Assembly (NCBI GenBank): GCA_964613815.1 | Contig: CAZTKG010000005.1 | Coordinates: 22,026 to 86,025 of the forward strand | From: an uncultured Gammaproteobacteria bacterium | GTDB lineage: Bacteria > Patescibacteriota > Patescibacteriia > UBA9934 | Reading direction: 5' to 3' | Length of the DNA: 64,000 nt | Shown: positions 1 to 64,000 of the stretch, in pieces | Position numbering within the stretch: position 1 is the stretch's first letter | Layout: each line of letters starts with the position of its first letter | The notes under the pieces: generated by a model | What the model was told of the DNA's origin: nothing | The model's input: the letters and a program-made list of their open reading frames with translations, nothing else | Databases searched by the model: none | Position numbers and translations under genes: made by a program

Positions 1-174
1 GATTCGCCGTCGAAGCTTTTGCGTGGGTCTGATTTGATTCCGCTTGGGCTTGAGCCGGGGCCGGTGTTTCGGGAGATTTTGGATGAGGTGAGAGATGCTC
101 AGTTGCTTGGCACAGTTTGTGATAAGGATGGGGCGATTGAGTTTGTGCGGGAGCGGGTTCGGGGGATGTAGATC
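1..174 (+). CDS. Partial CDS (C-terminal fragment, start outside window): CCA-adding enzyme / poly(A) polymerase family C-terminal domain
   Basis: Frame 1 from base 1 reads ...IPLGLEPGPVFREILDEVRDAQLLGTVCDKDGAIEFVRERVRGM* with TAG at 172-174. The motif resembles the C-terminal region of tRNA nucleotidyltransferases. A rho-independent terminator follows. Confidence 0.4.
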
Positions 175-198
175 ACTCTTTGAATAAGGAAAGAAAAA

Positions 199-224
199 AG
201 CCGGGGCCTCTTGGTCCCGGTTTT
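199..224 (+). terminator. Intrinsic terminator hairpin (GCCGGGGCC-TCTT-GGTCCCGG followed by TTTT)
   Basis: GC-rich stem-loop followed by a T-run immediately after the upstream stop codon. Confidence 0.55.
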
Positions 225-232
225 GATGTCTG

Positions 233-568
233 CTAGAGATGTCTTGCGATGATCTCTTTGCGGATGATTTGCTTGAGAAGTTGCTCGGAGAATGCGTGTG
301 TCTCGACCTCCCCTCTCCTTGTCACCTTGATTGTTCGGGCGCGACTTGAAGCATCTGCCTCGATGCATGTGCTACCGCCGTTTCCTGACTCGGTGAATGT
401 GACGTGTATGGATCCGCCTTCTGACTTTGGAGTGGACTCCAGGGTGACCTGAACCCCTACCCTTTCGAGGTCGAATCTGTCGGAGTGCGGGACGAGCTCT
501 TCAAGATATCCGGCGAGTCGTGCCCTGCGCCATCGAACATCTCTCCCGCGGATCTCAATGAGATTCAT
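233..568 (-). CDS. Hypothetical protein (111 aa)
   Basis: ORF overlaps the stop of the upstream membrane-protein gene by 14 bp in operon-like fashion. The alternative overlapping frames look like nonsense. No family recognised. Confidence 0.35.
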   Translation of the reverse strand: MNLIEIRGRDVRWRRARLAGYLEELVPHSDRFDLERVGVQVTLESTPKSEGGSIHVTFTESGNGGSTCIEADASSRARTIKVTRRGEVETHAFSEQLLKQIIRKEIIARHL

Positions 569-1232
569 TCACTTCCCCCTTGTAGTAGATCTGGTATGCG
601 ATGACTCCTAGCGTGTAGGCCACGGTGTAGCCGACCGCCCAGGAGACGATGTAGTAGTCGCTGATCGTAAGGCCGTAGAATGTCCAGGTGATTGCGCTTC
701 CGAGAGAGGTTGCGATGACATCCCTCTCCACGCCCATCGTGCCCTTATTCCACCACATCTTGGCTGGCTGGAAGAACGCTGCGATGACGCTTACCCAAAG
801 TAATGCTGTCGCTGTCTCCTTGGGCGCATATACGTACAGTGGTGAGATCGGGATAATTGCGATCAGCATGAGGTACTGCCACCAAGTGAACCTTCCGAGT
901 CGCTTATGGATGAGTGGCATGAGTCGGAGATAGTATGGTACTCGACAGAAGAACTGGATCAGGAGGGCGAAGCTTCGGATTTCGACCGCGTAGGTGAGGA
1001 GGGATCCGAACATGGCGAGTGAGGTGATAGTCCATTCGACTGATACGTCTTTGGCGCCCTCGCGCTTGACTCGCTTGATCTGCTTGCTGAGCGCCCTTGC
1101 ACCGATGATGGCGAAGATGATGGTTCCGATTGCGCTGATGAGGACGGGGTTTTGCAAGGTCTCTTGGAGGCCTTGCTCACCCCGAATAAGTGCTCGAAGG
1201 ATCTCGAGCTCTTTGTAGAATAGGTGCGGCAC
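555..1232 (-). CDS. Integral membrane protein, Trp/Tyr-rich with multiple TM helices (possibly PnuC-like transporter)
   Basis: 225-aa ORF with several hydrophobic segments and WW/Y-rich motifs. The PnuC assignment is a guess from size and composition only. Confidence 0.45.
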   Translation of the reverse strand: MPHLFYKELEILRALIRGEQGLQETLQNPVLISAIGTIIFAIIGARALSKQIKRVKREGAKDVSVEWTITSLAMFGSLLTYAVEIRSFALLIQFFCRVPYYLRLMPLIHKRLGRFTWWQYLMLIAIIPISPLYVYAPKETATALLWVSVIAAFFQPAKMWWNKGTMGVERDVIATSLGSAITWTFYGLTISDYYIVSWAVGYTVAYTLGVIAYQIYYKGEVNESH

Positions 1233-1355
1233 GTGGCCTCCGATTAAAATGAGCGGATGGGTAGGTTATCAGCATGATCTATGCTTGTCAATCGTTATTC
1301 TTGCACTTGAAAACCTGCCTTGCGGCAGGTTTTCTTGATCCCGAATTATGGAGAC

Positions 1356-1431
1356 TGGTGGAGTCAGCGGGAATCGAACCCGCGACTGCTAGTGTCAAGT
1401 TAGCTGAGGTTACCACTACCTCCATGACCCC
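1356..1431 (-). tRNA. tRNA gene, 76 nt with encoded CCA. Manual fold gives a class-I tRNA with UGA anticodon (Ser-like loop CUUGACA) and a G3-U70 acceptor pair. Identity uncertain.
   Basis: Sense strand GGGGTCATGGAGGTAGTGGTAACCTCAGCTAACTTGACACTAGCAGTCGCGGGTTCGATTCCCGCTGACTCCACCA. Perfect T-arm (GCGGG-TTCGATT-CCCGC), D-arm GAGG/CCTC, acceptor GGGGTCA/TGACTCC with G3-U70. The anticodon stem has one A-C mismatch. Confidence 0.6.
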
Positions 1432-1557
1432 ATTTTTCGGGTCAAAACAAAAAACGCCCTCCATCGTAATGATAAAGGGGTTTATGTGACACTAGCTTGA
1501 GCTCTGAAGCCTCAACTAACACTTGTATGTTAGCATTGATTTTTGCTCATGTCAATT

Positions 1558-2097
1558 TTATTTCTTCACTTCCTTGAGTCGCTTTTTGTACTTTCCGCGG
1601 AGGTAGTTCAACTTTGCTCGGCGGACTCGGTATTGTTTTACGACTTCTACTTTTGAAAGGTTTGGAGATGCTAGGGGGAAGATCTTTTCTACCATCCAGC
1701 CTTTTGAGTCTTTTCGGACGGTCATTGTTCGGCCGATTTTCTTTCCCTTGATTCCGATGATCATTCCTTCGAAGACCTGTACTCGCTCTCGGGGCTGACC
1801 CTTTGGTGAGACGTCTTTGATTCTTTCGTGGACTCGGATGACCATTCCTGGCTTGAGGTCTCGGTTTGGGAGCTCTTCTACGACCTCTTCCTTTACCTCT
1901 TCGGCAGGCTCTTCTGCTGCAGGCTCATCTGGTTTTGGTGTCTCCTGCTGGTCTGATTCGGCCTGCTCTTTTGATGGCTCTGCTGATTTTTCCTCTGGGG
2001 CTGGAGTTGTCTCTTTTGGCTCATCGGCTGGTGCTGATGGCGCTGGAGCGTCAGCTGGCTTTTCTTCCGCCTTGATTTCCTTGTTGTCGTTTTCCAT
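1558..2097 (-). CDS. rplS: 50S ribosomal protein L19 with a ~70-aa acidic Pro/Glu/Ala-rich N-terminal extension
   Basis: C-terminal 110 aa match the L19 fold signature (VFEGMIIGIKGKKIGRTMTVRKDSKGWMVEKIFPLASPNLSKVEVVKQYRVRRAKLNYLRG). The N-terminus is low-complexity (EEKPADAPAPSAPADEPKE...). Confidence 0.85.
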   Translation of the reverse strand: MENDNKEIKAEEKPADAPAPSAPADEPKETTPAPEEKSAEPSKEQAESDQQETPKPDEPAAEEPAEEVKEEVVEELPNRDLKPGMVIRVHERIKDVSPKGQPRERVQVFEGMIIGIKGKKIGRTMTVRKDSKGWMVEKIFPLASPNLSKVEVVKQYRVRRAKLNYLRGKYKKRLKEVKK

Positions 2098-2179
2098 ATT
2101 GTCGGATTCACACGCCAGAGGAAGAGCTTGCCTTCATTCGCGAATTAGTAAGTATGGCAGGATAATAGCGGGATCATGC

Positions 2180-2785
2180 CTATTTGTCAAGCGTTTTGAT
2201 GAACTCAGCTATCTTGATGACGCCCTGCTCGTAGACCTGGTTTTGGTCGATGTCATCTGCATTGATGATGACGTTGAAATTTTGATGGTCGTAGGCGTCG
2301 ATGTTGAAGTAATTTTTGTAGCGTTTGATCTCTGACTGCTTTCGTTGTTCGTTTGCATCGATCACCTCCTGCAGGGATGAGAACGTGTCCCTGAGGTGGT
2401 TACCGTCTTCGTTCCAGATCCGCTCTGCGCCCGCTTCTGGTGAAACGGATAGGAAGACGGTGACTTTTGGGTCTACGACGAAGTGCCACGATGTTCGGCC
2501 TTCGAATACTCCTCTTGTGCGTGTTTTTGACGTCTCTTTTTGGTACTCGTCCACTTCCCTGTCGACGGACTCGTCGGTTTCTAGGAGCTTTTGGAATTCC
2601 AATGTTGTCATTCCGCGTTCTGCAGCTTTTTTTCTGAAGATCTCTCCTGCGTAGAGTCTTGGGATGTCTAGATCTGATGCGAGGCGCTTTGCAAAGGTGG
2701 ACTTCCCTGCTCCGATATCTCCGCTGATGGTGATGCGGAGCGGGTCGGCAGCTTTTAGGATATTGATGGCTTCTTCGGGGGTCAT
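2180..2785 (-). CDS. Cytidylate kinase-like P-loop nucleotide kinase (archaeal-type Cytidylate_kin2 family)
   Basis: P-loop ITISGDIGAGKSTFAKRLA plus the downstream AGEIFRKKA motif typical of family-2 CMP kinases. Confidence 0.65.
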   Translation of the reverse strand: MTPEEAINILKAADPLRITISGDIGAGKSTFAKRLASDLDIPRLYAGEIFRKKAAERGMTTLEFQKLLETDESVDREVDEYQKETSKTRTRGVFEGRTSWHFVVDPKVTVFLSVSPEAGAERIWNEDGNHLRDTFSSLQEVIDANEQRKQSEIKRYKNYFNIDAYDHQNFNVIINADDIDQNQVYEQGVIKIAEFIKTLDK

Positions 2786-2786
2786 A

Positions 2787-3692
2787 TTATGCTGGTAGCG
2801 AATCTAGGATGTCTGATAACTCTGACGGTAGAGGAGCGGTGAATGTTTGGGATGTGCCGTCTGGGAGTGGGAGGGTTAATTCTGCGGCGTGGAGGAAGAG
2901 GCGGTTTAGTGGGAGAGGTTTTTGGCTTGTGTTTTTGTAGAGCATGTCGCCGACGACTTGGTGACCTAGGGCGAACATGTGGACGCGGATTTGGTTTGTG
3001 CGGCCGGTTTTGATGTCGACGTCTAGGAGCGTGTGGTGGTGGAAGCGTTTTTTTACGGTGAAGTTTGTGACTGCTTCTTTGCCGCCTTGCTCTAAGGTTT
3101 TTGCGGCCATGCGGCCGGTTATTTTTGATCTCGCGATTGGAAAGTTCACTTCGTCTTCGTCCCTTTCGATAACGCCATAGACAAGCACTTCGTATTTTTT
3201 GATGACTTCACGGTTTTTGAAGGCGTTTTTTAGATGCACGAACATCTCTTGTGTCTTTGCTACCGCTAGGACGCCGGATGCCTGCTTGTCTAGGCGGTGA
3301 ACTAGACCTGGACGGATTGGATTTTCACCTACTTCTGATATTGCTGGGAGGTATTTTACGAGGGCTTCAGTGAGGGTTGGCTCGTGGGAGGAGTCTGTTG
3401 GGTGGATGAGGAGGCCGGCTTGTTTGTTTAGGATGAGGAGATCTTCTGTTTCGTGGAGAATATTTAGCTCAGGGGTATCCCAGTCAGCCTGTTTAGGGGC
3501 GAAGAAGTCGGGGCTGTATGTGATATCTGCTTCTGCGGTAATTTTGAGTTTTGTTTGTGCTGGAGCGGCGTTCATGAGGACTGCGCCGGATTCGACTGCT
3601 TTTGCCGCTGCTCCCCTGCTAATGCCAAGGCTGACTGCGACGGCCTTGTCGAGTCTGGTTGGTTCGGTGATGTTGAGATCTAGTTTTTTCAT
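2787..3692 (-). CDS. RluA/RluD-family 23S rRNA pseudouridine synthase with N-terminal S4-like domain
   Basis: Catalytic motif HRLDKQASGVLAVAKT. The listed ORF extends to 3770, but the likely start is MKKLDLNI at 3692. The 26 upstream codons lie inside a palindromic repeat element. Confidence 0.8.
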   Translation of the reverse strand: MKKLDLNITEPTRLDKAVAVSLGISRGAAAKAVESGAVLMNAAPAQTKLKITAEADITYSPDFFAPKQADWDTPELNILHETEDLLILNKQAGLLIHPTDSSHEPTLTEALVKYLPAISEVGENPIRPGLVHRLDKQASGVLAVAKTQEMFVHLKNAFKNREVIKKYEVLVYGVIERDEDEVNFPIARSKITGRMAAKTLEQGGKEAVTNFTVKKRFHHHTLLDVDIKTGRTNQIRVHMFALGHQVVGDMLYKNTSQKPLPLNRLFLHAAELTLPLPDGTSQTFTAPLPSELSDILDSLPA

Positions 3693-3727
3693 GTGGTGAG
3701 TATGCCGCGAATACCTTTGTTGATCAA

Positions 3728-3782
3728 GGGATCTCTTCCCATCTCGAGCGAAGTCGAGAGATCTCTCCACTCCCTTCGGTCG
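3728..3782. repeat. Palindromic intergenic element, copy A (degenerate) of a dispersed family
   Basis: CCCATCTCGAG...GAGAGATCTCTCCAC...GGTCGAGATGG shares arms and the central GGAGAGATCTCTCC palindrome with copies at 15427, 39415, 41825 and 62033. Confidence 0.5.
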
Positions 3783-3883
3783 GTCGAGATGGAAATGCGT
3801 TAGGGTTGAGTTTTTCCGATCTTACGCTTACGATGTAAGGGTTGAACGATCCCTTCTTATGTGATTGAATGGGTATTCAAGGC

Positions 3884-3959
3884 GGGCGCGTAGCTCAGCG
3901 GTTAGAGCGCGGAGCTTATATCTCCGTGGTCGATGGTTCGAATCCATCCGCGCCCACCA
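3884..3959 (+). tRNA. tRNA-Ile with apparent UAU anticodon (tRNA-Ile2 type)
   Basis: GGGCGCGTAGCTCAGCGGTTAGAGCGCGGAGCTTATATCTCCGTGGTCGATGGTTCGAATCCATCCGCGCCCACCA. The cloverleaf is canonical: AC stem CGGAG/CTCCG, loop CUUAUAU giving anticodon UAU. The body resembles tRNA-Ile(GAU). Confidence 0.75.
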
Positions 3960-3960
3960 T

Positions 3961-4100
3961 CGTGCTCCTGAATGTGCGTATAGCACTTCTGAATCCGCCC
4001 GAGCCTTGCGGTGCTCGACAACGTACTATTAGTACGCCTTACTCCGCTCCTCGTCTCGGACGAATTCAGAAGCACTATCCACACATTCAGAAGCACGACT
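3961..4100. repeat. MITE-like element: ~38-bp imperfect terminal inverted repeats flanking a ~60-bp core with a 13-bp palindrome GTACTATTAGTAC
   Basis: 3961-3997 (cgtgctcctgaatgtgcgtatagcacttctgaatccg) is the reverse complement, at about 85% identity, of 4060-4100. The two mirrored spurious ORFs (3869.. plus strand, 3902.. minus strand) give near-identical peptides. Confidence 0.55.
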
Positions 4101-4176
4101 GTATTTAATGGCTTACTTTTTCGCTTCATTCCCCATCCTGAGGAAGAGAGATCCTGCTCTCTGACGGAAGGATCTC

Positions 4177-4359
4177 TTGTTCGAGTTTATGATTTACGCA
4201 GTTGTCTTGCTTATGGTATGTGCTGGGTATTTCGGTTATGAACTTGTTCGTAAGCGGACTTTTCATGCTGCTTGGACGTTTATGGCTTGGTTTTCTTGTT
4301 TGCTTGGGAGTTCATTTGTGACATTTGTTGTTTGGGAGACGGTTCGAGGGGTCGTCTAG
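4177..4359 (+). CDS. Small hydrophobic protein (60 aa)
   Basis: Two predicted TM segments; immediately upstream of a second membrane protein gene. Confidence 0.3.
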   Translation: MFEFMIYAVVLLMVCAGYFGYELVRKRTFHAAWTFMAWFSCLLGSSFVTFVVWETVRGVV

Positions 4360-4362
4360 TTT

Positions 4363-4806
4363 ATGCCGGAATTACTTGGGTATACAATCATGATTGCAGT
4401 GCTCTGGTTTTTGATATTTTGGATCCTTGGTGGGGTCTTTTTTGCTATTGTGACGCTGGCTCGAGTGACGAAACTTCGGAAGGCTCGGTTTAGTTGTTTG
4501 TTTACTCTTTTGTCGATGTCGTTTGCGTATGGCGCGGCTTATAGCGGGATGTATTTTGGCGCGAAACGGATTCGGTTTTGTTTGCATGAGGCTTCGGCGT
4601 TTGTGGATGTACTGGCGGCGATTTTTGGGTGCGGTATTTTGGAGATGATTGCGAGTGGCGGACTTTGGTTTATTGGGCTTTTGGCGTGTGGGTTTGTGGT
4701 TTTGATTGTTTCGCGGGCGGAGAATCAGAGTTGGGTGGACAATGATATTCAGGAGCAGGAGCCGGTTTTCGTGGAGGACATGGAGCGGAGGGATGTGGTG
4801 ATTTAG
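4363..4806 (+). CDS. Hypothetical membrane protein (147 aa, 4 TM segments, acidic C-terminal tail)
   Basis: The hydrophobic profile is the only evidence; no recognisable family. Confidence 0.45.
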   Translation: MPELLGYTIMIAVLWFLIFWILGGVFFAIVTLARVTKLRKARFSCLFTLLSMSFAYGAAYSGMYFGAKRIRFCLHEASAFVDVLAAIFGCGILEMIASGGLWFIGLLACGFVVLIVSRAENQSWVDNDIQEQEPVFVEDMERRDVVI

Positions 4807-4825
4807 TTCGAGTCCTCTGCTATTA

Positions 4826-4879
4826 CCCAACCAAAAACACCCAGCCGGAGCTGGGTGTTTTTGGTGGGCGTGAGAGGAC
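4826..4879. repeat. Direct repeat 1 of 2: terminator hairpin plus 18-nt copy of the tRNA-Val 3' end (att-like partial tRNA duplicate)
   Basis: cccaaccaaaaacacccagccggagctgggtgtttttggtgggcgtgagaggac is repeated at 5015-5068, where it forms the real 3' end of tRNA-Val. Confidence 0.55.
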
Positions 4880-5014
4880 GCAAACGTCGCTTCGCTCCCC
4901 AGAGGGGCTTCTGCCCCTATGGCGCCCCTTGTTTGATTTTAGCTGAGGGCTGTCACCCCCGGCATGCAGGGGGATGCTCCCCCTACCACCCCCTGGTTCG
5001 AGATCCTCGTGTAC

Positions 5015-5068
5015 GCCCACCAAAAACACCCAGCCGGAGCTGGGTGTTTTTGGTGGGCGTGAGAGGAC
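5015..5068. repeat. Direct repeat 2 of 2 (overlaps tRNA-Val 3' end and its bidirectional terminator)
   Basis: Same 54-bp module as 4826-4879. GCCCACCAAAAACACCCAGC/GCTGGGTGTTTTTGGTGGGC forms a 20-bp-stem hairpin. Confidence 0.55.
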
Positions 5069-5127
5069 TCGAACCTCTGACTTCCACAATGTCAATGTGA
5101 CGCTCTAACCAACTGAGCTACACGCCC
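5051..5127 (-). tRNA. tRNA-Val (anticodon GAC)
   Basis: Sense GGGCGTGTAGCTCAGTTGGTTAGAGCGTCACATTGACATTGTGGAAGTCAGAGGTTCGAGTCCTCTCACGCCCACCA. AC stem UCACA/UGUGG, loop UUGACAU. Confidence 0.8.
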
Positions 5128-5257
5128 TTGTGTGGGAAGATACATGGGTTTTTTGGGGAATGCAAGAGGCTTAGTAAAAAATAGCCCTTCCATACCTCAT
5201 TGACCTGATCGTAAGACTGTGCCACGGTTAGTCTGTTCTTTTTTGGAGATTTTGATG

Positions 5258-6016
5258 GATATGATTCTTGCTCGTGAGCGGTCACTTGGCTTGCGTTTGG
5301 CGCCCGTGCCCGGTGATCATCCGCGTGCGTGGACTGTACGGGTTGATGGTGAAAAGGTTCAGGCTGAGACTGTTGAGCTTGAGTATTATGACCCTGTGAG
5401 CGGTGCGTACCGCCGCATGCGATACGGACTTGTTCTGTCCGAGGGAAACGTCTACCCGAGTATTGCCTATCGGGAATCGGGTGGGGGTGGCACGGTCAAC
5501 GTTTTGTGGTTCATGCACGAAGATGAACTCTATATTGGCGTCGTCGTTCAGCAGAGGGCGCATATGGGTGATGAGGCTGCGTTGTGTGCGCCTGGTGGGT
5601 ACTTGGACACGGCGAAGTGTGCTTTTGATAGCGCTATCGCTGAGCTGGATGAGGAGGTTCGGGTTGATGCGAGCGTGTTTTGTTCGCCGGTTCAGCTGCC
5701 GGGTAAGCCGGTTTGCCTAGCGCGTTCGCTGACAGACTGCTCTGAGCCTGGAGACGGAGTCCTGTTCTTTGCCTCTCAGGTCAGGCGGACTTCCCTGCTT
5801 GAGCCTGGGAGCGATGGATGGTTTCGGTTTCGTGCTGATGTCCTGCGCGCCGAGCCTGATCCATCTGTGAATACCGAGCGTGTGCTCGAGGTCTTGTTCA
5901 TGCCGGTTGATGAGGTCGTGCTTCGGACGCAAGATGCTTGTGCTCTTGCGGCGATTGCCCGGCTTCGGACGTACCTACGACCTGTTCGCTATCCTCGCTG
6001 GATGTCGCCTCGTTGA
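5258..6016 (+). CDS. Hypothetical protein with degenerate Nudix-like box (GGYLDTAKCAFDSAIAELDEEV), encoded in a higher-GC island
   Basis: The ORF runs 5219-6016, and ATG 5258 (MDMIL) is the likelier start. The Nudix signature is partial, with the catalytic Arg replaced by Ala. GC is clearly above flanking genes. Confidence 0.4.
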   Translation, partial: DMILARERSLGLRLAPVPGDHPRAWTVRVDGEKVQAETVELEYYDPVSGAYRRMRYGLVLSEGNVYPSIAYRESGGGGTVNVLWFMHEDELYIGVVVQQRAHMGDEAALCAPGGYLDTAKCAFDSAIAELDEEVRVDASVFCSPVQLPGKPVCLARSLTDCSEPGDGVLFFASQVRRTSLLEPGSDGWFRFRADVLRAEPDPSVNTERVLEVLFMPVDEVVLRTQDACALAAIARLRTYLRPVRYPRWMSPR

Positions 6017-6133
6017 TATCAAACACCCCAGCATCTGCTGGGCGCTTTTTTCTGCTTATTTTTGGGGGATTTTCTTCTTTGCAGCCTTGTATTCTTCCAT
6101 TGATCTTTTCTTTATATTTTACTCTATTTTACT

Positions 6134-6162
6134 TGACAAATGCTTTTTTTGTGGTATATTTA
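6134..6162 (+). promoter_or_regulatory. Sigma70-like promoter, TTGACA-16bp-TGGTATATT (extended -10), upstream of the 6197 gene
   Basis: Consensus -35 and extended -10 in an AT-rich spacer region. Confidence 0.4.
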
Positions 6163-6196
6163 TTTCTCGCATTTATCATCTTTACTTGGAGAAAAC

Positions 6197-6613
6197 ATGC
6201 GTTTCCTGATCCTTTTCACCCTCTCACTCGCCTGTGCTGAGACGCCCGACAATGGCAGCGTCTTCACTGATGCCGAGTTGAGTGGCGCACAGCCATCTCG
6301 TACACATGGACACGATGACTCAAGCAGTTGGGCGTTACTGTCTACGGAGCAACTGCACGACCCGCTTCGGTGGACTGACCCGATCGTCGCTACTCGCTCA
6401 ACCGTATACATGCATGAGTCCGTTCTTGGGTCCAAGTGCCTGACCCACCCCCTGTTCGAGCACTGTCCAGCTTCTACTGCTTTACCTATTCAGGATTCGC
6501 TCTTGACTCTTGAGCTGATCCTCTTCGGTGAGAAGCTCAAAGCAGACATCGCCGAAAGACTGGCTGAACTCCCTCCTGAAGAGCGGGAGCAGTGGCTCAA
6601 GCATCTGGAGTGA
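6197..6613 (+). CDS. Small secreted hypothetical protein (signal peptide MRFLILFTLSLACAE)
   Basis: RBS ggagaaaac precedes ATG 6197, followed by a signal-peptide-like N-terminus. The listed ORF starts at 6140. Confidence 0.45.
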   Translation: MRFLILFTLSLACAETPDNGSVFTDAELSGAQPSRTHGHDDSSSWALLSTEQLHDPLRWTDPIVATRSTVYMHESVLGSKCLTHPLFEHCPASTALPIQDSLLTLELILFGEKLKADIAERLAELPPEEREQWLKHLE

Positions 6614-6661
6614 GCACCTGAAGAACTATGAAGCCCCGGCAATAATGCTGGGGCGTTTTTT

Positions 6662-9520
6662 TTATTTCTTTCGTGACTTTTCTTCTGCTCGGAGGTATTT
6701 TGCGGTGATACTGTCTTTTACTTTTGTGATCTCTTTTGGTGTTCCTTCTGCGACGACTGTTCCGCCCTTTGCCCCTCCGTCTGGGCCCATGTCGATGATC
6801 CAGTCTGCGGAGCGCATGATGTCGGTGTTGTGCTCGATGACGAGGACGGTGTTTCCTTTGTCGGCTAGCGCGTGGAGGACTTCTAGGAGGCGCTTGATGT
6901 CGTCGAAGTGGAGGCCGGTGGTTGGCTCGTCTAGGATGTAGAGCGTCTTTCCGGTGGCTCGTCTTGAGAGTTCTGTGGAGAGCTTTACGCGCTGTGCCTC
7001 TCCTCCTGAGAGGGTTGTGGCTGGCTGACCTAGTTTGAGGTAGCCTAGGCCGACTTCGTGGAGGACGTTTAGCTTTTCGTAGATGTTTGAGCGGTCGGCG
7101 AAGAATCTTCGGGCTTCGTCGATGGTCATTCGGAGGACGTCGGAGATGTTTTTGCCTCTGTAGTGGATCTCGAGAACGTCTTGGTTGTAGCGGGTTCCGG
7201 CACATTCTGTGCAGTCGGCGTAGACATCTGGCATGAATTGCATTTCGATGCGGATCTGTCCGTCACCTGCGCAATGTTCGCAGCGACCTCCGCCTTTGAC
7301 GTTGAAGGAGAATTTTCCTGCGTCGTAGCCTCGGAGTTTTGCTTCTGTGACGTCGGTGAAGAGGTCTCGGATCGCTGTGAAGACGCCTGTGTAGGTTGCT
7401 GGGTTTGATCTTGGAGTCCGGCCGATTGGTGACTGGTCTACGGTGACGACTTTGTCGATGTTTTTGAGGCCTTTGATTTCTTTGTGCTGACCTGGGTAGG
7501 CTTTTGATCTGTAAAAATGTTTTGAAAGAGCTCGGCCGAGGATCTCGAGGATGAGCGTTGACTTTCCTGACCCTGAAACGCCGGTGACGCAGACGAGTTT
7601 TCCGAGAGGAATGTCTACGGTGACGTTTTGGAGGTTGTGCTGCTCAGCGTTTACGATGGTGAGTTTTTTTCCACTTCCCTTTCGGAGTTTCTTTGGGATT
7701 TTGATTTTCTTTTTGCCGCCTAAATATTGCCCTGTGATGGAGTCGGGGTCTTTGAGGAGCTGTTTTGGCGTTCCTTCTGCGATGACTTGGCCTCCGTAGG
7801 CTCCTGCTCCTGGACCGATGTCGAAGACGTAGTCTGCGGCGAGGACCATTTCTGCGTCGTGCTCTACGACGATGACGGAGTTGCCGAGTTCTTTGAGGTG
7901 CTGGATAGTGCCGATGAGTTTTTCGTTGTCGCGTGGGTGGAGGCCGATGGATGGCTCGTCTAGGACGTAGATGACTCCGCTGAGGCGGGATCCAAGTTGC
8001 GCTGCTAGGCGGACGCGTTGGGATTCTCCTCCTGATAGCGTGACGGCACTTCTGTCTAAGGTGAGGTAGCCTAGGCCGACGTGGATGAGGTGCTCTACGC
8101 GTTCACGAACTTCTTTTGCGACGCGCTCTACGACCATGCGCTCTGCTTCTGAGAGCTCGACCGTACCTTTCCCGTTACCGTTTGTGACCTCTAGGAGATC
8201 CTCGAAAAATTGTGGGACGTCGCCGATTGGGCGACGGACCACTTCTGCGATGGACTGGCCGGCGATGGTGAACATGAGGACATCTGGACGTAGTCGGCCA
8301 CCTTCGCAGGATGGGCAGACCATTGAGCGCATGTAGGTCTCTAGTTCTTTGCGGACGTATTCGCTTGAAGTCTCTCGGTATTTTTGTTGAAGCATGCCGA
8401 CAACGCCTGGGAACGTGATTTCTTTGTCGTCGACGATGTAGATGGTGTCCCCTGTTCCGTTCAGGAGTTGGTTTAGCTTTTCTTTTGTGAAGGTCTCTAC
8501 TGGCTTACTGAGGCTGATCTTCTTTTTCTTTGCGACTGCGGTGAGGACCTTCATGTTGCCGTTTTGGTTTCCGGCGATTCGGCTCCATGGTTTTACTGCG
8601 CCCTGTGCGAGTGTGAGGCGCTTGTTTGGGATGACGAGGTCTGGCTCGAGGACGAGCTTCATTCCGAGCCCTGTGCACTCTGTGCAGGCTCCGTGCGGGG
8701 AGTTGAAGCTGAAGAGTCTTGGCTCTGGAGCTGGGATGGTGATGCCGCTTGGGAGGTGGTAGCCGCGGACGAGGGTGATTTCGTCACCGGTGTCGTCTCG
8801 GTAGAGCATGACGTGGTCGTTGCCGAGGTCTAGCGCTCGATCCATGACGACTTTTACGCGCTCGATTGGGACGTCTGCACCTTCTTCGAAGCGTTCGGCG
8901 AGGATTTCGATAGTGTGTTTTTTGGTCTTTTGTTTCTTCATGGCAATCGCCTCTGTGAGGTCGAGCATGATGCCGTCGTAGCGGACCTCTGTGAAGCCGG
9001 CGTTTTTTGCGGCCATGAGGACGGTTTGGTGCTCCCCTTTTTTGTCTTGGACCATTGGGACGAACAGCATCACTTCGGTTTTACCGACGACTTCCATGAC
9101 TTCTGCGATGAGGTCTTCTGTTGAGCGTTCGCGGATGAGGTCGCCCGTTTCTGGGTTGTGCGGGCGCGCAACTCGCGCAAACAAAACACGGAGATAATCG
9201 TAGATCTCCGTGACCGTACCTACCGTGGACCGCGGGTTGTGTGATGATGATTTTTGATCGATGGCGACTGTTGGTGAGAGGCCGTCGATTGAATCTACGT
9301 CTGGCTTATCCTGCATTTCGAGGAATTGCCGTGCGTAGCTTGAAAGTGACTCCATGTAACGCCTTTGCCCTTCTGCGTAGACGGTGTCGAAAGCTAGGGA
9401 TGACTTTCCTGAACCTGAGAGGCCCGTGATGACGACAAGCTGATCTTTGGGGATGTCGACGTCGATGTTTTTGAGGTTATGCACCCGCGCACCGCGGATG
9501 GCGATTGTCTCTTTTTTCAT
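6662..9520 (-). CDS. uvrA: Excinuclease ABC subunit A
   Basis: 952 aa with tandem ABC ATPase modules, zinc-finger cysteines and the N-terminus MKKETIAIRGARVHNLKNIDVDIPKDQLVVITGLSGSGKSSLAFDTVYAEG. Confidence 0.95.
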   Translation of the reverse strand: MKKETIAIRGARVHNLKNIDVDIPKDQLVVITGLSGSGKSSLAFDTVYAEGQRRYMESLSSYARQFLEMQDKPDVDSIDGLSPTVAIDQKSSSHNPRSTVGTVTEIYDYLRVLFARVARPHNPETGDLIRERSTEDLIAEVMEVVGKTEVMLFVPMVQDKKGEHQTVLMAAKNAGFTEVRYDGIMLDLTEAIAMKKQKTKKHTIEILAERFEEGADVPIERVKVVMDRALDLGNDHVMLYRDDTGDEITLVRGYHLPSGITIPAPEPRLFSFNSPHGACTECTGLGMKLVLEPDLVIPNKRLTLAQGAVKPWSRIAGNQNGNMKVLTAVAKKKKISLSKPVETFTKEKLNQLLNGTGDTIYIVDDKEITFPGVVGMLQQKYRETSSEYVRKELETYMRSMVCPSCEGGRLRPDVLMFTIAGQSIAEVVRRPIGDVPQFFEDLLEVTNGNGKGTVELSEAERMVVERVAKEVRERVEHLIHVGLGYLTLDRSAVTLSGGESQRVRLAAQLGSRLSGVIYVLDEPSIGLHPRDNEKLIGTIQHLKELGNSVIVVEHDAEMVLAADYVFDIGPGAGAYGGQVIAEGTPKQLLKDPDSITGQYLGGKKKIKIPKKLRKGSGKKLTIVNAEQHNLQNVTVDIPLGKLVCVTGVSGSGKSTLILEILGRALSKHFYRSKAYPGQHKEIKGLKNIDKVVTVDQSPIGRTPRSNPATYTGVFTAIRDLFTDVTEAKLRGYDAGKFSFNVKGGGRCEHCAGDGQIRIEMQFMPDVYADCTECAGTRYNQDVLEIHYRGKNISDVLRMTIDEARRFFADRSNIYEKLNVLHEVGLGYLKLGQPATTLSGGEAQRVKLSTELSRRATGKTLYILDEPTTGLHFDDIKRLLEVLHALADKGNTVLVIEHNTDIMRSADWIIDMGPDGGAKGGTVVAEGTPKEITKVKDSITAKYLRAEEKSRKK

Positions 9521-9536
9521 GTTTGGAGGAGTGATA

Positions 9537-9698
9537 AATACCAGTTACGAGACGTGCCTACGACTGTATGCACCTCCACTCTGGCTGCAAAATCGTTCTG
9601 ATTTCGTCAAAATAGCTATGTCTATTCTTCCTCAACCAGCACGTTTTTCGCTCAGAGTGGAACCGCATCCACCTCGCAAGCACGTCTCGTAACTGGTA
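9537..9698. repeat. Inverted-repeat element with perfect 20-bp termini (ATACCAGTTACGAGACGTGC / GCACGTCTCGTAACTGGTAT) and nested inner IR (CCACTCTG/CAGAGTGG), in the uvrA upstream region
   Basis: Direct inspection. The mirrored spurious ORFs 9447..9692 (plus strand) and 9558..9752 (minus strand) reflect the symmetry. Confidence 0.5.
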
Positions 9699-9702
9699 TT
9701 GA

Positions 9703-9742
9703 AAAAATCCATGCGTGGAGCCGAGCATAGCATGGATTTTTC
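9703..9742. terminator. Bidirectional terminator hairpin (AAAAAATCCATGC...GCATGGATTTTT) 3' of the Cys-rich protein gene
   Basis: 12-bp stem flanked by A-run and T-run. Confidence 0.5.
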
Positions 9743-9782
9743 GGGGGTGCAAGGGGTTTGGGTGCTCGTTGGAGGATGAGCT

Positions 9783-11177
9783 CTATTGCAGCTCGCAAGA
9801 TCCGTCGTCTCCAGGTATTTTCGGCTCAACCCATGTGCATACCCCACTGTTGTTTATTCCAAATCTACAGAATTGACTATCTTTCTGACAATAATCTCGT
9901 ACATAAAAGTTTCCGGTGCCGTCATCGAACGTCGTGATTTCTGTCTTGTCCCCTCCCATTCGTATGATTATTTTTTCATATGCCTCGCACGGATTATCTT
10001 TACCTGCTGCTGCACGCAGCTGAGCACAGTCCAAATGCGAGCTACTTTCTGGATATACGAATGTTCCGCACATGTCTGACACCAAACTTACTCCGTATTC
10101 CTTTTTTAACAGCTTACATGAGTAAAAGTCATTTTGTACGCCCGTCGTCTCTGGTTGAGCTGGAACCATTCGCGCGCAGTTTGTATTGTTTGCATCTACC
10201 CCCCCAGATGCCTTTCCGTCGTCGTAAATGTCCTCGCATTTTTTGCATGAGTAATCGCCAGCAGCGGATGAGTCATACATGCACACACCCTCGGCACAGT
10301 CGTCCCATATACATTCGTCGCCCTCTTCGACTGATATATCCATTGATTTATATTCATCATCTAAATAATCAAGTCCTCCTTCTGGGATCTTGCTCTTCTC
10401 TCCGCAGCCACCTCTCAATGGATCGAGCCGGACCCCGATATCGCTCAGTGTCTTGCACGTGGAAGCCCCATCGATGAATGCAACTGTTTTGATTTTTGGC
10501 ACCTGCATGTCCTTGAACTTGACGAGGCTTGGGTCTATGAATGCGGCTATTGCGTACGAACATAAAAGTAGAACAATCCCAATGACTGCGTTTATCATTC
10601 GCTCTTTTGCCCTCGTGACTTGAGAGGTGTTTCCGCGTGCAAGTAGGTATTCGACGCCTCCAATCATGAAAATGAGCACGGCAATAAGAGATGCTGCTCC
10701 AATGAGCCATATGTAAAGTCCTTCGATGTATTCACCCACCGACGAAGCATGGGTGAGGTTCCCTATGGGCACGGATAGGTCTATGGGTATGGCTGGATTT
10801 AGGCAATAGCCCTGCCCCTCTTTACAGTATGCAGACTGACCGGCGTATACCGATGATTTCTCTTCTGTCCCGATCGTTCCTGGCACTGGGACGTTCACCA
10901 CGTCTGCCGTGCATTCTGAAGCCGACCAGCACCTCGGATTTTTTGATGGGTCGTTTCCTTTTTCGAAACAACCGACATAGATCGTGCTTGATTCTCGGCA
11001 TAGGTCTCTACAGTCGCTCTCTGCTAACCCTCCCTTTGATACAGCTCCAGTTTTATCTGTACCGCAATAACACTCGCAGGCTTTTTCTGTTTCTTCTGCG
11101 AAGACGGGTTGCGTTATGGATACTGTCGCTAGGAGCATCAGTGCTGCGATGGAAATGATGCGGAAAATTTTTGCCAT
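9783..11177 (-). CDS. Cysteine-rich (~27 Cys) secreted/envelope protein with central VirB2/TrbC-like double-TM hairpin
   Basis: N-terminal signal peptide, a ~140-aa Cys-rich domain, two TM helices separated by ARGNTSQVTRAKERM (with a GG..Y..A pilin-like motif), then a ~250-aa Cys-rich acidic C-terminal domain. Confidence 0.6.
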   Translation of the reverse strand: MAKIFRIISIAALMLLATVSITQPVFAEETEKACECYCGTDKTGAVSKGGLAESDCRDLCRESSTIYVGCFEKGNDPSKNPRCWSASECTADVVNVPVPGTIGTEEKSSVYAGQSAYCKEGQGYCLNPAIPIDLSVPIGNLTHASSVGEYIEGLYIWLIGAASLIAVLIFMIGGVEYLLARGNTSQVTRAKERMINAVIGIVLLLCSYAIAAFIDPSLVKFKDMQVPKIKTVAFIDGASTCKTLSDIGVRLDPLRGGCGEKSKIPEGGLDYLDDEYKSMDISVEEGDECIWDDCAEGVCMYDSSAAGDYSCKKCEDIYDDGKASGGVDANNTNCARMVPAQPETTGVQNDFYSCKLLKKEYGVSLVSDMCGTFVYPESSSHLDCAQLRAAAGKDNPCEAYEKIIIRMGGDKTEITTFDDGTGNFYVRDYCQKDSQFCRFGINNSGVCTWVEPKIPGDDGSCELQ

Positions 11178-11261
11178 ACGGTAATTGGGTGTATTGTATC
11201 ATCTAGAAGCATTGCATTGACTAAAAGGCTGTGAACTGTTAGTCTTTCTGCAGAAAAATCT

Positions 11262-11474
11262 ATGATTATTACTGTTATACAAATCATTCTTGGCGTGCTC
11301 TTTATTGGAGCTGTTTTGATGCAGTCTGGCGGATCTGGACTGGGCGCTGTTTTTGGAGGAGAAGGGGGGAGCTTTCGGACGAAGCGCGGGATTGAAAAGC
11401 AGCTTCATACGACAACTGTCGCGCTTGCGATTATCTTTTTTGGTGTTAGCGCTGCAAACGCTTTCTTTTTCTAA
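11262..11474 (+). CDS. secG: Preprotein translocase subunit SecG
   Basis: 70 aa, two TM helices, motif LMQSGGSGLGAVFGG...SFRTKRG. Confidence 0.8.
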   Translation: MIITVIQIILGVLFIGAVLMQSGGSGLGAVFGGEGGSFRTKRGIEKQLHTTTVALAIIFFGVSAANAFFF

Positions 11475-11480
11475 TCAACA

Positions 11481-13310
11481 ATGTCTTCGGGCTTTAAAAA
11501 GTCTCGGTTAAAAAGCTCTCGTAAGCGATCTGGCTTGCGTGGGTTTTTTCGATTTAAAAAGGATCGTGGGAAGGATCTTGCCATGAAGCAAGTCTTGAGC
11601 GCGAGGGAGACTCGACTTATCCCTAGCTTTCAACAGCTTATGCACCTTCCTCGCATTTTGAATCCGTTTGAGCGGTTCCTTGCGAGCGTTGCCGTGCTTT
11701 TGATTTTGACGTCTAGTTCCCTGCTTCTCGTCCACCAACTACGAGACTCACGCGCCACCATTCCTGCGATTGGCGGTAGCTATACAGAAGGTCTGATTGG
11801 GTCTCCCCAGCTTATTAATCCCCTGTACGCCATGACGAGTGACGTGGATACGGATTTGGCTCGGCTTATTTATAGTGGGCTCATGCGGTATGACGCAGAA
11901 GATGGACTTGTCCCTGATCTTGCTGATTGGTTTGAAATTTCGGAGGATGGACTGGAATATACGTTTGGCATTCGAGAGAACGCGACCTGGCATGATGGAC
12001 GCCCTGTCATCGCGAGCGACGTGATTTATACGATTACTTCCATTCAAAACTCTCAGTATCGCAGTCCGCTTGGGGTTAGTTTTTCTGGAGTTCAAGTGGA
12101 GCAGATCGATGAGCGTACGGTGAAGCTGATTTTGGAGGAGCCGTTTGGACCGTTTCTCTCACTTTTAACTGTCGGGATCTTGCCGAGTCACTTGTGGAGC
12201 AACGTGAGTCCTTTAAATGCTGTTTTGACGGAGCTTAATATTAAACCTGTCGGTAGTGGACCGTACCGATTTGAGAAGTTGGAAAAAGATACGAATGGGA
12301 CGGTGCGGACCTATACTCTCATGCGAAATCCGGACTTTTATTTTGAAGGACCTTATATAGAAGAGCTTACGTTTAAGTTTTATCATGATAGCTTTTCTGC
12401 TGCTGAAGGGCTTCGGAATAAGAATGTGGAAGGGGTTAGTTATTTGCCGCATGAGCAAATTGTTGAGCTCGCGAATGATAGCGACGTGCGCGTGCTACTC
12501 CCTACTCTTCCACAGTACACCTCTGTGTTCTTTCATCAGGAGAACTCGGATATTTTGGATGATTCAGATGTTCGTGAAGCGCTTGCCATTGCGGTTGATA
12601 AGGAACGCTTGGTTGAGGAGGTTTTTTCTGGATACGCGAGTGCGATTGAGTCGTTTGTGTTACCGGGGATGGATGGGTATACCTCTGATTATCGACCTTA
12701 CGGCTTTGATCGTGAACGCGCGATTGAGATCTTGGAGGACGATGGGTGGGATTTGGAGGATGGTGCTGAGGTTCGCAGCAAGGGGGATGAAACCTTGTCT
12801 ATTGAGCTTGCCGCATTGAACGCACCTGATCTTGCAGCTACCGCCGAGGCCTTGAAGGCTCAGTGGGCGGAGATTGGGGTGCAGGTGGATTTACGATTAG
12901 TTGATAATGCTGAGTTTGAAGATGTGCTCTTGGGAGAGCGGGATTATGAGATGATTTTGTCTGGGGAGTTGTATGGGATTGATGCGGACCCCTACCCTTT
13001 TTGGCATTCCTCGCAGACTTCGGCACCGGGACTTAACCTTGCGAATTTTTCTAGTCGGACAGCGGACGAATATATTGAGACGGCGCGGAGCACGACGAAT
13101 CCTGAAGTTCGGGCGGAGGCGTTCCAGAATTTGCAGGAGTTGATTAGTGATGATGTTGCGGCGCTGTTCTTGTATCAGCCGATGTATGCGTATCCGACTT
13201 CTAGCCGGGTGCAGAATCAATCCATTGAGCATATCGTGACTCCTGCGGATCGGTTTAGTCGGATTTGGGAGTGGTATGTGAAGACGCGGAGCGTGTATCG
13301 TCAGCCTTGA
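11481..13310 (+). CDS. ABC transporter substrate-binding protein, family 5 (peptide/nickel-type), membrane-anchored
   Basis: 609 aa. The basic N-terminus and TM helix are followed by a long domain with SBP_bac_5-like organisation. The start could be the downstream Met at 11583. Confidence 0.65.
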   Translation: MSSGFKKSRLKSSRKRSGLRGFFRFKKDRGKDLAMKQVLSARETRLIPSFQQLMHLPRILNPFERFLASVAVLLILTSSSLLLVHQLRDSRATIPAIGGSYTEGLIGSPQLINPLYAMTSDVDTDLARLIYSGLMRYDAEDGLVPDLADWFEISEDGLEYTFGIRENATWHDGRPVIASDVIYTITSIQNSQYRSPLGVSFSGVQVEQIDERTVKLILEEPFGPFLSLLTVGILPSHLWSNVSPLNAVLTELNIKPVGSGPYRFEKLEKDTNGTVRTYTLMRNPDFYFEGPYIEELTFKFYHDSFSAAEGLRNKNVEGVSYLPHEQIVELANDSDVRVLLPTLPQYTSVFFHQENSDILDDSDVREALAIAVDKERLVEEVFSGYASAIESFVLPGMDGYTSDYRPYGFDRERAIEILEDDGWDLEDGAEVRSKGDETLSIELAALNAPDLAATAEALKAQWAEIGVQVDLRLVDNAEFEDVLLGERDYEMILSGELYGIDADPYPFWHSSQTSAPGLNLANFSSRTADEYIETARSTTNPEVRAEAFQNLQELISDDVAALFLYQPMYAYPTSSRVQNQSIEHIVTPADRFSRIWEWYVKTRSVYRQP

Positions 13311-13448
13311 CAATTTGAAGGCTCGGTGATATTTTGAAGTCTCGATAGATCGCGTTATAATAGATTTAGAGAAATTTAGCCGTTTGGTTTTACTGAGAGC
13401 AGACGATTGCATTTCTCGATATCGATCGAGACCGTGAATCTTTAACAT

Positions 13449-15362
13449 TTGAATTGCAATTTTATTATGGTTCAAAAACAACCATCTAAACGCCCGAAGG
13501 CGTCTTCTTCGTCATCTCATCGACGAACTAATTCATCTCGACCTGTTGCTCGTAAGACCACTCGATCCTCTGCTCGTCCTGCTGGACGGACTGTTCGACG
13601 ACCTAGTCATACGACTCAACGTCATTCTCGACCTGCAACGCATCGTCGACCTCATGCTAAGCGAACGCAAACGTTTCATGCTCCGAATGGAGAAGCGGTT
13701 CGCGTTATTGTGCTTGGTGGACTTGAGGAGGTTGGGCGTAACTGCACTTTGATTGAGTATAAGAACGATATTATCTTGATCGACCTCGGACTTGAGTTCC
13801 CAGAGGAGGACATGCCCGGTATTGACTACATCATTCCGAACATGGACTACCTTAAAGGGAAGGAGAAAAATGTTCGTGGCGTGATTATTACGCATGGTCA
13901 CTATGACCACATTGGGGGGATTCCTCACTGTGTGCCGAATATTGGGTCGCCGACGGTGTATGCGCTTCCGATTGCGGCGGGAATTATTAAGAAACGACAG
14001 ACTGACTACAAGACTTCTAAAGTTGATGTAAAGGATATTACGATTGACAGTGAGTTGAAGCTTGGTGTCTTTAAAGTTCACTTTTTCCATATTAATCACA
14101 ACATTCCTGATAGTGCGGGGATCGTGATTGAGACTCCGGCTGGGACGATTTGTCACACGGGGGACTGGAAGTTTGATTATCATCCTGTCGGCACAAAGCC
14201 TGCTGACTTTGGGAAGATCGCTCGTGTTGGAGAAGAAGGTGTTCTGCTTTTGATGGGAGACTCTACGAACGCGATGTGTGAGGGGCATCAGACGAGTGAG
14301 AAAGTTATTGGCGAAGAGCTGCGCGGGATTATTGAGAAAGCTCCTGGACGTGTGATTTTGGGGACATTCGCTTCCCTGCTCTCTCGCGTGAAGCAGATTA
14401 TTGAGATTTCTGAGACGCTTGGTCGTAAGGTTGCGCTTGATGGGTACTCCATGAAGATGAACGTTGAGATCGCTCGGAATCTTGGGTTCATTCATGCGAA
14501 GGATAGTACGCTGATTAAGATGGATAAGGTGAAGAACTATCCTGATGATAAGATTACGATTGTTTGCACAGGCGCTCAGGGGGAGCAACGAGCGGCGCTT
14601 AGTCGGATTGCTCGGGATGAGCATCGGTTTATTCGCGTATGTAAGACAGATACTGTTGTATTTTCTAGCTCTGTTGTTCCTGGAAATGAAGGATCTGTTC
14701 AGCGGCTTATTGATATTTTCTATCGAAAGCGAGCGAAGGTTATTCATAAGGATATTATGGACGTGCACGCTGGTGGGCATGCGAAGAAGGAAGATATTAA
14801 GCTTATGCTTTCGCTTTTCCGACCGAAGTATTACATGCCGATTGAGGGGAATCACTTTATGCTTCGGGAGAATGCTGAGGTTGCCTATTCACTTGGGTAC
14901 AAAGAGAAGGACGTGTTTGTTGGAGACAATGGGCAAGTACTTGAGCTTTGGAAGGATAAGAAGGGTGAAGGGAATGCTCGGCTGACGAAGGAGAAGGTTC
15001 CGACTGATTATGTGTTTGTGGACGGGCTTGGTGTTGGGGATGTGAGTGAGGTCGTTTTGCGCGATCGGAATGCGCTTGCTGAGGATGGGATCGTTGTGGT
15101 TATTACGCAGGTTGAGAAGCGGACTGGAAAGGTCGTGAGTATGCCGGATATTGTGAGTCGTGGGTTTGTGCATATGAAGGAGAACCAGAAGCTGATTAAT
15201 GACACGCGGAAGCTTGTGAAGCAGATTTCTACGAATTCGGATAAGAAGTCTACGGCTGATGTGCAGGCGATTCGGACGAAGATTCGGGATGATGTTGGGA
15301 AGTTCTTGTTTAAGAAGACGGAGCGTCGGCCGATGATTTTACCTGTTATTATTGAGGTTTAG
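13449..15362 (+). CDS. rnj: Ribonuclease J (metallo-beta-lactamase/beta-CASP) with ~80-aa basic Arg/Ser/His-rich N-terminal extension
   Basis: VIVLGGLEEVGRNCTLIEY, HGHYDHIGG and the beta-CASP and C-terminal domains are present. The N-terminus is low-complexity (SSSSSHRRTNSSRPVARKTTRSSARPAGRTVRRPSH...). Confidence 0.9.
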   Translation: MNCNFIMVQKQPSKRPKASSSSSHRRTNSSRPVARKTTRSSARPAGRTVRRPSHTTQRHSRPATHRRPHAKRTQTFHAPNGEAVRVIVLGGLEEVGRNCTLIEYKNDIILIDLGLEFPEEDMPGIDYIIPNMDYLKGKEKNVRGVIITHGHYDHIGGIPHCVPNIGSPTVYALPIAAGIIKKRQTDYKTSKVDVKDITIDSELKLGVFKVHFFHINHNIPDSAGIVIETPAGTICHTGDWKFDYHPVGTKPADFGKIARVGEEGVLLLMGDSTNAMCEGHQTSEKVIGEELRGIIEKAPGRVILGTFASLLSRVKQIIEISETLGRKVALDGYSMKMNVEIARNLGFIHAKDSTLIKMDKVKNYPDDKITIVCTGAQGEQRAALSRIARDEHRFIRVCKTDTVVFSSSVVPGNEGSVQRLIDIFYRKRAKVIHKDIMDVHAGGHAKKEDIKLMLSLFRPKYYMPIEGNHFMLRENAEVAYSLGYKEKDVFVGDNGQVLELWKDKKGEGNARLTKEKVPTDYVFVDGLGVGDVSEVVLRDRNALAEDGIVVVITQVEKRTGKVVSMPDIVSRGFVHMKENQKLINDTRKLVKQISTNSDKKSTADVQAIRTKIRDDVGKFLFKKTERRPMILPVIIEV

Positions 15363-15380
15363 GGGGACTTGAGAGCGAAA

Positions 15381-15406
15381 GCCGCCCGGAAGGGCGGTTT
15401 TTGTTT
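15381..15406 (+). terminator. Intrinsic terminator (GCCGCCCGGAAGGGCGG + TTTTTGTTTT) after rnj
   Basis: Stem-loop followed by a T-run. Confidence 0.6.
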
Positions 15407-15426
15407 TGGTTTTCATGTCTTCCCTG

Positions 15427-15472
15427 CCCCATCTCGACCCTGCGGAGAGATCTCTCCACTTCGGTCGAGATG
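15427..15472. repeat. Palindromic intergenic element, copy B (compact form)
   Basis: CCCCATCTCGACCCTGCGGAGAGATCTCTCCACTTCGGTCGAGATG, preceded by the conserved flank CTTCCCTGCCCC. Confidence 0.55.
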
Positions 15473-15569
15473 AGGTTCATTTGCCCTTGCTACCTTGACA
15501 AAATAGTTATTTTGTGATATCTTTCGACTTCGTACTTAGTGATATTTTGATGGTAGTTCGTGAGGCTTT

Positions 15570-16427
15570 TTGGAGGCTTTGCGGATTCCCAGCAAGGGAT
15601 GTCGACTTCTTTCACCCCCCCCTCCAACTGGAGATAGCACGACCTCTTTCCTCCTCCTCGTTCTGGCCGCTTGCGGCGGCGATGTCCCCTGCCTCGATTC
15701 CGACAGCTTCGGCTCGTCCGATGGCGGCACTGTGATGTCGTCGCCGGACTTCGGCGACGACATCTTCGACGATCTCGATGACCTCGACGACGATGACAGC
15801 GGCGTCGACGCGCCCGACTTCGACTTCGGCGGGACCGACTCCGACACCTACGTCCCCGACGGCGAGTGCGAGTATCTCGTCGAGACCTGGGATGGCGACA
15901 TCATGATGACGAACTACCCGTTCATCGACGCCAGCAGCCGATCGCCCCAGGGCTTGTCCGAGCCCGGCTACCAGGAGGTGCTGCGCGTCCGCTACGGCGC
16001 CAGCAACGAGAACTGCCCGCCGATGTACTTCGGTGGCCTCACCTTGTACATCGGGGCCACCGACATCCACGAGACCTACTGGTACGAGGACGTCGAGGGC
16101 ATCGACGCCGTCAACAACATGACCGGTGAGCAGATCGGCTTCGGCCGCTTCTCAGTGTGTCACCTGAACGGCGGTGGCTGCCCGCAGTCGACTGGCCACT
16201 TCAGCACCACGCCGGACGAGGAGTACGGCCGCTGGTTCGACGGTGTGACCGCCCTGGGCGGCGAGACCGTGTCGATCAGCTTCTGGGTCGACCTCTCCGG
16301 CATCGGCGAGGGCGACACCTTCAAGCTGACGTTCGGTCCGGATCAGATGAGCATCTCGGACGACGGCTCCCAGTGGTTCACCTGGATGTTCGACTCCGTC
16401 GGCGCCAGCGATCCGATGGAGTTCTGA
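15570..16427 (+). CDS. Hypothetical acidic lipoprotein-like protein in a ~65% GC island (start uncertain; listed ORF begins with TTG)
   Basis: Strong GC3 codon bias in this frame, the lipobox-like FLLLVLAACGG and a run DDLDDLDDDDSGVD. An 8-nt C homopolymer at 15615-15622 lies near the start and could be a frameshift site. Confidence 0.4.
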   Translation: MEALRIPSKGCRLLSPPPPTGDSTTSFLLLVLAACGGDVPCLDSDSFGSSDGGTVMSSPDFGDDIFDDLDDLDDDDSGVDAPDFDFGGTDSDTYVPDGECEYLVETWDGDIMMTNYPFIDASSRSPQGLSEPGYQEVLRVRYGASNENCPPMYFGGLTLYIGATDIHETYWYEDVEGIDAVNNMTGEQIGFGRFSVCHLNGGGCPQSTGHFSTTPDEEYGRWFDGVTALGGETVSISFWVDLSGIGEGDTFKLTFGPDQMSISDDGSQWFTWMFDSVGASDPMEF

Positions 16428-16535
16428 TCTCTCGATCCCTCCCCGCCCAAGCCCCCGCGCTTGCGTGCGGGGGTTTCTTTTATTGACATTTTTGCTATTT
16501 ATGCATAGGATTTGGAGAGCTGACAACCTGGAGTT

Positions 16536-17141
16536 TTGATGATCAGCTTTCTTGTTCTCTCCCTGAATGCTGCTGCGGTTGGCGTGCCTCAGATGTGGCG
16601 CGAGGGATATCCTGCGGTCGATGACGAGACCGTCCCGCATACCCCGGTCGCTGCTGCGCCCGATGAGCCCATCGACTACGATGCGCTGATGTCTGGAGCG
16701 GATACCTACACGTATCTTGCCTCCGGCCTGGGGAGCCTCGCGTACCCCTGCGGGGTTCGTTCTCGTGACAATTTCCTGACGCCGCCTGCTGGCTTGCGGG
16801 ATGGCCATGGTCCGGTTTGGGTTCGGCGACTGACCAGCCCGGCAGCGGATGATGTGCATGAGTTCTGCAGCATCCATGTATTCGGAGACTGCGAGACGCC
16901 GATCAACATCGGCCTGATTCGTGGGCATGGCTACCAGGGGCAGGTCGTGTGGTTCAAGGATGGGCTCGAGGGCGAGGTGGATCGCCTGGTACAGCTCGAT
17001 CACAATGACTGGTTTCTGCAGATCAGCAACCCGGATATCGATGGTGGCGAGATCCATCTGATGACGTTCGGGACGTTCTCGCATATCGGCCTCCTCCCCA
17101 CCGGCTACCGCTCGGTGGAGACCCCTCCGCTACTTCCGTAG
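16536..17141 (+). CDS. Hypothetical secreted protein (201 aa) in the same high-GC island
   Basis: N-terminal signal-like MMISFLVLSLNAAAVGVPQ and high GC3. A terminator follows at 17150-17176. Confidence 0.4.
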   Translation: MMISFLVLSLNAAAVGVPQMWREGYPAVDDETVPHTPVAAAPDEPIDYDALMSGADTYTYLASGLGSLAYPCGVRSRDNFLTPPAGLRDGHGPVWVRRLTSPAADDVHEFCSIHVFGDCETPINIGLIRGHGYQGQVVWFKDGLEGEVDRLVQLDHNDWFLQISNPDIDGGEIHLMTFGTFSHIGLLPTGYRSVETPPLLP

Positions 17142-17149
17142 TAGCGCGC

Positions 17150-17176
17150 TGCTCGCGATGTATCGCGGGTTTTTTG
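17150..17176 (+). terminator. Intrinsic terminator (CTCGCGATGTATCGCGGG + TTTTTT)
   Basis: Hairpin plus T-run closing the high-GC island. Confidence 0.5.
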
Positions 17177-17224
17177 ATCGAATCTAAAGCATGGTACGAT
17201 GCGATTGATAAATTTATCTGTATT

Positions 17225-18202
17225 ATGAAGATTTTGACTGGAATTCGTCCGACGAATATTTTGCATGTTGGGAATTTGTTTGGGGCGCTTTTGCCTGCGG
17301 CGGCGCTTCAGCGGGAGCATGACTTGTTTATGATGGTCGCTGATTATCATGCGCTTACGACGTTGCATGATGCGGATCAGCTGCGGGATAATGTACTGTT
17401 TGCGACGGCGGCCTATATAGCTGCGGGGATTGATCCGAAGAAGACGGTGCTTTTTCAGCAGTCTCGGGTTAGTGCGCATGCAGAGCTTGCCTGGGTTTTG
17501 CAGACGATTGCGTATATGGGGGAAGCTAGTCGGATGACGCAGTTTAAGGATAAGAGTGATGGGAAGAAGCGGATCCCCGTTGGACTGTTTAGCTATCCTG
17601 TTTTGATGGCGGCGGATATTCTTCTCTACAGCGCTGATGCGGTTCCTGTGGGAGCGGATCAGAAGCAGCATTTGGAGTTTGCTCGGGATTTGGCTGGGCG
17701 GTTTAATTCGATGTTTGGGGAGACATTTACGGTGCCGGAGCCTCGGATTCGGGAGAGTGGGGCTGCGAAGATTATGAGTTTGCAGGATCCTTCGCGGAAG
17801 ATGAGCAAGAGCGATCCGAGTGCGAAGAGTTATTTGTCGATTATGGATGAGCCGGATGTTGTTGCGAAGAAGATTCGGAGTGCGGTGACGGATAGTGAGC
17901 GTGGGATCACTGCCAGTCCTGATCGCGCTGGACTATTTAATCTTTTGACGTTGTATTCGCTTTGTAACGGCGAGAGTGTGGGGACCATCTCTGGGAAGTA
18001 TGCAGATAAAGGGATGAAGGAATTGAAGGATGATTTGGCGGAGCAGGTTGTGGCGGTGCTAGCGCCTATTCAGGCGGGTGTTCGTACGCTCCTGGATGAC
18101 AAGGATGAGCTTTTGCGGGTGATTGAACTGGGGTCTCGGGCGGCTCGGGAGGTTGCGGATGCGAAGATGAAGGTTGTAAAAGAGCGCATTGGGGTAATTT
18201 GA
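17225..18202 (+). CDS. trpS: Tryptophanyl-tRNA synthetase
   Basis: Class I motifs: the HVGN variant of HIGH (ILHVGNLFGAL) and KMSKS (RKMSKSDPS). The true start is probably MKILTGIRPT at 17225 (listed ORF starts 17174). Confidence 0.9.
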   Translation: MKILTGIRPTNILHVGNLFGALLPAAALQREHDLFMMVADYHALTTLHDADQLRDNVLFATAAYIAAGIDPKKTVLFQQSRVSAHAELAWVLQTIAYMGEASRMTQFKDKSDGKKRIPVGLFSYPVLMAADILLYSADAVPVGADQKQHLEFARDLAGRFNSMFGETFTVPEPRIRESGAAKIMSLQDPSRKMSKSDPSAKSYLSIMDEPDVVAKKIRSAVTDSERGITASPDRAGLFNLLTLYSLCNGESVGTISGKYADKGMKELKDDLAEQVVAVLAPIQAGVRTLLDDKDELLRVIELGSRAAREVADAKMKVVKERIGVI

Positions 18203-18214
18203 GTTAGTCACAGC

Positions 18215-18240
18215 AAAAACAGGCAGGGTTGCCTGTTTTT
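18215..18240 (+). terminator. Intrinsic terminator (AAAAACAGGCA-GGGTT-GCCTGTTTTT) after trpS
   Basis: Perfect hairpin flanked by A-run and T-run. Confidence 0.6.
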
Positions 18241-18270
18241 GTGTTTGATGTGTTGACAAATCTTTGATTT

Positions 18271-18990
18271 GTGTTTATTTTTTCAGGGTCACCTTGTTGT
18301 GACTTCCTCAAACCTCCCGTTCCTTCCACGGAGCTATCCTTGTCTAGCATTTCTGTTCTTCCTGCCCAAAGGTCTAGCGCGCGCCAAGGTGCGTACCGGG
18401 CCTCGCTGATGCTGCGACTGCTCTCTCCCAGTGAGCTCAGGTCCAATCTCTCCCACGCTGGCGGCGATCAGCGCTCTTCGAGCGTACGCGCTGCCATGAG
18501 CCGCGTGAAGTGGCACCGATTCACCGAGCGTGTTCTCGATGTCCTCGTCGCCCAGGTCAACACCCGACTCGCCGCAGATCTGACCGATGAGCTTCGGTCG
18601 ACGCTGGTGCTGATGGGTGTTTCGCCCGAGCGCATGCCCTCTTCCGGCACCGACACCTCCGAAGAGCCGTCCGACCAGATCCAGGCGGTTTCTGCGGCAT
18701 CGACGCCGAACATCCTCGCGTTCGCTGCGACGCCGACGAAGGCTGTGTTCGACTGGATCGAGATGGTCGTCGAGACCGAATACGCCATGGAGCGTCGAGT
18801 TGGTCCGGGGATCGCGCGCACCAAGTACGGGCACGGATCTCGGACCATCCGCGCGGTCGAACGATTCCGTGCCGGTCAGCTCCCGCCCCGTCGCTTCAGC
18901 ACCTCGCTGTGCCGCTCGGCTCGCGCGGACTTCGACGTCACCATCCGGTCGCTGACCTTCGATGTGACGCACAGGCCGCTTCGGGCGTAG
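18271..18990 (+). CDS. Hypothetical protein in a second high-GC island (start uncertain; possibly Met at ~18495)
   Basis: High GC3 in the plus frame. The overlapping minus-strand ORF 18334..19086 is Arg-rich and looks like a GC artefact. A terminator-like hairpin GTCCCCGATCGTTTGGTCGGGGGAC plus T-run sits at ~19018-19052. Confidence 0.35.
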   Translation: MFIFSGSPCCDFLKPPVPSTELSLSSISVLPAQRSSARQGAYRASLMLRLLSPSELRSNLSHAGGDQRSSSVRAAMSRVKWHRFTERVLDVLVAQVNTRLAADLTDELRSTLVLMGVSPERMPSSGTDTSEEPSDQIQAVSAASTPNILAFAATPTKAVFDWIEMVVETEYAMERRVGPGIARTKYGHGSRTIRAVERFRAGQLPPRRFSTSLCRSARADFDVTIRSLTFDVTHRPLRA

Positions 18991-19054
18991 CGCTGCGCAA
19001 CGTCTACCGTGTATGATTCTGTCCCCGATCGTTTGGTCGGGGGACTTTTTTATT

Positions 19055-20455
19055 TTAGTATGCGCCTCTTGAGAAGATGACGACAATCGGTGTCTTTACC
19101 AAAATGATGAGGTCTAGCCATGGAGACCAATTTTCGATGTAGTGCATATCTAGTGCTACCTCCTCGTCGAAGTCTAGGTCTGCCCGTCCTGATGTTTGTG
19201 CCATTCCTGATATTCCCGGCTTGATAGTGAGGACCTTCTTTTGATGCGGTTTGTAGCTGTCTACCTCTTTTGGCAAGTGCGGACGCGGGCCTACGAGACT
19301 TAGCTTTCCTGACAGGACGAGGAAGAATTCTGGGAGTTCGTCGATGGAGTATTTTCTGATGAAGCGGCCTACGCGGGTGATGCGGGGGTCGTTTTCTAGT
19401 TTGAATAGCGGAGAACCATCGCGGTCGTTGCCGTATTTTTTGATGAACTCTGGGTCAAATCTGAATTTGTGGGCGTCGTGGACCATGGAGCGGAATTTGA
19501 AGTGGTCGTAGACTTTGCCGCCCTGCCCTACTCTTTTGTGGATGAAGAAAACGTTTCCTGGGCTTTCGATGAAGAGGACTAGTGCGGTGAGGAGTTGGAT
19601 TGGGAGGGTTATTGTGATGAGGATGAGAGACGCGATGATGTCGAAGATGCGTTTGTAAATAGCTCCCCATCCGGCGAGAGGAGTCTTTGGGATTTCTATG
19701 ACGGGTTGGCCGGCGAGGGTGTGCACGATTGGGGTGATGGCGGCGCCTGGGAACATGTCGGCTGAGTAGAGGAAGCTGAGATGTTCGGTGTCGGAGAATT
19801 GTTTGATTTTGTGCGCTTCTTCTCTTGTTGTGTTTGGGTTGGCGAGAATGATGGCGTCGATTTTGCCTTGGCGTTTTAGTTTGAGAATGCGTTCTTTTGT
19901 TTCCTCGGTGAATCGTGCGACGTGGGCAGTGACCCTGTAGCCGAGCTTGGGATCTTTTTTGAAATATTCTTCTAGGGTGTTTGCGATCTTGGTTTTTCCT
20001 ATGATGATGACGGAGGTCGCCCCAGTTCCTTTGGCGAGGAGGGATCTTCGGATGGCTCTTGTGAGCATGCGGAAGATGAAGACGGTGAATATTGAAAGGA
20101 GCCAAACGGCTAGGACGATGAATCGGGAATCGAAGAGTTCTCTTGAAAAGAAGCTGATCGCGAGAACGAAGGCGATTCCGGTTGAGCATGCGAGAGCGAT
20201 GCGACTGAACTCTACGGCAGCGCCTCTTTCGCGCGTTGAATAGAGGCCGGAGAATGCGAATATGATGAGCCAGGCGAGGGCGAAGGTGATTGATATTTCG
20301 ATGTACTCATCCATTGGCAGGTCGAAGATGATTGGGCGGACCTGCGCGGCTTGCGCGGAGAAACGGATGAGGTAGGCGATGGCTGCGGCGCCGATGAGGG
20401 CGATGAAATCTAGGGGGACCTGGAGTGCCGTGAAGAAAAGTTGCGTGCGTTTCAT
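19055..20455 (-). CDS. Undecaprenyl-phosphate sugar phosphotransferase (WbaP/bacterial sugar transferase family)
   Basis: Multi-TM N-terminus and C-terminal sugar-transferase motifs (PLFKLENDPRITRVGRFIRKYSIDELPEFFLVLSGKLSLVGPRP). An extended -10 TGATATAAT lies ~10 nt upstream of the start. Confidence 0.85.
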   Translation of the reverse strand: MKRTQLFFTALQVPLDFIALIGAAAIAYLIRFSAQAAQVRPIIFDLPMDEYIEISITFALAWLIIFAFSGLYSTRERGAAVEFSRIALACSTGIAFVLAISFFSRELFDSRFIVLAVWLLSIFTVFIFRMLTRAIRRSLLAKGTGATSVIIIGKTKIANTLEEYFKKDPKLGYRVTAHVARFTEETKERILKLKRQGKIDAIILANPNTTREEAHKIKQFSDTEHLSFLYSADMFPGAAITPIVHTLAGQPVIEIPKTPLAGWGAIYKRIFDIIASLILITITLPIQLLTALVLFIESPGNVFFIHKRVGQGGKVYDHFKFRSMVHDAHKFRFDPEFIKKYGNDRDGSPLFKLENDPRITRVGRFIRKYSIDELPEFFLVLSGKLSLVGPRPHLPKEVDSYKPHQKKVLTIKPGISGMAQTSGRADLDFDEEVALDMHYIENWSPWLDLIILVKTPIVVIFSRGAY

Positions 20456-20479
20456 ACCGCTTGATTATATCACTGAATA

Positions 20480-20503
20480 CAAAAACACCCTCTTGTGAGG
20501 GTG
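20480..20503 (-). terminator. Terminator of rnpB (CACCCTC-ACAA-GAGGGTG + TTTTTG on minus strand)
   Basis: Hairpin directly 3' of the RNase P RNA P1 stem. Confidence 0.5.
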
Positions 20504-20509
20504 ACTTTG

Positions 20510-20926
20510 TATTCAGGAACGTCATAAGCCGAATTCTGTGATCCGCAAGCGGATGACGATCATTTATCTAGGACGACTGTTGCCAGCCGCCTCGAGCGAG
20601 CTACCAAATTTGCTCTTGCACCAGAATGGGTTTACCACGTACTTGCATCACTGCAAGACGAAGGGCGTAGCCGGTATGTGATAGACACATGCGACATCTC
20701 CCTACTTTTCACGTTTGATCCCCGAGGGGATTAGTATAGTCTCTGCGGCACTTTCCCTAGGTTTCATCAGACTGCCAAGGATAATGATACCAATCCTTCA
20801 CGTTCTGATTATGTCCTGGTCGCTGTTAGCGACGTTCTTTTTTGACACGGGTTACCCGCGTGCCAGGTGTTCGGACTTTCCTCCAGACTTCGAAAAGACT
20901 GGCGATCGTCTCGGTTCCTGAACGTG
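20510..20926 (-). ncRNA. rnpB: RNase P RNA (bacterial type A)
   Basis: On the minus strand: GGAGGAAAGTCCGAAC (P4 5' strand), GGTAACCCG, GGTAAACCCATTCTGGTGCAAGAGCAAATTTGG, ACAGAATTCGGCTTATG (P4 3' strand), and the P1 pairing GTTCAGGAAC/GTTCCTGAAT. Confidence 0.8.
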
Positions 20927-21112
20927 TGGAAGATAGCATTTTTATGGGGGTTTGTCAATGCGCCTTGATTATTGAACTGATTTGACAACGCCTTCTTTTT
21001 TTGATTCAATGAGCACATACAGTGAGGTTCGAATAGAATCTAACTCTGGATGACAACAAGATCCCCTTTACAGTTTTATTACTGTGAAGGGGTCTTTGTT
21101 TTTCTTGACTTC

Positions 21113-21188
21113 TGGGCACGTGGAGGTAATGGCAACCTCACTGTTTTTGTCATCCAGAGATGCGGGTTCGAGTCCCGTCGTGTCCACC
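21113..21188 (+). tRNA. tRNA-like gene (76 nt, encoded CCA, G3-U70, A73); the anticodon stem has only 3 bp, so possibly a pseudogene or regulatory tRNA-like element
   Basis: GGGCACGTGGAGGTAATGGCAACCTCACTGTTTTTGTCATCCAGAGATGCGGGTTCGAGTCCCGTCGTGTCCACCA. Good acceptor, D-arm and T-arm; AC arm CUGUU-UUUGUCA-UCCAG is poorly paired. Preceded by a promoter-like TTGACA-17-TTCAAT at ~20978-21006 and an upstream segment complementary to its 5' half. Confidence 0.4.
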
Positions 21189-21287
21189 ACAAAGCCCTAA
21201 GTCAAGACCATTAATCCCGTAAATCCGGGGTTTTTGGTTTAGCTTTTTGTTGAATATATTCCGTTAAAATGCTTAAATGTAAGCCTT

Positions 21288-22403
21288 ATGCGAGTTGCTC
21301 TGATTCATGATCATCTGACGCAGAATGGGGGTGCGGAGCGGGTTTTGGAGGCGTTTCAGGCCATGTGGCCGGAGGCGCCTACTTTTACGCTTTTGTATGA
21401 TTCTCGGACGATGGATGAGACGTTTGGGCACCGGGATATTCGGCCCTCTGTGTTGCAGCGGATGCCGCTTTCGCTTCGGCGGCCTCGGTGGTATTTGCCG
21501 CTGATGCCTGTTGCGACGGAGAACTATGACTTGCGGAATTTTGATGTGATTGTTTCTAGCTCTAGTTCGTTTTCGAAGGGGGTTGTGCCGGGGAGTGATG
21601 CGATTCATGTTTGTTATTGTCACACGCCGACGCGGTATCTTTGGTCAGATACGCATAGCTACGTAAAGGACTTGCGGGCGCCGAAGATACTGAAGCGGGC
21701 GCTTCCTCCGCTTTTGAGTCGGCTTCGGGTTTGGGATCATAATGCAGCGCAGCGCGTTGATAACTTTATTGCGAATTCGGAGACGGTGCGGCGGCGGATT
21801 ACGAAGTATTATCAGCGGGAAAGTGATGTGATTCATCCGCCGGTTGATATTGATCAATTTCATCTTTCGCATAAGCCTAAAGAATATTACTTGATTGGGG
21901 GACGGCTGGTTTCTTATAAGCGATATGACTTGGTGATTGAGGCTTTTAATAAACTTCGACTGCCTTTGAAGGTGTTTGGGAGTGGGCCTGAGCAGATGCG
22001 GCTTCGGGCGATGGCTGGGTCGAATGTGCAGTTTTTGGGACGGGTCTCGAATGAGGAACGCGCTCGACTTTTTGCGGATGCGATTGCGTTTTTGAATCCT
22101 CAAGAGGAGGACTTTGGGATTACGCCGGTGGAATCGATGGCTGCCGGGCGGCCGGTGATTGCTTATCGGCGCGGAGGCGCCACGGAGACCGTGGTTGATA
22201 GTGTGAGTGGAATGCTTTTTGAGGAGCAGTCTTGGGAGGAGATTGCGGCTACGGTCTTACAGATGCAGAAGATGACGTTTGATCCGGAGCGGATTCGGGC
22301 GCATGCGGAGCAGTTTTCGCTGCAGAATTTTCATGAGAAGATGCGGAATTATGTTTCTGGGGCTTGGCAGGAGCATCAGCGGAAGGTCCTTGGGGAGATT
22401 TGA
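21288..22403 (+). CDS. Glycosyltransferase family 4
   Basis: GT-B fold with the Glycos_transf_1-like C-terminal domain (EDFGITPVESMAAGRPVIAY). Confidence 0.8.
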   Translation: MRVALIHDHLTQNGGAERVLEAFQAMWPEAPTFTLLYDSRTMDETFGHRDIRPSVLQRMPLSLRRPRWYLPLMPVATENYDLRNFDVIVSSSSSFSKGVVPGSDAIHVCYCHTPTRYLWSDTHSYVKDLRAPKILKRALPPLLSRLRVWDHNAAQRVDNFIANSETVRRRITKYYQRESDVIHPPVDIDQFHLSHKPKEYYLIGGRLVSYKRYDLVIEAFNKLRLPLKVFGSGPEQMRLRAMAGSNVQFLGRVSNEERARLFADAIAFLNPQEEDFGITPVESMAAGRPVIAYRRGGATETVVDSVSGMLFEEQSWEEIAATVLQMQKMTFDPERIRAHAEQFSLQNFHEKMRNYVSGAWQEHQRKVLGEI

Positions 22404-22406
22404 TGT

Positions 22407-23474
22407 ATGCGGATCGCTATTGATGTTCGGCATTTGACGCATCCGAATCCTTCCGGCGTTGGGAGATATACGATTCATTTGGTGGAGGAATTGATTGCTG
22501 CGTATCCGCAAGATACGTGGATTTTGTTTTGTGCAGGAGGTCGGAAGACTCGGGATCGACTTCCCTGTTTTGATCATCGACGTGCTGTGATTGTCCCTGT
22601 GCCAATCATGAATCGGATCCTGTATGGCGTATTGAGGTCTGGTTTTAATGTTGCGCTTGAGGATTTTTTGCCGATTCAGCCGGATGCTTGGTTGTTTCCG
22701 GACTTGAATGTTGTGCGGACTCGGCTTCCCTACTGTTTGACCGTGCATGATGCTGCGACTTCGATTATTCCTTCGTATTTTCCTCGGAAATCGCTTGCGA
22801 AGTTTCGGAGTGCGGGGTATCGGGATTTAGTTTGTGGTGCCGATAAGGTTTTGGCGGTTTCTGAGAGCACGGCGGTTGATGTGGGAGATCTATTTGGGGT
22901 GGAGCGGGAACGGATTGTTGTTGCTCCGCCGATTGTTCGTGTGGGCGATCGACGCGTTTTTGATCGCGGTAATAATTATATTCTGTCGCTTGGGACGCTT
23001 GAGCCTCGGAAGAATGTTGATGGGTTGATTGAGGCCTATGGGCTCTGGCGGGATCGCGGTGGGGATGCTCGGCTTGTGATTGCAGGGGGTGATGGGTGGA
23101 AGATGGGAGCTATTCGCAGAGCACTTGCGGCGTCTGTTTATCGGGATGATATTGAGCTTGTTGGGTTTGTTTCTGAGGAAGATAAGGATGTGCTGATATC
23201 TGGCGCTCGGTGCCTTGTGTTTGCGAGCTTTTATGAGGGGTTTGGTATGCCGGTTTTGGAGGCTTTGATGCGCGGGGTCCCGGTGATAACAGGTGCGCAT
23301 AGCTCTCTGTGTGAGCAATTTGGTGATCAGGCTGTTTTCGTCGATTCGTTTACTGTTTCTGATGTTTTGATGGCGCTAGATATCACCATGAGTACACAAT
23401 TTACCCACAGGCAAAAAGATGTGGATCAAAAATCTGTTCATGCGACGTATTTAGCCCTAAAATCTGTGCTATAA
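22407..23474 (+). CDS. Glycosyltransferase family 4
   Basis: Retaining GT4-type C-terminal motif (FYEGFGMPVLEALMRGVPVI). Confidence 0.8.
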   Translation: MRIAIDVRHLTHPNPSGVGRYTIHLVEELIAAYPQDTWILFCAGGRKTRDRLPCFDHRRAVIVPVPIMNRILYGVLRSGFNVALEDFLPIQPDAWLFPDLNVVRTRLPYCLTVHDAATSIIPSYFPRKSLAKFRSAGYRDLVCGADKVLAVSESTAVDVGDLFGVERERIVVAPPIVRVGDRRVFDRGNNYILSLGTLEPRKNVDGLIEAYGLWRDRGGDARLVIAGGDGWKMGAIRRALAASVYRDDIELVGFVSEEDKDVLISGARCLVFASFYEGFGMPVLEALMRGVPVITGAHSSLCEQFGDQAVFVDSFTVSDVLMALDITMSTQFTHRQKDVDQKSVHATYLALKSVL

Positions 23475-23481
23475 TTTAGGC

Positions 23482-24618
23482 ATGCGTATTGGAATTGATG
23501 CCAGGTTTTATGGCCCACGTGTTGGAGGTGGCGGCATTGGAAGATATGTCGAAGAACTTGTTACGCATTTACAGCTCATTGATACGAAAAATACGTACGT
23601 TCTGTTTTTGAAAAAAGAGAATTTTCATGAGTGCGTCATTCGAAATCCCCTTTTTTCTAAGCAGCTTCTGGATGTTCACTGGTATGGACTTCGTGAGCAG
23701 CGAGAGGTTCCGCGCGCGGTTCGCGATGCTCGTCTGGACTTTGTCCATTATCCGCACTGGAATGTTCCGCTCTTCAGCCGCGTTCCGTTTATTGTCACGA
23801 TTCATGACTTGATCCTGCTTGAGGACAGGCATTCGGCTCGCGTGAGCAGCAAAAGCCCTATTTTGCACGGATTCAAATATGCTGGGTTTCGGACTGTCTT
23901 GGAGCGTGCCGTACATAAAAGCCGACATATTCTCACCGTTTCTGCGTACAGTAAAGAATCTATCGTGCGACACTTTCGTGTTCCTCGGAACAAGATCACC
24001 ACCATTCCTAACGGCGTTATTACTCGCGTTTCTGATCGCGATATCAGTCTTTCAAAACTTGGCGTGTACGATCCGTACTTCCTGTACGTAGGCAATGCTT
24101 ACCCGCATAAAAATCTTGAGATGATGATGCATGCATTTGCGCGGTTTTCCGAGCAAAATGATCATGTTCAACTTGTCATCGCCGGACGTAGAGATGTGTT
24201 TTCTCGCCAACTTGAAGCCGAAGCTCGTGATATTGGACTTCGCAAGGGAGCTGTTCGGTTCTTGGACCTTCCCTCTGATGACGAGATCTCTACGCTTTAC
24301 CAACATGCAAAGCTGTTCGTCTTCCCTTCTCGCATCGAAGGGTTTGGCATCCCTCCACTCGAGGCGATGGCGCACGGGACTCTTGTTGCTGCCGCTCGCG
24401 CCGCAAGCTTACCCGAGGTCTTGCGCGAATGCGCTCTGTATTTTGACCCTCATGATGTTGAAGGACTTGCAGAAATCATGCAACGCTCGCTCAGTAGCTC
24501 GCGCTTATTTGCAAAGAAAATCGAAGATGGCAAGCGCCTGAGTGCGTCCTACCGATGGTCTGATGCAGCTCGAAAGACCCTTGATGTGTATCAACGATTC
24601 CCTATTTTAAAACGTTAG
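23482..24618 (+). CDS. Glycosyltransferase family 4
   Basis: C-terminal motif EGFGIPPLEAMAHGTLV. Confidence 0.8.
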   Translation: MRIGIDARFYGPRVGGGGIGRYVEELVTHLQLIDTKNTYVLFLKKENFHECVIRNPLFSKQLLDVHWYGLREQREVPRAVRDARLDFVHYPHWNVPLFSRVPFIVTIHDLILLEDRHSARVSSKSPILHGFKYAGFRTVLERAVHKSRHILTVSAYSKESIVRHFRVPRNKITTIPNGVITRVSDRDISLSKLGVYDPYFLYVGNAYPHKNLEMMMHAFARFSEQNDHVQLVIAGRRDVFSRQLEAEARDIGLRKGAVRFLDLPSDDEISTLYQHAKLFVFPSRIEGFGIPPLEAMAHGTLVAAARAASLPEVLRECALYFDPHDVEGLAEIMQRSLSSSRLFAKKIEDGKRLSASYRWSDAARKTLDVYQRFPILKR

Positions 24619-24623
24619 ACCCC

Positions 24624-27149
24624 ATGGCTCGAAAGGAGAACATCTCTATCTCTTTGAACGGCGCTGATGAGCGTGCGGATTTTGATACTGCGCTACCGGT
24701 TTCTCTTGCCTCCAAAACCGGAGAAGCTCTTGAAAAAAAGATTGTCCCACGGACCTCTGTCGAGCCTGAACTTTCTCCGTATGTCATCCACCTTTCGCAC
24801 GATGAAGAAATTGGAGGTCTCAATCGTGCCCGCGCCCTTCTTGACGAGCTCGATCTTCCAGAAGATTTTGATGAAGTCTCGTTGATCGAAGAAGACCCGC
24901 TTCTTGTTACCCGAGCCGATCTGGCCTCGCAGCTTCGAGAACCCGATGTGCACCTCCGATCTATTGAGCCAGCTACTGCCAAGTCTTTGGATGATTTTGA
25001 CTTAGACGTCCCTCAGTTTGCTCCCCATGAATGGGACTCTGAAGAGATCCATCTCTCTCTTGCCGCGGACTCCCTGCACGACGAAAGCCCCTTAGAACCC
25101 ACCGAGACGCTCCATGAAGAGCGCGCTCCTCGACGTAGATGGGTACGATTTCGATTTGGAGAAGCTAAACATCGAGCGGTTGCGGCCTTTACTATTTTAT
25201 CCTTTTCTCTTGTCGCGCCTCTTCATGCGATGCAAGGACTTGTGAAGGTCAATGATGCTCCAGCTCAGGTTATGGAAACCAGCAGCTTGGCTATTGATAA
25301 TTTCCTGCGCGGCGCTCATGCGCTTGAAGATGATCGATTCGCTGTTGCGAGTGCAGATTTTGATCGCGCTAGCGAAGCGTTTGCAGGCGCCGATGAGGAG
25401 CTTAATGAATTACGTGGCGTACTTCTGACTGCGCTTCGTCTGATCCCACAGACAAAGAAGACACATGACTCTGTTCGAGGGCTCTTGGGAGCTGGTCAGA
25501 ATCTCTCACTTGCTGCAGCGAACATGTCTGAAGCTGGCAACTCCATTCTTTCTGAAGAATCTACTGACCTGGTGACGAAACTGCATTTACTCGATGCCTA
25601 TGTAAGCTCTTCCCTACCGCATGTGCAAGAGGCGGAGATTTCCCTTGCCTCCGTTGACCCAGATGTTATTCCTGATGATCAGCGAGAACAAGTTGCTCTG
25701 CTTTTAGAAAAAACTCCACAGCTTGCTCGAAGTATGGAAGAGTTTCGGGAGTTTTCTGATGCGTTAAAAACTGTTTTAGGTGATGACCGGAAGATGCGTT
25801 ACTTGGTTGCGTTCCAGAATAATGCAGAGATCCGTCCTACTGGGGGTTTTATTGGGAGCTTTGCGGAGATCGATGTTTATGAAGGCGAAATTGTTGGCGT
25901 GACGATTCCTGAGGGCGGCACGTATGATCTTCAAGGTCAGCTATCTGCGTTTGTTGCTGCACCTGAACCTATGCAGCTCATCAATCCTCGATGGGAGTTT
26001 CATGATTCTAATTGGTTTCCTGATTTTCCTACATCTGCCGAAAAACTTCTCTGGTTTTACGAGAAAGCTGGTGGACCTACCGTTGATGGCGTCATTGCGA
26101 TTAACGCGACTTTGATGCCTGAGCTCTTGGGAGTCCTTGGAGAAGTTGAGATGCCAGAATATGGACGCACGATTGATCGTGAGAACTTCTTGTTTGAAAC
26201 GCAGAAGATCGTTGAGCACGAATATGAACAGTATACGGATGCTGATGATGAACGAGAGGAAGATGCTCCTAAGAAATTTATTGGAGACCTTGCACCGAAG
26301 CTACTTGAGCGAATGAAGGAGACCAATTTAGATCAGTCGTTAGCGCTTTTGGAAATTTTGAGCTCGGCGCTTTTGGAAAAAGACACGATGCTTTACTTCC
26401 GCGACAATGCGCTTCAATCCGACATGCAGAAGCTTGGGTGGACCGGTGAAATGAAACAAGCCCCTCAGGATGCGCTAATGATTGTGAATACGAACCTTGG
26501 AGGGAAGAAAACTGACACCGTGATTGATCAAGAGATTGATCTGGACGTTTCTATTTCTGACGACGGCCGAATCGTGAATACGCTTCGGATAACTAAGAAT
26601 CATCGCGGGCTCTCTTCTCATATTTTTGAAGGAGAGAATAACGTTGACTACCTTCGTGTGTATGTTCCTGAGGGGAGCACCCTCTTGCATGCTGAAGGAT
26701 TTGAAATTCCCGATGAGGACCTATTTGATGAGAGTGACTTGATTTTGACGCCTGATGAAGACCTGACGCTGTTGATGCAAAACACTTCTCAGCATGACGA
26801 GAGCGGTACTGATATTTGGGACGAGCAAGGGCGCACTGTTTTTGGAAACTGGATTCAGACGAAGCCTGGCGAAATGGAGACTATTGAATTTGTCTATGAA
26901 CTTCCGTTTACTGTTGAAATGCCGAGTGAAGCCCCTTCCCTCTTAGAGATTGCAAAGGCTCGTGTCGGGCTCCGTCACTTGAGTGAATACAGTCTGTTCA
27001 TCCAGAAGCAACCCGGTGTCTTGGAACGCGAAACGCGTGTACGGCTCCATCTTCCTGAAGGCTCTAATGTCGCCTGGCAGTCTCGCGAAGGAAGCAGCGT
27101 GGACAATGATCGGGATGCGTTCCTTCAGTACATTTTGGAGCATAAATAA
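24624..27149 (+). CDS. Large DUF4012-like protein (841 aa), N-terminal TM anchor, polysaccharide-locus associated
   Basis: Contains FQNNAEIRPTGGFIGSFAEID, which I recall as the DUF4012 hallmark; this is a recollection, not a search result. It sits after three GT genes. Confidence 0.5.
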   Translation: MARKENISISLNGADERADFDTALPVSLASKTGEALEKKIVPRTSVEPELSPYVIHLSHDEEIGGLNRARALLDELDLPEDFDEVSLIEEDPLLVTRADLASQLREPDVHLRSIEPATAKSLDDFDLDVPQFAPHEWDSEEIHLSLAADSLHDESPLEPTETLHEERAPRRRWVRFRFGEAKHRAVAAFTILSFSLVAPLHAMQGLVKVNDAPAQVMETSSLAIDNFLRGAHALEDDRFAVASADFDRASEAFAGADEELNELRGVLLTALRLIPQTKKTHDSVRGLLGAGQNLSLAAANMSEAGNSILSEESTDLVTKLHLLDAYVSSSLPHVQEAEISLASVDPDVIPDDQREQVALLLEKTPQLARSMEEFREFSDALKTVLGDDRKMRYLVAFQNNAEIRPTGGFIGSFAEIDVYEGEIVGVTIPEGGTYDLQGQLSAFVAAPEPMQLINPRWEFHDSNWFPDFPTSAEKLLWFYEKAGGPTVDGVIAINATLMPELLGVLGEVEMPEYGRTIDRENFLFETQKIVEHEYEQYTDADDEREEDAPKKFIGDLAPKLLERMKETNLDQSLALLEILSSALLEKDTMLYFRDNALQSDMQKLGWTGEMKQAPQDALMIVNTNLGGKKTDTVIDQEIDLDVSISDDGRIVNTLRITKNHRGLSSHIFEGENNVDYLRVYVPEGSTLLHAEGFEIPDEDLFDESDLILTPDEDLTLLMQNTSQHDESGTDIWDEQGRTVFGNWIQTKPGEMETIEFVYELPFTVEMPSEAPSLLEIAKARVGLRHLSEYSLFIQKQPGVLERETRVRLHLPEGSNVAWQSREGSSVDNDRDAFLQYILEHK

Positions 27150-27193
27150 ATTGAGACCTTGAATCTTGGTCTCGTAGCATTGTTATTTTTTGT

Positions 27194-29197
27194 ATGGCCA
27201 AACATCATGGTCACAGTAAACATCATAGAGCCGCGAATAAGAAGAAGCGCGCGCATCAAGACGAGGATCACGAAGAGCGTGATGATGATTTTGAAGATGA
27301 CGAAGACGAGGTCACTATTGAAGAAGAAGTTGATGCTGACGAGGTAGATGCTCAGGATGAGGTCGATGATGAGATTGATGCACTTGAGGATGGCGAGGAA
27401 TATACGGTTGAGGAGGAAAAAGTCTTGATGAAAGAGGGTCTTGAGGCTATCTATGGACGCGGGAGAAAGAAGGTAAATTTTTCTCAGCTTGATAAGGTTA
27501 ACCATGGACTCACCGGTGCCTTGAAGACTATTGTTTTTACGCTTGCTGCTGTTGCCATCGCTGCCTGGGGTGGGTTCTTTGTTTATAATAAGTATCTTTT
27601 GAACGTGACAGATGAGATGCTCATCATCGAGATTGAGGCTGATTCGGAAATCGTTAGTGGAGAAGAGACGTCTGTTGTGATCGACTATCGTAATGTCGCC
27701 ACGATCCCCCTTGCCTCTTTGGCGTTTGAGGTTCATCTTCCTGACGGGTTTGAAGTTGTGTCTTTTGACCCTGAGCCTACCGACGCTGAGAATTTGACTT
27801 GGACTATTGGCACTATGACTGCCGGGTCTGATGGCGCTATTCAAATTGAAGGGGTTTGGTATGCTGATACCCCTTCTTCTACGTCGATTCAGGCGCTGGC
27901 AAATTATCGACCCAGTAACTTTAATTCTGATTTTCAGGAGATAGAGACCGTTTCTGTTTCTACACTTTCCAGCGTACTTTCGATGGAGATTGAGGGACCT
28001 GAGGATATCGTTCCTGGTGAGGATGGAGAATATACACTTGCTGTGCGCACCGATAGTGAAGAGAGCGTGCGAGATATCGAGGTTGAGGTTGCGCTTCCTG
28101 AGGGGTTTTATATTGACTCTAGTGACCCTGCACCGCTTGAGGAGGGGGCGGCTCATTGGGGAATTGAGCGTGTGAGCGCAGATCATCCGATTGAGATTTC
28201 TTTTGTCGGATCGTTTGCGAGTGATATTTCTGGGTTCCAGTATTTTGATGCTGATGTTGGTGTTGTGCGTGGGGATGAGGTGTATACGCAGGCTTCTGGT
28301 CAGGGGTTTACCGATGTTTTGACGAGCAATCTTTCGATTCAGCTTGTGGTGAATGGGAGCACGAATGATACGACGCTTGAGGTTGGGGATCGGATTCGGG
28401 TGAGTGTGGCAGTGATGAATACCGGGGAAAGTGCGATTGAGAATCCTTCGCTTTTGGTTGATTTTCAGTCGGATGAACCGATGCCGATTAATTGGGGGGA
28501 TGCGAGTTTGGATGGTGGAGTGATTACGAGTGATGGGATTGTGCTCACGAATGAGGAGACGGAGGCGATTGAGGTTGGTGAGAAGCGGACATGGAATTTA
28601 ACGTTCCCTACGCGGTCAGAGGTTCAGGATGGAGAGGTTGATCGCTTCCCTGTTGTCGCTGTGGTGGAGAATGGGGATGTGCAGGCACGGTCTCAGACGG
28701 TGGAGATTAGTTTTAACACAGAGGCCGATCTGTCTGCAGGAGCTCGGTATTACAATGATGACGGGGCGCCACTTGGGTCTGGGCCGCTTCCGCCTACGGT
28801 TGGCGAGGTGACGACGTATCACGTGTATTGGTCGGTGAAGAATTCACTGCACGATCTTGAGGACGTGCGGGTGAGTGCAGTTTTGCCTGGGGATGTTGAT
28901 TGGGATGAGGGTGCTGTGGCGGATATTGGGGACGTTGCGTTTGATGAGGGGTCTCGGACGGTGACTTGGACCATCTCGGCACTTTCTGAGGAATTGACCA
29001 GTGTTGGGGCGAGTTTTGCGGTGTCTTTGACGCCAGATGAGAGTGATATTGATACGTTTGTGAAGTTGATTTCTGGAAGTAGTTTGCAGGGGACGGATGT
29101 GGTTACGGAGGCGCTTGTGCAGGATACGACGGAAGCGCTGACGACGGAGCTGCCGGATGATGGGTATGTTGAGGATCGGGGGATTGTGGTTGAGTAG
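27194..29197 (+). CDS. Surface protein: His/acidic N-terminus, single TM, then multiple beta-rich repeat domains (CARDB/DUF11-like)
   Basis: 667 aa. The N-terminus MAKHHGHSKHHRAANKKKRAHQDEDHEERDDDFEDDEDE is followed by a TM helix and repeated ~100-aa modules with recurring motifs (LPxGF...PxP, VxxxNTGxS). Confidence 0.55.
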   Translation: MAKHHGHSKHHRAANKKKRAHQDEDHEERDDDFEDDEDEVTIEEEVDADEVDAQDEVDDEIDALEDGEEYTVEEEKVLMKEGLEAIYGRGRKKVNFSQLDKVNHGLTGALKTIVFTLAAVAIAAWGGFFVYNKYLLNVTDEMLIIEIEADSEIVSGEETSVVIDYRNVATIPLASLAFEVHLPDGFEVVSFDPEPTDAENLTWTIGTMTAGSDGAIQIEGVWYADTPSSTSIQALANYRPSNFNSDFQEIETVSVSTLSSVLSMEIEGPEDIVPGEDGEYTLAVRTDSEESVRDIEVEVALPEGFYIDSSDPAPLEEGAAHWGIERVSADHPIEISFVGSFASDISGFQYFDADVGVVRGDEVYTQASGQGFTDVLTSNLSIQLVVNGSTNDTTLEVGDRIRVSVAVMNTGESAIENPSLLVDFQSDEPMPINWGDASLDGGVITSDGIVLTNEETEAIEVGEKRTWNLTFPTRSEVQDGEVDRFPVVAVVENGDVQARSQTVEISFNTEADLSAGARYYNDDGAPLGSGPLPPTVGEVTTYHVYWSVKNSLHDLEDVRVSAVLPGDVDWDEGAVADIGDVAFDEGSRTVTWTISALSEELTSVGASFAVSLTPDESDIDTFVKLISGSSLQGTDVVTEALVQDTTEALTTELPDDGYVEDRGIVVE

Positions 29198-29420
29198 TTG
29201 GGTTGGTGAGGGGTTTTGATCTTTGAGGCGTGATGAAAATTGGCTATTTTTCGCCAATTTTTTATGTTTTGGAACCACTTATGCGACGACCGTGAGAAAA
29301 GAGGTTCTTTTTTTGTTCAATGGAGTGCATCGTCATGTTCTGATTTTTTGCCCAAACTCCCTGTTTTTTGTTGTTTTTGACCATAAATATGCTACCATGT
29401 AGCTACCTCGGAATGAAGAG

Positions 29421-29605
29421 GGGGTGGTCAGCTATGTGCAAGCTCTTGCACTCATAGCGGAACGACTCTGAGCGTAGGCTATGCCTACAGGAGGTGAAGG
29501 CTATGTGCCTGCTCGTGTGCTGACCTACACGGAAAACTTCAACCCACAACGGAACGAAAGGTTCTAAAGGAGGTGGTCAGCGTGTGCAAGCTCGTGCAGT
29601 GATAA
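29421..29605 (+). repeat. Tandem array of three SD+mini-ORF units (MCKLLHS 29434-29457; MCLLVC 29503-29523; MCKLVQ with GTG start 29582-29602), each followed by a CCTACA/TGTAGG-type hairpin
   Basis: GGAGGTG is repeated three times 8-9 nt upstream of ATGTGC/GTGTGC. The palindrome GTGCAAGCTCTTGCAC lies inside unit 1. Confidence 0.4.
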
Positions 29606-29807
29606 ACTGTAGGTGTTTACACCGACCCTGTACATTGAGACACCTGGGCAATCGTGCCCTTGCAGAGACCAAAAATCTCGGACCGGTCGCCCAACATGCG
29701 TGTCACGTGGCCTTCAAAACGCCCCAAGATGCGCTGAGGTACGCCCCATGTCCCTAGGATCCCCTTGCTCATCACCATGCTCGGCATGTGTGCTCTGACG
29801 GGGATCT

Positions 29808-30746
29808 TTACTTTCTGGCTTTTCTTCCTAGTTTGTAGAGCCAATACCAGATGTGCTTCTGTTGGAGATCGAATGTCCCTGGGGACTCGATGATTTCTCC
29901 GCCGAAGCCTTTTTTGTATCTTGAAATACCTGTCCAGGCATGCGAGACGTCGGAATGTCTTGGAGCGATGCCCCAGAAATCGAAGGCTGTGAGACCTTGT
30001 TTTTTTGCGTCTTTAATGAGGAACCAGTGAAGGGCGTATTGCGGCATCGTGTTTCGGTGGAGGTTGCTGGTGGCGCCGTGGAGGTAGGTTCTTGTGCCTT
30101 GGAAATCTAGGATGATGTTTGCGGCGAGGGGGCGGTCTTCGTAGAAGGCCATGGCGAGGGATGCTTTTGCCTCCCCTGCTTTGAGGTTGTGGAGCATGGT
30201 GCGGTAGTAGACTTCTGCGTGTGGCGTGAAGCTGTCTCGGTTTGATGTTTGGTCGAGTAGGCGTGCAAAGTCGTCGAAGTGCGATGCGTCTACGATGCGG
30301 CATGATACGCCTTTTCGTTCGGCGAGGCGGATGTTGTAGCGCGTTTTTGCCTTCATGGAGGCGAGAAGGTCTTTTTCTGATGGGGTGATGTTTACTATTG
30401 TCGTCGTACTTGGCTGGACGTCTTTGACCTTTGGGAGAGTTGATTCTGCTGCAGGTTCTAGGCGGAAGAACATGGCGTCTAGGAGGTGTTCTCGGAGGCT
30501 TGAGATCATGCGTTCTTGGGGCATGTTGCCGAGCGGGCCTTTTGGGATGTACCAGTAGAACTGACCCATTGGGAGCGGCATCTTGATTGCTTGCGCGACG
30601 ATTTCTGTTTCTCCTTCTTTTTGATGGATGCGCTCTACCCTTTTGCCTGTTTGACGTTGAAACTCTCCCCATTCGAAGGACTGCAAAAACGCTCCGGATT
30701 TGGGAGCGTGTTTTTGGACGAGCTTGTTCCAAGCTTGGCTTTCCAT
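29808..30746 (-). CDS. FemAB-family aminoacyltransferase-like protein (peptidoglycan interpeptide bridge formation)
   Basis: 312 aa, with general similarity of length, composition and motifs to the FemAB/FemX family. Assignment is tentative. Confidence 0.5.
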   Translation of the reverse strand: MESQAWNKLVQKHAPKSGAFLQSFEWGEFQRQTGKRVERIHQKEGETEIVAQAIKMPLPMGQFYWYIPKGPLGNMPQERMISSLREHLLDAMFFRLEPAAESTLPKVKDVQPSTTTIVNITPSEKDLLASMKAKTRYNIRLAERKGVSCRIVDASHFDDFARLLDQTSNRDSFTPHAEVYYRTMLHNLKAGEAKASLAMAFYEDRPLAANIILDFQGTRTYLHGATSNLHRNTMPQYALHWFLIKDAKKQGLTAFDFWGIAPRHSDVSHAWTGISRYKKGFGGEIIESPGTFDLQQKHIWYWLYKLGRKARK

Positions 30747-30755
30747 GGGTTGATT

Positions 30756-31298
30756 TTATGCTGAAAGCTGTTTTAACGCCAGCCTAATACGCTCCTCTTC
30801 TGAACCTTCGGGAATTATTGATAGGGCCGCTGCCGCGTCTTGTCTTGCGTAGCCGAGTCCTGTGAGCATTTCGATGAGGTCGCCGTCTTGAGATGACTCC
30901 CCTACCTCGATGACGAGAACACCTTGGAGTTCGAGGACGATTTTTTGTGCGGTCTTTTTTCCAACTCCTGACACTCCCTGCAGAATTGCGACGTCCCCTC
31001 TTGCGATTCCATCCCTGATTCTATTGCCGTGGTTTGCCTGCATGATTTTGAGCGCCATTTTTGGACCGACGCCTGAGATGTCGATGAGGCGCTTGAACAT
31101 TGCGAGGGACCCTTTTGATGATGCGCCGAAGAGTTCTCGGCGGTCTTCGCGGATGAAGTCGAAGATGTGCAACTCTACGGCATCGCCAAGTTCAAATGCC
31201 CCGTCTAGTGTGTAGACTTGGTATCCGATCCCTCCTGCGAGGACGACGATTGAATCTTGTTGGATTGTGTGAACTGTTCCTGTGATAAAGGCGATCAT
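30756..31298 (-). CDS. ruvA: Holliday junction DNA helicase RuvA
   Basis: MIAFITGTV...GIGYQV...GVGPKMALKI...GVGKKTAQKIVLEL: the OB fold and two HhH motifs. The likely start is at 31298 (listed ORF to 31349). Confidence 0.85.
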   Translation of the reverse strand: MIAFITGTVHTIQQDSIVVLAGGIGYQVYTLDGAFELGDAVELHIFDFIREDRRELFGASSKGSLAMFKRLIDISGVGPKMALKIMQANHGNRIRDGIARGDVAILQGVSGVGKKTAQKIVLELQGVLVIEVGESSQDGDLIEMLTGLGYARQDAAAALSIIPEGSEEERIRLALKQLSA

Positions 31299-31311
31299 AT
31301 TCGCCATGTTC

Positions 31312-32475
31312 TCATGCTGCGTTTGAATGGTCAAAATGCATTCTCGCAACCTCTACTCTACGCCTTATTTCTGCCTCGTTTTTTCCAAAGCTCTGCCTTG
31401 CATGCCCCTTTGTGATCAAGCTCTTTATCGCACTCATCACCTCCCCTCTCTTTGGTCCGTGTGGTGTTTTGAGCAAGCTGAATACGTCGTCGGCTGCAAG
31501 GCCGCTTTTTCTCATTATCTCTTTGAGATGCTTTCTTTTCTTTAGATCTACTGACTCCTGCCTTGCCTCTCTTCTTTCTGGCATGCCGTGCTCTTCTGCG
31601 CGCCAGATGTTTTTTATTGATTCCCAGTTTGTTTTTGTTTCTCCGTCTTGGCATTCCAATGCCCCTATCATCTCCAAAAAAACAACGGCGGTCATGAGAT
31701 CAAGTGCATGATGTGTGTCTAACCCCCGCTTTCCTGCACGCGCCGCCAATACTTCCCACGCTTCTTTGTCAGCAGTCTTCCCCATTATTTTTCCTATGTC
31801 TTCGTGATGCACGATGAGCCATGTGAGTATGTCTTGATCTGTGCTTGAGAGGCGATGCATATCGGAGATCTCTTTGGTCTCTTGCGTTCTCCCTGCTGAC
31901 TTTTTGGCGTAGCCCTCGTCATTCACTTCTATCTCGTATACATCGAAGAAATGAATATCTGATTTTCCTGTTTTAATTTTGTGTGCTTTTTTTAACTTTT
32001 TGTAAAGCGCTGTTGCATCTGCGTCTGCGTTCATGAACCCCTCAGCCTCCCCTTTTGATCCTGCTATGCAGGTGAACCTGAGCACCTCTGCCTTTCCTAG
32101 GTCATGCAATGCGATGAATGCTGAGAGTATTTCTTTGTGCTCGATGATTGTTTCGCGGAGATAGTGCATGTCTGTCTGGAAGTGCGTGTCTTGAGCCACC
32201 TCTTCAATACGAAAAAAATCCTCTTCGGAGACGATTTTGTTTAGCCCTCCTTGCATTCGCGTAACATGATCCATCACTTCCCCGCCCTCCGCATGATGTG
32301 GTGGAGACTGCGGCACTCCAGCCAACACCCTTCTTGTTGCCTCTGGCATCTGATCGGGTCTGCAGCTCGCGATCCAATCACGAAATGCGATGAGCTGCTT
32401 TGATTTTTTTGTGTGTGCACGGCTCCACATAATAACGATATGTACGAGATTTTCTTGATCAAAATTGGTTGACAA
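31312..32475 (-). CDS. HD-domain phosphohydrolase-like protein (387 aa)
   Basis: H...HDLGK and HHED motifs spaced like an HD superfamily metal site; otherwise unrecognised. Confidence 0.45.
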   Translation of the reverse strand: MSTNFDQENLVHIVIMWSRAHTKKSKQLIAFRDWIASCRPDQMPEATRRVLAGVPQSPPHHAEGGEVMDHVTRMQGGLNKIVSEEDFFRIEEVAQDTHFQTDMHYLRETIIEHKEILSAFIALHDLGKAEVLRFTCIAGSKGEAEGFMNADADATALYKKLKKAHKIKTGKSDIHFFDVYEIEVNDEGYAKKSAGRTQETKEISDMHRLSSTDQDILTWLIVHHEDIGKIMGKTADKEAWEVLAARAGKRGLDTHHALDLMTAVVFLEMIGALECQDGETKTNWESIKNIWRAEEHGMPERREARQESVDLKKRKHLKEIMRKSGLAADDVFSLLKTPHGPKRGEVMSAIKSLITKGHARQSFGKNEAEIRRRVEVARMHFDHSNAA

Positions 32476-32806
32476 GCTTTTGTTCGCGTGCCATACTCCA
32501 AATGCTCCCTAGAGCCTTGTAACCTCTCCCGAATGGAAGGGTTGGCCTTATGCCTTCCCACTCGTCAGACGAACTGACATTACCCATTAGGAGGAAAACA
32601 TCATGGGGACCATGTAACCTAGAAGGTTCGGATTGCGTAGCTGATCAGATTTCCTGAAACGCACGCCGTCTGTGTTGTAAGACGCCTTTCGAACCACGAG
32701 CAGGGAAGGAGGTACTCCCTTGCTCACGCGCACGTCCACCAACCCGTTCTTTACCCCCTCTTCCCCGGTGACACACCGATCCACTCTGGTGCTGTTGCTG
32801 GGCTTT

Positions 32807-33556
32807 TTATTTTTTCGGCTTTTCTGCGGACTCCCAGGCTTGGTTGAAGACGGCCCGCATGGTGTCGGCGAAGATTTCGTTTTCGATAATGACGACTTCG
32901 ATGTCGCCTACGAGCATGACGTATGCGATTCGGTTTTTGTAGACCCAGATGTTTCCTTTGAAATCTGAGAACTTCTGATCTAGCTTTCGGAATGTTGCTC
33001 CTGGGTGGACGTTCCGCAATGTTCCTGCGAAGAGTGAACGCGCTTTGATGTTTTTGAATCCTTCTAGGCGGCGGAGTTGGAGTAGGACCTTTTCGTTTAG
33101 TGTTTCGTAGACGATGTCTGCGTTTCCGACCTCTAGCAACTCCTTTACGTTGAGAGAATGCACGTCACGGAAAAGTGCTCGAACTCCCTCTTCACCTTGG
33201 TAGAACCGTACGCGTGGGTTGTCTCCTCCGTGCATGACTCGCAGTTCTGGTACGAGTCGTTTGAGCGTTCCTAGCTGCCCCTTCATTTGCGTCAGACGCC
33301 CCTTGAAGTAGCTCTGCAAGTTGTCTGGATCCTCAACTGAGAACATGGTCTTCTTTCCTTTTTGGAAGGTGCTTGTAAGCCCCTTCTTTTGCAATGAACC
33401 GATGAGTTCGTATGCGGCAGTTCGTGATACGCCGGACTTTTTTGCAATGTTCTGAACACTGTTTGGTCCAAGCTTTAGCATTGCTAAATACACGCGTGTC
33501 TCGGTCTCTGAGAGGCCAAGATCTGTGAGAACTTGTTTGATGTTGCTTTGTGACAT
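32807..33556 (-). CDS. TrmB-family transcriptional regulator (N-terminal wHTH)
   Basis: The N-terminus LGLSETETRVYLAMLKLGPNSVQNIAKKSGVSRTAAYELIGSLQKKGL is typical of TrmB-like sugar regulators. Confidence 0.6.
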   Translation of the reverse strand: MSQSNIKQVLTDLGLSETETRVYLAMLKLGPNSVQNIAKKSGVSRTAAYELIGSLQKKGLTSTFQKGKKTMFSVEDPDNLQSYFKGRLTQMKGQLGTLKRLVPELRVMHGGDNPRVRFYQGEEGVRALFRDVHSLNVKELLEVGNADIVYETLNEKVLLQLRRLEGFKNIKARSLFAGTLRNVHPGATFRKLDQKFSDFKGNIWVYKNRIAYVMLVGDIEVVIIENEIFADTMRAVFNQAWESAEKPKK

Positions 33557-33572
33557 ATAAAATTTGTTACCC

Positions 33573-34400
33573 TTATTCTACAATGACTTTTAGGATTTCG
33601 TCTACGGTTGGCGCTTTTCCTTGCTTTGATAGGATGCCCCAGCACCTTCCGCCTCCGAAGGTGAATCCTCCGAATTGTTCGTGGAGTTTTGATGCTTGAT
33701 TTGTGTTTTGCACGTACGCTTTTTGATTTCCCTGCGTGATGATGGAGACTGGGATCTTCTCGTGCGCCTCATGGATGAGGTAGGATAGCGCGTCTCTGAT
33801 GCTGATGTCTGGTTGGTCTGAACGGAGGATGAGGATGCCATTTGCATCTTTTTTTGATTGCCAGACCCTCTGTGCCTCTGTCTCTTCTTGATCACAGATC
33901 TCGCCCCTCACTTCCCTTCTTAGGGACCTGTAGTGGAGGATGATTTCTTTTTCTTTTTGCGTGGAGAAACCTTCTTGCTTTAGCTCTCCCAGGAACCCCC
34001 TGTCCATTGCCGCGATTCCTTTTATGATGTCTGGATCGAATCCGGCGGTTTTGATCTCTTCTTCTCTGATTTGGAAAACATTCAGGAATTGCTCGAGGGA
34101 GCTCTCTGGCTTCATTCGGCTTATGTCTTCGTATTCGTGATGGTCGATAATGTGGAGTGTGTAGCCGGCGGTTTTGATTTCTTCCTCGATGCTTGGGCCT
34201 GGCATTTCCACGATAGCGACCTCTTTTGTTTCTGAGTCTGCGCTCTTGATGCGAGAGATGATGTCGGGCTCGTTTTCTAGCCTGGCTCCGTGAGGCTGGG
34301 ATGAGACGATTGTTTTGATATTGAATGCCTCAGCGAGCCTGATGATGGTGAGGGATTCTTCGTCGTTTTTTGGGCAGACGAGGATGATGTTGCTATTCAT
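33573..34400 (-). CDS. Hypothetical protein with IIDHH motif (possible phosphoesterase); overlaps the ileS stop by 8 bp
   Basis: The listed ORF extends to 34571 inside ileS. The start is likely MNSNIILVC at 34400. Confidence 0.4.
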   Translation of the reverse strand: MNSNIILVCPKNDEESLTIIRLAEAFNIKTIVSSQPHGARLENEPDIISRIKSADSETKEVAIVEMPGPSIEEEIKTAGYTLHIIDHHEYEDISRMKPESSLEQFLNVFQIREEEIKTAGFDPDIIKGIAAMDRGFLGELKQEGFSTQKEKEIILHYRSLRREVRGEICDQEETEAQRVWQSKKDANGILILRSDQPDISIRDALSYLIHEAHEKIPVSIITQGNQKAYVQNTNQASKLHEQFGGFTFGGGRCWGILSKQGKAPTVDEILKVIVE

Positions 34401-37287
34401 ATGAGATACCGATCCAGATTTCTTGCTCGTTTGTTTTGATTGTCTTTTCGATCTTTGCGCTTCCCTTCTCTTGGGTGAGTGACGATGCGAGCGTTGCTGA
34501 CTTGATTGCCCCTGCGTGCTCTGTGAGCATTGTTTTGACGTCTTCTGACTCTGATGTGATGAAGAGATCAACCTTTGTTTGGATGGTTAGATTAGCTTCT
34601 TTGCGGAGCTGGTTGATCTTTCTCGCGACGTCTCTAGCCATGCCTTCTCGTGTGAGCTCTGGTGTTAGTTCTAGGTCTACCTCAACGGCGATGTCGCCTT
34701 TTGCTAGTGACATTGACTTGATGTTTAGCTCGTCTAGGATGACTTGCTTTATTTGCTCGGTCATCCCTCCTGATGGGAGCGTGACCCTTAGGGATGCGAG
34801 CGGTTGTTTGATCGGGATCCCTGCTGACTCGCGGACTTCTAGAGCTCGGCTGACGATGGCTCGAGCCTCTCCCATGGCGTCTAGGATTTCTTGATTGATA
34901 GCGCCTGCTTCTGGCCAGGATTCTAGGTGGACGGATAGGCGTGTGTTTTGATCTTTGAAGTTGCCGTTTACGCCTTGGTAGAGCACCTCTGCCATAAATG
35001 GCATGCACGGGGCTAACATGTGCGCGAAAAGATCCAGCACGGATTTTAGTGTTGCGATTGCCTCCTGCTTATCTTCGCCTTCTGACTTCATTCGGTCTCT
35101 GGATCGGCGGATGTACCAGGTGGAGAGATCTGTTGCGAAGGCTTGAAGTGGGCGCATAGCGGACATGATGTCGTAGCGTTCTAGTGCCTCGGTTTGGGTT
35201 GATAGGGTTTGGTTTGCTCGGGATGTGATCCAGGCGTCTAGTGGGTGCGCGAGTGATGGCGCTCGGTTGTCGCCTGATGCGGCGTGCAGCTTGTAGAAGG
35301 CTAGGACGTTTCTTGTGATTCGGATGAATTTCTTTGCGACTTCTTCTACGCCTTTTTCGCTAAAGCGAAGGTTTTCTGCTTTTACGGCTGGAGATGCCAT
35401 GAGGTAATAGCGCATGGCGTCGGAGCCGTGTTTTTCGATGAGGTTGGTGATGTCTGGGTAGTTTTTGAGGCGCTTGGACATCTTCTTTCCGTCTTCTGCG
35501 AGGACGATGCCGTTCACTGCCACGTTTTTGAAGGCAGGCATGTCGAAGAGGGCGTTTGCGAGGACGTGGAGAGTGTAGAACCATCCGCGGGTTTGGTCTT
35601 GGCCTTCTGCAATGAATTCTGCTGGGAAGCCTCCTTGGAATTTATCTTTGTTTTCGAATGGGTAGTGGAACTGCGCGTATGGCATTGAGCCTGATTCGAA
35701 CCAGCAGTCCAGGACTTCTGGAATGCGGGTGAACTCTTTGCCGTCTTTTTTGATAACGATGTTGTCGACGATGTGCTTGTGGAGATCGTCTACTTTTTGT
35801 CCTGATAGGGTTTCGAGCTCTTCTTGGGAGCCGATGCAGATGATGTCACCGTCTTCTGCGCGCCAGATTGGGAGTGGTGTCCCCCAGTAGCGAGAGCGAG
35901 AGATAGCCCAGTCGCGGGCGCCTTCTAGCCATTTTCCGAAGCGGCCTTCTTTGATGTTTTCTGGGACCCAGTTGATTTCTTTGTTTGTTGCGATGAGACG
36001 GTCTTTGAGGTCTGTGACGCGAACGAACCACGAAGCTGTGGCGTAGTTGAGGAGCGGCGTGTCACAGCGCCAGCAGTGTGGGTAGCTGTGTTCTACTTTT
36101 TCTTTTCTGAAGAGGCGGTCGTTGTGCGCGAGGTATTTTACGATTTCGATGTCTACTGACTGAGTGTCTCCTTTTTGTTTGACTGGCTTGTCTTTTACGT
36201 TGTAGCCAGCCTCCTGTAGAGGATCTGCTACTTCTGGCGCGAAGTGACCGTTGAAGCCTACGTGCATGATAGGGTCTAGACCTTCTGCTTGGGTTAGCTG
36301 AACGTCATCTGCGCCGAAGCCTCCGGCGATGTGGACGATTCCTGTGCCGTCTGATTCTGAGACGAAGTCTGCGCCCTTGATTGTGAAAGCGCCTGCAGTA
36401 TCTTTGTAGAATGGGAACAGTGGCTCGTAGGTTGCGCCGACGAGGTCTGATCCTTTTATGGTTTTGGTGATTTGATGGTCCTTGCCTTCGAAGACGTCTT
36501 TTGCGAGGTCGGCGTGGACGATGTAGTCGGCGCCTTCTGATGAGACGACTGCGTAACTTCCCTGCGGGAGGACGGCTGCGAGCATGTTTCCTGGGAGAGT
36601 CCAGGGAGTTGTGGTCCAGGCTATTAATGCTGCGTTTTGATAATCACCGCTTGTGATTGGGAGTGTGACGTAGACGGAGATGTCTTTGACGTCTTGATAG
36701 CCTTGGGCGACTTCGAAGTTTGAGAGGACGGTTTCGCAGCGGGGGCAGACGTGCATTGGTTTGCGGCCCTCGTAGATAAGTCCTTTGTCCCATAAAGATT
36801 TGAAGACCCACCAGGTGGACTCCATGTATGAGAGGTCCATTGTTTTGTAATCTCTCTCCATGTCGACCCAGCGGCCAAGGCGGCGGACAATGCGCTTCCA
36901 GTCTGCTTCGTAGCGCATGACTTCTGCGTGACAGGCTTCGTTGAATTTGTCGACGCCGAAATTTTCGATCGCGGCTTTTGATCCGAGGTCGTGCTTTTTT
37001 TCTACGATGTTTTCAATTGGGAGACCGTGACAGTCCCAGCCCCATTTTCGTTCGACTCGGTAGCCCTTCATGGTGAAGAAGCGTGGCATGACGTCTTTCA
37101 TGACACCTGGGAGGACGTGACCGTAGTGTGGGAGTCCTGTTGCAAATGGGGGGCCGTCGTAGAAGACGTATGGATTCCCTTCTGGTCTTTGGTTGATGGA
37201 TTTTTGGAAAATCTGATGTTCATCCCAGTATTCTAGGACTTCTAGCTCGTCATCAACGTGTGATTTCTGCTTGGTTTTGTCTGGCAT
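34393..37287 (-). CDS. ileS: Isoleucyl-tRNA synthetase
   Basis: 964 aa with HYGH and KMSKR motifs and the class I editing domain. Confidence 0.95.
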   Translation of the reverse strand: MPDKTKQKSHVDDELEVLEYWDEHQIFQKSINQRPEGNPYVFYDGPPFATGLPHYGHVLPGVMKDVMPRFFTMKGYRVERKWGWDCHGLPIENIVEKKHDLGSKAAIENFGVDKFNEACHAEVMRYEADWKRIVRRLGRWVDMERDYKTMDLSYMESTWWVFKSLWDKGLIYEGRKPMHVCPRCETVLSNFEVAQGYQDVKDISVYVTLPITSGDYQNAALIAWTTTPWTLPGNMLAAVLPQGSYAVVSSEGADYIVHADLAKDVFEGKDHQITKTIKGSDLVGATYEPLFPFYKDTAGAFTIKGADFVSESDGTGIVHIAGGFGADDVQLTQAEGLDPIMHVGFNGHFAPEVADPLQEAGYNVKDKPVKQKGDTQSVDIEIVKYLAHNDRLFRKEKVEHSYPHCWRCDTPLLNYATASWFVRVTDLKDRLIATNKEINWVPENIKEGRFGKWLEGARDWAISRSRYWGTPLPIWRAEDGDIICIGSQEELETLSGQKVDDLHKHIVDNIVIKKDGKEFTRIPEVLDCWFESGSMPYAQFHYPFENKDKFQGGFPAEFIAEGQDQTRGWFYTLHVLANALFDMPAFKNVAVNGIVLAEDGKKMSKRLKNYPDITNLIEKHGSDAMRYYLMASPAVKAENLRFSEKGVEEVAKKFIRITRNVLAFYKLHAASGDNRAPSLAHPLDAWITSRANQTLSTQTEALERYDIMSAMRPLQAFATDLSTWYIRRSRDRMKSEGEDKQEAIATLKSVLDLFAHMLAPCMPFMAEVLYQGVNGNFKDQNTRLSVHLESWPEAGAINQEILDAMGEARAIVSRALEVRESAGIPIKQPLASLRVTLPSGGMTEQIKQVILDELNIKSMSLAKGDIAVEVDLELTPELTREGMARDVARKINQLRKEANLTIQTKVDLFITSESEDVKTMLTEHAGAIKSATLASSLTQEKGSAKIEKTIKTNEQEIWIGISYE

Positions 37288-37371
37288 ATTGCGCTCATGC
37301 TACCAATTTTATCCAATTAATTCAACTGAAAATAAGATTTTTGTTCATGTGGCGTGATATACTTTCTTTGT

Positions 37372-37833
37372 ATGGTTCAGACTGTCTACATTGGAGCGGA
37401 TCATGCTGGGTTTGCGGTTAAATCTAGCATTATTGAACAGCTTGAAATGCATGGGTTTCATGTGGAGGATTTAGGGGCTCATAATTATGATCCGAATGAC
37501 GATTATCCTGCTTATGCGCAGGTTGTGGCGAATGCCGTGCTTGATCATGAAGGGTCGCTTGGGGTGCTCGCTTGTGGGAATGCTGAGGGGATCTGTATTG
37601 CGGCGAATAAGTTTGACGGGATTCGGGCTGGGATTGGGTATTCGGTCGCGGCGGCGAAATCTTTGCGGAATGATGATTTGGCAAATATTGTTTGTATTCC
37701 AGGGAGAATTAAGCTTGAGGAGGATCCGCTTCGGATTGTGGAGGCGTTTTTGGAGACGCCGCCTTCTGATGCTGCGCGGCATTTACGGCGAATGGACCAG
37801 GTGACGTCTATTGAGGAGAACGGCCGCGTATGA
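37372..37833 (+). CDS. rpiB: Ribose-5-phosphate isomerase B
   Basis: VYIGADHAGF...CGNAEGICIAANK. The start is ATG 37372 (listed ORF starts at 37354). Confidence 0.85.
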   Translation: MVQTVYIGADHAGFAVKSSIIEQLEMHGFHVEDLGAHNYDPNDDYPAYAQVVANAVLDHEGSLGVLACGNAEGICIAANKFDGIRAGIGYSVAAAKSLRNDDLANIVCIPGRIKLEEDPLRIVEAFLETPPSDAARHLRRMDQVTSIEENGRV

Positions 37834-38474
37834 GCGTTGTTGCGCCGGCGATTCTTGCGCATTCGCGGAAGGAGTTTCAGTCTCGGATTGATCATGCTGA
37901 TCTTCGACGGTTGGCGCCGATTTGGCATGTTGATGTGCTGGATGGGTCGATGTTTGGGTCTTCTTGTTGGTCGCGTGCGGATGTTGTTGGTGGATTTGAT
38001 GATTTGCCGGAGATTGAGTTGCATTTGATGGTTCAGAATCCGCTTAAACATCTTGAGAGTTGGCATGCGCATGTGAAGACGCTCAGGAGAGCTATTGTTC
38101 ATATGGAAATCTCTCGGCCTGTGGGGGCGGTGATAACGAAAATTCGAAATTTGGGTATAGAGCCTGGGGTTGCGTTGAATCCGCATACTCCGCTTACCTC
38201 TTTGCATTCTGGGCTTGATAACGTGCACTTTTTGCAGTTGATGGGGATTGAGCCTGGGAAATCTGGGCGTCCGTTTTTGGGGGAATTGATTTTGAAGAAA
38301 ATTCAGGAGGCTCGGGAGCGGTTTCCAGACATGGTCATTGGCGTGGATGGGGGGATTAGTGCCGACACGGTTGGTGATGTTTGGCGCGCTGGCGCTCATC
38401 AGGTTTGTAGTGCTTCTGCGCTTTTTGGCGCTGATGATGCGGCGAAAGCGTATCGTCAGTTGATGACTGGGTAA
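37830..38474 (+). CDS. rpe: Ribulose-phosphate 3-epimerase
   Basis: HVDVLDG motif, TIM-barrel length, 4-bp ATGA overlap with rpiB. Confidence 0.85.
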   Translation: MSVVAPAILAHSRKEFQSRIDHADLRRLAPIWHVDVLDGSMFGSSCWSRADVVGGFDDLPEIELHLMVQNPLKHLESWHAHVKTLRRAIVHMEISRPVGAVITKIRNLGIEPGVALNPHTPLTSLHSGLDNVHFLQLMGIEPGKSGRPFLGELILKKIQEARERFPDMVIGVDGGISADTVGDVWRAGAHQVCSASALFGADDAAKAYRQLMTG

Positions 38475-38547
38475 GAAATCTGTTCACCTCCTTCCCTTCT
38501 AGGGTTTTGTGTTATAATTATTTTGAACATTAACTTTTCTTTGTTTT

Positions 38548-39360
38548 ATGCAATCATCTTCTGCTGCGCAAAAGAGCTTGATTGGCTTTTTTGCAGTTGT
38601 TCTTGCGGTCGCTGGCTTTTTTGCTATTTCGGCCCCTGTAGACGCGGTTGAGGATCTCGATGACATTGAGTCTGGAGACCTTATTCGTGGTGAGAGTTTT
38701 TCTGCTGTTTATTACATGGGTGCTGATGGGTACCGTTATGTGTTCCCTAACGATCGGACATTCTTTACTTGGTACGATGATTTTGATGACGTGCGTTGGA
38801 TTTCTGATGCTGATCTTGCGACCGTGCAGATTGGTGGGAATGTGACGTACAAGCCAGGCGTGAAGATGATTAAGATTAATACTGATCCGAAGACTTACGC
38901 GGTTTCTGAGGGCGGTGTTCTTCGACACGTTGGAAGTGAAGATCTTGCTGTTTCTCTTTATGGAAGCAGTTGGAATACGATGATTGATGATGTTGCTGAT
39001 GGATTCTTTACGAACTATTCGATTGGAGATGCTATTGATAACGCTAGTGATTATGACGCTAGTGATGCGGAGAGTGGCACTTCAGACATTAATGACGACA
39101 AGAATCTTTCTGCGCCAGAGGACTTGAGCGTTACTGATAGTGGGTATAGCCCGATTGATGTAACGATTGATGTTGGTCAGAGCGTGCGGTTTACGAACAA
39201 TGGATCTGACAAGCATACTGCTACTGGCGATGATCTTTCTTGGGGGACGGGGACTATGCAGCCTGGCGGAAGTGCGATTGTGAAGTTTGATGAGGCTGGG
39301 ACGTATACGTTCTTCGATAGTTATGATGCGAGCAATACAGGAGCGATTTACGTTGAGTAG
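38548..39360 (+). CDS. Secreted hypothetical protein (signal peptide; acidic, beta-rich; possible cupredoxin-like C-terminal domain)
   Basis: N-terminal signal peptide. No confident family. Confidence 0.5.
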   Translation: MQSSSAAQKSLIGFFAVVLAVAGFFAISAPVDAVEDLDDIESGDLIRGESFSAVYYMGADGYRYVFPNDRTFFTWYDDFDDVRWISDADLATVQIGGNVTYKPGVKMIKINTDPKTYAVSEGGVLRHVGSEDLAVSLYGSSWNTMIDDVADGFFTNYSIGDAIDNASDYDASDAESGTSDINDDKNLSAPEDLSVTDSGYSPIDVTIDVGQSVRFTNNGSDKHTATGDDLSWGTGTMQPGGSAIVKFDEAGTYTFFDSYDASNTGAIYVE

Positions 39361-39414
39361 GTAGGAATTGATGAAAACACCGAGCTTGGCTCGGTGTTTT
39401 TTTGTTTTGGGTGG

Positions 39415-39499
39415 TCTCCCCTGCCCCATCTCGACCTTGTGGAGAGATCTTGCCTTTTTGATGTCCGCAGAGATCTCTCCACAAGGTCGAGATGGGAAT
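39415..39499. repeat. Palindromic intergenic element, copy C (long hairpin form, perfect 26-bp arms, 18-nt loop)
   Basis: CCCATCTCGACCTTGTGGAGAGATCT-tgcctttttgatgtccgc-AGAGATCTCTCCACAAGGTCGAGATGGG. Confidence 0.6.
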
Positions 39500-39523
39500 T
39501 TTGAGTTTGATATACTACTTGCA

Positions 39524-39920
39524 TATGAAAACTCTTCACTGGATTATCTTTTCTCTTGCTGTGTATCTCTTCTTAGCTCCGTTTATTGCGGATGACTTGG
39601 TGGAGTTGTTTTTTGGGATGTATTTGCAGGAGGACTTTAATGTATTTCTGCTTTTGCGATGGGATGACCTATTTATTGGACTGACGATTGCGATTTTGGC
39701 TCTTGTTGTTGTGACTATGGAACAGACATTTACGAAGACGCCTGGGTTGAAGGCGATGCATTGGATGCAAGTTGTTTTGGGAGGCTGGATCGCGGCGGCG
39801 CCGTTTGCGATGGAGTTTAATTCTGAGTCTTATATGTGGAGTCATCTTGTGGTTGGTGGGTTTGTTGCGGTCTTTGCCTTGCTTCAGATTTATAACGAGA
39901 CTTATAAGAAGAAACGTTAG
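39524..39920 (+). CDS. Hypothetical membrane protein (4 TM)
   Basis: Hydrophobic segments; the ORF may start at 39492 instead. Confidence 0.4.
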
Positions 39921-39925
39921 TTGGT

Positions 39926-40831
39926 ATGCCGGAGGTGCGGGATATTGAAACGCTTACGGAGAAGAAGCTCCTTAGCTTGGAGAAGCGAGCTAATTTGGTT
40001 CGGCAAGATATTTTGAAGATGCTGGAGGCTGCGGGGAGTGGGCATAGTGCGGGACCGCTTGGGATGGCTGATATTTTTACGGCTTTGTACTTTCATGTTT
40101 TGGCTCATGATCCGAAGAAGCCTTTGTGGGAAGAGCGGGATCGACTACTTTTGAGCTGTGGGCATATCGTGCCAGTGCGGTATGCGGCGATGGCGCATGC
40201 TGGGTATTTTGATAAGAAAGAGTTGAAGACGCTTCGTCAGTTTGGGTCGAAGTTGCAGGGGCATCCGGAGGTTACGGTGATGCCGAGTCTTGAGAACACG
40301 TCTGGGCCGCTTGGGGATGGGTCGCCTCAGTCTGCTGGAATGGCTTATGTGGCGAAGGCTGATGGACTTCCCTGGCATGTTTACTGCGTGCTCAGTGATG
40401 GTGAATTGGAGGCTGGGATTACTTGGGAGGCTGCCATGTTTGCTGGGAAGAATCGGCTGCATAATCTGACATGGATTGTGGATCGGAATAATATTCAGAT
40501 TGATGGGTACACGGAAGACATTATGCCGCTTGAGCCTTTGGCTGATAAGTTTAGTGCGTTTAATTTTCATGTGATTGAGATTGACGGGCATAATATTCGG
40601 GAGTTTGTGGATGCGTGTAAGTTTGCGAAGACGATTTGGGAGCAGCCGGTTGTGATTTTGGCGCATACGACTCCTGGCAAGGGTGTCGACTTTATGGAGT
40701 TTGATTTTAAATGGCATGGCGCGCCTCCGGGGAAAGGGCCAGAGGATGTTTTTGATAAGGGTGATCAGCTTCGGGAGGCGCTAAAAGATTTGCGGACGCT
40801 TGGGGGGAAGATTTCTTCTGAGTGCGAGTAA
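39926..40831 (+). CDS. Transketolase, N-terminal (TPP-binding) subunit
   Basis: GHSAGPLGMADIFTALY and a GDG-type TPP motif; split-gene organisation. Confidence 0.85.
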   Translation: MPEVRDIETLTEKKLLSLEKRANLVRQDILKMLEAAGSGHSAGPLGMADIFTALYFHVLAHDPKKPLWEERDRLLLSCGHIVPVRYAAMAHAGYFDKKELKTLRQFGSKLQGHPEVTVMPSLENTSGPLGDGSPQSAGMAYVAKADGLPWHVYCVLSDGELEAGITWEAAMFAGKNRLHNLTWIVDRNNIQIDGYTEDIMPLEPLADKFSAFNFHVIEIDGHNIREFVDACKFAKTIWEQPVVILAHTTPGKGVDFMEFDFKWHGAPPGKGPEDVFDKGDQLREALKDLRTLGGKISSECE

Positions 40832-40841
40832 TTGAATTTTT

Positions 40842-41819
40842 ATGGGACAACAACTTGTACGTGGGTGGCGCAATCCTGATGGATTGAAGCAGATTCCTAC
40901 GAGGAATGGTTTTGGCGAGGGGCTGGTTGAGCTTGGGAAGGCTGATGAGAATTTGTATGTGATGTGTGCGGATTTGAGCGAGTCTACTCGGTGTCATTTG
41001 TTTAAAGAAGCGTTTCCTGAGCGGTTTGTTCAGCTTGGGGTTGCGGAGCAGTTTATGGCGGCTGGCGCTGCGGGGATGGCGCTTGCTGGGAAGACGGTTG
41101 TGATTGCGAGCTATGCAGCGTTTTCGCCCGGGCGGAATTGGGAGCAGATTCGGACGACGCTTTGTTTGCAGAAGACGAAGGTGATTGTTGCTGGAGCGCA
41201 TGCGGGGGTGAGTGTTGGGCCGGATGGGGCGACGCATCAGATGCTGGAGGATATTGCCTTGATGCGTGTGCTGCCGGAGATGACGGTGATCGCGCCTTGT
41301 GATGCGACGGAGACTCGGAAGGCGACGATTGCTGCTGGGGATGTTGATGGGCCGGTTTATTTGCGGTTTGCTCGGGAGAAGAGTCCGGTGTTTACGACGG
41401 AGACGGCTGAGTTTGAGATTGGGAAGGCACAGGTGCTTCGGGATGGGGGTGATGTTGCCTTGATTGGATGTGGACCGCTTGTGTATGAATGTCTTTTAGC
41501 AGCTGAAGAGCTTGCTGGGCTTGGGATTGAGGCTCGGGTGATTAATTTGGCGACGATTAAGCCGCTTGATGAGGCTGTTGTGATTGCGGCAGCGAAGGAG
41601 TGTGGGGCGATCGTGACCGTTGAGGAGGCTCAGGCTGCTGGAGGGATGGGGTCTGCGGTTTGTGAGGTTGTTTGTGAGGTGGCGCCCTGCCCTGTTGAAC
41701 GGGTTGGGATGCAGGATCGGTTTGGAGAGAGTGGGAAGCCGCGGGAGCTACTTGAGCATTTTGGATTGACGAGTGCGGGGATTGTGGCGAGTGCGCGGCG
41801 GATTTTGAAGAGGAAATAG
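40842..41819 (+). CDS. Transketolase, C-terminal (pyrimidine-binding + C-terminal domain) subunit
   Basis: Follows the N-terminal subunit after a 10-bp gap, with the transketolase central and C-terminal domains. Confidence 0.85.
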   Translation: MGQQLVRGWRNPDGLKQIPTRNGFGEGLVELGKADENLYVMCADLSESTRCHLFKEAFPERFVQLGVAEQFMAAGAAGMALAGKTVVIASYAAFSPGRNWEQIRTTLCLQKTKVIVAGAHAGVSVGPDGATHQMLEDIALMRVLPEMTVIAPCDATETRKATIAAGDVDGPVYLRFAREKSPVFTTETAEFEIGKAQVLRDGGDVALIGCGPLVYECLLAAEELAGLGIEARVINLATIKPLDEAVVIAAAKECGAIVTVEEAQAAGGMGSAVCEVVCEVAPCPVERVGMQDRFGESGKPRELLEHFGLTSAGIVASARRILKRK

Positions 41820-41824
41820 AGGCG

Positions 41825-41909
41825 CTTCCCTGCCCCATCTCGACCTTGTGGAGAGATCTTGCCTTTTTGATGATCGCGGAGATCTCTCCACTTCGGTCGA
41901 GATGGGAAT
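41825..41909. repeat. Palindromic intergenic element, copy D
   Basis: CTTCCCTGCCCCATCTCGACCTTGTGGAGAGATCT...AGATCTCTCCACTTCGGTCGAGATGGGAAT. The arms differ at TTGT versus GAAG. Confidence 0.6.
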
Positions 41910-41966
41910 AAGCAATGGAGCGAAGCTTAGCTTCGCTTTTTTTGTTTAATGGGATAGGATATCGGC

Positions 41967-42650
41967 ATGCGAATCAATAAATTTATTGCTAGTTCTGGGT
42001 ATTGTTCTCGGCGGCGGGCGGATGGGCTTCTTTCTGATGGGAAGGTTTTGATTAATGGACGTAAGGCGAAGGTTGGGGAGTCGGTTTCTGATAAGGACAA
42101 GGTGGTTATTGATGGGAAGCGGATTGAGATGCGGGAGCGGGATGTTTTTTTGGCGTTTAATAAGCCTGTTGGAGCTATTTCTACTTCTGATGAGAAGGCG
42201 GACAATACGGTTTTTGACTATCTTCCGGATGGGGATCGGCTGTTTTATGTTGGGCGGCTGGATGTGATGTCTAGTGGGCTGATGATTTTTACGAATAATG
42301 GGGATGTTGCGAATGATGTTTCGCATGCTCGGGGGGATTGTGAGAAAGAGTATGTCGTCACCGTTGATAAGGATGTGACGCGGCGGCTTTTTGAGGGACT
42401 TCGAGATGGGGTGCATTTGGACGGGGCGCTTACGAAGCCGGCTCGGGTGAAAAAGACTGGGCCGAGGAAGTTTCATTTGGTGATTACGGAGGGGCGGAAT
42501 CGGCAGATTCGGCGGATGTGTGAGAAGTTGGGATTTGAGGTGAAGAAGTTGCGACGGACGCGGATTGGGAATGTGAAGCTTGGGCAGCTCGGCGAGGGGA
42601 ATTGTCGGCCGCTGACGAAGAAGGAGCGGCGCGGGCTTTTTGCTATTTGA
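41967..42650 (+). CDS. RsuA/RluB-family rRNA pseudouridine synthase (S4 domain)
   Basis: S4 N-terminus and the GRLD catalytic motif (YVGRLDVMSSGLMIFTNNG). Confidence 0.8.
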   Translation: MRINKFIASSGYCSRRRADGLLSDGKVLINGRKAKVGESVSDKDKVVIDGKRIEMRERDVFLAFNKPVGAISTSDEKADNTVFDYLPDGDRLFYVGRLDVMSSGLMIFTNNGDVANDVSHARGDCEKEYVVTVDKDVTRRLFEGLRDGVHLDGALTKPARVKKTGPRKFHLVITEGRNRQIRRMCEKLGFEVKKLRRTRIGNVKLGQLGEGNCRPLTKKERRGLFAI

Positions 42651-42658
42651 TTTTTTGT

Positions 42659-43180
42659 ATGGACATGGAGTGGATTGGGTATGTGATTTTGGGCGTGATC
42701 CTTTTGAGCTATGCGGCTGGGGGGATTTCTGCGGCGCCTTGGGTGCCGACGAAGCCTCGGCAGACGCGGCGAATGGTGGAGGCGGCGGGGATTTCTGATG
42801 GGGATAAGGTTTATGATCTTGGGTGTGGGTCGGGGACGCTTTTGTTTGCGGCGGCTGATGGCGCGAAGGATGTTACCTGTGTTGGGTTTGAGATTTCTGC
42901 CCTTCCCTTTTGCCTTGCGAAGGTACGGTCTTGGTTTTCGAGACTTGATGTTCGGGTGCGGTATGCGAATCTGTTTAAGGCTGATCTTTCTGATGCGGAT
43001 GTTGTGTTTGTTTTTCTTTTGGAGAAGTCTTATGAGAAGCTGATGCCGACGTTGAAAGGCTTGAAGGATGATGCTCGGGTGGTTGTGGAGGTTTGGCCGC
43101 TTCCGGGGGTTGAGGCTGTGGAGGTGATAAAGGAGGATGGACTGTTGCCGATTTATGTTTATCGGGGGGATCAGTTTTAG
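42659..43180 (+). CDS. Small class I SAM-dependent methyltransferase with N-terminal TM helix
   Basis: Motif I VYDLGCGSGTLL. The start is ATG 42659 (listed ORF starts 42602). Confidence 0.6.
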   Translation: MDMEWIGYVILGVILLSYAAGGISAAPWVPTKPRQTRRMVEAAGISDGDKVYDLGCGSGTLLFAAADGAKDVTCVGFEISALPFCLAKVRSWFSRLDVRVRYANLFKADLSDADVVFVFLLEKSYEKLMPTLKGLKDDARVVVEVWPLPGVEAVEVIKEDGLLPIYVYRGDQF

Positions 43181-43438
43181 TTGATTTTAGGGGCTTAAAC
43201 CCCTCATATGCTTGACATCCCCTAAAATTTATGCAATAGTTTCACCTCGGCTGCAAGAAATCAAGACAAGAGCTGATTTCTGGAACTCGCATCCAGTTTC
43301 AGGGGTCAGCTCTTGTCCGCCAACAGTCAATCCTGACTGCAGGAGCTCCCTCCCAAGTCTGTCAAAGCAGGCACTGCACACGCAGATACTTCTCTTTGGC
43401 AGGCGGGTCAAGGAGGAGGGTCTGTCCCTGGAGTCCCT

Positions 43439-43672
43439 ATGGGTGATCGTATCCCCTGGCTACCGCACCTTCGCATAGTAGAAAACCCCCGGCTTACGCC
43501 TGAGGAGTGGGAGATGTTCCGTCGCATTGAGCGAGAAGAGGGGGAAGCTTGCTTCCCCTGCGCGATGCACACCATAGCACAGCTCTCAGCGGATGATGCG
43601 TCCCAGGAACCTCATCTGCTTTCCGAAGATGATGTAGACGAAGTGCCCCCGCAGGACCCTCCGGATCGCTGA
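43439..43672 (+). CDS. Small hypothetical protein with acidic C-terminus, downstream of a highly structured ~200-nt leader in a composition-distinct segment
   Basis: 77-aa ORF. Upstream are nested hairpins, e.g. GACAAGAGCTGA...TCAGCTCTTGTC. Confidence 0.3.
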   Translation: MGDRIPWLPHLRIVENPRLTPEEWEMFRRIEREEGEACFPCAMHTIAQLSADDASQEPHLLSEDDVDEVPPQDPPDR

Positions 43673-43757
43673 TCCAACCTTCCCCTGACTGAGACTCGCC
43701 CTCCCCCGAAGACGAACTCGCCGGGGTGTTTTTTTATTGATGTTATAATGAGCACAT

Positions 43758-64000: not shown

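Follow-up and report, generated by a model that had tools for sequence, protein, structure and literature searches.

A tRNA-Ile gene with a genomic UAU anticodon in an uncultured Patescibacterium, and its probable role in reading AUA without lysidine

We analysed a stretch of 64,000 nucleotides (hereafter the window) from an uncultured bacterium, in which a tRNA gene lies among housekeeping genes (i.e. rplS, a cmk-like gene, an RluD-like gene, tRNA-Val and uvrA). The features that matter here are given below with the evidence for each.

1558..2097, minus strand: rplS, ribosomal protein L19 (NCBIfam rplS_bact)
2787..3770, minus strand: RluA-family (RluD-like, S4-domain) pseudouridine synthase gene, divergent from the tRNA gene here and given for context only (TIGR00005, 205 bits)
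3884..3959, plus strand: tRNA-Ile(UAU) gene with T34 and a tRNA-Ile2-type body; its 76 nt include the encoded CCA (ARAGORN, Rfam, two other assemblies and a covarying family)
3915..3921, plus strand: anticodon loop CTTATAT, i.e. C32, U33, U34-A35-U36 (3917..3919), A37 and U38 (direct reading and ARAGORN)
3960..4098, plus strand: long imperfect hairpin with 44-nt arms that are 84% complementary and a 51-nt spacer, beginning 1 nt past the tRNA CCA (repeat search and RNA fold)
5051..5127, minus strand: tRNA-Val(GAC), which in the CPR usually lies immediately next to tRNA-Ile(UAU) (ARAGORN and Rfam)
34393..37287, minus strand: ileS, a type-2 isoleucyl-tRNA synthetase (IleRS) with a eukaryote/archaeal-like C-terminal anticodon-recognition domain, presumed to charge tRNA-Ile(UAU) (NCBIfam, Pfam and structure ranking)

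The gene at 3884..3959 is confirmed as a real genomic tRNA-Ile gene with a UAU anticodon. ARAGORN, which the initial annotation had suggested as a check, calls tRNA-Ile(tat) on the plus strand of the window and places the anticodon at tRNA position 34 (window 3917..3919). The Rfam tRNA model RF00005 matches the gene over its full length at 73.2 bits (E = 4e-14; gathering threshold 29), which is the top Rfam tRNA score in the window. The gene parses as GGGCGCG TA GCTC AGCGGTTA GAGC G CGGAG CTTATAT CTCCG TGGTC GATGG TTCGAAT CCATC CGCGCCC A CCA, with stems of 7/4/5/5 bp, a 7-nt anticodon loop CUUAUAU (U33, A37), discriminator A73 and an encoded CCA. The canonical cloverleaf and the UAU anticodon that the initial annotation had read from the sequence are both borne out by these results. 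The same 76-mer is present, letter for letter, in two independent assemblies (ENA ERZ23498905 and JGI 3300008625), so that three assemblies agree and T34 cannot be put down to an assembly error or a SNP. Lysidine substrates carry C34 (genomic CAT), whereas position 3917 is T in the window and in both other assemblies. The initial annotation correctly took the gene for a genomic UAU tRNA-Ile of the tRNA-Ile2 type that points to a way of reading AUA without lysidine.

A scan for sigma-70 promoters and terminators around the gene gave nothing above background. The hairpin that follows it folds at -62.2 kcal/mol (z = -8.5); it belongs to no Rfam family, has no second copy in the window and is not conserved in the syntenic loci L107, L109 and L144. 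It is possibly a terminator, a processing element or a scar of local inversion.

We then compared the body of the molecule with known tRNAs. The E. coli tRNAs most similar to it are tRNA-Ile genes, and the top match is the prophage (Stx) ileZ with anticodon CAT; the K-12 gene ileX is annotated as tRNA-Ile(CAU). Both the 8-nt D-loop and the 76-nt size equal those of ileX. Identity is 76% to ileX/ileZ, 71% to ileV(GAU) and 66% to both kinds of Met tRNA (elongator and initiator) of E. coli. Since identity over the whole tRNA distinguishes Ile2 only weakly from Ile1 and Val when E. coli tRNAs serve as references, the isotype was not rested on it. The Ile-like body proposed in the initial annotation is therefore supported modestly (ileX/ileZ at 76% versus ileV at 71%), and with so small a margin the apparent Ile2-like body is supportive but not decisive. 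Of the E. coli tRNA-Ile identity elements, reportedly listed by Nureki et al. 1994, the window tRNA has A73, C4-G69 and U12-A23 but deviates from the set with its G29-C41 and U38. There is also a weak reverse-strand Rfam match at the gene to 'Plastid-ycf2 5'UTR', which probably stems from plastid trnI-CAU, antisense to the ycf2 leader. By descent, the UAU tRNA looks like a C34-to-T derivative of a lysidine-dependent tRNA-Ile2(CAU).

Such genes are widespread in the lineage. A pattern that combines a degenerate ileX-like body with a TAT anticodon was scanned over 185,579 species-representative genomes and matches at least 120 of them, mostly CPR and some Chloroflexota. By record label, the 120 TAT loci listed comprise 65 that are explicitly CPR (~20 candidate phyla), 11 Chloroflexota, 28 TPA MAGs named 'uncultured Gammaproteobacteria', 12 unlabelled records and 4 others. 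The 'Gammaproteobacteria' label looks unreliable because the median GC of these MAGs is 38.5% and, among the matches listed, CPR-type synteny is seen in 10 of them. For 119 of the 120 TAT loci listed, the ARAGORN call is tRNA-Ile(tat).

A family set of 76 genes, drawn from the first 80 TAT loci and the window, contains 73 distinct sequences. A73 is invariant, all seven acceptor pairs are intact in 74 of the 76 genes, and position 38 is A in 65 of them and U, as in the window, in 6. When 50 of the sequences are aligned, 98.9% of the cells are paired and 14 of the 21 pairs show compensatory changes, with a covariation score of 0.70 compared to 0.16 for shuffled alignments and at most 0.12 for slid registers. 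Judged by their sequences, the TAT genes are a selected, functional tRNA family and are not rare in the CPR. The initial annotation had called a genomic UAU tRNA-Ile rare, which holds for cultured bacteria and for descriptions in the literature but not for this lineage (at least 120 species, and 13 of the 80 ftsH loci described below).

These data also bear on whether the gene could be a relic or an artefact, i.e. a tRNA-Ile2(CAU) gene altered by a recent C-to-T mutation or by an assembly error. In favour of this, TAT and CAT are only one transition apart. The idea is nevertheless effectively refuted by the three identical assemblies together with the covariation. Its probability becomes negligible given the perfect cloverleaf at 73 bits and a T34 that at least 120 species share, while the rest of the molecule shows compensatory covariation.

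The surroundings of the TAT genes are conserved as well. Among the 120 TAT loci listed, the neighbours include an RluA-family gene in 33, tRNA-Val(gac) in 31 and rplS in 26, and the usual order on one strand is ftsH, tRNA-Ile(UAU), (tRNA-Val), RluA-family gene and rplS. The ftsH gene is present in 22 TAT loci among the matches listed and in 21 of these shares the strand of the tRNA; in 17 of the TAT loci listed, including three of Chloroflexota, the tRNA starts within ~300 nt of the ftsH stop. Upstream of ftsH in the TAT loci listed is found rpsA (S1), a pyrH-like gene or trpS, or dut–hpt in Chloroflexota, and never TilS. In the window and in its nearest loci L107 and L109, which also share uvrA, tRNA-Ile(UAU) occupies its usual place but is inverted.

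This inversion relative to the usual CPR arrangement, the long inverted repeat that abuts the 3' end of the gene, and the occurrence of the same body pattern with TAT on 70 viral contigs could each be expected of an accessory tRNA that arrived with a phage or mobile element, served the codon use of that element and stood outside the core decoding set. A search of a phage collection with ileX gained nothing further. The gene does not lie in phage or mobile surroundings: no integrase or phage gene was found near it, and its neighbours are housekeeping genes whose order is conserved across many CPR lineages. Moreover, the family tracks the FtsH clade, which argues for vertical inheritance. We consider a mobile origin of this kind very improbable.

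The initial annotation had named tilS and an Ile-type CAU tRNA as the genes to look for. Neither tilS nor any CAT tRNA, nor ftsH, was found in the ~83 kb formed by the window and its flanks, out of a genome likely to be near 1 Mb. A TilS HMM trained on 30 diverse sequences gave zero matches in the window, its flanks and the 120 TAT loci listed (~950 kb). The CAT tRNAs that occur near TAT genes were considered as possible Ile2(CAU) paralogues and ruled out, as they are of initiator or elongator type. Searches of the fetched TAT loci likewise returned no tilS, a result that chance alone would predict; it gains meaning from the adjacency to ftsH and from positive controls.

Those controls come from 80 metagenome ftsH loci that were fetched with a CPR FtsH alignment, independently of the tRNA. 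A search with E. coli TilS recovered 30 TilS open reading frames that closely precede ftsH in the same orientation, and one HMM iteration raised the number to 32; with 30–32 recovered at these loci, TilS detection is evidently sensitive. In total, 32 of the 80 loci have tilS upstream, 13 have tRNA-Ile(TAT) downstream and none has both. We defined informative loci as those with at least 2.5 kb upstream and at least 1 kb downstream of ftsH (n = 41), which divide as follows.

TilS present: TAT present in 0 loci, TAT absent in 19 loci
TilS absent: TAT present in 11 loci, TAT absent in 11 loci

Fisher's test gives p = 2.5e-4 for the mutual exclusivity of tilS and the TAT tRNA, with the 41 loci treated as independent and phylogeny ignored. 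A crude NJ tree of FtsH places every CPR TAT locus in one large clade without a TilS-positive member. The TilS-positive, CPR-like loci L212 and L226 branch just outside this clade, and the Chloroflexota TAT loci are separate; relatives of the L212 TilS carry the names Kazan, 'Patescibacteria group' and 'Parcubacteria group'.

The TilS-positive CPR loci read rpsA–(cmk)–tilS–ftsH and also contain an ileX-like tRNA(CAT). In L286 the anticodon arm of this tRNA is nearly that of E. coli ileX and the gene stands beside tRNA-Val(gac), while in L287 the tRNA(CAT) conforms to the TAT body pattern save for C34. In the cultivated CPR bacterium Southlakia epibionticum, an annotated TilS is encoded directly upstream of ftsH and is essential by Tn-seq; this genome lacks a TAT gene and carries one tRNA-Ile besides three genes labelled 'tRNA-Met' (CAT) (PMC10633639 supplement). 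The CPR as a whole has therefore kept tilS in part.

The exclusivity of tilS and the TAT tRNA at ftsH loci, together with an rpsA–ftsH context that is the same minus tilS, favours loss of tilS in the UAU lineages, although tilS could have moved elsewhere instead of being lost. Because ftsH is lacking from the window and its flanks, this argument reaches the window genome via the shared synteny of the RluA-family gene, rplS and tRNA-Val. The initial annotation had held that the UAU tRNA implies loss of tilS. This is well supported at the level of the lineage (0 of 41 loci with both, p = 2.5e-4) and probable for this particular genome, of which ~83 kb were inspected.

The genome could accordingly be imagined to keep tilS and tRNA-Ile2(CAU) elsewhere and to use the UAU tRNA as a supplementary decoder. 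Coexistence of tilS with a UAU tRNA is documented in Firmicutes, namely in Lactobacillus plantarum and L. casei (PMC3575796), TilS occurs in some CPR (Southlakia, Kazan and 'Patescibacteria/Parcubacteria group' MAGs), and more than 90% of the genome lies outside the inspected ~83 kb. On the other hand, no informative ftsH locus carries both genes, the CPR TAT clade includes no TilS-positive locus, the TilS HMM is blank across ~950 kb of TAT-bearing sequence, the CAT tRNAs near TAT genes serve initiation or elongation, and no CAT tRNA at all is found in the 83 kb. We thus regard a redundant decoder as unlikely. In our judgement the genome as a whole probably lacks tilS and tRNA-Ile2(CAU) and has tRNA-Ile(UAU) as its sole AUA decoder.

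We also analysed the synthetase that would charge this tRNA. The open reading frame at 34393..37287 (minus strand) matches TIGR00392 (NCBIfam ileS) at 854 bits and contains the Pfam domains tRNA-synt_1, Anticodon_1 and DUF5915, the last at residues 861–961. It scores 690–764 bits against structures of cytoplasmic IleRS/IleRS2 versus 281–310 bits against IleRS1 (1FFY and 8C9E), and MupA/MupB-like scores are also in line with a type-2 assignment. Its C-terminal region has the ARD3/DUF5915 domain that distinguishes IleRS2 instead of the Zn-binding domain, and the enzyme as a whole is nearer to IleRS2/cytoplasmic IleRS. The kinds of IleRS known to accept U34 are IleRS2, or IleRS1 with Arg or Lys at the wobble-stacking site, and the window enzyme is of the former kind. 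Its 120 nearest homologues all contain DUF5915 and are named Uhrbacteria or Patescibacteria. As the nearest homologues, at 58–67% identity, carry Candidatus Uhrbacteria or 'Patescibacteria group' names, the source organism is, by this measure, an uncultured marine Patescibacterium (CPR) near Uhrbacteria.

IleRS2 is permissive for UAU decoding, not diagnostic of it, because about half of all bacteria use IleRS2 (2026 preprint) and the TilS-positive CPR bacterium Southlakia also has it. Acceptance of U34 by an IleRS2 cannot be assumed either, since the IleRS2 of P. megaterium reads the anticodon more stringently than IleRS1 (2026 preprint).

The codon in question is in use. In 24 confident genes of the window, including ileS, ATA accounts for 24 of 632 Ile codons (3.8%), or 2.4 per 1000 codons, and A-ending codons other than ATA show no avoidance. 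Three ATA codons fall within ileS itself, and the residues aligned with them in 119 homologues are L, I, V, F or Y and never Met, a comparison that covers only these 3 positions; ATA is thus used and means Ile. AUA is a rare yet real sense codon that needs a decoder, a profile that befits a minor tRNA of the tRNA-Ile2 type.

Based on these findings, we propose that a minor tRNA-Ile2 with a genomic UAU anticodon reads the rare AUA codon. By precedent, the type-2 IleRS would charge tRNA-Ile(UAU), and U34 would pair with the third-position A of AUA. AUG would presumably be avoided because a U34 tRNA-Ile by its nature binds it weakly and/or because the ribosome is adapted, as has been shown in M. 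mobile and a B. subtilis suppressor. In evolutionary terms, the data are most simply read as a C34-to-T change in tRNA-Ile2 together with loss of tilS from between rpsA and ftsH, early in a large CPR subclade in which the UAU tRNA gene typically sits just downstream of ftsH. In the window the tRNA gene retains the downstream part of this neighbourhood (i.e. the RluA-family gene, rplS and tRNA-Val) but is locally inverted.

A variant of this mechanism is that U34, and perhaps U36, is modified (e.g. to pseudouridine), possibly by the adjacent RluA-family synthase, and that the modification restricts reading to AUA. An RluA-family gene is found beside tRNA-Ile(TAT) in 33 of the 120 genome loci listed and in 6 of 13 TAT metagenome loci, compared to 0 of 20 TilS loci. 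This adjacency is confounded by shared ancestry, and the protein at 2787..3770, with its S4 domain and RluD as best equivalog, looks like a housekeeping RluD orthologue that is linked to rplS. In eukaryotes, moreover, Ψ34 and Ψ36 are made by Pus1 and not by an RluA-family enzyme. ΨAΨ is naturally accepted by eukaryote-type IleRS (PMC3575796) and an engineered U34 tRNA-Ile becomes modified in Haloarcula (PMC3919564), but in both bacterial cases studied U34 is unmodified (PMC3575796, PMC3919564). Modification is consequently a distinctly unlikely answer, and reading of AUA by a plain U34 is preferred.

The known cases named in the initial annotation (i.e. M. mobile, Bifidobacterium, some lactobacilli and Nanoarchaeota) are all found in the literature, which adds Neorickettsia and Korarchaeota (PMC3575796, PMC3919564). 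The tRNA-Ile2(UAU) of M. mobile carries an unmodified U34, and it is the ribosome that keeps it from reading AUG (Taniguchi et al. 2013, PMC3575796). The window gene resembles that system in its genomic TAT anticodon, tRNA-Ile2-type body, A37 and reduced genome, and in serving a codon that is otherwise read with lysidine where tilS is absent (as shown for M. mobile and inferred for the window lineage). It differs in two respects: (i) M. mobile has a type-1 IleRS in which Arg865 replaces the wobble-stacking Trp, whereas the window genome encodes a type-2 IleRS; and (ii) M. mobile is one Tenericutes species, whereas the trait spans a large CPR clade here. U34 status and ribosome specificity are established for M. 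mobile.

Bifidobacterium and Neorickettsia combine tRNA-Ile(UAU) with a eukaryote-type IleRS and have no tilS (PMC3575796). With a UAU tRNA-Ile and an IleRS2-type synthetase in common, they are the closest mechanistic analogue by gene content. They belong to other phyla, and what sets the CPR apart is that the tRNA is linked to ftsH, the RluA-family gene and rplS, and that the position of tilS is visibly vacated. The TilS lysidine system itself (E. coli ileX; Southlakia) shares with the window gene the 8-nt D-loop, A73 and ileX-like body, as well as the codon, the minor-tRNA role and the ancestral neighbourhood rpsA/hpt–ftsH. By contrast, the window has T34 instead of C34, so that lysidine is neither needed nor possible, and the UAU lineages have no tilS at the conserved locus.

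A suppressor of B. subtilis ΔtilS, tRNA-Ile1(G34U), has an unmodified U34; its binding to AUA far exceeds that to AUG, and misincorporation is about 1 in 1000 (Köhrer et al. 2014, PMC3919564). It is experimental proof that in bacteria the lysidine system can give way to a tRNA-Ile whose U34 is unmodified, with little misreading of AUG, a mechanism that is inferred for the window gene. The suppressor, however, is a laboratory mutant with the body of the major tRNA-Ile1(GAU) that works with IleRS1, whereas the window gene is natural and would be ancient and Ile2-derived. The eukaryotic tRNA-Ile(UAU → ΨAΨ) and the UAU tRNAs of Nanoarchaeum and Korarchaeum are likewise genomic UAU tRNAs recognized by a type-2 IleRS; in eukaryotes Ψ34/Ψ36 formation depends on an intron, whereas the window gene has none.

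Seen in this light, the window gene is a further case of a known kind of tRNA-Ile, a solid instance that is unsurprising once the lineage is known. The pattern at the level of the clade may be unreported. UAU tRNAs are still described as 'rare cases' in a 2026 preprint, tilS is reported in ~98% of genomes and TilS is described as essential and as a candidate drug target; in the searchable literature we found no mention of lysidine together with Patescibacteria or 'candidate phyla', or of 'AUA codon' together with CPR terms. The balance tips slightly towards the broader reading that a major CPR subclade (many candidate phyla, including the window organism) and, separately, some Chloroflexota abandoned lysidine, with tilS deleted from rpsA–tilS–ftsH (or tilS–hpt–ftsH) and AUA read by a tRNA-Ile(UAU) typically encoded right after ftsH.

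How AUA can be read as Ile while AUG is kept from being misread as Ile is a classic question about the genetic code, for which lysidine made by TilS is the textbook bacterial answer. If much of the CPR uses a plain UAU tRNA and a type-2 IleRS instead, what has passed for an exception would become a major evolutionary alternative. These CPR would then be by far the largest bacterial group to decode AUA without lysidine, contrary to the view that such decoding is rare, and would provide many natural replicates of how U34 avoids AUG. A new way of preventing AUG misreading would also be possible, through ribosomal adaptation or through modification of U34/U36, conceivably by the RluA-family synthase. 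In addition, rpsA–ftsH–tRNA-Ile(UAU) versus rpsA–tilS–ftsH would offer a simple genomic marker that could serve CPR systematics and perhaps also bear on how the CPR and Chloroflexota are related. Annotation would be affected too, as would estimates of completeness that count tilS among the universal markers.

Several other features of the window were recorded. It contains RNase P RNA, 23S rRNA with a group I intron, 5S rRNA and scattered tRNAs, as well as a T4SS-pilin-like gene and reduced sugar metabolism. Proteins identical to those of the window are encoded on marine metagenome contigs of up to 155 kb.

The tRNA-Ile(UAU) gene directly follows ftsH in three Chloroflexota loci (L111, L149 and L162) and in 19 CPR loci among the matches listed (tRNA-Ile(TAT) loci L079–L198). 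The gene order is rpsA–ftsH–tRNA-Ile(UAU) in CPR and dut–hpt–ftsH–tRNA-Ile(UAU) in some Chloroflexota. A relationship between CPR and Chloroflexota has been proposed, and the occurrence of the ftsH–tRNA-Ile(UAU) arrangement in both groups is of interest in that light; it could be either a shared derived trait or the result of convergence.

Among the matches listed, 28 loci come from TPA_asm MAGs named 'uncultured Gammaproteobacteria bacterium' (L082, L095–L097, L102–L105 and others), with a median GC content of 38.5%, and 10 of these 28 have CPR-type synteny (i.e. ftsH, an RluA-family gene and rplS adjoining tRNA-Ile(TAT)). The name looks like a wrong label or a placeholder in these 28 loci. 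Among viral sequences, 70 IMG/VR contigs (L009–L078) carry a tRNA-Ile(TAT) whose body fits the same pattern, and phage-borne UAU isoleucine tRNAs are therefore common. In a Magasanikbacteria MAG (L144, about 4870–5010), a second copy of the final ∼40 nt of tRNA-Ile(TAT) lies ∼95 nt downstream; this arrangement is reminiscent of an att-like duplication at the 3' end of the tRNA.

In the window, a very stable long hairpin (3960–4098; 44-nt arms, -62 kcal/mol, z = -8.5) starts 1 nt past the CCA of the tRNA-Ile(UAU) gene; it has no second copy in the window and no Rfam family match, and is not kept in syntenic relatives. The Rfam model RF04354 ('Plastid-ycf2 5'UTR') matches 3884–3957 on the minus strand, antisense of the tRNA, at 45 bits, which is below the family threshold; for the most part, the model itself seems to represent the complementary strand of a trnI(CAU)-like tRNA. 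The L19 protein encoded by rplS (1558–2097, minus strand) carries a low-complexity, E/K/P/A-rich N-terminal extension of ∼75 residues before its conserved domain.

A tandem array of three tRNA-like genes with non-canonical anticodon arms lies at 50318–50648 on the plus strand:

50318–50388, plus strand, tRNA-like gene 1, anticodon arm of only 14 nt
50477–50548, plus strand, tRNA-like gene 2, anticodon loop of 6 nt (TGCACC)
50554–50648, plus strand, tRNA-like gene 3, loop insertion of ∼23 nt

The acceptor, D and T arms are sound in all three (Rfam 49–57 bits). ARAGORN's guess for the third is Leu-caa, yet it lacks a long variable arm. The same trio is present in an independent assembly (L006), and a comparable 'tRNA-???' call occurs in a CPR-like ftsH locus (L212).

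The window also contains a 23S rRNA gene interrupted by an intron:

54965–58508, minus strand, 23S rRNA, ∼3.5 kb
55479–55782, group I intron within the 23S rRNA (Rfam 72 bits)

A 5S gene comes after the 23S rRNA, but the window has no 16S adjoining them. The rRNA genes thus appear to be unlinked, an arrangement often reported in CPR.

Strand asymmetry is extreme and of the same sign throughout the window (1–64000), with G and T enriched on the plus strand (GC skew ∼+0.13, AT skew ∼-0.2). The preferred synonymous codon switches between genes of the two strands: ATT far exceeds ATC in plus-strand genes (e.g. 48:7), while ATC far exceeds ATT in minus-strand genes (ATT:ATC of 2:58 in UvrA and 5:51 in IleRS).

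In the left flank of the window's genome (L289, 16189–17949), the ValRS gene call is only 586 aa long and may be split or truncated; TyrRS and ArgRS genes lie nearby, forming a small aaRS gene cluster.

Follow-up and report, generated by a model that had tools for sequence, protein, structure and literature searches.

The locus analysed here raises the question of why a helical hairpin of the kind known from conjugative pilins should stand between two cysteine-rich exported domains of one protein, and whether this protein is a subunit of a pilus or is displayed on the cell membrane. The gene lies in a stretch of 64,000 nucleotides (the whole of the DNA analysed, called the window below) from an uncultured ultra-small Uhrbacteria-type bacterium, and its parts and neighbours are collected in Table 1. 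An earlier, sequence-only reading had described an envelope protein of 464 amino acids with a signal peptide and about 27 cysteines, and had suggested that it could be an elaborated adhesin or pilin variant used for host attachment.

Table 1. Positions of the gene, its encoded segments and the neighbouring genes in the window
Feature	Position	Strand	Basis or remark
Complete gene, 464-aa Cys-rich pilin-hairpin protein	9783..11177	-	ORF list and translation; stop codon included
Sec-type signal peptide, residues 1-27	11097..11177	-	predicted cleavage after VFA27 (VFA/EE)
N-terminal ectodomain, residues 28-145	10743..11096	-	beta-rich; 10 invariant Cys (CxCxC ... GYC)
T4SS-pilin-type helical hairpin (PF18895), residues 146-216	10530..10742	-	Pfam, AF2, conservation
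C-terminal ectodomain, residues 217-464	9786..10529	-	acidic, 16 Cys
Intergenic region, 84 bp, divergent, between the gene and secG	11178..11261	.	dsbA-like gene here in most relatives; absent in window lineage
secG	11262-11474	+	Pfam; conserved divergent neighbour
SBP_bac_5 solute-binding protein gene	11481-13310	+	Pfam; conserved divergent neighbour (secG and SBP block 11262..13310)
uvrA	6662..9520	-	Pfam; conserved downstream, same strand, 262 bp past stop codon

The reading frame begins with its first ATG, seven codons after an upstream in-frame stop, and the length given before was confirmed; a signal peptide is likewise predicted from the sequence. Since the same protein was found, identical, on 13 contigs from several samples, it is neither an assembly artefact nor the product of a pseudogene. 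A promoter and terminator scan around the gene gave nothing above shuffled expectation. The cysteines number exactly 27, of which ten fall in the N-domain (positions 34, 36, 38, 56, 60, 70, 83, 89, 118 and 125), 16 in the C-domain (241, 258, 289, 294, 299, 311, 314, 334, 354, 370, 384, 397, 430, 437, 447 and 461) and one, the non-conserved C206, in the second transmembrane helix. Cysteine thus makes up 5.8% of the protein vs 0.81% in the other window ORFs of at least 200 aa (binomial P = 4e-15). The N-terminus has a basic n-region (K3, R6), a hydrophobic core and a small-residue -3/-1 site, with Ala at -1 and Pro at -6 as majority residues of the family consensus; the AlphaFold2 (AF2) model places a helix at residues 2-20, with low pLDDT beyond it, and the signal peptide is probably cleaved at A27. 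Two other identities were tried and rejected: a lipoprotein, as no lipobox cysteine follows the signal peptide, and a sensor or receptor, as the cytoplasmic portion would be a 17-residue loop only.

Contrary to the notion of a singular elaborated variant, the protein belongs to a large family. An exhaustive HMMER profile search returned at least 204 cluster representatives (50% identity) at E<=1e-30, mostly from Candidatus Uhrbacteria, which share the architecture and the invariant cysteines. Word-indexed searches had given 4, 3 and 5 matches, and the idea of a rare, near-orphan gene was rejected on the exhaustive result. We define the family by a 10-Cys N-domain, a PF18895 hairpin and a 16-Cys C-domain, encoded at the SecG/UvrA syntenic site; the window protein has the three modules, the invariant cysteine pattern and the site. 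Some members carry the automatic NCBI name 'pilin'. The combination of Cys-rich domain, hairpin and Cys-rich domain was not met with among characterised proteins, Pfam families, solved structures or the literature searched, in agreement with the sequence-only reading, which knew of no such case. No relatives were found on viral contigs or in BFVD, and a phage origin is for this reason rejected. Judged from the sequences gathered, this is a large, conserved, previously undescribed family, encoded by a single-copy syntenic core gene.

Conservation was followed in an alignment of 73 family sequences (A2), with the window protein as its first row. The ten N-domain cysteines are all invariant and 15 of the 16 in the C-domain are invariant or nearly so, C461 being aligned less consistently; this holds although overall identity within the family is just 25-33%. 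Moreover, the C-domain has an even number of cysteines in 98.4% of 125 full-length members. An export signal and conserved, even-numbered extracytoplasmic cysteines are both present in the window protein, and the ectodomain cysteines are probably oxidised to disulfides. Across genomes the protein is 26-33% identical vs 65-76% for UvrA and RNase J, a contrast that marks it as fast-evolving, with evolution of a surface type.

Of the proposed N-terminal domain of about 140 aa, the richness in cysteine held and the length did not, as the mature domain has about 118 aa. The second domain agrees well with the 250-aa Cys/Asp-rich region described before: it comprises 248 aa, with 11.3% Asp vs 6.2% background and a net charge of -18. 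Both were modelled with confidence (pLDDT 90.1 for the AF2 model, 93-98 within the N-domain; pLDDT 89.5 and pTM 0.79 for the C-domain modelled separately). Neither domain has a Pfam match in any of the 73 members. For the N-domain no PDB sequence or fold match was found; for the C-domain the best Foldseek match in the PDB reached only E = 3.8 with TM <= 0.16, and the 73-sequence profile matched no PDB sequence at E<=10. With the hairpin excluded, the AlphaFold models have no counterpart in PDB, BFVD or Pfam, and none of these searches (Pfam, Foldseek, BFVD, PDB profile) detected a likeness to a known adhesin, lectin or enzyme. The resemblance of a 25-residue stretch to complement factor B at its CCP1/CCP2 junction (E = 0.07) vanished with the 73-sequence profile and was dismissed as chance.

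Hydropathy, the AF2 helices and the loop charge bear out the earlier description of two transmembrane helices separated by a short basic loop. The hydrophobic stretches cover residues ~153-176 (TM1) and 194-214 (TM2), the latter followed by a D215-P216 exit motif, and the 17-residue loop between them (177-193) has a net charge of +3; in the AF2 model the helices run over 147-179 and 184-214. The likeness to conjugative or T4SS pilins was substantiated by Pfam: PF18895 (T4SS_pilin) matches residues 146-213 over profile positions 4-70 of 71, with 39.1 bits and E = 8.1e-10 against a gathering cut-off of 26.6, and is matched by 71 of the 73 members at E<=0.01. Other membrane families appeared at E>0.03 only, for the window protein and the 73 members. 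In addition, the hairpin aligns without gaps over 76 residues, at 34% identity and a pairwise E = 1e-13, to a PF18895 pilin of 201 aa whose gene is flanked by VirB4/PrgI genes (locus L074); this pilin in turn reaches 66 bits with the hairpin model of the family. By profile and by alignment, the hairpin is of the T4SS-pilin type. For TrbC/VirB2 proper (PF04956) the window protein scored 11.0 bits (E = 0.52), below the cut-off of 27.9; 17 of the 73 members reached E<0.01, the best with 6.9e-6, and P0002 scored 21.6 bits, which indicates a relationship at the level of the superfamily, not membership.

The hairpin is also the best conserved part of the protein, with a mean identity of 45% vs 22% for the N-domain and 15% for the C-domain at non-Cys positions. 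Near-invariant residues are Y150, Y155, M171, G174, G182, K191, R193, G200 and P216, and conserved positions that go beyond plain hydrophobics include G174, Q176, G182, K191, R193, N196, G200, D215 and P216. As the hairpin and the loop residues G182, A190, K191 and R193 are conserved far beyond the needs of a simple anchor, they may contact a conserved partner, possibly the pilin-handling machinery of a T4SS.

Comparison with known pilins reveals both kinship and departure. PF18895 pilins of the same phylum, Patescibacteria, likewise have a signal peptide followed by two hydrophobic helices and a short basic loop, but they are small and essentially hairpin only (201 aa in L074), whereas the window protein adds disulfide-rich ectodomains of 118 and 248 aa. 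They are also encoded in or near T4SS clusters, often in tandem, highly variable arrays, in contrast to a single-copy gene at a housekeeping site far from any T4SS. With the TrbC/VirB2 pilins (Agrobacterium VirB2, RP4 TrbC, F TraA) the protein shares the hairpin topology, with termini outside and loop inside, yet it has no sequence or Foldseek match to a solved pilin; Foldseek returned generic helical hairpins, with no solved conjugative pilin among them. Classical conjugative pilins are ~7 kDa in mature form, some of them cyclised, and carry no appended domains. The NF045849 profile (Mbov_0395 family, a pilin-like conjugal transfer protein of Mycoplasma ICE) aligns at positions 5-76 of 80 with residues 143-214, but that family consists of small ICE-encoded proteins, and with 25.2 bits against a 40-bit cut-off the window protein is not a member. 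With VirB5 of Gram-negative T4SS and the PrgB-type adhesins of Gram-positive T4SS the analogy is functional only, and no link in sequence or fold was detected: the protein would fill an adhesin role that is undetected in Patescibacteria T4SS (PMC12102498).

The genomic context is that of a core gene. Of 29 family genes, 26 have SecG and 24 have SBP5 encoded nearby, and 15 are followed downstream by UvrA; in the remainder the contig ends or the order is rearranged. This SecG/SBP5/RNase J/UvrA synteny is kept across genomes whose UvrA proteins are merely 65-76% identical. The neighbourhood check for VirB4 proposed earlier turned out against a T4SS locus, as no VirB4-type ORF or other T4SS gene occurs within 10 kb of the family gene in ~30 family loci; the gene occupies a conserved housekeeping site. 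Synteny across such deep divergence, with no VirB4-like ORF near, argues for a core gene rather than one that is mobile or belongs to a T4SS locus. For 21 of the 29 family genes, the gene immediately upstream, in the same orientation, is DsbA-like (PF13462/PF01323). The window's nearest relatives (subclade L014-L018) are without an adjacent DsbA gene, as is the window, in whose 64 kb no DsbA homolog was found. No second hairpin was found in the window either, and none of its 30 ORFs scanned with Pfam belongs to a T4SS family. One of the window ORFs outside that scan, and no other, is long enough for a typical VirB4 (964 aa, 34393-37287).

Genomes of the Uhrbacteria type contain further proteins of this layout. 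We found 55 paralogous ectodomain-hairpin-ectodomain ORFs, which resemble the Cys-rich family in hairpin subtype (80-114 bits when scored with that family's hairpin model), three-part layout, size and a DsbA-like gene ahead, occur in the same genomes and are moderately Cys-rich. They differ in their unrelated ectodomains, in often standing in tandem and in their conserved site, where DsbA is followed by one to three such genes and then by RadA; a DsbA gene adjoins 52 of the 55. In five loci (L062, L063, L064, L066, L067) the arrays lie 6-8 kb from VirB4/PrgI. Their ectodomains include Peptidase_M23 (33.9 bits, cut-off 28.7) and a VanY-like domain (e.g. L061). As paralogs anchor cell-wall hydrolase domains on the same hairpin, it may be a general display or anchor module and not necessarily the mark of a pilus subunit. 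A C-terminal M15 peptidase read by eye in P0004 received no support from Pfam, and a 3D-domain match in P0003 was below threshold. The 63 loci were gathered from an alignment of MIGGLQY-sharing members only and are biased to one hairpin subtype; with this bias, all proteins bearing that subtype in Uhrbacteria-type loci have 239-776 aa, and the T4SS-cluster pilin of L074 (201 aa), from another Patescibacteria lineage, is alone in being short.

Whether carriers of the gene possess a T4SS was followed in a published survey. In the part of its table considered here, VirB4 is scored 'Yes' for 18 and 'No' for 18 Uhrbacteria, and two family-carrying genomes are VirB4-positive in the survey. GCA_001791305.1, in which the family is represented by L030 and the paralogs by L073, is scored VirB4-negative there, and no VirB4 was found at the syntenic site of L073. 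This 'No' is a soft one, as an assembly of near-identical size is scored 'Yes', and because of that disagreement we do not take it as proof of independence from T4SS. Across Patescibacteria, VirB2-like pilins occur widely and are essential, and a PrgB-type adhesin was not detected there (PMC12102498, PMC10633639); in Ca. Southlakia epibionticum the T4SS locus contains an essential six-gene array of VirB2-like pilins (PMC10633639, PMC12102498, PMC12857230).

How, then, is the protein to be understood? It might be a generic two-pass membrane protein, given that any pair of hydrophobic helices with a basic loop could score as a pilin hairpin. The generic Foldseek matches, the empty PDB profile search and the insignificant TrbC score of the window protein would suit such an artefact of composition, but it has to contend with the PF18895 score above the curated cut-off in the window protein and the matches in nearly all members, the poor scores of other membrane families, the conserved non-hydrophobic positions and the gap-free alignment to a pilin flanked by VirB4/PrgI genes; we disfavour it as very improbable. 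Unlikely too, in our judgement, is a purely domestic role, in which the ectodomains serve the producing cell itself, by acting on its wall, S-layer or secretion apparatus or by organising them, with no host contact. The Peptidase_M23 and VanY-like domains borne by paralogs on the same hairpin, the conserved secG and SBP_bac_5 synteny and the core-gene status over deep divergence argue for it. Against this, catalytic motifs are lacking in both ectodomains, as are matches in Pfam or to known folds, an enzyme or housekeeping scaffold would not usually have a non-Cys identity as low as their 15-22%, and synteny alone does not show functional coupling, uvrA and RNase J being equally syntenic.

Less likely than not, but the strongest of the rivals, is a sharper form of the earlier reading: a T4SS would extract the hairpin from the membrane and build it into a pilus or stalk of VirB2 type, where the protein would serve as a minor, tip or initiating subunit and its outer Cys-rich domains as an adhesin functionally replacing those of VirB5 or PrgB type. 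Homology of the hairpin to PF18895 and to a T4SS-cluster pilin speaks for this, as does the strong conservation of hairpin and cytoplasmic loop, since the conserved partner that it suggests favours a pilus subunit. In VirB2-type hairpins, as known from the F- and T-pilus structures, both termini are on one side. With same-side termini, as in the AF2 topology, both ectodomains would point outward from the pilus. The prevalence and essentiality of VirB2-like pilins in Patescibacteria together with the undetected PrgB-type adhesin (PMC12102498, PMC10633639), the two carriers scored VirB4-positive in the survey and the paralog arrays near VirB4/PrgI point the same way. On the other side, the family gene is never near T4SS genes in ~30 loci and stands as a single copy at a housekeeping site, with no pilin array; as a major subunit the protein, with ~366 aa of ectodomain to each 71-aa hairpin, would by a rough, uncomputed geometric estimate need a very thick coat; hydrolase-bearing paralogs with the same hairpin fit membrane anchoring equally; and GCA_001791305.1 carries a family member in spite of its soft VirB4 'No' in the survey.

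The explanation that we prefer, though it has about as much chance of being wrong as of being right, is an exported, DsbA-folded, surface-displayed binding or envelope protein mounted on a pilin hairpin of the VirB2/PF18895 type. Speaking against it are the conservation of the hairpin beyond what an anchor needs, the paralog arrays near VirB4, the DsbA gene missing from the window and the lack of likeness of the ectodomains to known adhesins, lectins or enzymes. Sec-dependent insertion would be driven by the signal peptide together with the pair of hydrophobic helices, and after cleavage at A27 the N- and C-domains would face outward, leaving the 17-residue basic loop in the cytoplasm. The 10 and 16 ectodomain cysteines could then form ~5 and 8 disulfides by the action of a DsbA-type oxidoreductase, encoded immediately upstream in most relatives and presumably elsewhere in the genome in the window lineage. 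The measured features suggest an extracellular head that is rigid, acidic and fast-evolving, carried by a hairpin that is strongly conserved. In Uhrbacteria this hairpin would be a module common to many ectodomains, including cell-wall hydrolases in paralogs sometimes near T4SS genes, and the window protein would be the single-copy, syntenic, core member of the hairpin superfamily. The most likely task of its head is to bind a ligand, either on a partner (host) cell or in the envelope of the cell itself, a role suggested by composition, evolutionary rate and location, and the function of the protein would mainly be membrane-resident display rather than that of a major pilus subunit. Host attachment as an adhesin is plausible given the fast-evolving, disulfide-rich, acidic ectodomains. 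As a long shot, the Uhrbacteria T4SS may build a membrane-rooted stalk or filament instead of a small-pilin pilus, with VirB2-type subunits bearing Cys-rich heads as well as M23/VanY-like hydrolases, an 'armed' organelle that grips and breaches the host envelope; if true, this would be a previously unseen use of conjugative-pilin hairpins as a polymerisable display scaffold.

T4SS genes and VirB2-like pilins are essential in the only genetically tractable Patescibacteria, and surveys that count 'pilins' by PF18895 matches treat them as small subunits. In Uhrbacteria (class ABY1) the pilin hairpin systematically sits in 239-776-aa proteins between two exported domains, and one of these proteins is encoded by a deeply conserved, DsbA-linked core gene and has two confidently modelled domains with no match in PDB, BFVD or Pfam. 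If the hairpin is an anchor only, many of the counted Patescibacteria 'VirB2 pilins' would not be pilus subunits. Should it polymerise instead, adhesins and wall-degrading enzymes would be displayed on the T4SS pilus of these organisms, with a direct bearing on how ultra-small episymbionts attach to and feed on their hosts. In both cases the family is a source of defined, expressible ectodomains for binding and structure work, taken from organisms not yet in culture.

The protein encoded by the cysteine-rich gene shows an export-type topology. An N-terminus that resembles a signal peptide (K3 and R6 ahead of a hydrophobic core, followed by VFA|EE) leads into an N-domain of 118 aa with 10 Cys, hydrophobic helices at residues ~153-176 and ~194-214 linked by a 17-residue loop of net charge +3, and an acidic C-domain of 248 aa (16 Cys, 11.3% Asp, net charge -18). 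The ORF and this arrangement of Cys-rich domains flanking a hairpin agree with the sequence-only reading. The 27 cysteines amount to 5.8% of the protein, compared with 0.81% for the other window ORFs of >=200 aa (binomial P = 4e-15); one of them, C206, lies within the second helix and is not conserved. The gene is neither artefact nor pseudogene, because an identical protein is encoded by 13 contigs from several samples. We infer that the protein is inserted by Sec with both N- and C-domains outside, carries about 13 disulfides and is displayed at the cell surface, where it would bind a ligand, in host contact or in the envelope.

Residues 146-213 match Pfam PF18895 (T4SS_pilin) at 39.1 bits, above the 26.6-bit cut-off; TrbC/VirB2 (PF04956) was insignificant (E = 0.52) and the NCBIfam Mbov_0395 pilin-like model stayed under its 40-bit cut-off (25.2 bits). 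In a Pfam scan of 73 aligned family members PF18895 was found in 71/73 and TrbC, at E<0.01, in 17/73, and the N- and C-domains had no Pfam match in any of the 73. The hairpin of a small PF18895 pilin from a T4SS-like cluster (locus L074) scores 66 bits on the family hairpin model and aligns gap-free with that of the window protein (34% identity over 76 residues, pairwise E = 1e-13). The pilin-like hairpin claimed from the sequence is therefore a matter of homology and not of composition, and a compositional artefact is most improbable. The L074 cluster lies within a 702-kb Patescibacteria contig, and genes judged by eye, on their N-terminal sequences, to be putative dnaA/dnaN are a few kb away, which fits the published observation of T4SS genes close to the replication origin. 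Some proteins string two to four PF18895 hairpins together in one chain, so that the pilin modules are covalently concatenated (P0133, P0134, P0135 and two loci in the table); the array of the P0134 gene has two further PF18895 genes.

Word-indexed searches returned 4 matches with a single full-length relative (33% identity), and the apparent near-orphan status was overturned by an exhaustive profile search, which gave 204 representatives of 50% identity clusters at E<=1e-30, most of them matching from the signal peptide through to the C-terminus. Roughly 35,000 further proteins matched at E<=1e-3, presumably mostly via the hairpin alone. Where members are named, they belong to Candidatus Uhrbacteria, Candidatus Parcubacteria or "Patescibacteria group" MAGs, and their labels read "hypothetical protein", "Transmembrane protein" or, from the NCBI pipeline, "pilin". 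The modal architecture is a signal peptide, a 10-Cys N-domain, a single hairpin and a 16-Cys C-domain; sub-groups have 18 or 20 C-domain cysteines, and up to 44 where this domain is expanded. Members of the 73-sequence alignment share just 24-33% identity with the window protein; the N-domain keeps its 10 cysteines in every sequence, and in the C-domain 15 of the 16 are invariant or nearly so. The C-domain count is even in 98.4% of full-length members (n=125), as expected if every cysteine is disulfide-bonded. The best-conserved module is the hairpin, with 45% mean identity versus 22% for the N-domain and 15% for the C-domain at non-Cys positions; G182, A190, K191 and R193 of the cytoplasmic loop are among its conserved positions. 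Variants with a duplicated C-domain in one chain (681-693 aa, 41-57 Cys; P0126 and two loci in the table) and tandem-copy loci (L034, L039) were also observed, the latter with two full-length family genes in tandem at the one syntenic site.

A confident AlphaFold2 model built on the 73-sequence alignment (mean pLDDT 90.1, pTM 0.67) has a beta-rich N-domain, long helices at 147-179 and 184-214, and a C-domain of mixed alpha/beta type, which modelled alone reached pLDDT 89.5 and pTM 0.79. For the full model, Foldseek against PDB yielded generic helical hairpins and nothing else (best E = 1.8); for the C-domain it had no credible match (best E = 3.8, TM <= 0.16), BFVD gave no match, and the family profile had no hit among PDB sequences at E<=10. 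The ectodomains may thus be provisionally described as having no known fold.

The gene occupies a conserved housekeeping site with core synteny: one strand carries Bac_transf, a class-I tRNA synthetase, RNase J, SBP_bac_5 and SecG, and the divergent one the Cys-rich gene, then UvrA. This layout is shared by the window and all relatives examined. Of the 29 family genes that the GTDB species genomes yielded, 26 have SecG nearby, 24 SBP5 and 15 UvrA; directly upstream on the same strand, 21 have a DsbA-like gene (PF13462/PF01323), which is missing mainly in the subclade closest to the window (L014-L018). In the window just 84 bp separate the gene from secG, and the 64 kb hold no DsbA homolog. Across genomes the window protein is 26-33% identical, versus 65-76% for UvrA, 66-76% for RNase J, 52-62% for the tRNA synthetase, 47-65% for SecG and 39-48% for SBP5, a much faster evolution than that of the neighbours' products. 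The SBP_bac_5 gene, likewise fast-evolving, always keeps its synteny with secG and the Cys-rich gene; in the window no ABC permease or ATPase gene adjoins it. Many TPA MAGs with Uhrbacteria-type loci (L014, L016, L017, L020, L023, L024, others) are titled "uncultured Gammaproteobacteria bacterium", at odds with gene content; their loci have the synteny described above, with 41-100% identity to the Parcubacteria protein P0002 in L014, L016 and L017 and about 31-33% in the others.

Locations of features in the window and in related loci
Feature	Location	Strand	Remarks
tRNA-Ile	3884-3959	+	UAU anticodon, genomically encoded
Cys-rich gene	9783-11177	-	464-aa ORF; start at first ATG after upstream in-frame stop
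SBP_bac_5 protein gene	11481-13310	+	basic, membrane-anchored N-terminus
Putative surface-type gene cluster	21288-29197	+	three consecutive glycosyltransferase-like ORFs, then DUF4012 and DUF11/NPCBM_assoc proteins
964-aa ORF	34393-37287		long enough for a typical VirB4
Two tRNA genes	50318-50388, 50477-50548	+	Rfam 49.3 and 57.2 bits
Long-arm tRNA-Leu(CAA)	50554-50648		adjoins the two preceding tRNAs
5S rRNA gene	54766-54872		
23S rRNA gene	54965-58508	-	group I intron at 55479-55782, Rfam 72.4 bits
T4SS-like cluster	L074:5483-12044		PrgI, unknown, VirB4, 113-aa TM protein, 338-aa protein, 201-aa PF18895 pilin, 510-aa protein; pilin between PrgI-family and VirB4-type ATPase (P-loop_TraG, AAA_10) genes
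Second-site array	L061:7926-12222		also L052, L054, L062, L064, L067, L073, others
VirB4-type ATPase (P-loop_TraG/AAA_10)	L062:17545-19653, L064:18023-21321, L063:9481-10881, L066:15884-16426, L067:19881-21380		PrgI-family neighbour
PT-TG protein gene	L062:5658-7859		733 aa, Pre-toxin TG domains
Concatenated hairpins	L013:2191-4113, L060:9257-11587		
Duplicated C-domain	L029:450-2495, L057:9743-11803		

The VirB4 neighbourhood gave no link to a T4SS locus: no VirB4-like ORF lies within 10 kb of any family gene, and a Pfam scan of 30 window ORFs detected no T4SS family; among the other window ORFs a single one, of 964 aa, is long enough for a typical VirB4. About 80% of Patescibacteria assemblies have VirB4, 1,948 assemblies have VirB2-like (PF18895/PF04956) genes, often as variable arrays, and the pilin array of Ca. 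Southlakia epibionticum is essential (PMC12102498, PMC12857230, PMC10633639); PrgB-type adhesins were not detected in Patescibacteria (PMC12102498). In the published survey's genome table VirB4 is scored as present in two family-carrying genomes and as absent in one, GCA_001791305.1, whose paralog locus L073 lacks VirB4 at the syntenic position. Uhrbacteria in the same part of that table are 18 Yes and 18 No, and a "No" is weak evidence because assemblies of almost identical size disagree.

We favour a membrane-resident displayed protein, at about even probability, over a decorated pilin and an envelope-maintenance factor. Incorporation of the hairpin into a pilus, which would make the protein a decorated pilin, is less probable and stays alive mainly because the hairpin and cytoplasmic loop are so strongly conserved; a function in envelope maintenance seems rather unlikely. 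Of the proposed adhesin or pilin variant the hairpin homology stands and the role is plausible; the protein is not linked to a T4SS locus.

The remaining window content (23S rRNA with a group I intron, 5S rRNA, RNase P RNA and housekeeping genes) fits a Patescibacteria (CPR) chromosome; a 16S rRNA gene is absent. ARAGORN lists the two adjacent tRNAs as "tRNA-???", each with an anticodon of two bases, which marks their anticodon loops as unusual. In most bacteria AUA is read by a CAU anticodon that carries the lysidine modification; the window encodes a UAU tRNA-Ile. The putative glycosyltransferase-like ORFs (Glyco_transf_4/Glycos_transf_1 genes in related loci) and the genes after them, for a DUF4012 protein of 841 aa and a DUF11/NPCBM_assoc repeat protein of 667 aa, have the look of a gene cluster for a cell-surface polysaccharide or a surface layer.

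A genome scan revealed 55 further ORFs, mostly in the same genomes, with an equally good hairpin (80-114 bits, the L074 pilin excepted) and unrelated N- and C-ectodomains (201-776 aa, 6-29 Cys, often tandem pairs or triplets). They mark a second conserved site, ordered LemA, Peptidase_M48, ClpB-like ATPase, PD40-like membrane protein, DsbA, one to three hairpin genes, RadA and a putative RecG assigned by eye; 52/55 adjoin the DsbA gene and 51/55 RadA. Five Uhrbacteria loci have a VirB4/PrgI cluster downstream of the array, at a distance of 6-8 kb, and the ATPase is absent from that position in other loci, L073 for example. In some Uhrbacteria loci (L060, L062) an inserted PT-TG gene, whose product may be of polymorphic-toxin type, separates the ClpB-like gene from the array. 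Among the L061 paralogs, one has a Peptidase_M23 domain (33.9 bits, cut-off 28.7) and a second a VanY-like domain (22.6 bits, under the cut-off of 25); no description of cell-wall hydrolases anchored on a T4SS-pilin hairpin was found in the literature searched, nor of large Cys-rich or hydrolase-bearing hairpin proteins in PMC12102498, PMC12857230, PMC10633639 or the other literature searched. The family joins a PF18895 hairpin to two previously undescribed disulfide-rich domains, is large in Uhrbacteria, and is the core, single-copy member of a hairpin superfamily; since the same hairpin carries unrelated ectodomains, the pilin hairpin in Uhrbacteria is a module for many exported domains.

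Follow-up and report, generated by a model that had tools for sequence, protein, structure and literature searches.

A probable accessory islet of two GC-rich single-gene units, one encoding a lipoprotein-like protein, between rnj and trpS of a Patescibacteria-like genome

The CPR/Patescibacteria live attached to other cells, and to our knowledge the surface proteins that mediate this attachment are almost entirely unknown. DNA acquired from elsewhere is usually GC-poorer than its host. Contingency loci include the Vlp/Vsa systems of Mycoplasma, where the phase-variable lipoproteins of these wall-less bacteria switch through a tract near the start of the gene, and the homopolymer switches of Neisseria and Haemophilus. 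Horizontal gene transfer among Patescibacteria is documented, with competence proposed as its route, and genomic islands have been described in the group (PMC12455944). For Protochlamydia amoebophila, one report describes lgr, the "large GC-rich genes," which are ~5.6 kb long and encode leucine-rich-repeat proteins (PMC2216083). The locus considered here lies in a 64-kb stretch of DNA, referred to below as the window, and comprises the 1.86-kb interval between rnj and trpS, which holds two GC-rich genes, A and B. Our account of it as a whole, including the lipoprotein and the GC3-rich gene pool discussed below, is one that we regard as rather probable: the interval would be a recent, lineage-specific accessory islet in an insertion hotspot.

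The gene order oppA-rnj-trpS is kept in relatives, whose RNase J is 64-84% identical to that of the window, and in 11 of their loci (L087, L088, L090-92, L094, L097, L098, L100, L103, and L105, amounting to ~6 distinct lineages after near-identical contigs are merged) the gap between rnj and trpS is 54-103 nt. Because the two genes lie so close together in these relatives, the 1.86-kb interval, which extends from the rnj stop codon ending at 15362 to a trpS ATG at 17225 placed by alignment with relatives, is an insertion. None of the related loci carries A or B. The preliminary description had named the presence of the same genes at the same GC in relatives as the outcome that would speak for ancient residency; with the comparison made, acquisition is the reading that stands. 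Other relatives carry unrelated cargo between rnj and trpS, and the junction is therefore a hotspot: L086 has a complete 2.9-kb diversity-generating retroelement (DGR) with a reverse transcriptase (RT), Avd (NF033474, E 4e-18), and a TR/VR pair mismatched exclusively at adenines of the TR; a 484-aa ORF lies there in L089, and small ORFs in L093, L095, and L099. A scan with TrpS of species-representative genomes returned only relatives at 50% identity or less, which gave no synteny information. Within 15363-17224, there is neither an integrase nor a transposase, and the borders of the islet have no flanking direct repeats of at least 10 nt and no tRNA, the nearest lying at 21114, so the route of insertion is a matter of conjecture. 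The junctions are the same in four independent assemblies of the same population, three of them JGI contigs from separate samples and the fourth from Logan, with an identity of 99.97-100% across the junctions that each assembly covers; the whole interval is spanned only by a 43.7-kb JGI contig. This agreement at the junctions rules out an assembly artefact as the source of the island. Polymorphism is confined to 2 SNPs in ~21 kb.

The jump in GC content over the rnj-trpS interval is real, as sliding windows give 0.58-0.66 within it against 0.44-0.52 in its flanks. In 300-nt windows, GC is 0.44-0.51 in rnj and 0.48-0.52 in trpS, 0.64-0.66 over 15650-16400, 0.58 in the spacer between A and B, and 0.59-0.64 over 16550-17150. 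The average is 0.649 over 15643-16406 and 0.608 over 16601-17080, and the mean of the whole 64-kb window is 0.510, with a standard deviation of 0.053 among 201-nt windows. Gene by gene, GC is 0.64 for ORF A and 0.61 for ORF B against 0.47-0.51 for rnj and trpS. The values for the three codon positions (GC1/GC2/GC3) are 0.58/0.47/0.87 for ORF A, with GC3 rising to 0.93 from codon 56 on, and 0.67/0.45/0.71 for ORF B; they are 0.57/0.38/0.48 for rnj and 0.57/0.40/0.55 for trpS. At third positions, A has 0.64 C and 0.27 G, and rnj has 0.12 C and 0.36 G. GC skew is approximately -0.1 to 0 in the islands compared with +0.2 to +0.5 in the flanks, the strand skew of the host thus being absent. In GC, GC3, and strand skew alike, the composition is unlike that of the host, as is characteristic of horizontally acquired islands. 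The excess is restricted to the ORFs, the promoter-like sites and spacers being host-like: spacers are AT-rich (0.29-0.36 GC), and the A/B spacer without its terminator stem has a GC of 0.36. Codon-position GC also agrees with the earlier assignment of the GC3-biased plus-strand frames at 15570-16427 and 16536-17141 as coding, and with the dismissal of the minus-strand ORF at 16152-17084 as an artefact, since the latter has 12.9% Arg, spans the A/B terminator and promoter, and shows an antisense codon-position pattern. We also calibrated GC1 and GC2 on 122 TrpS genes as a means of separating a high-GC donor from a gain of GC at synonymous sites only, and dropped the argument because these values do not discriminate across protein families.

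What had been taken for a single 1.7-kb block resolves instead into two single-gene units, in each of which an ORF stands between a promoter-like site and a terminator-like hairpin; they differ in codon usage, with a GC3 of 0.91-0.93 in A and 0.71 in B, and are set in AT-rich spacers that hold the promoter-like sites. The left edge of the inserted interval is marked by the terminator-like hairpin of rnj (15372-15407, plus strand), a 16-pair stem followed by a T run. It is followed by a palindromic REP/MITE-like element at 15423-15475 (CCCCATCTCGACC...GGAGAGATCTCTCC...GGTCGAGATG), "copy B" of an element with four further copies in the window (5 matches against 0.04 expected), which was found also in the conspecific contig and is missing from all other loci that we retrieved. 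In the preliminary description, the GC-rich island begins right after this copy and ends with its own terminator. In unit A, the promoter-like site (15495-15523, plus strand) reads TTGACA, 17 nt, TATCTT, with 10 of 12 matches and a TG preceding the -10 hexamer; ORF A occupies 15570-16427 on the plus strand, and the hairpin at 16449-16476 (plus strand) comprises a stem of 12 pairs, of which 8 are GC, and then a T run. In unit B, a plus-strand promoter-like site at 16483-16511 (TTGACA, 17 nt, TAGGAT) precedes ORF B, 200 aa from an ATG at 16539 to 17141 on the plus strand, the start used by gene callers, with GGAG 5 nt upstream; its plus-strand hairpin at 17151-17170 forms the right edge of the insertion. 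Promoter-like sites number 5 in the region against 1.5 expected.

The junction on the far side of trpS holds a third unit of the same build (18253-19043, plus strand), with a promoter-like site at 18253-18281 (TTGACA-17-TATTTT), a GC-rich orphan ORF running from 18340 or 18409 to 18990 (GC 0.63-0.66), for which no homologues were found, and a terminator-like hairpin at 19022-19043. The three units thus each pair a perfect TTGACA and a 17-nt spacer, in the shared pattern TTGACA-17-TAnnnT, with a hairpin. In L103, trpS and the RNase P RNA gene are ~100 nt apart, which represents the empty state of the trpS-rnpB junction. GC islands comparable to that between rnj and trpS lie elsewhere in the window at 18380-18994, 47587-48931, and 63240-63900. 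A search of the islands for structured RNA found nothing in Rfam, even with a threshold of E=1. Among the GC-rich genes of the window are also pyrE/pyrF-like ones, which resemble ordinary metabolic acquisitions.

ORF A encodes 285 aa from a TTG at 15570, and family alignment agrees with this frame, in which GC3 is 0.87-0.93. The protein comprises an N-terminal extension, a hydrophobic stretch ending in a lipobox, an acidic linker (approximately aa 36-97), and a C-terminal domain, the A-domain (aa 94-285, nt 15849-16424, plus strand). Mean hydropathy is 1.9-2.4 across residues 22-37, and the lipobox, L32-A33-A34-C35, follows SFLLLV, with Cys35 at nt 15672-15674. The lipobox-like motif and the Asp/Leu run (DDLDDLDDDDSGVD) reported earlier are present, and the protein is lipoprotein-like and very acidic (net charge -44), in line with the earlier proposal. 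Motif searching through the 64-kb window and the loci of several relatives turned up no credible lgt or lspA gene. AlphaFold single-sequence models, with pLDDT values of 35 and 39, were unusable, so a beta-rich domain and a role in surface binding can be suggested only tentatively.

By sequence similarity, protein A is a member of a small uncharacterised family and no orphan. A full phmmer/HMMER scan of 1.84 billion representative proteins gave 18 matches (E<1e-3) besides P0001, a near-identical copy of A; P0011 is spurious among these, leaving 17 lipoprotein-like homologues (P0003-P0010 and P0012-P0020). The best of them, P0003, matches at E 1.9e-29 with 40% identity, five matches besides A's own copy have E<1e-10, and in tblastn A matches the loci that encode them at E 1e-10 to 1e-25. 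Similarity runs across the whole ~185-aa domain, in which the conserved motifs are a cysteine at the start (C..(TWDG)), PG..EVLR, C, TD..T.W, TGE..G, AG.T, and D; in the family alignments, D165, W171, and G231 are invariant, and conservation is 90% or higher at C35, C100, N115, C149, G186, and D249. The architecture is also common to A and the other members: a signal peptide containing a cysteine leads into an acidic linker and then the domain. The lipobox cysteine is kept in 16 of 17 members, always preceded by a small residue. A second lipoprotein module, the N-domain, recurs alongside the A-domain: P0004 and P0007 are N+A fusions, P0005 is an A+N fusion, A-domain and N-domain lipoprotein genes adjoin in L177, and an N-domain lipoprotein of the close relative L095 sits in the neighbouring hotspot. 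Since the two modules are fused or neighbours in other genomes, they probably work together. Searches of Pfam, NCBIfam, PHROGs, PADLOC, and PDB sequences found no match for A, its family, B, or the third-unit ORF. The earlier statement that neither protein resembles a known family thus holds insofar as no curated family matches A or B, but it overlooks the 17 homologues of A; B has none. Word-seeded searches with A and B returned self matches only, and in a search with the family profile, where acidic words of low complexity drowned out the signal, P0020 and P0001 were the sole matches. Viral contigs and plasmids, searched with exact 8-residue patterns or tblastn, which are weak tests, contained no relatives.

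We turn next to whether both ORFs are functional. Only two in-frame starts are available to A, TTG 15570 and TTG 15579, as position 15639 reads ACG. This ACG stands where family members have their start Met, lies 5 nt beyond a GGAG (15630-15641, plus strand), and is probably the former start codon: relatives have GGAGG-N4-ATG at their starts, and MTSFLLLVLAAC would match family N-termini. Initiation at the TTG instead gives A a 23-residue extension with R, K, and R plus PPPP and Asp ahead of the hydrophobic core, and A may consequently be poorly translated or decaying. Protein B is acidic, as described earlier (net charge -16), and its hydrophobic N-terminus agrees with the signal peptide previously assigned to it, but a basic n-region is lacking and the signal peptide is no more than plausible. 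No homologue of B was found in a word-seeded search of 5.8 billion protein clusters, in curated libraries, or in viral and plasmid scans, and the proposal that B is a divergent A-domain or N-domain was rejected, with an hhalign probability of <1%. B may be an exported orphan acidic protein, or it could be a non-functional open frame, having neither a homologue nor sequence variation with which selection could be tested. That one or both ORFs are non-functional, A through loss of its start codon and B as a chance open frame in GC-rich DNA, which yields long open frames on both strands, seems to us unlikely. A is full length, with all conserved family motifs and no internal stop, codon-position GC favours the plus frames, and the open frame of B, longer than that of 99.7% of shuffles, comes with a GGAG before its ATG and with its own promoter-like site and hairpin.

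Taking A and B as genes of an inserted accessory islet, we next consider their origin. The preliminary description implied a high-GC donor, and the classical form of this explanation, in which one 1.7-kb fragment came by horizontal transfer from an ordinary bacterium of high GC (~65-70%), perhaps the host or a neighbouring organism, would account for the GC3 of A, the missing host strand skew, and the absence of A and B from relatives, and would fit with the pyrE/pyrF-like genes mentioned above. Against it, the word-seeded search for B among 5.8 billion clusters found no homologue, and the full scan for A found only 17 true homologues among 1.84 billion representative proteins. No uniformly high-GC genome with a family member was seen. 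The family genes have a GC3 of 0.75-0.98, set in backbones with a GC3 of 0.30-0.57 in L168, L172, and L177, and in the short contigs L166, L167, L170, and L171 the flanks fall to 0.46-0.54 GC on at least one side. All members with enough flank are therefore GC3-rich genes in mosaic contexts with backbones of 0.41-0.55 GC; L173 and L174, short contigs that are GC-rich or moderately GC-rich throughout, are too short to decide. The difference in GC3 between A and B (0.91 versus 0.71) and an A/B spacer of host-like GC with a host-type TTGACA-17 promoter-like site are also unexpected within one high-GC fragment. We consider transfer of this kind distinctly unlikely, and a GC3-rich accessory pool common to related genomes would be the better source for the islet. 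In keeping with such a pool, translated matches in other lineages were found for 19% of GC-island positions versus 71% of backbone positions across 26 clade loci.

An accessory pool can also be conceived without recent arrival. In that case, A and B would be long-term residents, some active process such as GC-biased gene conversion at recombination hotspots or selection on the composition of codons or mRNA would keep their GC3 high, and nothing about the date of arrival could be read from composition. The family members of L168 and L172 (P0004 and P0007) occupy equivalent positions after T2SSE and are 43% identical to each other, compared with 70% for T2SSE itself; both show a similar excess of GC3 over the backbone, at 0.98 versus 0.55 and 0.75 versus 0.30. 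This pair may reflect long residence during which GC stayed high, which would weaken recent arrival as a general rule, and the recurrence of GC islands beside the same housekeeping genes across the clade, together with the confinement of the excess to ORFs, fits maintenance as well. Independent insertions into a hotspot downstream of T2SSE would also explain the pair, however, and at rnj-trpS the junction is empty in most relatives and holds A or B in none, so that the copy studied here is an insertion. For this islet, active maintenance in long-term residents is thus very unlikely, and recent insertion is preferred. Finally, slippage of the C8 homopolymer at 15615-15622 (plus strand) was suggested previously as a phase-variation switch, which would turn A, as a surface lipoprotein, on and off. 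In its favour, the tract forms part of the reading frame (Pro codons), with the sole available start codons, the TTGs, 5' of it and the lipobox 3', so that gain or loss of a single C would destroy the lipoprotein frame. Such switching is nevertheless highly improbable, as this is the only G/C run of at least 8 in the window against 2.8 expected by chance, its length is the same in both assemblies that cover it (the window and JGI contig Ga0105010_1000553), family members elsewhere start right at the hydrophobic core without such a tract, and the run, near the onset of the GC rise, may merely mark the left junction of acquired DNA.

Under the accessory-islet account that we favour, an ancestral rnj-trpS junction of ~55-100 nt in a CPR/Patescibacteria-like ultra-small clade would have received two independent single-gene units. 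A and B would be recent arrivals, most likely through DNA uptake followed by recombination, from a GC3-rich accessory gene pool common to related genomes rather than from an ordinary high-GC bacterium. The signal peptide and lipobox cysteine of A would lead to a lipid anchor on the cell membrane, from which a long, strongly acidic, and probably disordered linker would hold the ~185-aa, cysteine-containing, and perhaps beta-rich domain at the cell surface. Its role, which we suggest with caution, would most likely be to bind at the surface or to attach to a partner cell or a substrate. A is lineage-specific and a recent arrival, and its domain recurs in fusion with, or next to, another lipoprotein module; this makes it a concrete candidate for the recognition of partners or substrates. 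For comparative work on integrase-free gene gain in reduced genomes, the rnj-trpS and trpS-rnpB junctions offer a handle, as hotspots with a known empty state.

A bolder form of the same idea, which we put forward tentatively as possible, is that a dedicated GC3-rich pool, made up of modular acidic lipoproteins, a DGR target, and many orphans, with synonymous sites almost saturated in G and C (GC3 of 0.75-0.98) whatever the backbone GC (0.41-0.55), is dropped as self-contained promoter-ORF-terminator units into a few junctions (rnj/trpS, trpS/rnpB, and after T2SSE). If such a pool exists, it would imply either an unrecognised GC-rich vector or partner organism that the databases so far lack or a local mechanism, for instance GC-biased gene conversion at recombination hotspots, pushing these genes away from the composition of the genome, and it would reverse the usual situation of AT-rich acquired DNA. 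The high GC of the accessory genes of this clade is confined to the ORFs and is seen in several independent genomes. Should an ORF-confined excess of GC over the host prove general, it would bear on how bacterial base composition is set.

The islet can be set against several known systems. The homopolymer near the 5' end of the A lipoprotein gene recalls phase-variable lipoproteins, but the tract shows no length variation in the two covering assemblies, is no commoner than chance, and is missing in the family elsewhere. Integron-like cassettes were considered and rejected, as there is no integrase among the ORFs scanned over 11.5-20.5 kb, the units carry their own promoter-like sites, and the palindromic element occurs once, upstream of A, rather than after each ORF. 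The CPR-type DGR cassette of L086 occupies the same junction and likewise combines a GC-rich gene, the target at 0.63 GC, with RT and Avd at 0.44-0.46; the window, however, has no RT, Avd, or TR/VR, and the L086 target has no relationship to A or B. A DGR remnant or target was also rejected, as neither RT nor Avd of L086 had a tblastn match in the window below E 0.1, and no long repeat pair involves 15.5-17.2 kb. Protein A resembles lipoproteins processed by Lgt and signal peptidase II in that its hydrophobic N-terminal stretch ends in L-A-A-C, but its domain is uncharacterised, its N-terminus is atypical, and neither processing enzyme was found in the window. With lgr of Protochlamydia amoebophila, the locus shares a gene family of a symbiont far GC-richer than its genome and a link to genomic islands, but the genes here are 0.6-1.2 kb, encode a lipoprotein and orphans in another bacterial group, and have no sequence relationship to lgr (PMC2216083). 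Genomic islets at hotspots between core genes, the islands and transfers described for Patescibacteria among them (PMC12455944), are a close parallel: the genes here differ from them in being GC-richer than the host, with the excess in ORFs only, host-like promoters and spacers, and no donor found, and agree with them in comprising lineage-specific genes of atypical composition between conserved core genes, with an empty site in relatives, differing cargo, and no dedicated integrase, the last of which fits uptake and recombination. The gain of such an islet is an ordinary type of event; its contrast in composition with the host is what is unusual.

The feature between rnj and trpS is, in our moderately confident view, a recently acquired accessory islet that occupies a recurrent insertion hotspot and is made up of two units of one gene each. 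One of these units encodes protein A (15570-16427, plus strand), a member of an undescribed acidic lipoprotein-like family, and the other encodes an orphan, protein B (16539-17141, plus strand). The GC jump reported here in the preliminary description is present: in 300-nt windows, GC content is 0.44-0.51 in rnj and 0.48-0.52 in trpS, reaches 0.64-0.66 at 15650-16400, dips to 0.58 in the spacer between the two genes, and then stays at 0.59-0.64 up to approximately 17150. The mean is 0.649 over 15643-16406 and 0.608 over 16601-17080, against a whole-window mean of 0.510 (standard deviation 0.053 across 201-nt windows). The excess GC is restricted to the open reading frames, and the spacers outside the hairpin stems are AT-rich (0.29-0.36 GC). 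Codon-position GC (GC1, GC2, GC3) is 0.58, 0.47, and 0.87 for A, with GC3 at 0.93 after codon 55, and 0.67, 0.45, and 0.71 for B, compared with 0.57, 0.38, and 0.48 for rnj and 0.57, 0.40, and 0.55 for trpS. This backs the placement of both plus frames as coding, while the minus-strand frame at 16152-17084 has the marks of an artefact: 12.9% arginine, an antisense codon-position pattern, and a span that runs over the terminator and promoter between A and B. The GC-rich islands are without the pronounced strand skew of the host (approximately -0.1 to 0, versus +0.2 to +0.5 in the flanks), and third positions in A are 0.64 C and 0.27 G, versus 0.12 C and 0.36 G in rnj on the same strand. The absence of host strand skew is consistent with a short residence.

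The rnj-trpS island is not the only one in the window, as GC also rises at 18380-18994, 47587-48931, and 63240-63900. The segment at 47587-48931 (minus strand, GC 0.62) encodes a pyrE-like phosphoribosyltransferase and a pyrF-like OMP decarboxylase, adjoins a tRNA-Ala, and is probably another acquisition; its GC skew is lowered yet positive. Near the window end, within 63240-64000, the minus-strand frame 63268-63990 (GC 0.60) yielded no match in Pfam, PHROG, or PADLOC.

A comparison of the rnj-trpS interval among relatives, as had been proposed, favors acquisition. The junctions are not assembly chimeras, since the window matches contigs of three JGI samples and one Logan assembly at 99.97-100% identity over the parts that these cover, although the interval from rnj to trpS is spanned in full only by a JGI contig of 43.7 kb. 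For synteny, 80 loci encoding RNase J relatives were recovered. At 64-84% RNase J identity, the order oppA-rnj-trpS is kept, with the sugar transferase further on, and the rnj-trpS distance is 54-103 nt in L087, L088, L090-92, L094, L097, L098, L100, L103, and L105, several of which are near-identical to each other and so amount to about six distinct lineages. In the window the interval is 1863 nt (15363 to 17224), and none of the relatives examined encodes A or B. As empty sites occur at every depth of relatedness, an ancestral short spacer followed by a later insertion is the simplest reading.

Other relatives carry different cargo at the rnj-trpS junction, which marks it as an insertion hotspot. 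The closest of them (L086, 84% identity) has a complete diversity-generating retroelement there (2432-5332), with a reverse transcriptase (2432-3520, minus strand), Avd (3438-3782; NF033474, E 4e-18), and a 128-nt pair of template (3823-3950) and variable (4252-4379) repeats. The variable repeat sits at the C-terminal end of a 360-aa frame that is rich in GC, and every mismatch between the two repeats falls on a template adenine. The cargo is a 484-aa frame in L089 and small frames in L093, L095, and L099. The trpS-RNase P RNA junction shows the same behavior: it is approximately 100 nt in L103, and the GC-rich segments that fill it in the window, L086, L087, L089, L095, L097, and L105 are unrelated to one another. 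Flanking direct repeats, an integrase, and a tRNA were sought at the islet borders and none was found. Further on, a block at 19055-20921 containing a wbaP-like sugar transferase gene and the RNase P RNA gene is inverted relative to L086, L090, L097, and L103, where the order is trpS, rnpB (plus), wbaP (plus); its strand skew already fits its present orientation.

Rather than the single 1.7-kb island originally described, the islet comprises two separate units, each consisting of a promoter-like site (a perfect TTGACA, a 17-nt spacer, and a TAnnnT hexamer), an open reading frame, and a hairpin with a T run. In unit A, the promoter-like site is at 15495-15523 and the hairpin at 16449-16476; in unit B, they are at 16483-16511 and 17151-17170. 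A third unit of the same build lies at 18253-19043, with a promoter-like site at 18253-18281, a frame ending at 18990, and a hairpin at 19022-19043. Five promoter-like sites were found in the region, versus 1.5 expected. Codon usage differs between A and B (GC3 0.91 versus 0.71), which argues for a separate origin or arrival time. The third unit, which lies in the interval from trpS to the sugar transferase gene, is a GC-rich orphan; its product is basic, with a net charge of +6, and has no signal peptide.

The smaller elements reported earlier were all found, namely the palindromic element at 15423-15475, the terminal hairpin, the LAAC lipobox, the Asp/Leu run, and the C8 tract at 15615-15622. 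Copies of the palindromic element (arms CCCATCTCGACCTTGTGGAGAGATCT) also occur at 3736-3768, 39420-39496, 41829-41908, and 62047-62120, with a loop of approximately 20 nt between the arms in some and abutting arms in others; two direct copies flank a 2.4-kb segment at 39.4-41.9 kb, and there were none in the other loci fetched.

The lipobox supports protein A as a putative lipoprotein, and its net charge of -44 bears out its description as acidic. The statement that neither protein resembles a known family holds for A in that it matched no curated family (Pfam, NCBIfam, PHROGs, PADLOC) or PDB sequence, but A has 17 uncharacterized relatives. A word-seeded search of 5.8 billion protein clusters returned only A's own protein, and a full HMMER scan with residues 94-285 as the query, run against 1.84 billion representative proteins, gave 19 matches at E < 1e-3, including a near-identical copy of A itself (P0001) and a repeat protein, P0011, that was rejected as spurious. 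The best relative beyond P0001 is P0003 (40% identity, E 1.9e-29). The 17 true relatives share a design with A: a short hydrophobic N-terminus ending in cysteine after a small residue, a linker rich in Asp, Thr, Glu, and Gly, and a domain of approximately 185 aa that opens with a cysteine, carries TWDG, PG..EVLR, another cysteine, TD..T.W, TGE..G, and AG.T along with a conserved Asp, and frequently terminates in LVF. A is full length and has all of these motifs. A second lipoprotein module, the N-domain, precedes the A-domain in P0004 and P0007 and follows it in P0005, and in locus L177 (4014-5552) the two are separate, side-by-side lipoprotein genes adjoined by an IS3-type transposase, an MmeI-type restriction-modification gene, and a Cas4-like gene (contig GC 0.42-0.52). 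Being fused in some genomes and adjacent in others, the two modules are probably functionally linked. The trpS-downstream hotspot of L095, which is closely related to the window organism, is occupied by an N-domain lipoprotein that bears a MopE-type metal-binding motif. Contig Ga0105010_1000553 from JGI differs from the window at a single position in 20.8 kb (15933 A/T, Ser122 to Cys in A), and contig Ga0105015_1020034 also at a single one (19264).

Family members start straight at the hydrophobic core (e.g., MLILIALAC, MFFLSLFAC), with GGAGG approximately 4 nt upstream of the ATG. The matching position in the window, 15630-15641, reads GGAG-ATAGC-ACG, and reading from this ACG would give a typical family N-terminus, MTSFLLLVLAAC. 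The only in-frame starts of A are TTG 15570 and TTG 15579, which add 23 residues, including PPPP from the C8 tract. We infer that the family-type ATG of A has mutated to ACG, in which case translation would now be either upstream-initiated or weak. The GC rise starts at approximately 15600-15640, which places the C8 tract near the left edge of the acquired DNA. A slip in the tract would break the TTG-initiated frame, a layout that would allow the phase variation suggested earlier. However, it is the sole G/C run of at least 8 in the window, versus 2.8 expected from shuffles, its length is identical in the one other contig covering it, and nothing indicates switching.

For protein B, the word-seeded search found no relatives, and neither did comparisons with viral contigs, plasmids, PDB sequences, Pfam, NCBIfam, PHROGs, and PADLOC; kinship with the A-domain or N-domain was rejected (hhalign probability < 1%). 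Indirect evidence suggests that B is coding: the length of its open frame exceeds that in 99.7% of shuffles, GGAG lies 5 nt upstream of ATG 16539, a promoter-like site and a hairpin of its own accompany it, and its codon-position GC pattern is consistent with coding. B is acidic, as described (net charge -16), but the signal peptide assigned to it is only partly borne out, as the N-terminus is hydrophobic without basic residues; export is possible.

As to the source of the high GC, all family members with retrievable DNA are GC3-rich genes, and the measurable backbones of the loci that carry them are much lower in GC. GC3 is 0.98 for P0004 against 0.55-0.63 for its backbone (S1, FtsH, T2SSE, TsaE, TsaD; L168, MAG GCA_964344145.1), 0.75 for P0007 against 0.30 (T2SSE only; L172, MAG GCA_030688135.1), and 0.97 for P0018 and 0.94 for the adjacent N-domain gene against 0.33-0.57 (L177). 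In the short contigs L166, L167, L170, and L171, GC falls to 0.46-0.54 on one or both flanks of the family gene; L173 and L174, short contigs that are GC-rich or moderately so throughout, carry no information on the backbone. L168 (1-21239) and L172 (1-10663) show the same mosaic as the window, with housekeeping genes interleaved with orphans at GC3 0.81-0.98 in L168 and 0.75 in L172, and the L168 orphans near P0004 are also GC3-rich (0.81-0.94). P0004 and P0007 share one position after T2SSE and are 43% identical, versus 70% for their T2SSE proteins, and GC3 exceeds that of the backbone by approximately 0.43-0.45 in both genomes. Across 26 clade loci, translated matches in other lineages covered 19% of GC-island positions versus 71% of backbone positions, and among the 60 GC islands of all fetched loci, no family is as widely shared as the A/N-domain lipoproteins. 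A pool of GC3-rich accessory genes that circulates among related genomes is preferred over an ordinary high-GC donor, because no uniformly high-GC genome carrying the A family was found among the carriers examined. An attempt to discriminate the source by GC1 and GC2 failed. Readings of the islet as a retroelement target, an integron cassette, or a structured RNA were tested and rejected. The orphans of L168 and L172 include a paralogue pair (L168 13049-14032 and 14170-15162) and a Ser/Thr kinase, and a second family common to GC-rich islands of two lineages (L087 4166-4792, L134 2688-3572) has 47% identity over 110 aa by tblastx and no Pfam match.

The window encodes 5S rRNA, RNase P RNA, and a 3544-nt 23S rRNA gene (54965-58508) with a group I intron at 55479-55782; a conspecific contig encodes a T4SS-pilin-family protein, and the metagenomes that yielded the nearest relatives by RNase J include groundwater filter fractions of 0.1 and 0.2 µm. 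Together, these suggest a CPR/Patescibacteria-like organism. At 49695-50200 and 50318-50648, a Lys/Ala-rich repeat coding region (AKKKAAPKK-type) lies just before a cluster of three tRNA-like genes, two of which received no anticodon assignment from ARAGORN, although Rfam scores them as tRNA.

The interest of the islet lies mainly in the clade-wide elevated GC confined to open reading frames and in the paired lipoprotein modules. The lgr genes of Protochlamydia likewise form a GC-rich gene family in a lower-GC symbiont, but are unrelated to the islet genes in sequence and size (PMC2216083). Patescibacteria have been described as gaining genes by way of genomic islands and transfers of single genes, most of them from one member of the group to another, with competence and pili as a possible route (PMC12455944), and the rnj-trpS islet is an event of the same kind.

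Follow-up and report, generated by a model that had tools for sequence, protein, structure and literature searches.

The acceptor of the tmRNA (ssrA) tRNA-like domain is charged by AlaRS, for which, as for EF-Tu and RNase P, the anticodon arm is dispensable; G3·U70 and A73 are sufficient for alanylation of a minihelix. Staphylococcus tRNA-Gly for Fem transferases and Bacillus cereus tRNA-Other keep their aminoacylation identity while their decoding positions are deviant. T-box RNAs read a folded tRNA through 3-4 nt and the NCCA end. Among antisense RNAs, the C4 RNA of phages P1 and P7 (immI operon) lies upstream of its target on the same transcript, with RNase P involved in processing, and pairs with the ribosome-binding region of an mRNA through two short complementary stretches, set apart from each other and variable in sequence among relatives. 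In the CopA/CopT pair, same-stem hairpins swap strands after nucleation at a U-turn loop, giving side-by-side intermolecular helices and a four-way junction. Type III toxin-antitoxin loci (ToxIN) place a promoter, an inhibitory RNA, an intrinsic terminator and the inhibited product in that order, which yields the inhibitor in excess. RNase P external guide sequences form a minimal helix with a 3' (A)CCA that guides bacterial RNase P to a cut on the 5' side of the duplex.

The window, the whole 64,000-nucleotide stretch of DNA analysed here, holds two copies of a cassette of ~260 nt: module 1 (20982-21238, plus strand) and module 2 (1310-1555, minus strand). The cassette begins with a TTGACA promoter and continues with leader segments 1 and 2, a first terminator (T1), an outer stem around a 76-nt tRNA-like element, a CCA after the outer stem and a second terminator (T2). 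The locus is best read as a self-contained two-RNA cassette, neither a decoding tRNA gene nor a pseudogene. It is a conserved and apparently undescribed RNA element of Uhrbacteria-type (candidate phyla radiation) bacteria.

A conserved cassette with two copies in the window

Modules 1 and 2 have an identical layout and different anticodon arms, and each leader fits its own arm. The window contains exactly two occurrences of the D-arm 20-mer, where 0.03 would be expected. Approximately 34 further cassettes, beyond the two in the window, were found in Uhrbacteria/Patescibacteria-labelled MAGs and groundwater metagenomes; the closest relatives of the bL19 protein encoded in the window are Uhrbacteria/Patescibacteria proteins. 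The family was collected with patterns demanding a GGAGG...CCUC D arm, so its breadth is seen only through D-arm-bearing members, and the invariance of the D arm is an ascertainment artefact of patterns that fixed it. A search by rplS synteny for D-arm-independent relatives added no new members at four loci.

A family covariance model built from 29 members, with the window copies left out, scores the tRNA-like element of module 1 at 89.2 bits and that of module 2 at 92.2 bits. Other members score 86-95 bits with the same model, and canonical tRNAs reach at most 59.4 bits, the host tRNA-Ala being the best of them (59). Both window copies have the layout of the family, with a cognate two-segment leader against nt 21-31 and 33-46, T1, the outer stem and T2. 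The Rfam scan that the preliminary description of this locus had proposed returned tRNA as the sole match at the gathering threshold (40.1 bits); E-value mode across 20900-21300 adds sub-threshold matches to skipping-rope RNA and to the ends of tmRNA, leaving the leader uncovered. No Rfam family was found for the leader, and a literature search gave no description of the cassette. A phage origin was considered, and the cassette pattern was absent from a viral contig collection.

The tRNA-like element

The module 1 tRNA-like element occupies 21114-21189 on the plus strand, where ARAGORN finds a 76-nt tRNA; the preliminary description had recognized this tRNA-shaped element, placing it 1 nt too low. 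The acceptor (GGGCACG/CGUGUCC) carries G3·U70, A73 and an encoded CCA, the D stem is GAGG/CCUC, and the T arm is GCGGG-UUCGAGU-CCCGU. The anticodon arm, CUGUU-UUUGUCA-UCCAG, has three Watson-Crick pairs, C37 and a UGU 'anticodon'; position 14 is U, and the variable loop has 4 nt. The alanine identity elements and the defective anticodon arm were both part of the preliminary description and hold. The module 2 element (1356-1431, minus strand) has a GGGGUCA/UGACUCC acceptor and a UGA 'anticodon'; ARAGORN calls it 'Ser tga'. It has G3·U70, A73, CCA, C37 and a D arm identical to that of module 1, and lacks a long variable arm. The Rfam tRNA model (RF00005, gathering threshold 29) gives 40.1 and 45.7 bits for modules 1 and 2, respectively, versus 71-73 bits for the canonical Ile, Val and Ala tRNAs of the window, which have neither a leader nor an outer stem.

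Across the family, G1-C72, G2-C71 and G3·U70 are invariant (32/32), as is A73-CCA, and covariation is seen in acceptor pairs 4-7 and in the T stem (32 sequences). The invariant set is that of alanine identity, from which charging itself is predicted. The tRNA-like element keeps all the features that AlaRS, RNase P and EF-Tu read: the identity set with its CCA, the G18G19 elbow and the T arm.

The 'anticodons' vary among UGA, UGC, UGU, UGG, UAA, UCA, CGA, GAG and UAG, and standard tools label family members tRNA-Ser, tRNA-Thr, tRNA-Pro, tRNA-Leu or tRNA-SeC. Taken at face value, such an RNA could function in decoding and place alanine at Ser, Thr or Pro codons (here UCA or ACA), either as regulated mistranslation or as a toxic mistranslator restrained by the antisense leader. 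We consider this quite unlikely, and an ordinary decoding role for the alanine-type look-alike is likewise unlikely. Alanine identity is joined to non-alanine anticodons in most members, the cloverleaf is complete with U33, a 7-nt loop, elbow nucleotides and CCA, and the order 'antidote RNA - terminator - harmful product' is like that of type III toxin-antitoxin loci. However, position 37, a purine in decoding tRNAs, is C in 29 of 32 members and U in a further two. Many members have mismatches in the anticodon stem (79.4% paired over 32 sequences, with pair 31:39 unpaired in 15 of them). U14, present in all members, including those collected with a pattern that left position 14 free, breaks the U8:A14 tertiary pair that is universal in decoding tRNAs. 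Since the anticodon is unconserved between orthologues and is the cognate alanine UGC in four members, no specific recoding appears to be under selection.

Pairing between the leader and the tRNA-like element

Leader segment 1 of module 1 (21014-21029, plus strand, core ACAGUGAGGU) forms the predicted 5' end of the transcript. As inverted repeat I3 (16 nt, 88%), it is complementary to 21134-21149, which comprises the D-stem 3' strand, A26 and the 5' anticodon-stem strand. Segment 2 (21044-21059, plus strand, CUCUGGAUGACAACAA; inverted repeat I2, 16 nt, 94%) is complementary to 21144-21159, a stretch that runs from the anticodon loop through the 3' anticodon-stem strand into the first part of the variable loop. 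The two helices are in crossed order. The preliminary description had reported a crossing complementarity to the 5' half of the tRNA-like element; it is real and longer than noted there. A small leader hairpin, AGGUUC-GAAUA-GAAUCU (21025-21041, plus strand, from MFE folds), has its 5' strand in common with segment 1. In RNAalifold analysis of 26 free leaders, a short stem formed by the variable portions of the two segments encloses this hairpin, with covariation. The module 2 leader (1485-1520, minus strand) consists of segment 1 GUUAGUUGAGGC (1520->1509), a hairpin and segment 2 UCAAGCUAGUGUCACA (1500->1485); both segments are complementary to that module's own, different anticodon arm, with duplex energies of -16.5 and -17.5 kcal/mol, and both form part of the family alignment.

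In the 32 sequences compared, the segment 1 helix is 95.9% paired, with five pairs changed on both sides. The segment 2 helix is 91.1% paired, with eleven pairs changed on both sides, anticodon-loop positions included; its alignment was anchored on anticodon-loop complementarity (four sequences by hand), which biases the loop-facing columns and leaves the stem-facing columns free of anchoring. Each of the ten core pairs of segment 2 is paired in 94-100% of sequences (98% overall), and 16 pairs are changed on both sides in the two leader helices together. The heteroduplex is better conserved than the anticodon stem of the tRNA-like element itself. A covariation test in relatives, also suggested by the preliminary description, gives the leader helices a score of 0.504 versus 0.176 for shuffles (0/500 reached the observed value) and 0.058-0.118 for slid controls.

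The pairing is specific to each cassette. Cognate leader:tRNA-like duplexes have a mean energy of -34.3 kcal/mol versus -22.6 for non-cognate ones; none of 20,000 permutations reached the cognate mean, and for 29 of 33 tRNA-like elements the strongest duplex is the one with their own leader. G·U exceeds A·C in the heteroduplex by 40 to 6, which indicates pairing between plus-strand RNAs. The estimated net ΔG of the complex, with both partners opened first and linker strain ignored, is negative in 32/32 cassettes (mean -15.8 kcal/mol). The module 1 leader plus tRNA-like fold has a z of -5.4; the crossed, pseudoknot-like topology puts the two helices beyond joint scoring by the folding tools used. 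An additional leader motif, YCUYCA, could pair with nt 8-13 in 16 of 32 leaders versus 22% of shuffles, and in neither window copy. No other leader target in the 64-kb window rose above chance. An antiterminator alternative to T1, or leader pairing with the 3' CCA end, was considered and set aside, as only 4-5 bp were seen by eye, inconsistently. Taken together, covariation and energetics would fit action in cis or in trans, and repression or assembly of an active complex, alike.

Promoters, terminators and the outer stem

The module 1 promoter (20982-21010, plus strand) was assigned from the sequence and from family spacing. It consists of a -35 TTGACA (20982-20987), a 17-nt spacer and a -10 TTCAAT (21005-21010); the preliminary description had identified the same elements ~4 nt away from their actual position. 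A TTGAC(A/G) hexamer lies 34-38 nt 5' of leader segment 1 in 30/32 cassettes. The module 1 promoter is missing from the promoter-scan list because its -10 hexamer has no A at position 2. The module 2 promoter (1527-1555, minus strand; promoter scan and ORF list), TTGACA-17-TAACAT with TG, begins 3 nt past the bL19 stop codon. No promoter was found between the leader and the tRNA-like element, and both lie on one transcription unit. The TTGACA-like anticodon loop was also evaluated as a DNA promoter element; neither strand offers it a -10 partner, and its covariation with the leader is at the level of RNA.

T1 of module 1 (21063-21103, plus strand) is a 12-bp hairpin followed by UCUUUGUUUUU and preceded by an A-rich tract. 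The terminator scan reports its hairpin and T run at 21063-21092 (12 pairs, 6 GC) and places the second terminator at 21213-21232, in agreement with the preliminary description, which had named both. T2 spans 21213-21238 on the plus strand as AAUCCCG-uaaauc-CGGGGUU and a U run. T1 of module 2 (1445-1479, minus strand, terminator scan) has 9 pairs and the tail CGUUUUUUGU. A strong hairpin and U tract equivalent to T1 is present in 32/32 cassettes (ΔG -14 to -56 kcal/mol).

The outer stem, present across the family, is inverted repeat I1 in module 1. Its 5' strand, UCUUGACUU (21103-21111, plus strand), lies 2 nt 5' of G1, and its 3' strand, AAGUCAAGA (21199-21207), is followed by CCA (21208-21210), so that 21199-21210 closes a second acceptor-like end. 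In module 2, the outer 3' strand UUCGGGAUC, which pairs with GACCCGAA (1443->1436), and T2 occupy 1310-1345 on the minus strand, and UCA takes the place of CCA. A CCA at most 5 nt past the outer 3' strand is found in 23/31 cassettes versus 28/620 shuffles (4.5%).

This arrangement raises an improbable reading in which the pairing acts in cis only, as a folding or processing device: the outer stem and the leader pairing would fix the shape of the precursor and so order its maturation by RNase P and 3' exonucleases, and the leader would have no function of its own. Such a device would suit the single transcription unit without an internal promoter, and the outer stem and CCA resemble an RNase P guide or substrate helix. 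At position -1 of the tRNA-like element, U is more frequent than any other base, as read from the sequences, and the window encodes a type A RNase P RNA, the type that reads RCCA. However, a canonical strong terminator stands between leader and tRNA-like element in every member, which would be wasteful for a cis device and predicts that the sRNA occurs free; the canonical tRNAs encoded alongside it in this genome manage without any such device; and a heteroduplex of 24-26 bp would need help to dissociate after processing.

Genomic context

Module 1 lies beside rnpB (20509-20921, minus strand), immediately upstream on the other strand as originally described. The downstream genes differ at every cassette locus and are often on the opposite strand. 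Clustering of 645 flanking ORFs showed local synteny only, with an IleRS-type synthetase, the cassette and a UDP-glucose dehydrogenase in that order in four loci, and no protein neighbor conserved across cassettes. No SmpB or Fem-type transferase is encoded near the cassettes.

These observations bear on a further proposal of the preliminary description, a riboswitch, T-box-like or of the attenuator kind, acting on the glycosyltransferase operon downstream, which we regard as the least probable of all the readings. The locus invites it, as a leader and a terminator lie 5' of same-strand genes and a tRNA is involved. However, T-box RF00230 gave no match at E <= 10 across 20900-21300 and likewise none at E <= 1 when seven other members were scanned, and the 'ligand' tRNA is encoded within the element itself. 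The pairing of 10-16 nt would unfold the D and anticodon arms of its partner and offers no codon-like specifier plus NCCA bulge. Cis-regulation of the glycosyltransferase gene in general fares no better, since module 1 has its own second terminator ahead of that gene, and the second copy and the homologues lie beside unrelated genes in either orientation.

The preliminary description had also suggested a pseudogene derived from tRNA-Ala. Decay of this kind, or a selfish repeat without host function, seems very unlikely. The distribution is patchy, and the rplS-downstream site that module 2 occupies holds no cassette in four related genomes. One copy, in locus L004, is clearly degenerate (73.9 bits with the family model, without the GGG start), and several copies carry inserted small hairpin elements. 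In contrast, the family is kept across many species with compensatory changes in four helices (the acceptor stem, the T stem and the two leader:tRNA-like helices), the identity nucleotides are invariant, and promoter spacing is fixed and both terminators are kept in ~30 independent cassettes. A selfish repeat also fits poorly with a copy number of just one or two in each genome or contig and with flanks that show neither terminal repeats nor target duplications. The variable arms differ throughout, so the cassettes are not recent copies of one another.

Proposed mechanism

The reading we favor, with a confidence just short of even, is that a dedicated antisense leader or sRNA takes hold of the D and anticodon arms; what is left would be an acceptor/T minihelix that AlaRS can charge but that cannot decode. 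A strong promoter of the sigma-70 type would start transcription right at leader segment 1. T1 would stop most transcripts, yielding a small RNA of ~85 nt; those that read through would continue into the outer stem and the 76-nt tRNA-like element and end at T2. The exposed anticodon loop would be the nucleation site for leader segment 2, and the D and anticodon stems would then be replaced by two intermolecular helices of nt 21-31 and 33-46 with segments 1 and 2. On read-through transcripts this pairing may take place in cis; the T1-terminated sRNA may also, or instead, pair in trans. With its lower half captured, the tRNA-like element would be unable to act as a ribosomal adaptor, whereas the acceptor/T minihelix would stay intact and chargeable with alanine. 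Because T1 is predicted to keep the leader in excess over the tRNA-like element, we read the leader as an antisense governor: built into the cassette, it would act by sequestration, possibly coupled to degradation, keeping the free form of an alanine-accepting RNA scarce. The outer stem and CCA are probably a second RNase P site or an exonuclease stop that orders maturation.

A possible reading, to which we give clearly less weight, inverts the role of the complex and makes it the active molecule, built of two pieces: an alanine-charged acceptor/T minihelix on a double-helical stalk formed with the leader, whose helices would replace the anticodon and D arms for good. It might serve as a non-decoding alanyl carrier, acting like tmRNA when ribosomes stall or supplying alanine to a non-ribosomal aminoacyl transferase; examples would be minimal ribosome rescue, alanine-tailing and a cell-envelope aminoacyl transferase. 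Its attraction lies in a heteroduplex that outdoes the element's own anticodon stem in conservation and has favorable energetics in every cassette, and in an alanine identity set as invariant as in tmRNA. Co-transcription would guarantee 1:1 assembly on read-through transcripts, and the YCUYCA pairing, where present, would leave the whole lower half captured. The Rfam tmRNA model gives a local alignment to the acceptor/T part and outranks the tRNA model in three members, but all scores of the tmRNA model are below the gathering threshold. On module 1, RF00023 reaches 27.7 bits versus 47 and aligns only its two ends, and ARAGORN calls no tmRNA either in the window or across 32 loci; the preliminary description had likewise found no support for tmRNA. 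By eye, neither the leaders nor the stretch between the CCA and T2 contain an mRNA-like (tag-like) reading frame, a resume-codon context or pseudoknots. The lack of SmpB and Fem-type transferase genes nearby also weighs against an active complex, and a terminator between the two pieces would make the leader superstoichiometric, which suits a regulator better than a subunit.

If true, the antisense reading would describe a control circuit made of RNA alone and acting on a chargeable tRNA mimic, and the active complex a two-piece alanyl carrier. Both bear on the roles of extra tRNA look-alikes and on quality control in the reduced translation of the candidate phyla radiation. Mislabelled as tRNAs, these elements distort tRNA inventories and genetic-code inferences for the genomes that carry them. 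Because the cassette is compact, the proposed pairing and charging are open to in vitro checks.

Comparison with known systems

Like the tRNA-like domain of tmRNA, the cassette element combines a G3·U70/A73/CCA acceptor and a canonical T arm with no decoding function expected of its anticodon. In contrast to tmRNA, its 76-nt cloverleaf is complete, D and anticodon arms included, and it is accompanied by a separate complementary leader RNA. The Staphylococcus tRNA-Gly and Bacillus cereus tRNA-Other offer a similar case of an extra tRNA-shaped gene with identity kept and decoding positions deviant. These non-proteinogenic or pseudo-tRNAs are not known to have a dedicated complementary leader, a nested outer stem plus CCA or a freely varying anticodon. 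Skipping-rope RNA (RF02924) resembles the cassette in having a cloverleaf-like four-way junction followed by a terminator; its model gives module 1 31.7 bits against a gathering threshold of 36.7 and matches none of seven other members. Skipping-rope RNA is tied to a specific neighboring protein (PMC5737381), which is absent at the cassette.

As in a T-box, a 5' leader RNA with a terminator pairs with a tRNA-shaped RNA, anticodon loop included. The cassette differs in pairing 10-16 nt on two segments, which would melt the D and anticodon stems, and in lacking a Stem I, a specifier, a T-box sequence and an amino-acid-related gene downstream; its tRNA-like partner is encoded in the same cassette. 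The outer 3' strand, 7-10 nt followed by (A)CCA and paired with an upstream strand, is reminiscent of external guide sequences; unlike them, the helix is built in cis around a complete tRNA-like element, and cleavage there is a prediction.

The cassette shares with C4 RNA an antisense placed upstream on the transcript of its target and two separate segments that vary between relatives, whereas its target is a tRNA-like RNA, and this, not the antisense, is the obvious RNase P substrate. The order of promoter, inhibitory RNA, terminator and inhibited product is that of ToxIN, with the inhibitory role predicted here; the product is an RNA in place of a protein endoribonuclease, inhibition would be by base-pairing and not by protein binding, and toxicity would be hypothetical. 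CopA/CopT has the crossed topology of the cassette helices; in the cassette, however, the partners lie side by side on the same strand and not on opposite ones, and nucleation would be loop-to-single-strand, not loop-to-loop. If the favored reading is true, its leader would be, to our knowledge, the first dedicated bacterial RNA with the conserved job of pairing with and remodelling an alanine-accepting, tRNA-shaped RNA.

Anatomy of the cassette and its second copy in the window

ARAGORN calls a 76-nt tRNA-like element with the anticodon UGU at 21114–21189 (+), which scores 40.1 bits with the Rfam tRNA model (gathering score 29), compared with 71–73 bits for the tRNAs for Ile, Val, and Ala elsewhere in the window. 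The arms listed in the preliminary description agree with the sequence: an acceptor GGGCACG/CGUGUCC with G3·U70, A73, and an encoded CCA, a D stem GAGG/CCUC, a T arm GCGGG/CCCGU, and an anticodon arm, CUGUU-UUUGUCA-UCCAG, in which just three pairs form and position 37 is a C. The elements reported there are real, but the tRNA-like element had been placed 1 nt and the promoter ~4 nt too low; likewise, the Rfam assignment to tRNA holds, but the anticodon stem is not a normal one. The two leader segments described as complementary to the tRNA-like element are recovered by the repeat finder in longer form, each over 16 nt (+): segment 1 at 21014–21029 pairs with 21134–21149 (88%), and segment 2 at 21044–21059 with 21144–21159 (94%). 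A third inverted repeat (21103–21111 with 21199–21207, +) brackets the tRNA-like element. The terminator scan detects both expected terminators, a 12-bp hairpin with a T run at 21063–21092 (+) and a second site at 21213–21232 (+), and Rfam places rnpB upstream on the opposite strand, as noted before, at 20509–20921 (-). Directly upstream of rnpB, a promoter-like site with a TG (TTGACA-17-TATCTT, 20930–20958, -) stands back to back with the cassette promoter.

The window holds a second copy. In an alignment of its tRNAs, the ‘tRNA-Ser(UGA)’ called by ARAGORN at 1356–1431 (-) shares the unusual D arm UGGAGGUARUGGYAACCUCA with copy 1, a 20-mer with exactly two occurrences in the window where 0.03 are expected. 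This element, at 76 nt, has no long variable arm of the kind found in serine tRNAs, and it carries G3·U70, A73, CCA, and C37. On its own strand, copy 2 repeats the order of copy 1: a TTGACA-17-TAACAT promoter, a two-segment leader, a terminator, a flanking stem, the tRNA-like element, and a second terminator. Its anticodon arm, GCUAA-CUUGACA-CUAGC, is unlike that of copy 1, and its leader segments GUUAGUUGAGG and GCUAGUGUCA fit this arm and not that of copy 1. The window's tRNA genes for Ile, Val, and Ala come without such a leader and flanking stem.

A family in Uhrbacteria and related genomes

The search patterns prescribe GGAGG...CCUC, so that an invariant D stem among the members is a sampling artefact, and the following counts are limited to members with that D arm. 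The D-arm pattern found 32 loci in a species-representative genome collection, 17 of which contain 18 recognisable cassettes, nearly all in MAGs labelled Candidatus Uhrbacteria or Patescibacteria, with a few labelled ‘uncultured Gammaproteobacteria’. A further 19 loci, mostly from groundwater, came from metagenomes scanned with a less strict D loop, and viral contigs gave no match to the D-arm pattern. The nearest relatives of the window's bL19 belong to Uhrbacteria/Patescibacteria, so the window itself comes from that group. With a covariance model trained on 29 non-window members, the two window copies reach 89.2 and 92.2 bits and other members 86–95 bits, whereas no canonical tRNA of the searched loci exceeds 59.4 bits, the top one being the host tRNA-Ala. 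This gap sets the family clearly apart from ordinary tRNAs.

The shared anatomy was read from 32 cassettes. In 30, a TTGAC(A/G) hexamer precedes the first leader nucleotide by 34–38 nt (mode 37) and is followed at 17-nt spacing by a TnnAAT-like -10 hexamer, often preceded by TG; from this fixed spacing, segment 1 begins at the predicted +1 to +3. Segment 1 consists of five variable nucleotides and then UGAGG(U), and segment 2 of five to seven variable nucleotides and then UGUCA(A/C). In the free leader, a stem between the variable parts of the two segments encloses a short hairpin that uses part of GAGG. The first terminator (T1) combines an A-rich tract with a strong, U-tailed hairpin and ranges from -14 to -56 kcal/mol. 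The outer stem has its 5' strand 2–9 nt before G1 and its 3' strand 0–75 nt past the inner CCA, and a second terminator (T2) closes the cassette. A further CCA occurs at most 5 nt past the outer 3' strand in 23/31 cassettes versus 28/620 shuffles, and stem and CCA together resemble what could be a built-in RNase P guide helix or an exonuclease stop. Such features would also suit a purely cis-acting processing aid, a reading we consider rather improbable for the cassette as a whole.

Individual loci depart from this plan. Short hairpin elements are inserted past the inner CCA, before the outer 3' strand, in L026, L033, L034, L042, L044, L045, L046, and L048; among them are ‘ccttcgc...ggctggcaagcca’ and ‘cgtcgttcgcgaacgacg’, and in L033 and L046 a duplicated GGTCCACCA comes after cgtcgttcgcgaacgacg. 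These insertions look like small repeat elements targeting that site. The T1 hairpin has grown to >100 nt in five loci, through tandem ttggaaat/ttccaaat-type repeats in L029, L036, L043, and L050 and another, ttacgcttttac-type repeat in L044; leader segments and U tract are unaltered in all five. In one Uhrbacteria genome (L016, 1815–1897), a hairpin-rich insertion of ~83–88 nt, its boundary uncertain, splits the T arm, with leader, T1, outer stem, and 3' end intact; it could be intron-like or mobile. A degenerate member (L004, 478–553, -; 73.9 bits) has no GGG start, ends in CCACCG, and shows repeat elements in place of a recognisable leader. It illustrates a decaying copy, in contrast to the window copies, for which a pseudogene or selfish repeat is a very improbable explanation.

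Leader pairing is conserved and covaries

We compared every leader with nt 22–45 of every tRNA-like element by RNAduplex, an unbiased comparison. The mean duplex energy is -34.3 kcal/mol for cognate and -22.6 for non-cognate pairs, the cognate leader ranks first for 29/33 tRNA-likes, and 0/20,000 permutations match the observed cognate mean. We also joined segment 1, segment 2, and the tRNA-like element of 32 cassettes in a fixed register, omitting L047 (one extra base pair) and L016 (the insertion). Since anchoring used only GAGG and the loop-facing hexamer, with four sequences anchored by hand, the stem-facing columns are unbiased. Segment 1 is 95.9% paired with nt 22–31, and segment 2 is 91.1% paired with nt 33–46, its core ten pairs at 94–100% each and 98% overall. 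The covariation test bears out the proposed pairing: 16 pairs are changed on both sides, including positions opposite the ‘anticodon’, with a score of 0.504 versus 0.176 for shuffles (0/500) and 0.058–0.118 for slid controls. The helices contain 40 G·U versus 6 A·C, an excess that would be expected of plus-strand RNA:RNA pairing and not of a DNA-level or minus-strand feature. Selection keeps these helices more strictly than the element's own anticodon stem.

Opening the leader costs ~11 kcal/mol, as does opening the D and anticodon arms. With these costs paid and linker strain ignored, the estimated net dG of both intermolecular helices is negative in 32/32 cassettes (mean -15.8 kcal/mol). The fold of leader and tRNA-like element in copy 1 is far more stable than those of shuffles (z = -5.4); RNAfold and cofold display one helix at a time because the segments lie in crossed order, which makes the pairing pseudoknot-like in cis. 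The free leader stem and the anticodon stem of the tRNA-like element are built of mutually complementary strands, and strand exchange between two same-stem hairpins yields the crossed order. Opposite the anticodon loop, which is a pre-formed U-turn, lies the UGUCAA of segment 2, unpaired in the free leader; by analogy with classical antisense systems, this contact may be the nucleation site. A YCUYCA motif able to pair with nt 8–13 (UGGAGG) occurs in 16/32 leaders (22% of shuffled linkers) and in neither window copy.

A probably chargeable element with a relaxed anticodon arm

Across the 32 cassettes, pairing reaches 99.6% in the acceptor stem, where G1-C72, G2-C71, and G3·U70 are invariant and pairs 4–7 covary, and 100% in the T stem. 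The tRNA-likes retain the full alanine identity set along with CCA, a GUUC-bearing T arm, G18G19, U33, and a loop of 7 nt. Other features are lost or relaxed: position 37 is C in 29/32 with loss of the purine, U replaces A14 throughout, and the anticodon stem is no longer stable (79.4% paired; 31:39 is open in 15/32 and 29:41 in 9/32). For a minihelix to be alanylated, G3·U70 and A73 are enough, and the anticodon arm is dispensable for AlaRS, EF-Tu, and RNase P. From the kept and the relaxed features and this independence of the anticodon arm, we infer that the element is probably matured and alanylated, without selection as an adaptor for particular codons. The ‘anticodon’ is unconserved, with UGA the commonest and UGC, UGU, UGG, UAA, UCA, CGA, GAG, and UAG also present. 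An alanine identity joined to such triplets might suggest a regulated mistranslating tRNA, which we regard as improbable; the triplet varies even among syntenic orthologues.

Genomic context

Copy 1 is flanked by rnpB and a glycosyltransferase cluster, and copy 2 sits directly past the bL19 gene. Among 645 clustered ORFs around the cassettes, no protein family occurs in more than 6/36 neighbourhoods, and shared neighbours reflect local synteny (an IleRS-type synthetase upstream, a UDP-glucose dehydrogenase downstream). Four relatives show the same gene order upstream (pseudouridine synthase, kinase, rplS) at their rplS loci, with no cassette at the corresponding site. The cassette is therefore an independent gene of patchy distribution and not a cis-regulator of its neighbours, which sets aside the regulatory switch first proposed; a T-box-like regulator of the downstream operon, as the position of copy 1 might suggest, is hardly credible.

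Other features of the window were recorded. The bL19 gene (1558–2097, -) encodes an N-terminal extension of ~70 residues with a high content of acidic residues, Pro, and Lys, and homologues of 160–200 aa in relatives suggest that the extension is common in the group. At 50318–50648 (+), three tandem tRNA-like genes without encoded CCA, unlike the window's other tRNAs, score 49–57 bits with Rfam tRNA: ARAGORN calls two as ‘tRNA-???’ with a two-base anticodon (50318–50388 and 50477–50548, +), and the third is a 95-nt ‘tRNA-Leu(CAA)’ with ~22 extra nucleotides past the D arm. The 3.5-kb 23S rRNA gene (54965–58508, -) contains a group I intron (55479–55782, Rfam 72.4 bits), and Rfam places 5S rRNA at 54766–54872; introns in rRNA genes are a typical trait of candidate-phyla-radiation bacteria. 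At 3884–3959 (+, 73 bits) lies a tRNA-Ile whose anticodon is UAU; AUA reading by tRNA-Ile(UAU) is uncommon in bacteria. As in the window, tRNA-Ile(UAU) occurs together with tRNA-Val(GAC) in locus L040, close to the cassette there.

Model and comparison with known systems

The best-supported model, which we hold tentatively and at slightly less than even confidence, is that the leader is a dedicated antisense partner that captures the tRNA-like element, with dosage control via T1. The leader could act in cis on read-through transcripts, in trans as a T1-terminated sRNA, or both. Capture of nt 21–46 would abolish the lower half of the L shape and spare a chargeable acceptor/T minihelix. T1, placed between leader and tRNA-like element, would keep the leader in excess, as at type III toxin-antitoxin loci, which suggests negative dosage control, and the ~25-bp quasi-continuous duplex might undergo RNase III-type co-degradation. 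In the main rival, an unlikely one in our estimate, the complex itself would be active as a two-piece alanyl carrier.

Rfam has no family for the leader and recognises the tRNA-like element only as a weak tRNA or tmRNA ends; a skipping-rope match is sub-threshold and peculiar to the window copy. Full-text literature searches, of incomplete coverage, found no description of the cassette. The closest known systems each match one aspect only. The tRNA-like domain of tmRNA, T-box leaders, the P1/P7 C4 antisense RNA, non-proteinogenic tRNAs, and RNase P guide sequences have a single aspect in common with the cassette, ToxIN shares only its layout, and CopA/CopT only the strand exchange. We therefore regard the cassette, with its putative function, as an RNA system of a new kind that combines familiar principles.

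Follow-up and report, generated by a model that had tools for sequence, protein, structure and literature searches.

Minigenes of three to eight codons act through the accumulation of peptidyl-tRNA (PMC2490762), and a minigene that regulates a neighbouring gene has also been described (PMC8708949). The effects of these elements stem from their translation, by way of peptidyl-tRNA drop-off, tRNA sequestration or an influence on the neighbouring cistron (PMC2490762, PMC8708949, PMC3262186). Here we analysed a tandem array of three very short reading frames, each led by a strong Shine-Dalgarno (SD) sequence, within a stretch of 64,000 nucleotides, hereafter called the window. As judged from its sequence, the array belongs to no known family, and its layout is most like that of minigenes.

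A triplicated RBS-like module between convergent genes

The array lies in a spacer of 610 bp between a surface-protein gene (27194-29197, plus strand) and a convergent FemAB-like gene (29808-30746, minus strand), in agreement with the intergenic region of about 600 bp given in the initial annotation. This spacer is among the four longest stretches of the window that hold no confident gene or RNA, the median gap being about 96 bp. The host is an uncultured member of the Patescibacteria (CPR): the named homologues of the FemAB-like neighbour come from Patescibacteria, Parcubacteria and Uhrbacteria, and its best non-identical match shares only 60% identity. The window also includes a 23S rRNA gene, which carries a group I intron and has no 16S gene next to it.

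Direct reading of positions 28900-30100 revealed three paralogous modules at 29409-29607 on the plus strand. In each of them, the motif CGGAAYGA and a strong SD are followed, at a distance of 6-7 nt from the SD, by a start codon that opens a closed frame of 6-7 codons. Indeed, the three tandem strong-SD mini-ORFs proposed initially are all present, and their frames, MCKLLHS, MCLLVC and MCKLVQ, each end in a stop codon. The features of the spacer are as follows.

29235-29262, plus strand: intrinsic terminator of the surface-protein gene, GAAAATTGGC...GCCAATTTTT, with a 10-bp stem followed by a T tract
29371-29405, plus strand: candidate promoter region with two readings, from a TGnTAnnnT scan and the genome's own promoters
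29409-29457, plus strand: unit 1, with CGGAATGA, SD GGGGGTG (29420-29426), ATG 29434, frame MCKLLHS and stop TAG (29455-29457)
29436-29451: inverted repeat of unit 1, GTGCAAGCTCTTGCAC, which places the start codon within a hairpin
29458-29549, plus strand: unit 2, with CGGAACGA, SD GGAGGTG (29490-29496), ATG 29503, frame MCLLVC and stop TGA (29521-29523)
29550-29607, plus strand: unit 3, with CGGAACGA, SD AAAGGAGGTG (29566-29575), GTG 29582, frame MCKLVQ and stops TGA TAA (29600-29605)
29678-29694, minus strand: weak terminator-like hairpin and T run downstream of FemAB

Since each SD is preceded by CGGAAYGA, the repeat unit starts at 29409, and the units measure 49, 92 and about 56-58 nt rather than the 50-70 bp estimated at first; the length of the middle one reflects two insertions, of 23 and 26 nt. 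The 23-nt insert of unit 2 contains the hairpin GTAGGC-TAT-GCCTAC, and the 26-nt tail that follows its TGA contains CCTACA and CGGAAAAC. In unit 3, the SD core GGAGGTG occupies 29569-29575, and the same SD also stands 8 nt before GTG 29584, the start of a longer plus-strand ORF considered below. Several details of the initial annotation had to be revised. The sequence GGAGGTG, assigned to every unit, holds for units 2 and 3, whereas unit 1 has GGGGGTG, which would still pair with an anti-SD through one G-U. The perfect palindrome reported in unit 1 is a 7+7 inverted repeat around CT, and the overlapping ORF reported as 29 aa has 28 aa, running from ATG 29481 to a stop at 29565-29567. A hairpin had been described after each unit, but only unit 1 is followed by a complete one (GTAGGC/GCCTAC), and units 2 and 3 show single hairpin arms (CCTACA at 29524-29529 and TGTAGG at 29608-29613, respectively). 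Finally, TGA ends 14 of the 44 window genes and is thus a genuine stop in this genome, so the three short frames are truly closed; on the same count, an alternative genetic code in which UGA is read through was ruled out.

The repeat is not a product of chance. Its degenerate core, RTGTGCNNGCTCKTG, occurs three times, exclusively in the array, against 0.39 expected in 64 kb, and an nhmmer profile of the units returned the three copies at E 1e-9 to 2e-8, while the next best matches in the window and the relatives reached E ~2-11. In addition, CGGAA is found at four places within 206 nt, where about 0.2 occurrences would be expected (p ~1e-4 by shuffling). The three SD/start/stop sets are thus shown to be paralogous copies of one ancestral module that have since diverged through 8-26-nt insertions and block substitutions; being copies, they count as one event, not as three coincidences. 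The 64-kb window and about 18 kb of flanking contig, together about 82 kb of the genome, contained no further copy.

We then compared the copies with one another. In the unit alignment, the frames differ at codons 3, 5, 6 and 7 (AAG/CTG, TTG/GTG, CAC/TGC/CAG and TCA/TGA), and all of these changes are non-synonymous or stop-changing. The comparison of peptide with nucleotide conservation suggested initially thus met no synonymous difference among the three copies, and beyond M-C-x-L-(L/V) the peptides bear no sign of selection. The SD-to-stop segment, about 78% of the unit, contains none of the four large indels, and unit 2 has kept its SD and ATG although the spacer between them was replaced. 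The SD-to-start spacing is held at 6-7 nt, the starts are retained as ATG, ATG and GTG, and the frame length is kept at 6-7 codons; the overlapping +2 frame has 11, 20 and 57 codons.

Ribosome-binding strength and transcript context

To place the array within the initiation style of its genome, we compared predicted SD:anti-SD duplexes. Calculated with the generic anti-SD CACCUCCUUUCU, which was assumed since the 16S gene lies outside the window and from which the host's own 16S 3' end may differ, the duplexes of units 1, 2 and 3 reach -15.9, -14.6 and -16.5 kcal/mol, against a median of -2.45 kcal/mol for the window genes (n=44), only one of which reaches -15.3. The SDs of the array are stronger than those of 43 of the 44 genes, and three of the 12 distinct sites with a comparable SD and an ATG or GTG in 128 kb (both strands) fall within it. 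The sites proposed initially as ribosome-binding are therefore RBS-like and unusually strong by duplex energy, while the unit-level details stand as corrected above. The pentamer GGAGG itself was counted 197 times on both strands, and the plus strand is the G-rich leading strand, with a positive GC skew across the whole window.

Most operon-first genes of the window have no SD and start 6-9 nt behind a TATAAT-type -10, often TGnTATAAT; SD-like sites are mainly located before operon-internal genes, and the stable-RNA genes have promoters of the form TTGACA-17-TAnnnT. The operon-first promoters thus display what looks like leaderless geometry, and most genes appear to be leaderless or SD-less. 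This leaderless promoter geometry is a result that stands whatever the array does.

The candidate promoter region upstream of the array allows two readings. In reading (a), TTGTTT (29371-29376) is followed after 16 nt by the extended -10 TGCTACCAT (29390-29398), with a start near 29405. In reading (b), TTGACC (29377-29382) is followed after 17 nt by TAGCTA (29400-29405), with a start near 29412-29413. The in-frame ATG 29413 would yield MKRGWSAMCKLLHS from unit 1, and since reading (b) would begin the transcript near this position, it would make the ATG leaderless and the unit 1 frame longer by that extension. Reading (a) fits the promoter type of the genome. The initial annotation had placed a terminator and a promoter-like TTGACC before the array, and both sequences do precede it, but the -10 that reading (b) would pair with TTGACC lacks the final T that is otherwise conserved. 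Read on the minus strand, the quasi-palindrome in this region gives TGGTAGCAT (29397-29389), which is also the sequence of the -10 that precedes the IleRS gene. A generic consensus promoter scan called neither reading. We infer from the genome's own promoters that a plausible promoter lies 10-20 nt upstream of the array and behind the terminator at 29235-29262, which is predicted to insulate the array from transcription arriving from upstream. On the other side, the weak terminator at 29678-29694 (minus strand), if used, would leave the array outside the FemAB 3' UTR.

Downstream of the array, the plus strand offers little to regulate. That surface-gene terminator is the sole plus-strand terminator-like site in 29100-29900, none following the array, and no credible plus-strand gene was seen downstream, the next confident gene being FemAB on the opposite strand. 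Two plus-strand ORFs, 29584-29757 (57 aa, led by the unit 3 SD) and 29613-29798 (61 aa), have codon scores of -0.30 and -0.33, which are non-coding values against an average of +0.26 for real genes; they gave no Pfam match and were absent from the protein collection by exact look-up. A minus-strand ORF of 56 aa (29787-29620) has borderline codon usage (0.14), and a full HMMER search of it against 1.84 bn representatives returned no small-protein homologue and five weak multi-stretch matches to long proteins. Gene callers placed no gene in the spacer in five assemblies (L001-L005). As a result of six-frame translation, codon usage, Pfam and exact look-up of five ORFs, a hidden protein gene or pseudogene was rejected, the plus-strand ORFs looking non-coding.

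Folding of the whole element was not clearly better than that of shuffled sequences, with z -1.8 on the plus and -1.3 on the minus strand. Local hairpins were found in unit 1 (z -2.3, plus strand) and unit 2 (z -2.8, minus strand), while unit 3 was unremarkable, its region on the minus strand folding no better than shuffles (z +0.7). In the prediction, the SD and start of unit 1 have unpaired probabilities of 0.15 and 0.05, respectively, and are thus almost wholly paired; the RBS of unit 3 is largely paired, and the SD of unit 2 alone lies in an apical loop. A stem with a GCUC loop has 6, 5 and 4 pairs in units 1, 2 and 3, and three of its six changed pairs stay paired.

Relatives of the locus and competing explanations

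We also investigated the locus in other assemblies. Five same-species contigs (JGI, ENA and Logan assemblies) are 100% identical to the window over the spacer, and three of them have 2-11 differences elsewhere; since about 1.9 spacer differences would be expected, this identity is not significant and is uninformative on constraint. No relative with a FemAB identity between 61% and 100% was found. Seven related loci keep the order TrmB-x-RuvA-FemAB facing a CLIPPER-domain surface protein and DUF4012. The slot that separates FemAB from the surface-protein gene has the following content in them.

L008 and the P0014 locus: 7-12 bp
L074: 48 bp
L073: 274 bp, with non-coding hairpins
L071/L072: 295 bp, with an SD-led gene of 49 aa
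L006: 1331 bp, higher in GC content, with four small genes

None of the seven loci showed similarity to the spacer of the window by blastn or nhmmer, and a conserved syntenic element was rejected. By its content in these loci, the slot is hypervariable across relatives, and this holds whatever the array does. The small genes of L071 and L006 encode Gly/His-rich peptides of one family, marked by the motif I-x-GGG[FY]LQxGGH. The initial annotation had called for a search of the genome and its relatives for further copies, counting absence from the relatives against its proposal; none was found at the available depth, an absence that rests on very distant nearest relatives, at about 60% FemAB identity.

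In viral contigs, the looser pattern GGTGN{3,4}GCN{1,2}TGTGCNNGCTCNTG gave 36 single matches, about the number estimated for chance. A stricter pattern with GGAGGTG gave eight matches in genome contigs and 12 in metagenome contigs, all single, none in tandem, again near the frequency estimated for chance, and from DNA of 60-77% GC; these two scans missed the window's own contig, so their negative outcome is weak and covers other organisms only. A phage or plasmid origin was rejected, the best match in the phage and plasmid collections having E ~0.6.

The explanation that we favour, with confidence somewhat short of an even chance, takes the array to be a triplicated RBS-module fragment, specific to this lineage, that lies in a hypervariable accessory slot and has no conserved function. 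One RBS module, made of CGGAAYGA, an SD, a start and a few codons, would have been triplicated in tandem in this lineage. The module was probably once the 5' part of a small accessory gene led by an SD, such as relatives carry in the slot; alternatively, it may have formed de novo on the leading strand, which is G-rich. The promoter-like sequence nearby may well drive transcription of the locus, and ribosomes may load on it, while the products of 6-7 residues and the array itself would serve no conserved function; the array would be evolutionary debris or sequence of very recent origin and would not be a regulatory device. Since it was found nowhere else searched, leftover DNA of a single lineage is its likeliest nature. 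The argument for debris is built on this uniqueness, on the unrelated slot content of the relatives, and on the lack of a match in Rfam, Pfam and the phage and plasmid collections. It is further built on the lack of a sign of peptide selection, of a gene to regulate, of a plus-strand terminator after the array and of a called gene, as well as on the predicted burial of the SD and start of unit 1, folding close to that of shuffles and the commonness of GGAGG. On the other side, a gene-free spacer of 610 bp is unusual, and streamlined genomes tend to delete junk DNA. The strength of the SDs, their fixed spacing, the kept SD and ATG of unit 2, the placement of the indels and the promoter-like sequence upstream likewise speak against debris, and the same traces would be expected from a small-gene cassette, whether it is still active or has decayed recently.

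The main rival reading, which we consider somewhat unlikely, is that the units are functional minigenes, in which case a plus-strand RNA of about 200-230 nt would start from 29371-29405 and its three frames would be translated, with an effect exerted through translation and not through the peptides. Such an effect could possibly be the control of antisense reach into the femAB-ruvA operon, or the sequestration of ribosomes or tRNA by peptidyl-tRNA drop-off, in the manner of the bar minigenes of phage lambda. Consistent with this, the duplexes lie far beyond the gene median, spacing, starts and frame length are retained, and the large indels avoid the SD-to-stop segment; a quarter of the comparable SD sites of 128 kb cluster here, the terminator and then the promoter-like TGCTACCAT stand upstream, and short minigenes have precedents (PMC2490762, PMC8708949). 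However, no homologue that could speak for conservation turned up in the collections searched, and the copies offer no synonymous variation. No plus-strand gene or terminator follows the array, base-pairing is predicted to cover the RBS of unit 1 and part of the RBS of unit 3, the anti-SD is the assumed generic one, and most genes of this genome appear to be leaderless or SD-less.

A more specific version, an orphan RNA of about 200 nt whose three mini-cistrons act in trans on the translation apparatus, seems quite unlikely to us. If true, it could titrate 30S subunits or the anti-SD tail of the 16S rRNA, or alternatively could lock Cys- and Leu-tRNAs as peptidyl-tRNA, and both effects would alter the ratio of SD-led to leaderless initiation; another possibility would be translation-gated antisense transcription into the converging femAB-ruvA operon. 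Translation initiation in Patescibacteria (CPR) has, to our knowledge, barely been studied, and an active array would be something new, a natural chromosomal stand-alone minigene or ribosome-decoy RNA. On present evidence, it is a sequence oddity of a single lineage that has neither conservation nor a target.

Very doubtful is an untranslated small RNA in which the three copies of CGGAAYGA, together with CGGAAAAC, AGGAGG and AGGGGG, would be binding motifs of a sponge of the CsrB/RsmZ type or an anti-SD decoy, the frames being incidental. The enrichment of CGGAA, the six GGA motifs of the array, the predicted exposure of the unit 2 GGAGG in an apical loop and the modular layout with variable linkers would suit this idea. 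Against it, there is no Rfam match even at E 10, the hairpins differ between units, and one CGGAAC lies inside a predicted stem instead of a loop; the RNA would have no known protein partner, and no homologues turned up in which to look for covariation. A small RNA with decoy SD sites was also among the roles proposed initially, and it gained no positive support.

It is very improbable that the element is to be read on the minus strand, as part of a long FemAB 3' UTR or a small RNA whose three anti-SD-like boxes CACCUCCUUU, CACCUCCU and CACCCCCU would pair with the SDs of other mRNAs. The complement of unit 3 does contain CACCTCCTTT, which matches the generic 16S 3' end over ten bases, the hairpin GCTACATGGTAGC and then ATATTTATGG come just downstream (29403-29391, minus strand), and the unit 2 region folds better on this strand. 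Nevertheless, the terminator-like site at 29694-29678 stands between FemAB and the array, no TGnTAnnnT promoter motif was found upstream of the array on the minus strand, the unit 3 region folds no better than shuffles there, and most genes have no SD to target.

Scarcely credible, finally, is a relic of the relatives' Gly/His-rich peptide genes, an idea suggested by the same slot being occupied by such genes in L071 (49 aa) and L006 (49, 38 and 149 aa) and by weak tblastn matches (TGGEGYV against SGGGGYL, GGQRV against GGHRL), and tested with a peptide profile since GGAGGTGG reads Gly-Gly-Gly in one frame, much as in their motif, because the four-peptide profile gave the spacer -2.0 bits, a value not above that of shuffled sequence, the tblastn matches had E 0.3-3 in a 610-nt database and lay in different frames, and the codon usage is non-coding, all of which leaves it close to refuted.

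Comparison with known systems

Known RNA families were ruled out by Rfam and ARAGORN. At the gathering thresholds, Rfam gave nothing between 21186 and 49321, and a scan of 29150-29900 at E<=10 returned noise, the best match in the array being the Hsp17 thermometer with 17.1 bits against a threshold of 45 (E 3.6); ARAGORN detected no tRNA or tmRNA. In the literature on CPR small RNAs and SD usage, we found nothing specific to such an element.

Several classes of repeat were also considered and rejected. A CRISPR array does not fit cores that are 72-86% identical at spacings of 69 and 79 nt, TRF reports no array, and no cas-like gene was seen in the gene calls up to about 10 kb to each side or in the ORFs listed for 22000-36000. 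A type III toxin-antitoxin RNA (ToxI-like) was rejected on repeats that are diverged and interrupted and on the lack of a plus-strand gene after the array; iterons were set aside by the same kinds of comparison, namely the identity and spacing of the repeats, their copy number and the genes nearby. A dispersed repeat of the REP/MITE type was dismissed because neither the window nor some 18 kb of contig next to it contains another copy. Another palindromic repeat does recur in the host genome. A replication terminus or dif site at the convergent switch was rejected, as the GC skew is positive throughout the window, and so was the template repeat of a diversity-generating retroelement, as the spacer does not resemble the surface gene's 3' end; no reverse-transcriptase-like gene was seen in the gene tables of the five assemblies.

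Attenuation leaders (erm, cat and cmlA; amino-acid operons) resemble the array in having a short frame with an RBS and hairpins at the start, as in unit 1, or at the next RBS, as in unit 2. By its sequence, each unit does look like a short leader ORF with its own RBS of the erm/cat type. The array differs from these leaders in having no downstream gene on the same strand, no alternative terminator, no codon run and no conservation. An erm/cat-type translation-attenuation leader was thus rejected, there being no regulated same-strand gene downstream with a sequestered RBS, and a Cys-sensing transcription attenuator was rejected for want of a regulatory codon run and a terminator/antiterminator pair. 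The attenuator or stalling leader put forward in the initial annotation is accordingly disfavoured, with neither a plus-strand gene nor such a pair after the array, and the proposed sensor of Cys or tRNA availability finds one Cys codon per frame (two non-adjacent UGC codons in unit 2) and no run.

The sponge RNAs CsrB and RsmZ share with the array repeated GGA-containing modules joined by variable linkers. The array differs in its lack of an Rfam match, in its number of modules, only three, and in its GGA motifs, which are not consistently in loops, unit 2's GGAGG being the only one predicted there. RsaE and RoxS of Firmicutes are C-rich small RNAs that target SDs. They are comparable to the array in the minus-strand reading only, with several CCUCC-type boxes in one short RNA, and the array differs from them in matching no family and in belonging to a genome most of whose genes have no SD.

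Minigenes (lambda bar, synthetic ones of 3-8 codons and axe-txe) come closest, and they share with the array a very short ORF directly behind a strong SD that yields no protein in its own right. Judged by this layout, each unit would qualify as a minigene of the lambda bar type, a few-codon ORF behind a strong SD. The likeness is one of layout, with no descent claimed. Known minigenes sit in phage or operon transcripts beside the genes that they affect, whereas the present array consists of three diverged copies standing alone between convergent genes.

Variable gene content between the surface-protein and FemAB genes

In the window (29198-29807) and in the distant relatives L006, L008, L071, L073 and L074, the single intergenic slot that separates FemAB from the surface-protein gene measures anywhere between 7 bp and 1331 bp. 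It holds unrelated content from lineage to lineage, although the surrounding gene order is conserved; it is a local gain-and-loss hotspot. In the relatives L071, L072 and L006, small SD-led genes immediately downstream from the gene for the CLIPPER-domain surface protein encode Gly/His-rich peptides of 38-49 aa, together with a 149-aa form whose N-terminus is hydrophobic, all sharing the motif I-x-GGG[FY]LQxGGH. A word-indexed search of 5.8 billion proteins found no other relative of the L071 peptide.

Gly/His-rich peptide genes in relatives
L071:4042-4191, minus strand, one gene
L072:1332-1481, minus strand, one gene
L006:4506-5220, minus strand, more than one gene

Promoters and translation starts

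Many first genes in the window lack an SD, and their start codon lies 6-9 nt past a TGnTATAAT-type extended -10, a spacing that corresponds to leaderless-mRNA geometry. SD-like sequences were mostly found at operon-internal genes.

Example positions of this arrangement in the window
23467-23475, plus strand
43741-43749, plus strand
20472-20464, minus strand
upstream of 53869, minus strand
38510, plus strand
49505, plus strand

The quasi-palindrome in the candidate promoter region of the mini-ORF array reads TGGTAGCAT on the minus strand (29397-29389), an exact match to the extended -10 that precedes the IleRS gene (37287, minus strand). There it faces a 40-aa Lys/Asn-rich ORF, MVKNNKKQGVW... 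(29262-29384, minus strand), which has a borderline codon score of 0.11 and stops short of the terminator at 29235-62, itself bidirectional in appearance.

RNA genes and RNA-like matches

At 3544 nt, the 23S rRNA gene (54965-58508, minus strand) exceeds the model length of 2925; it harbours a group I intron (55479-55782) and is followed by 5S. No 16S gene adjoins it, and protein-sized ORFs lie upstream. A C/D-box snoRNA-like match (Afu_264; 29226-29345, plus strand) is weak, at 18.7 bits and E 0.47, and is probably due to chance. It includes GUGAUGA and CUGA boxes and overlaps with the region of the surface-protein gene's terminator.

Repeats and a local duplication

Near the tRNA gene at 5054-5127, two segments of ~75 nt each (4806-4879 and 4996-5068), ~91% identical and ~190 nt apart, represent a local duplication. 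Sequences of the 'CATCCTGAG...GAAGGATC' type, which adjoin terminators in spacers of the window (47600-47770, plus strand) and of the relative L073 (~4130-4170, minus strand), may be another dispersed short repeat. An intergenic palindromic repeat of ~75-85 nt occurs in at least four copies in ~82 kb of the genome.

Copies of the palindromic repeat
window ~39418-39504
window ~41825-41909
window ~62047-62115
L067:2895-2980

Its arms, CCCATCTCGACCTTGTGGAGAGATCT and AGATCTCTCCACAAGGTCGAGATGGG, are predicted to pair into a long near-perfect hairpin. The recurring repeat has the look of a MITE/REP-type element belonging to this genome.
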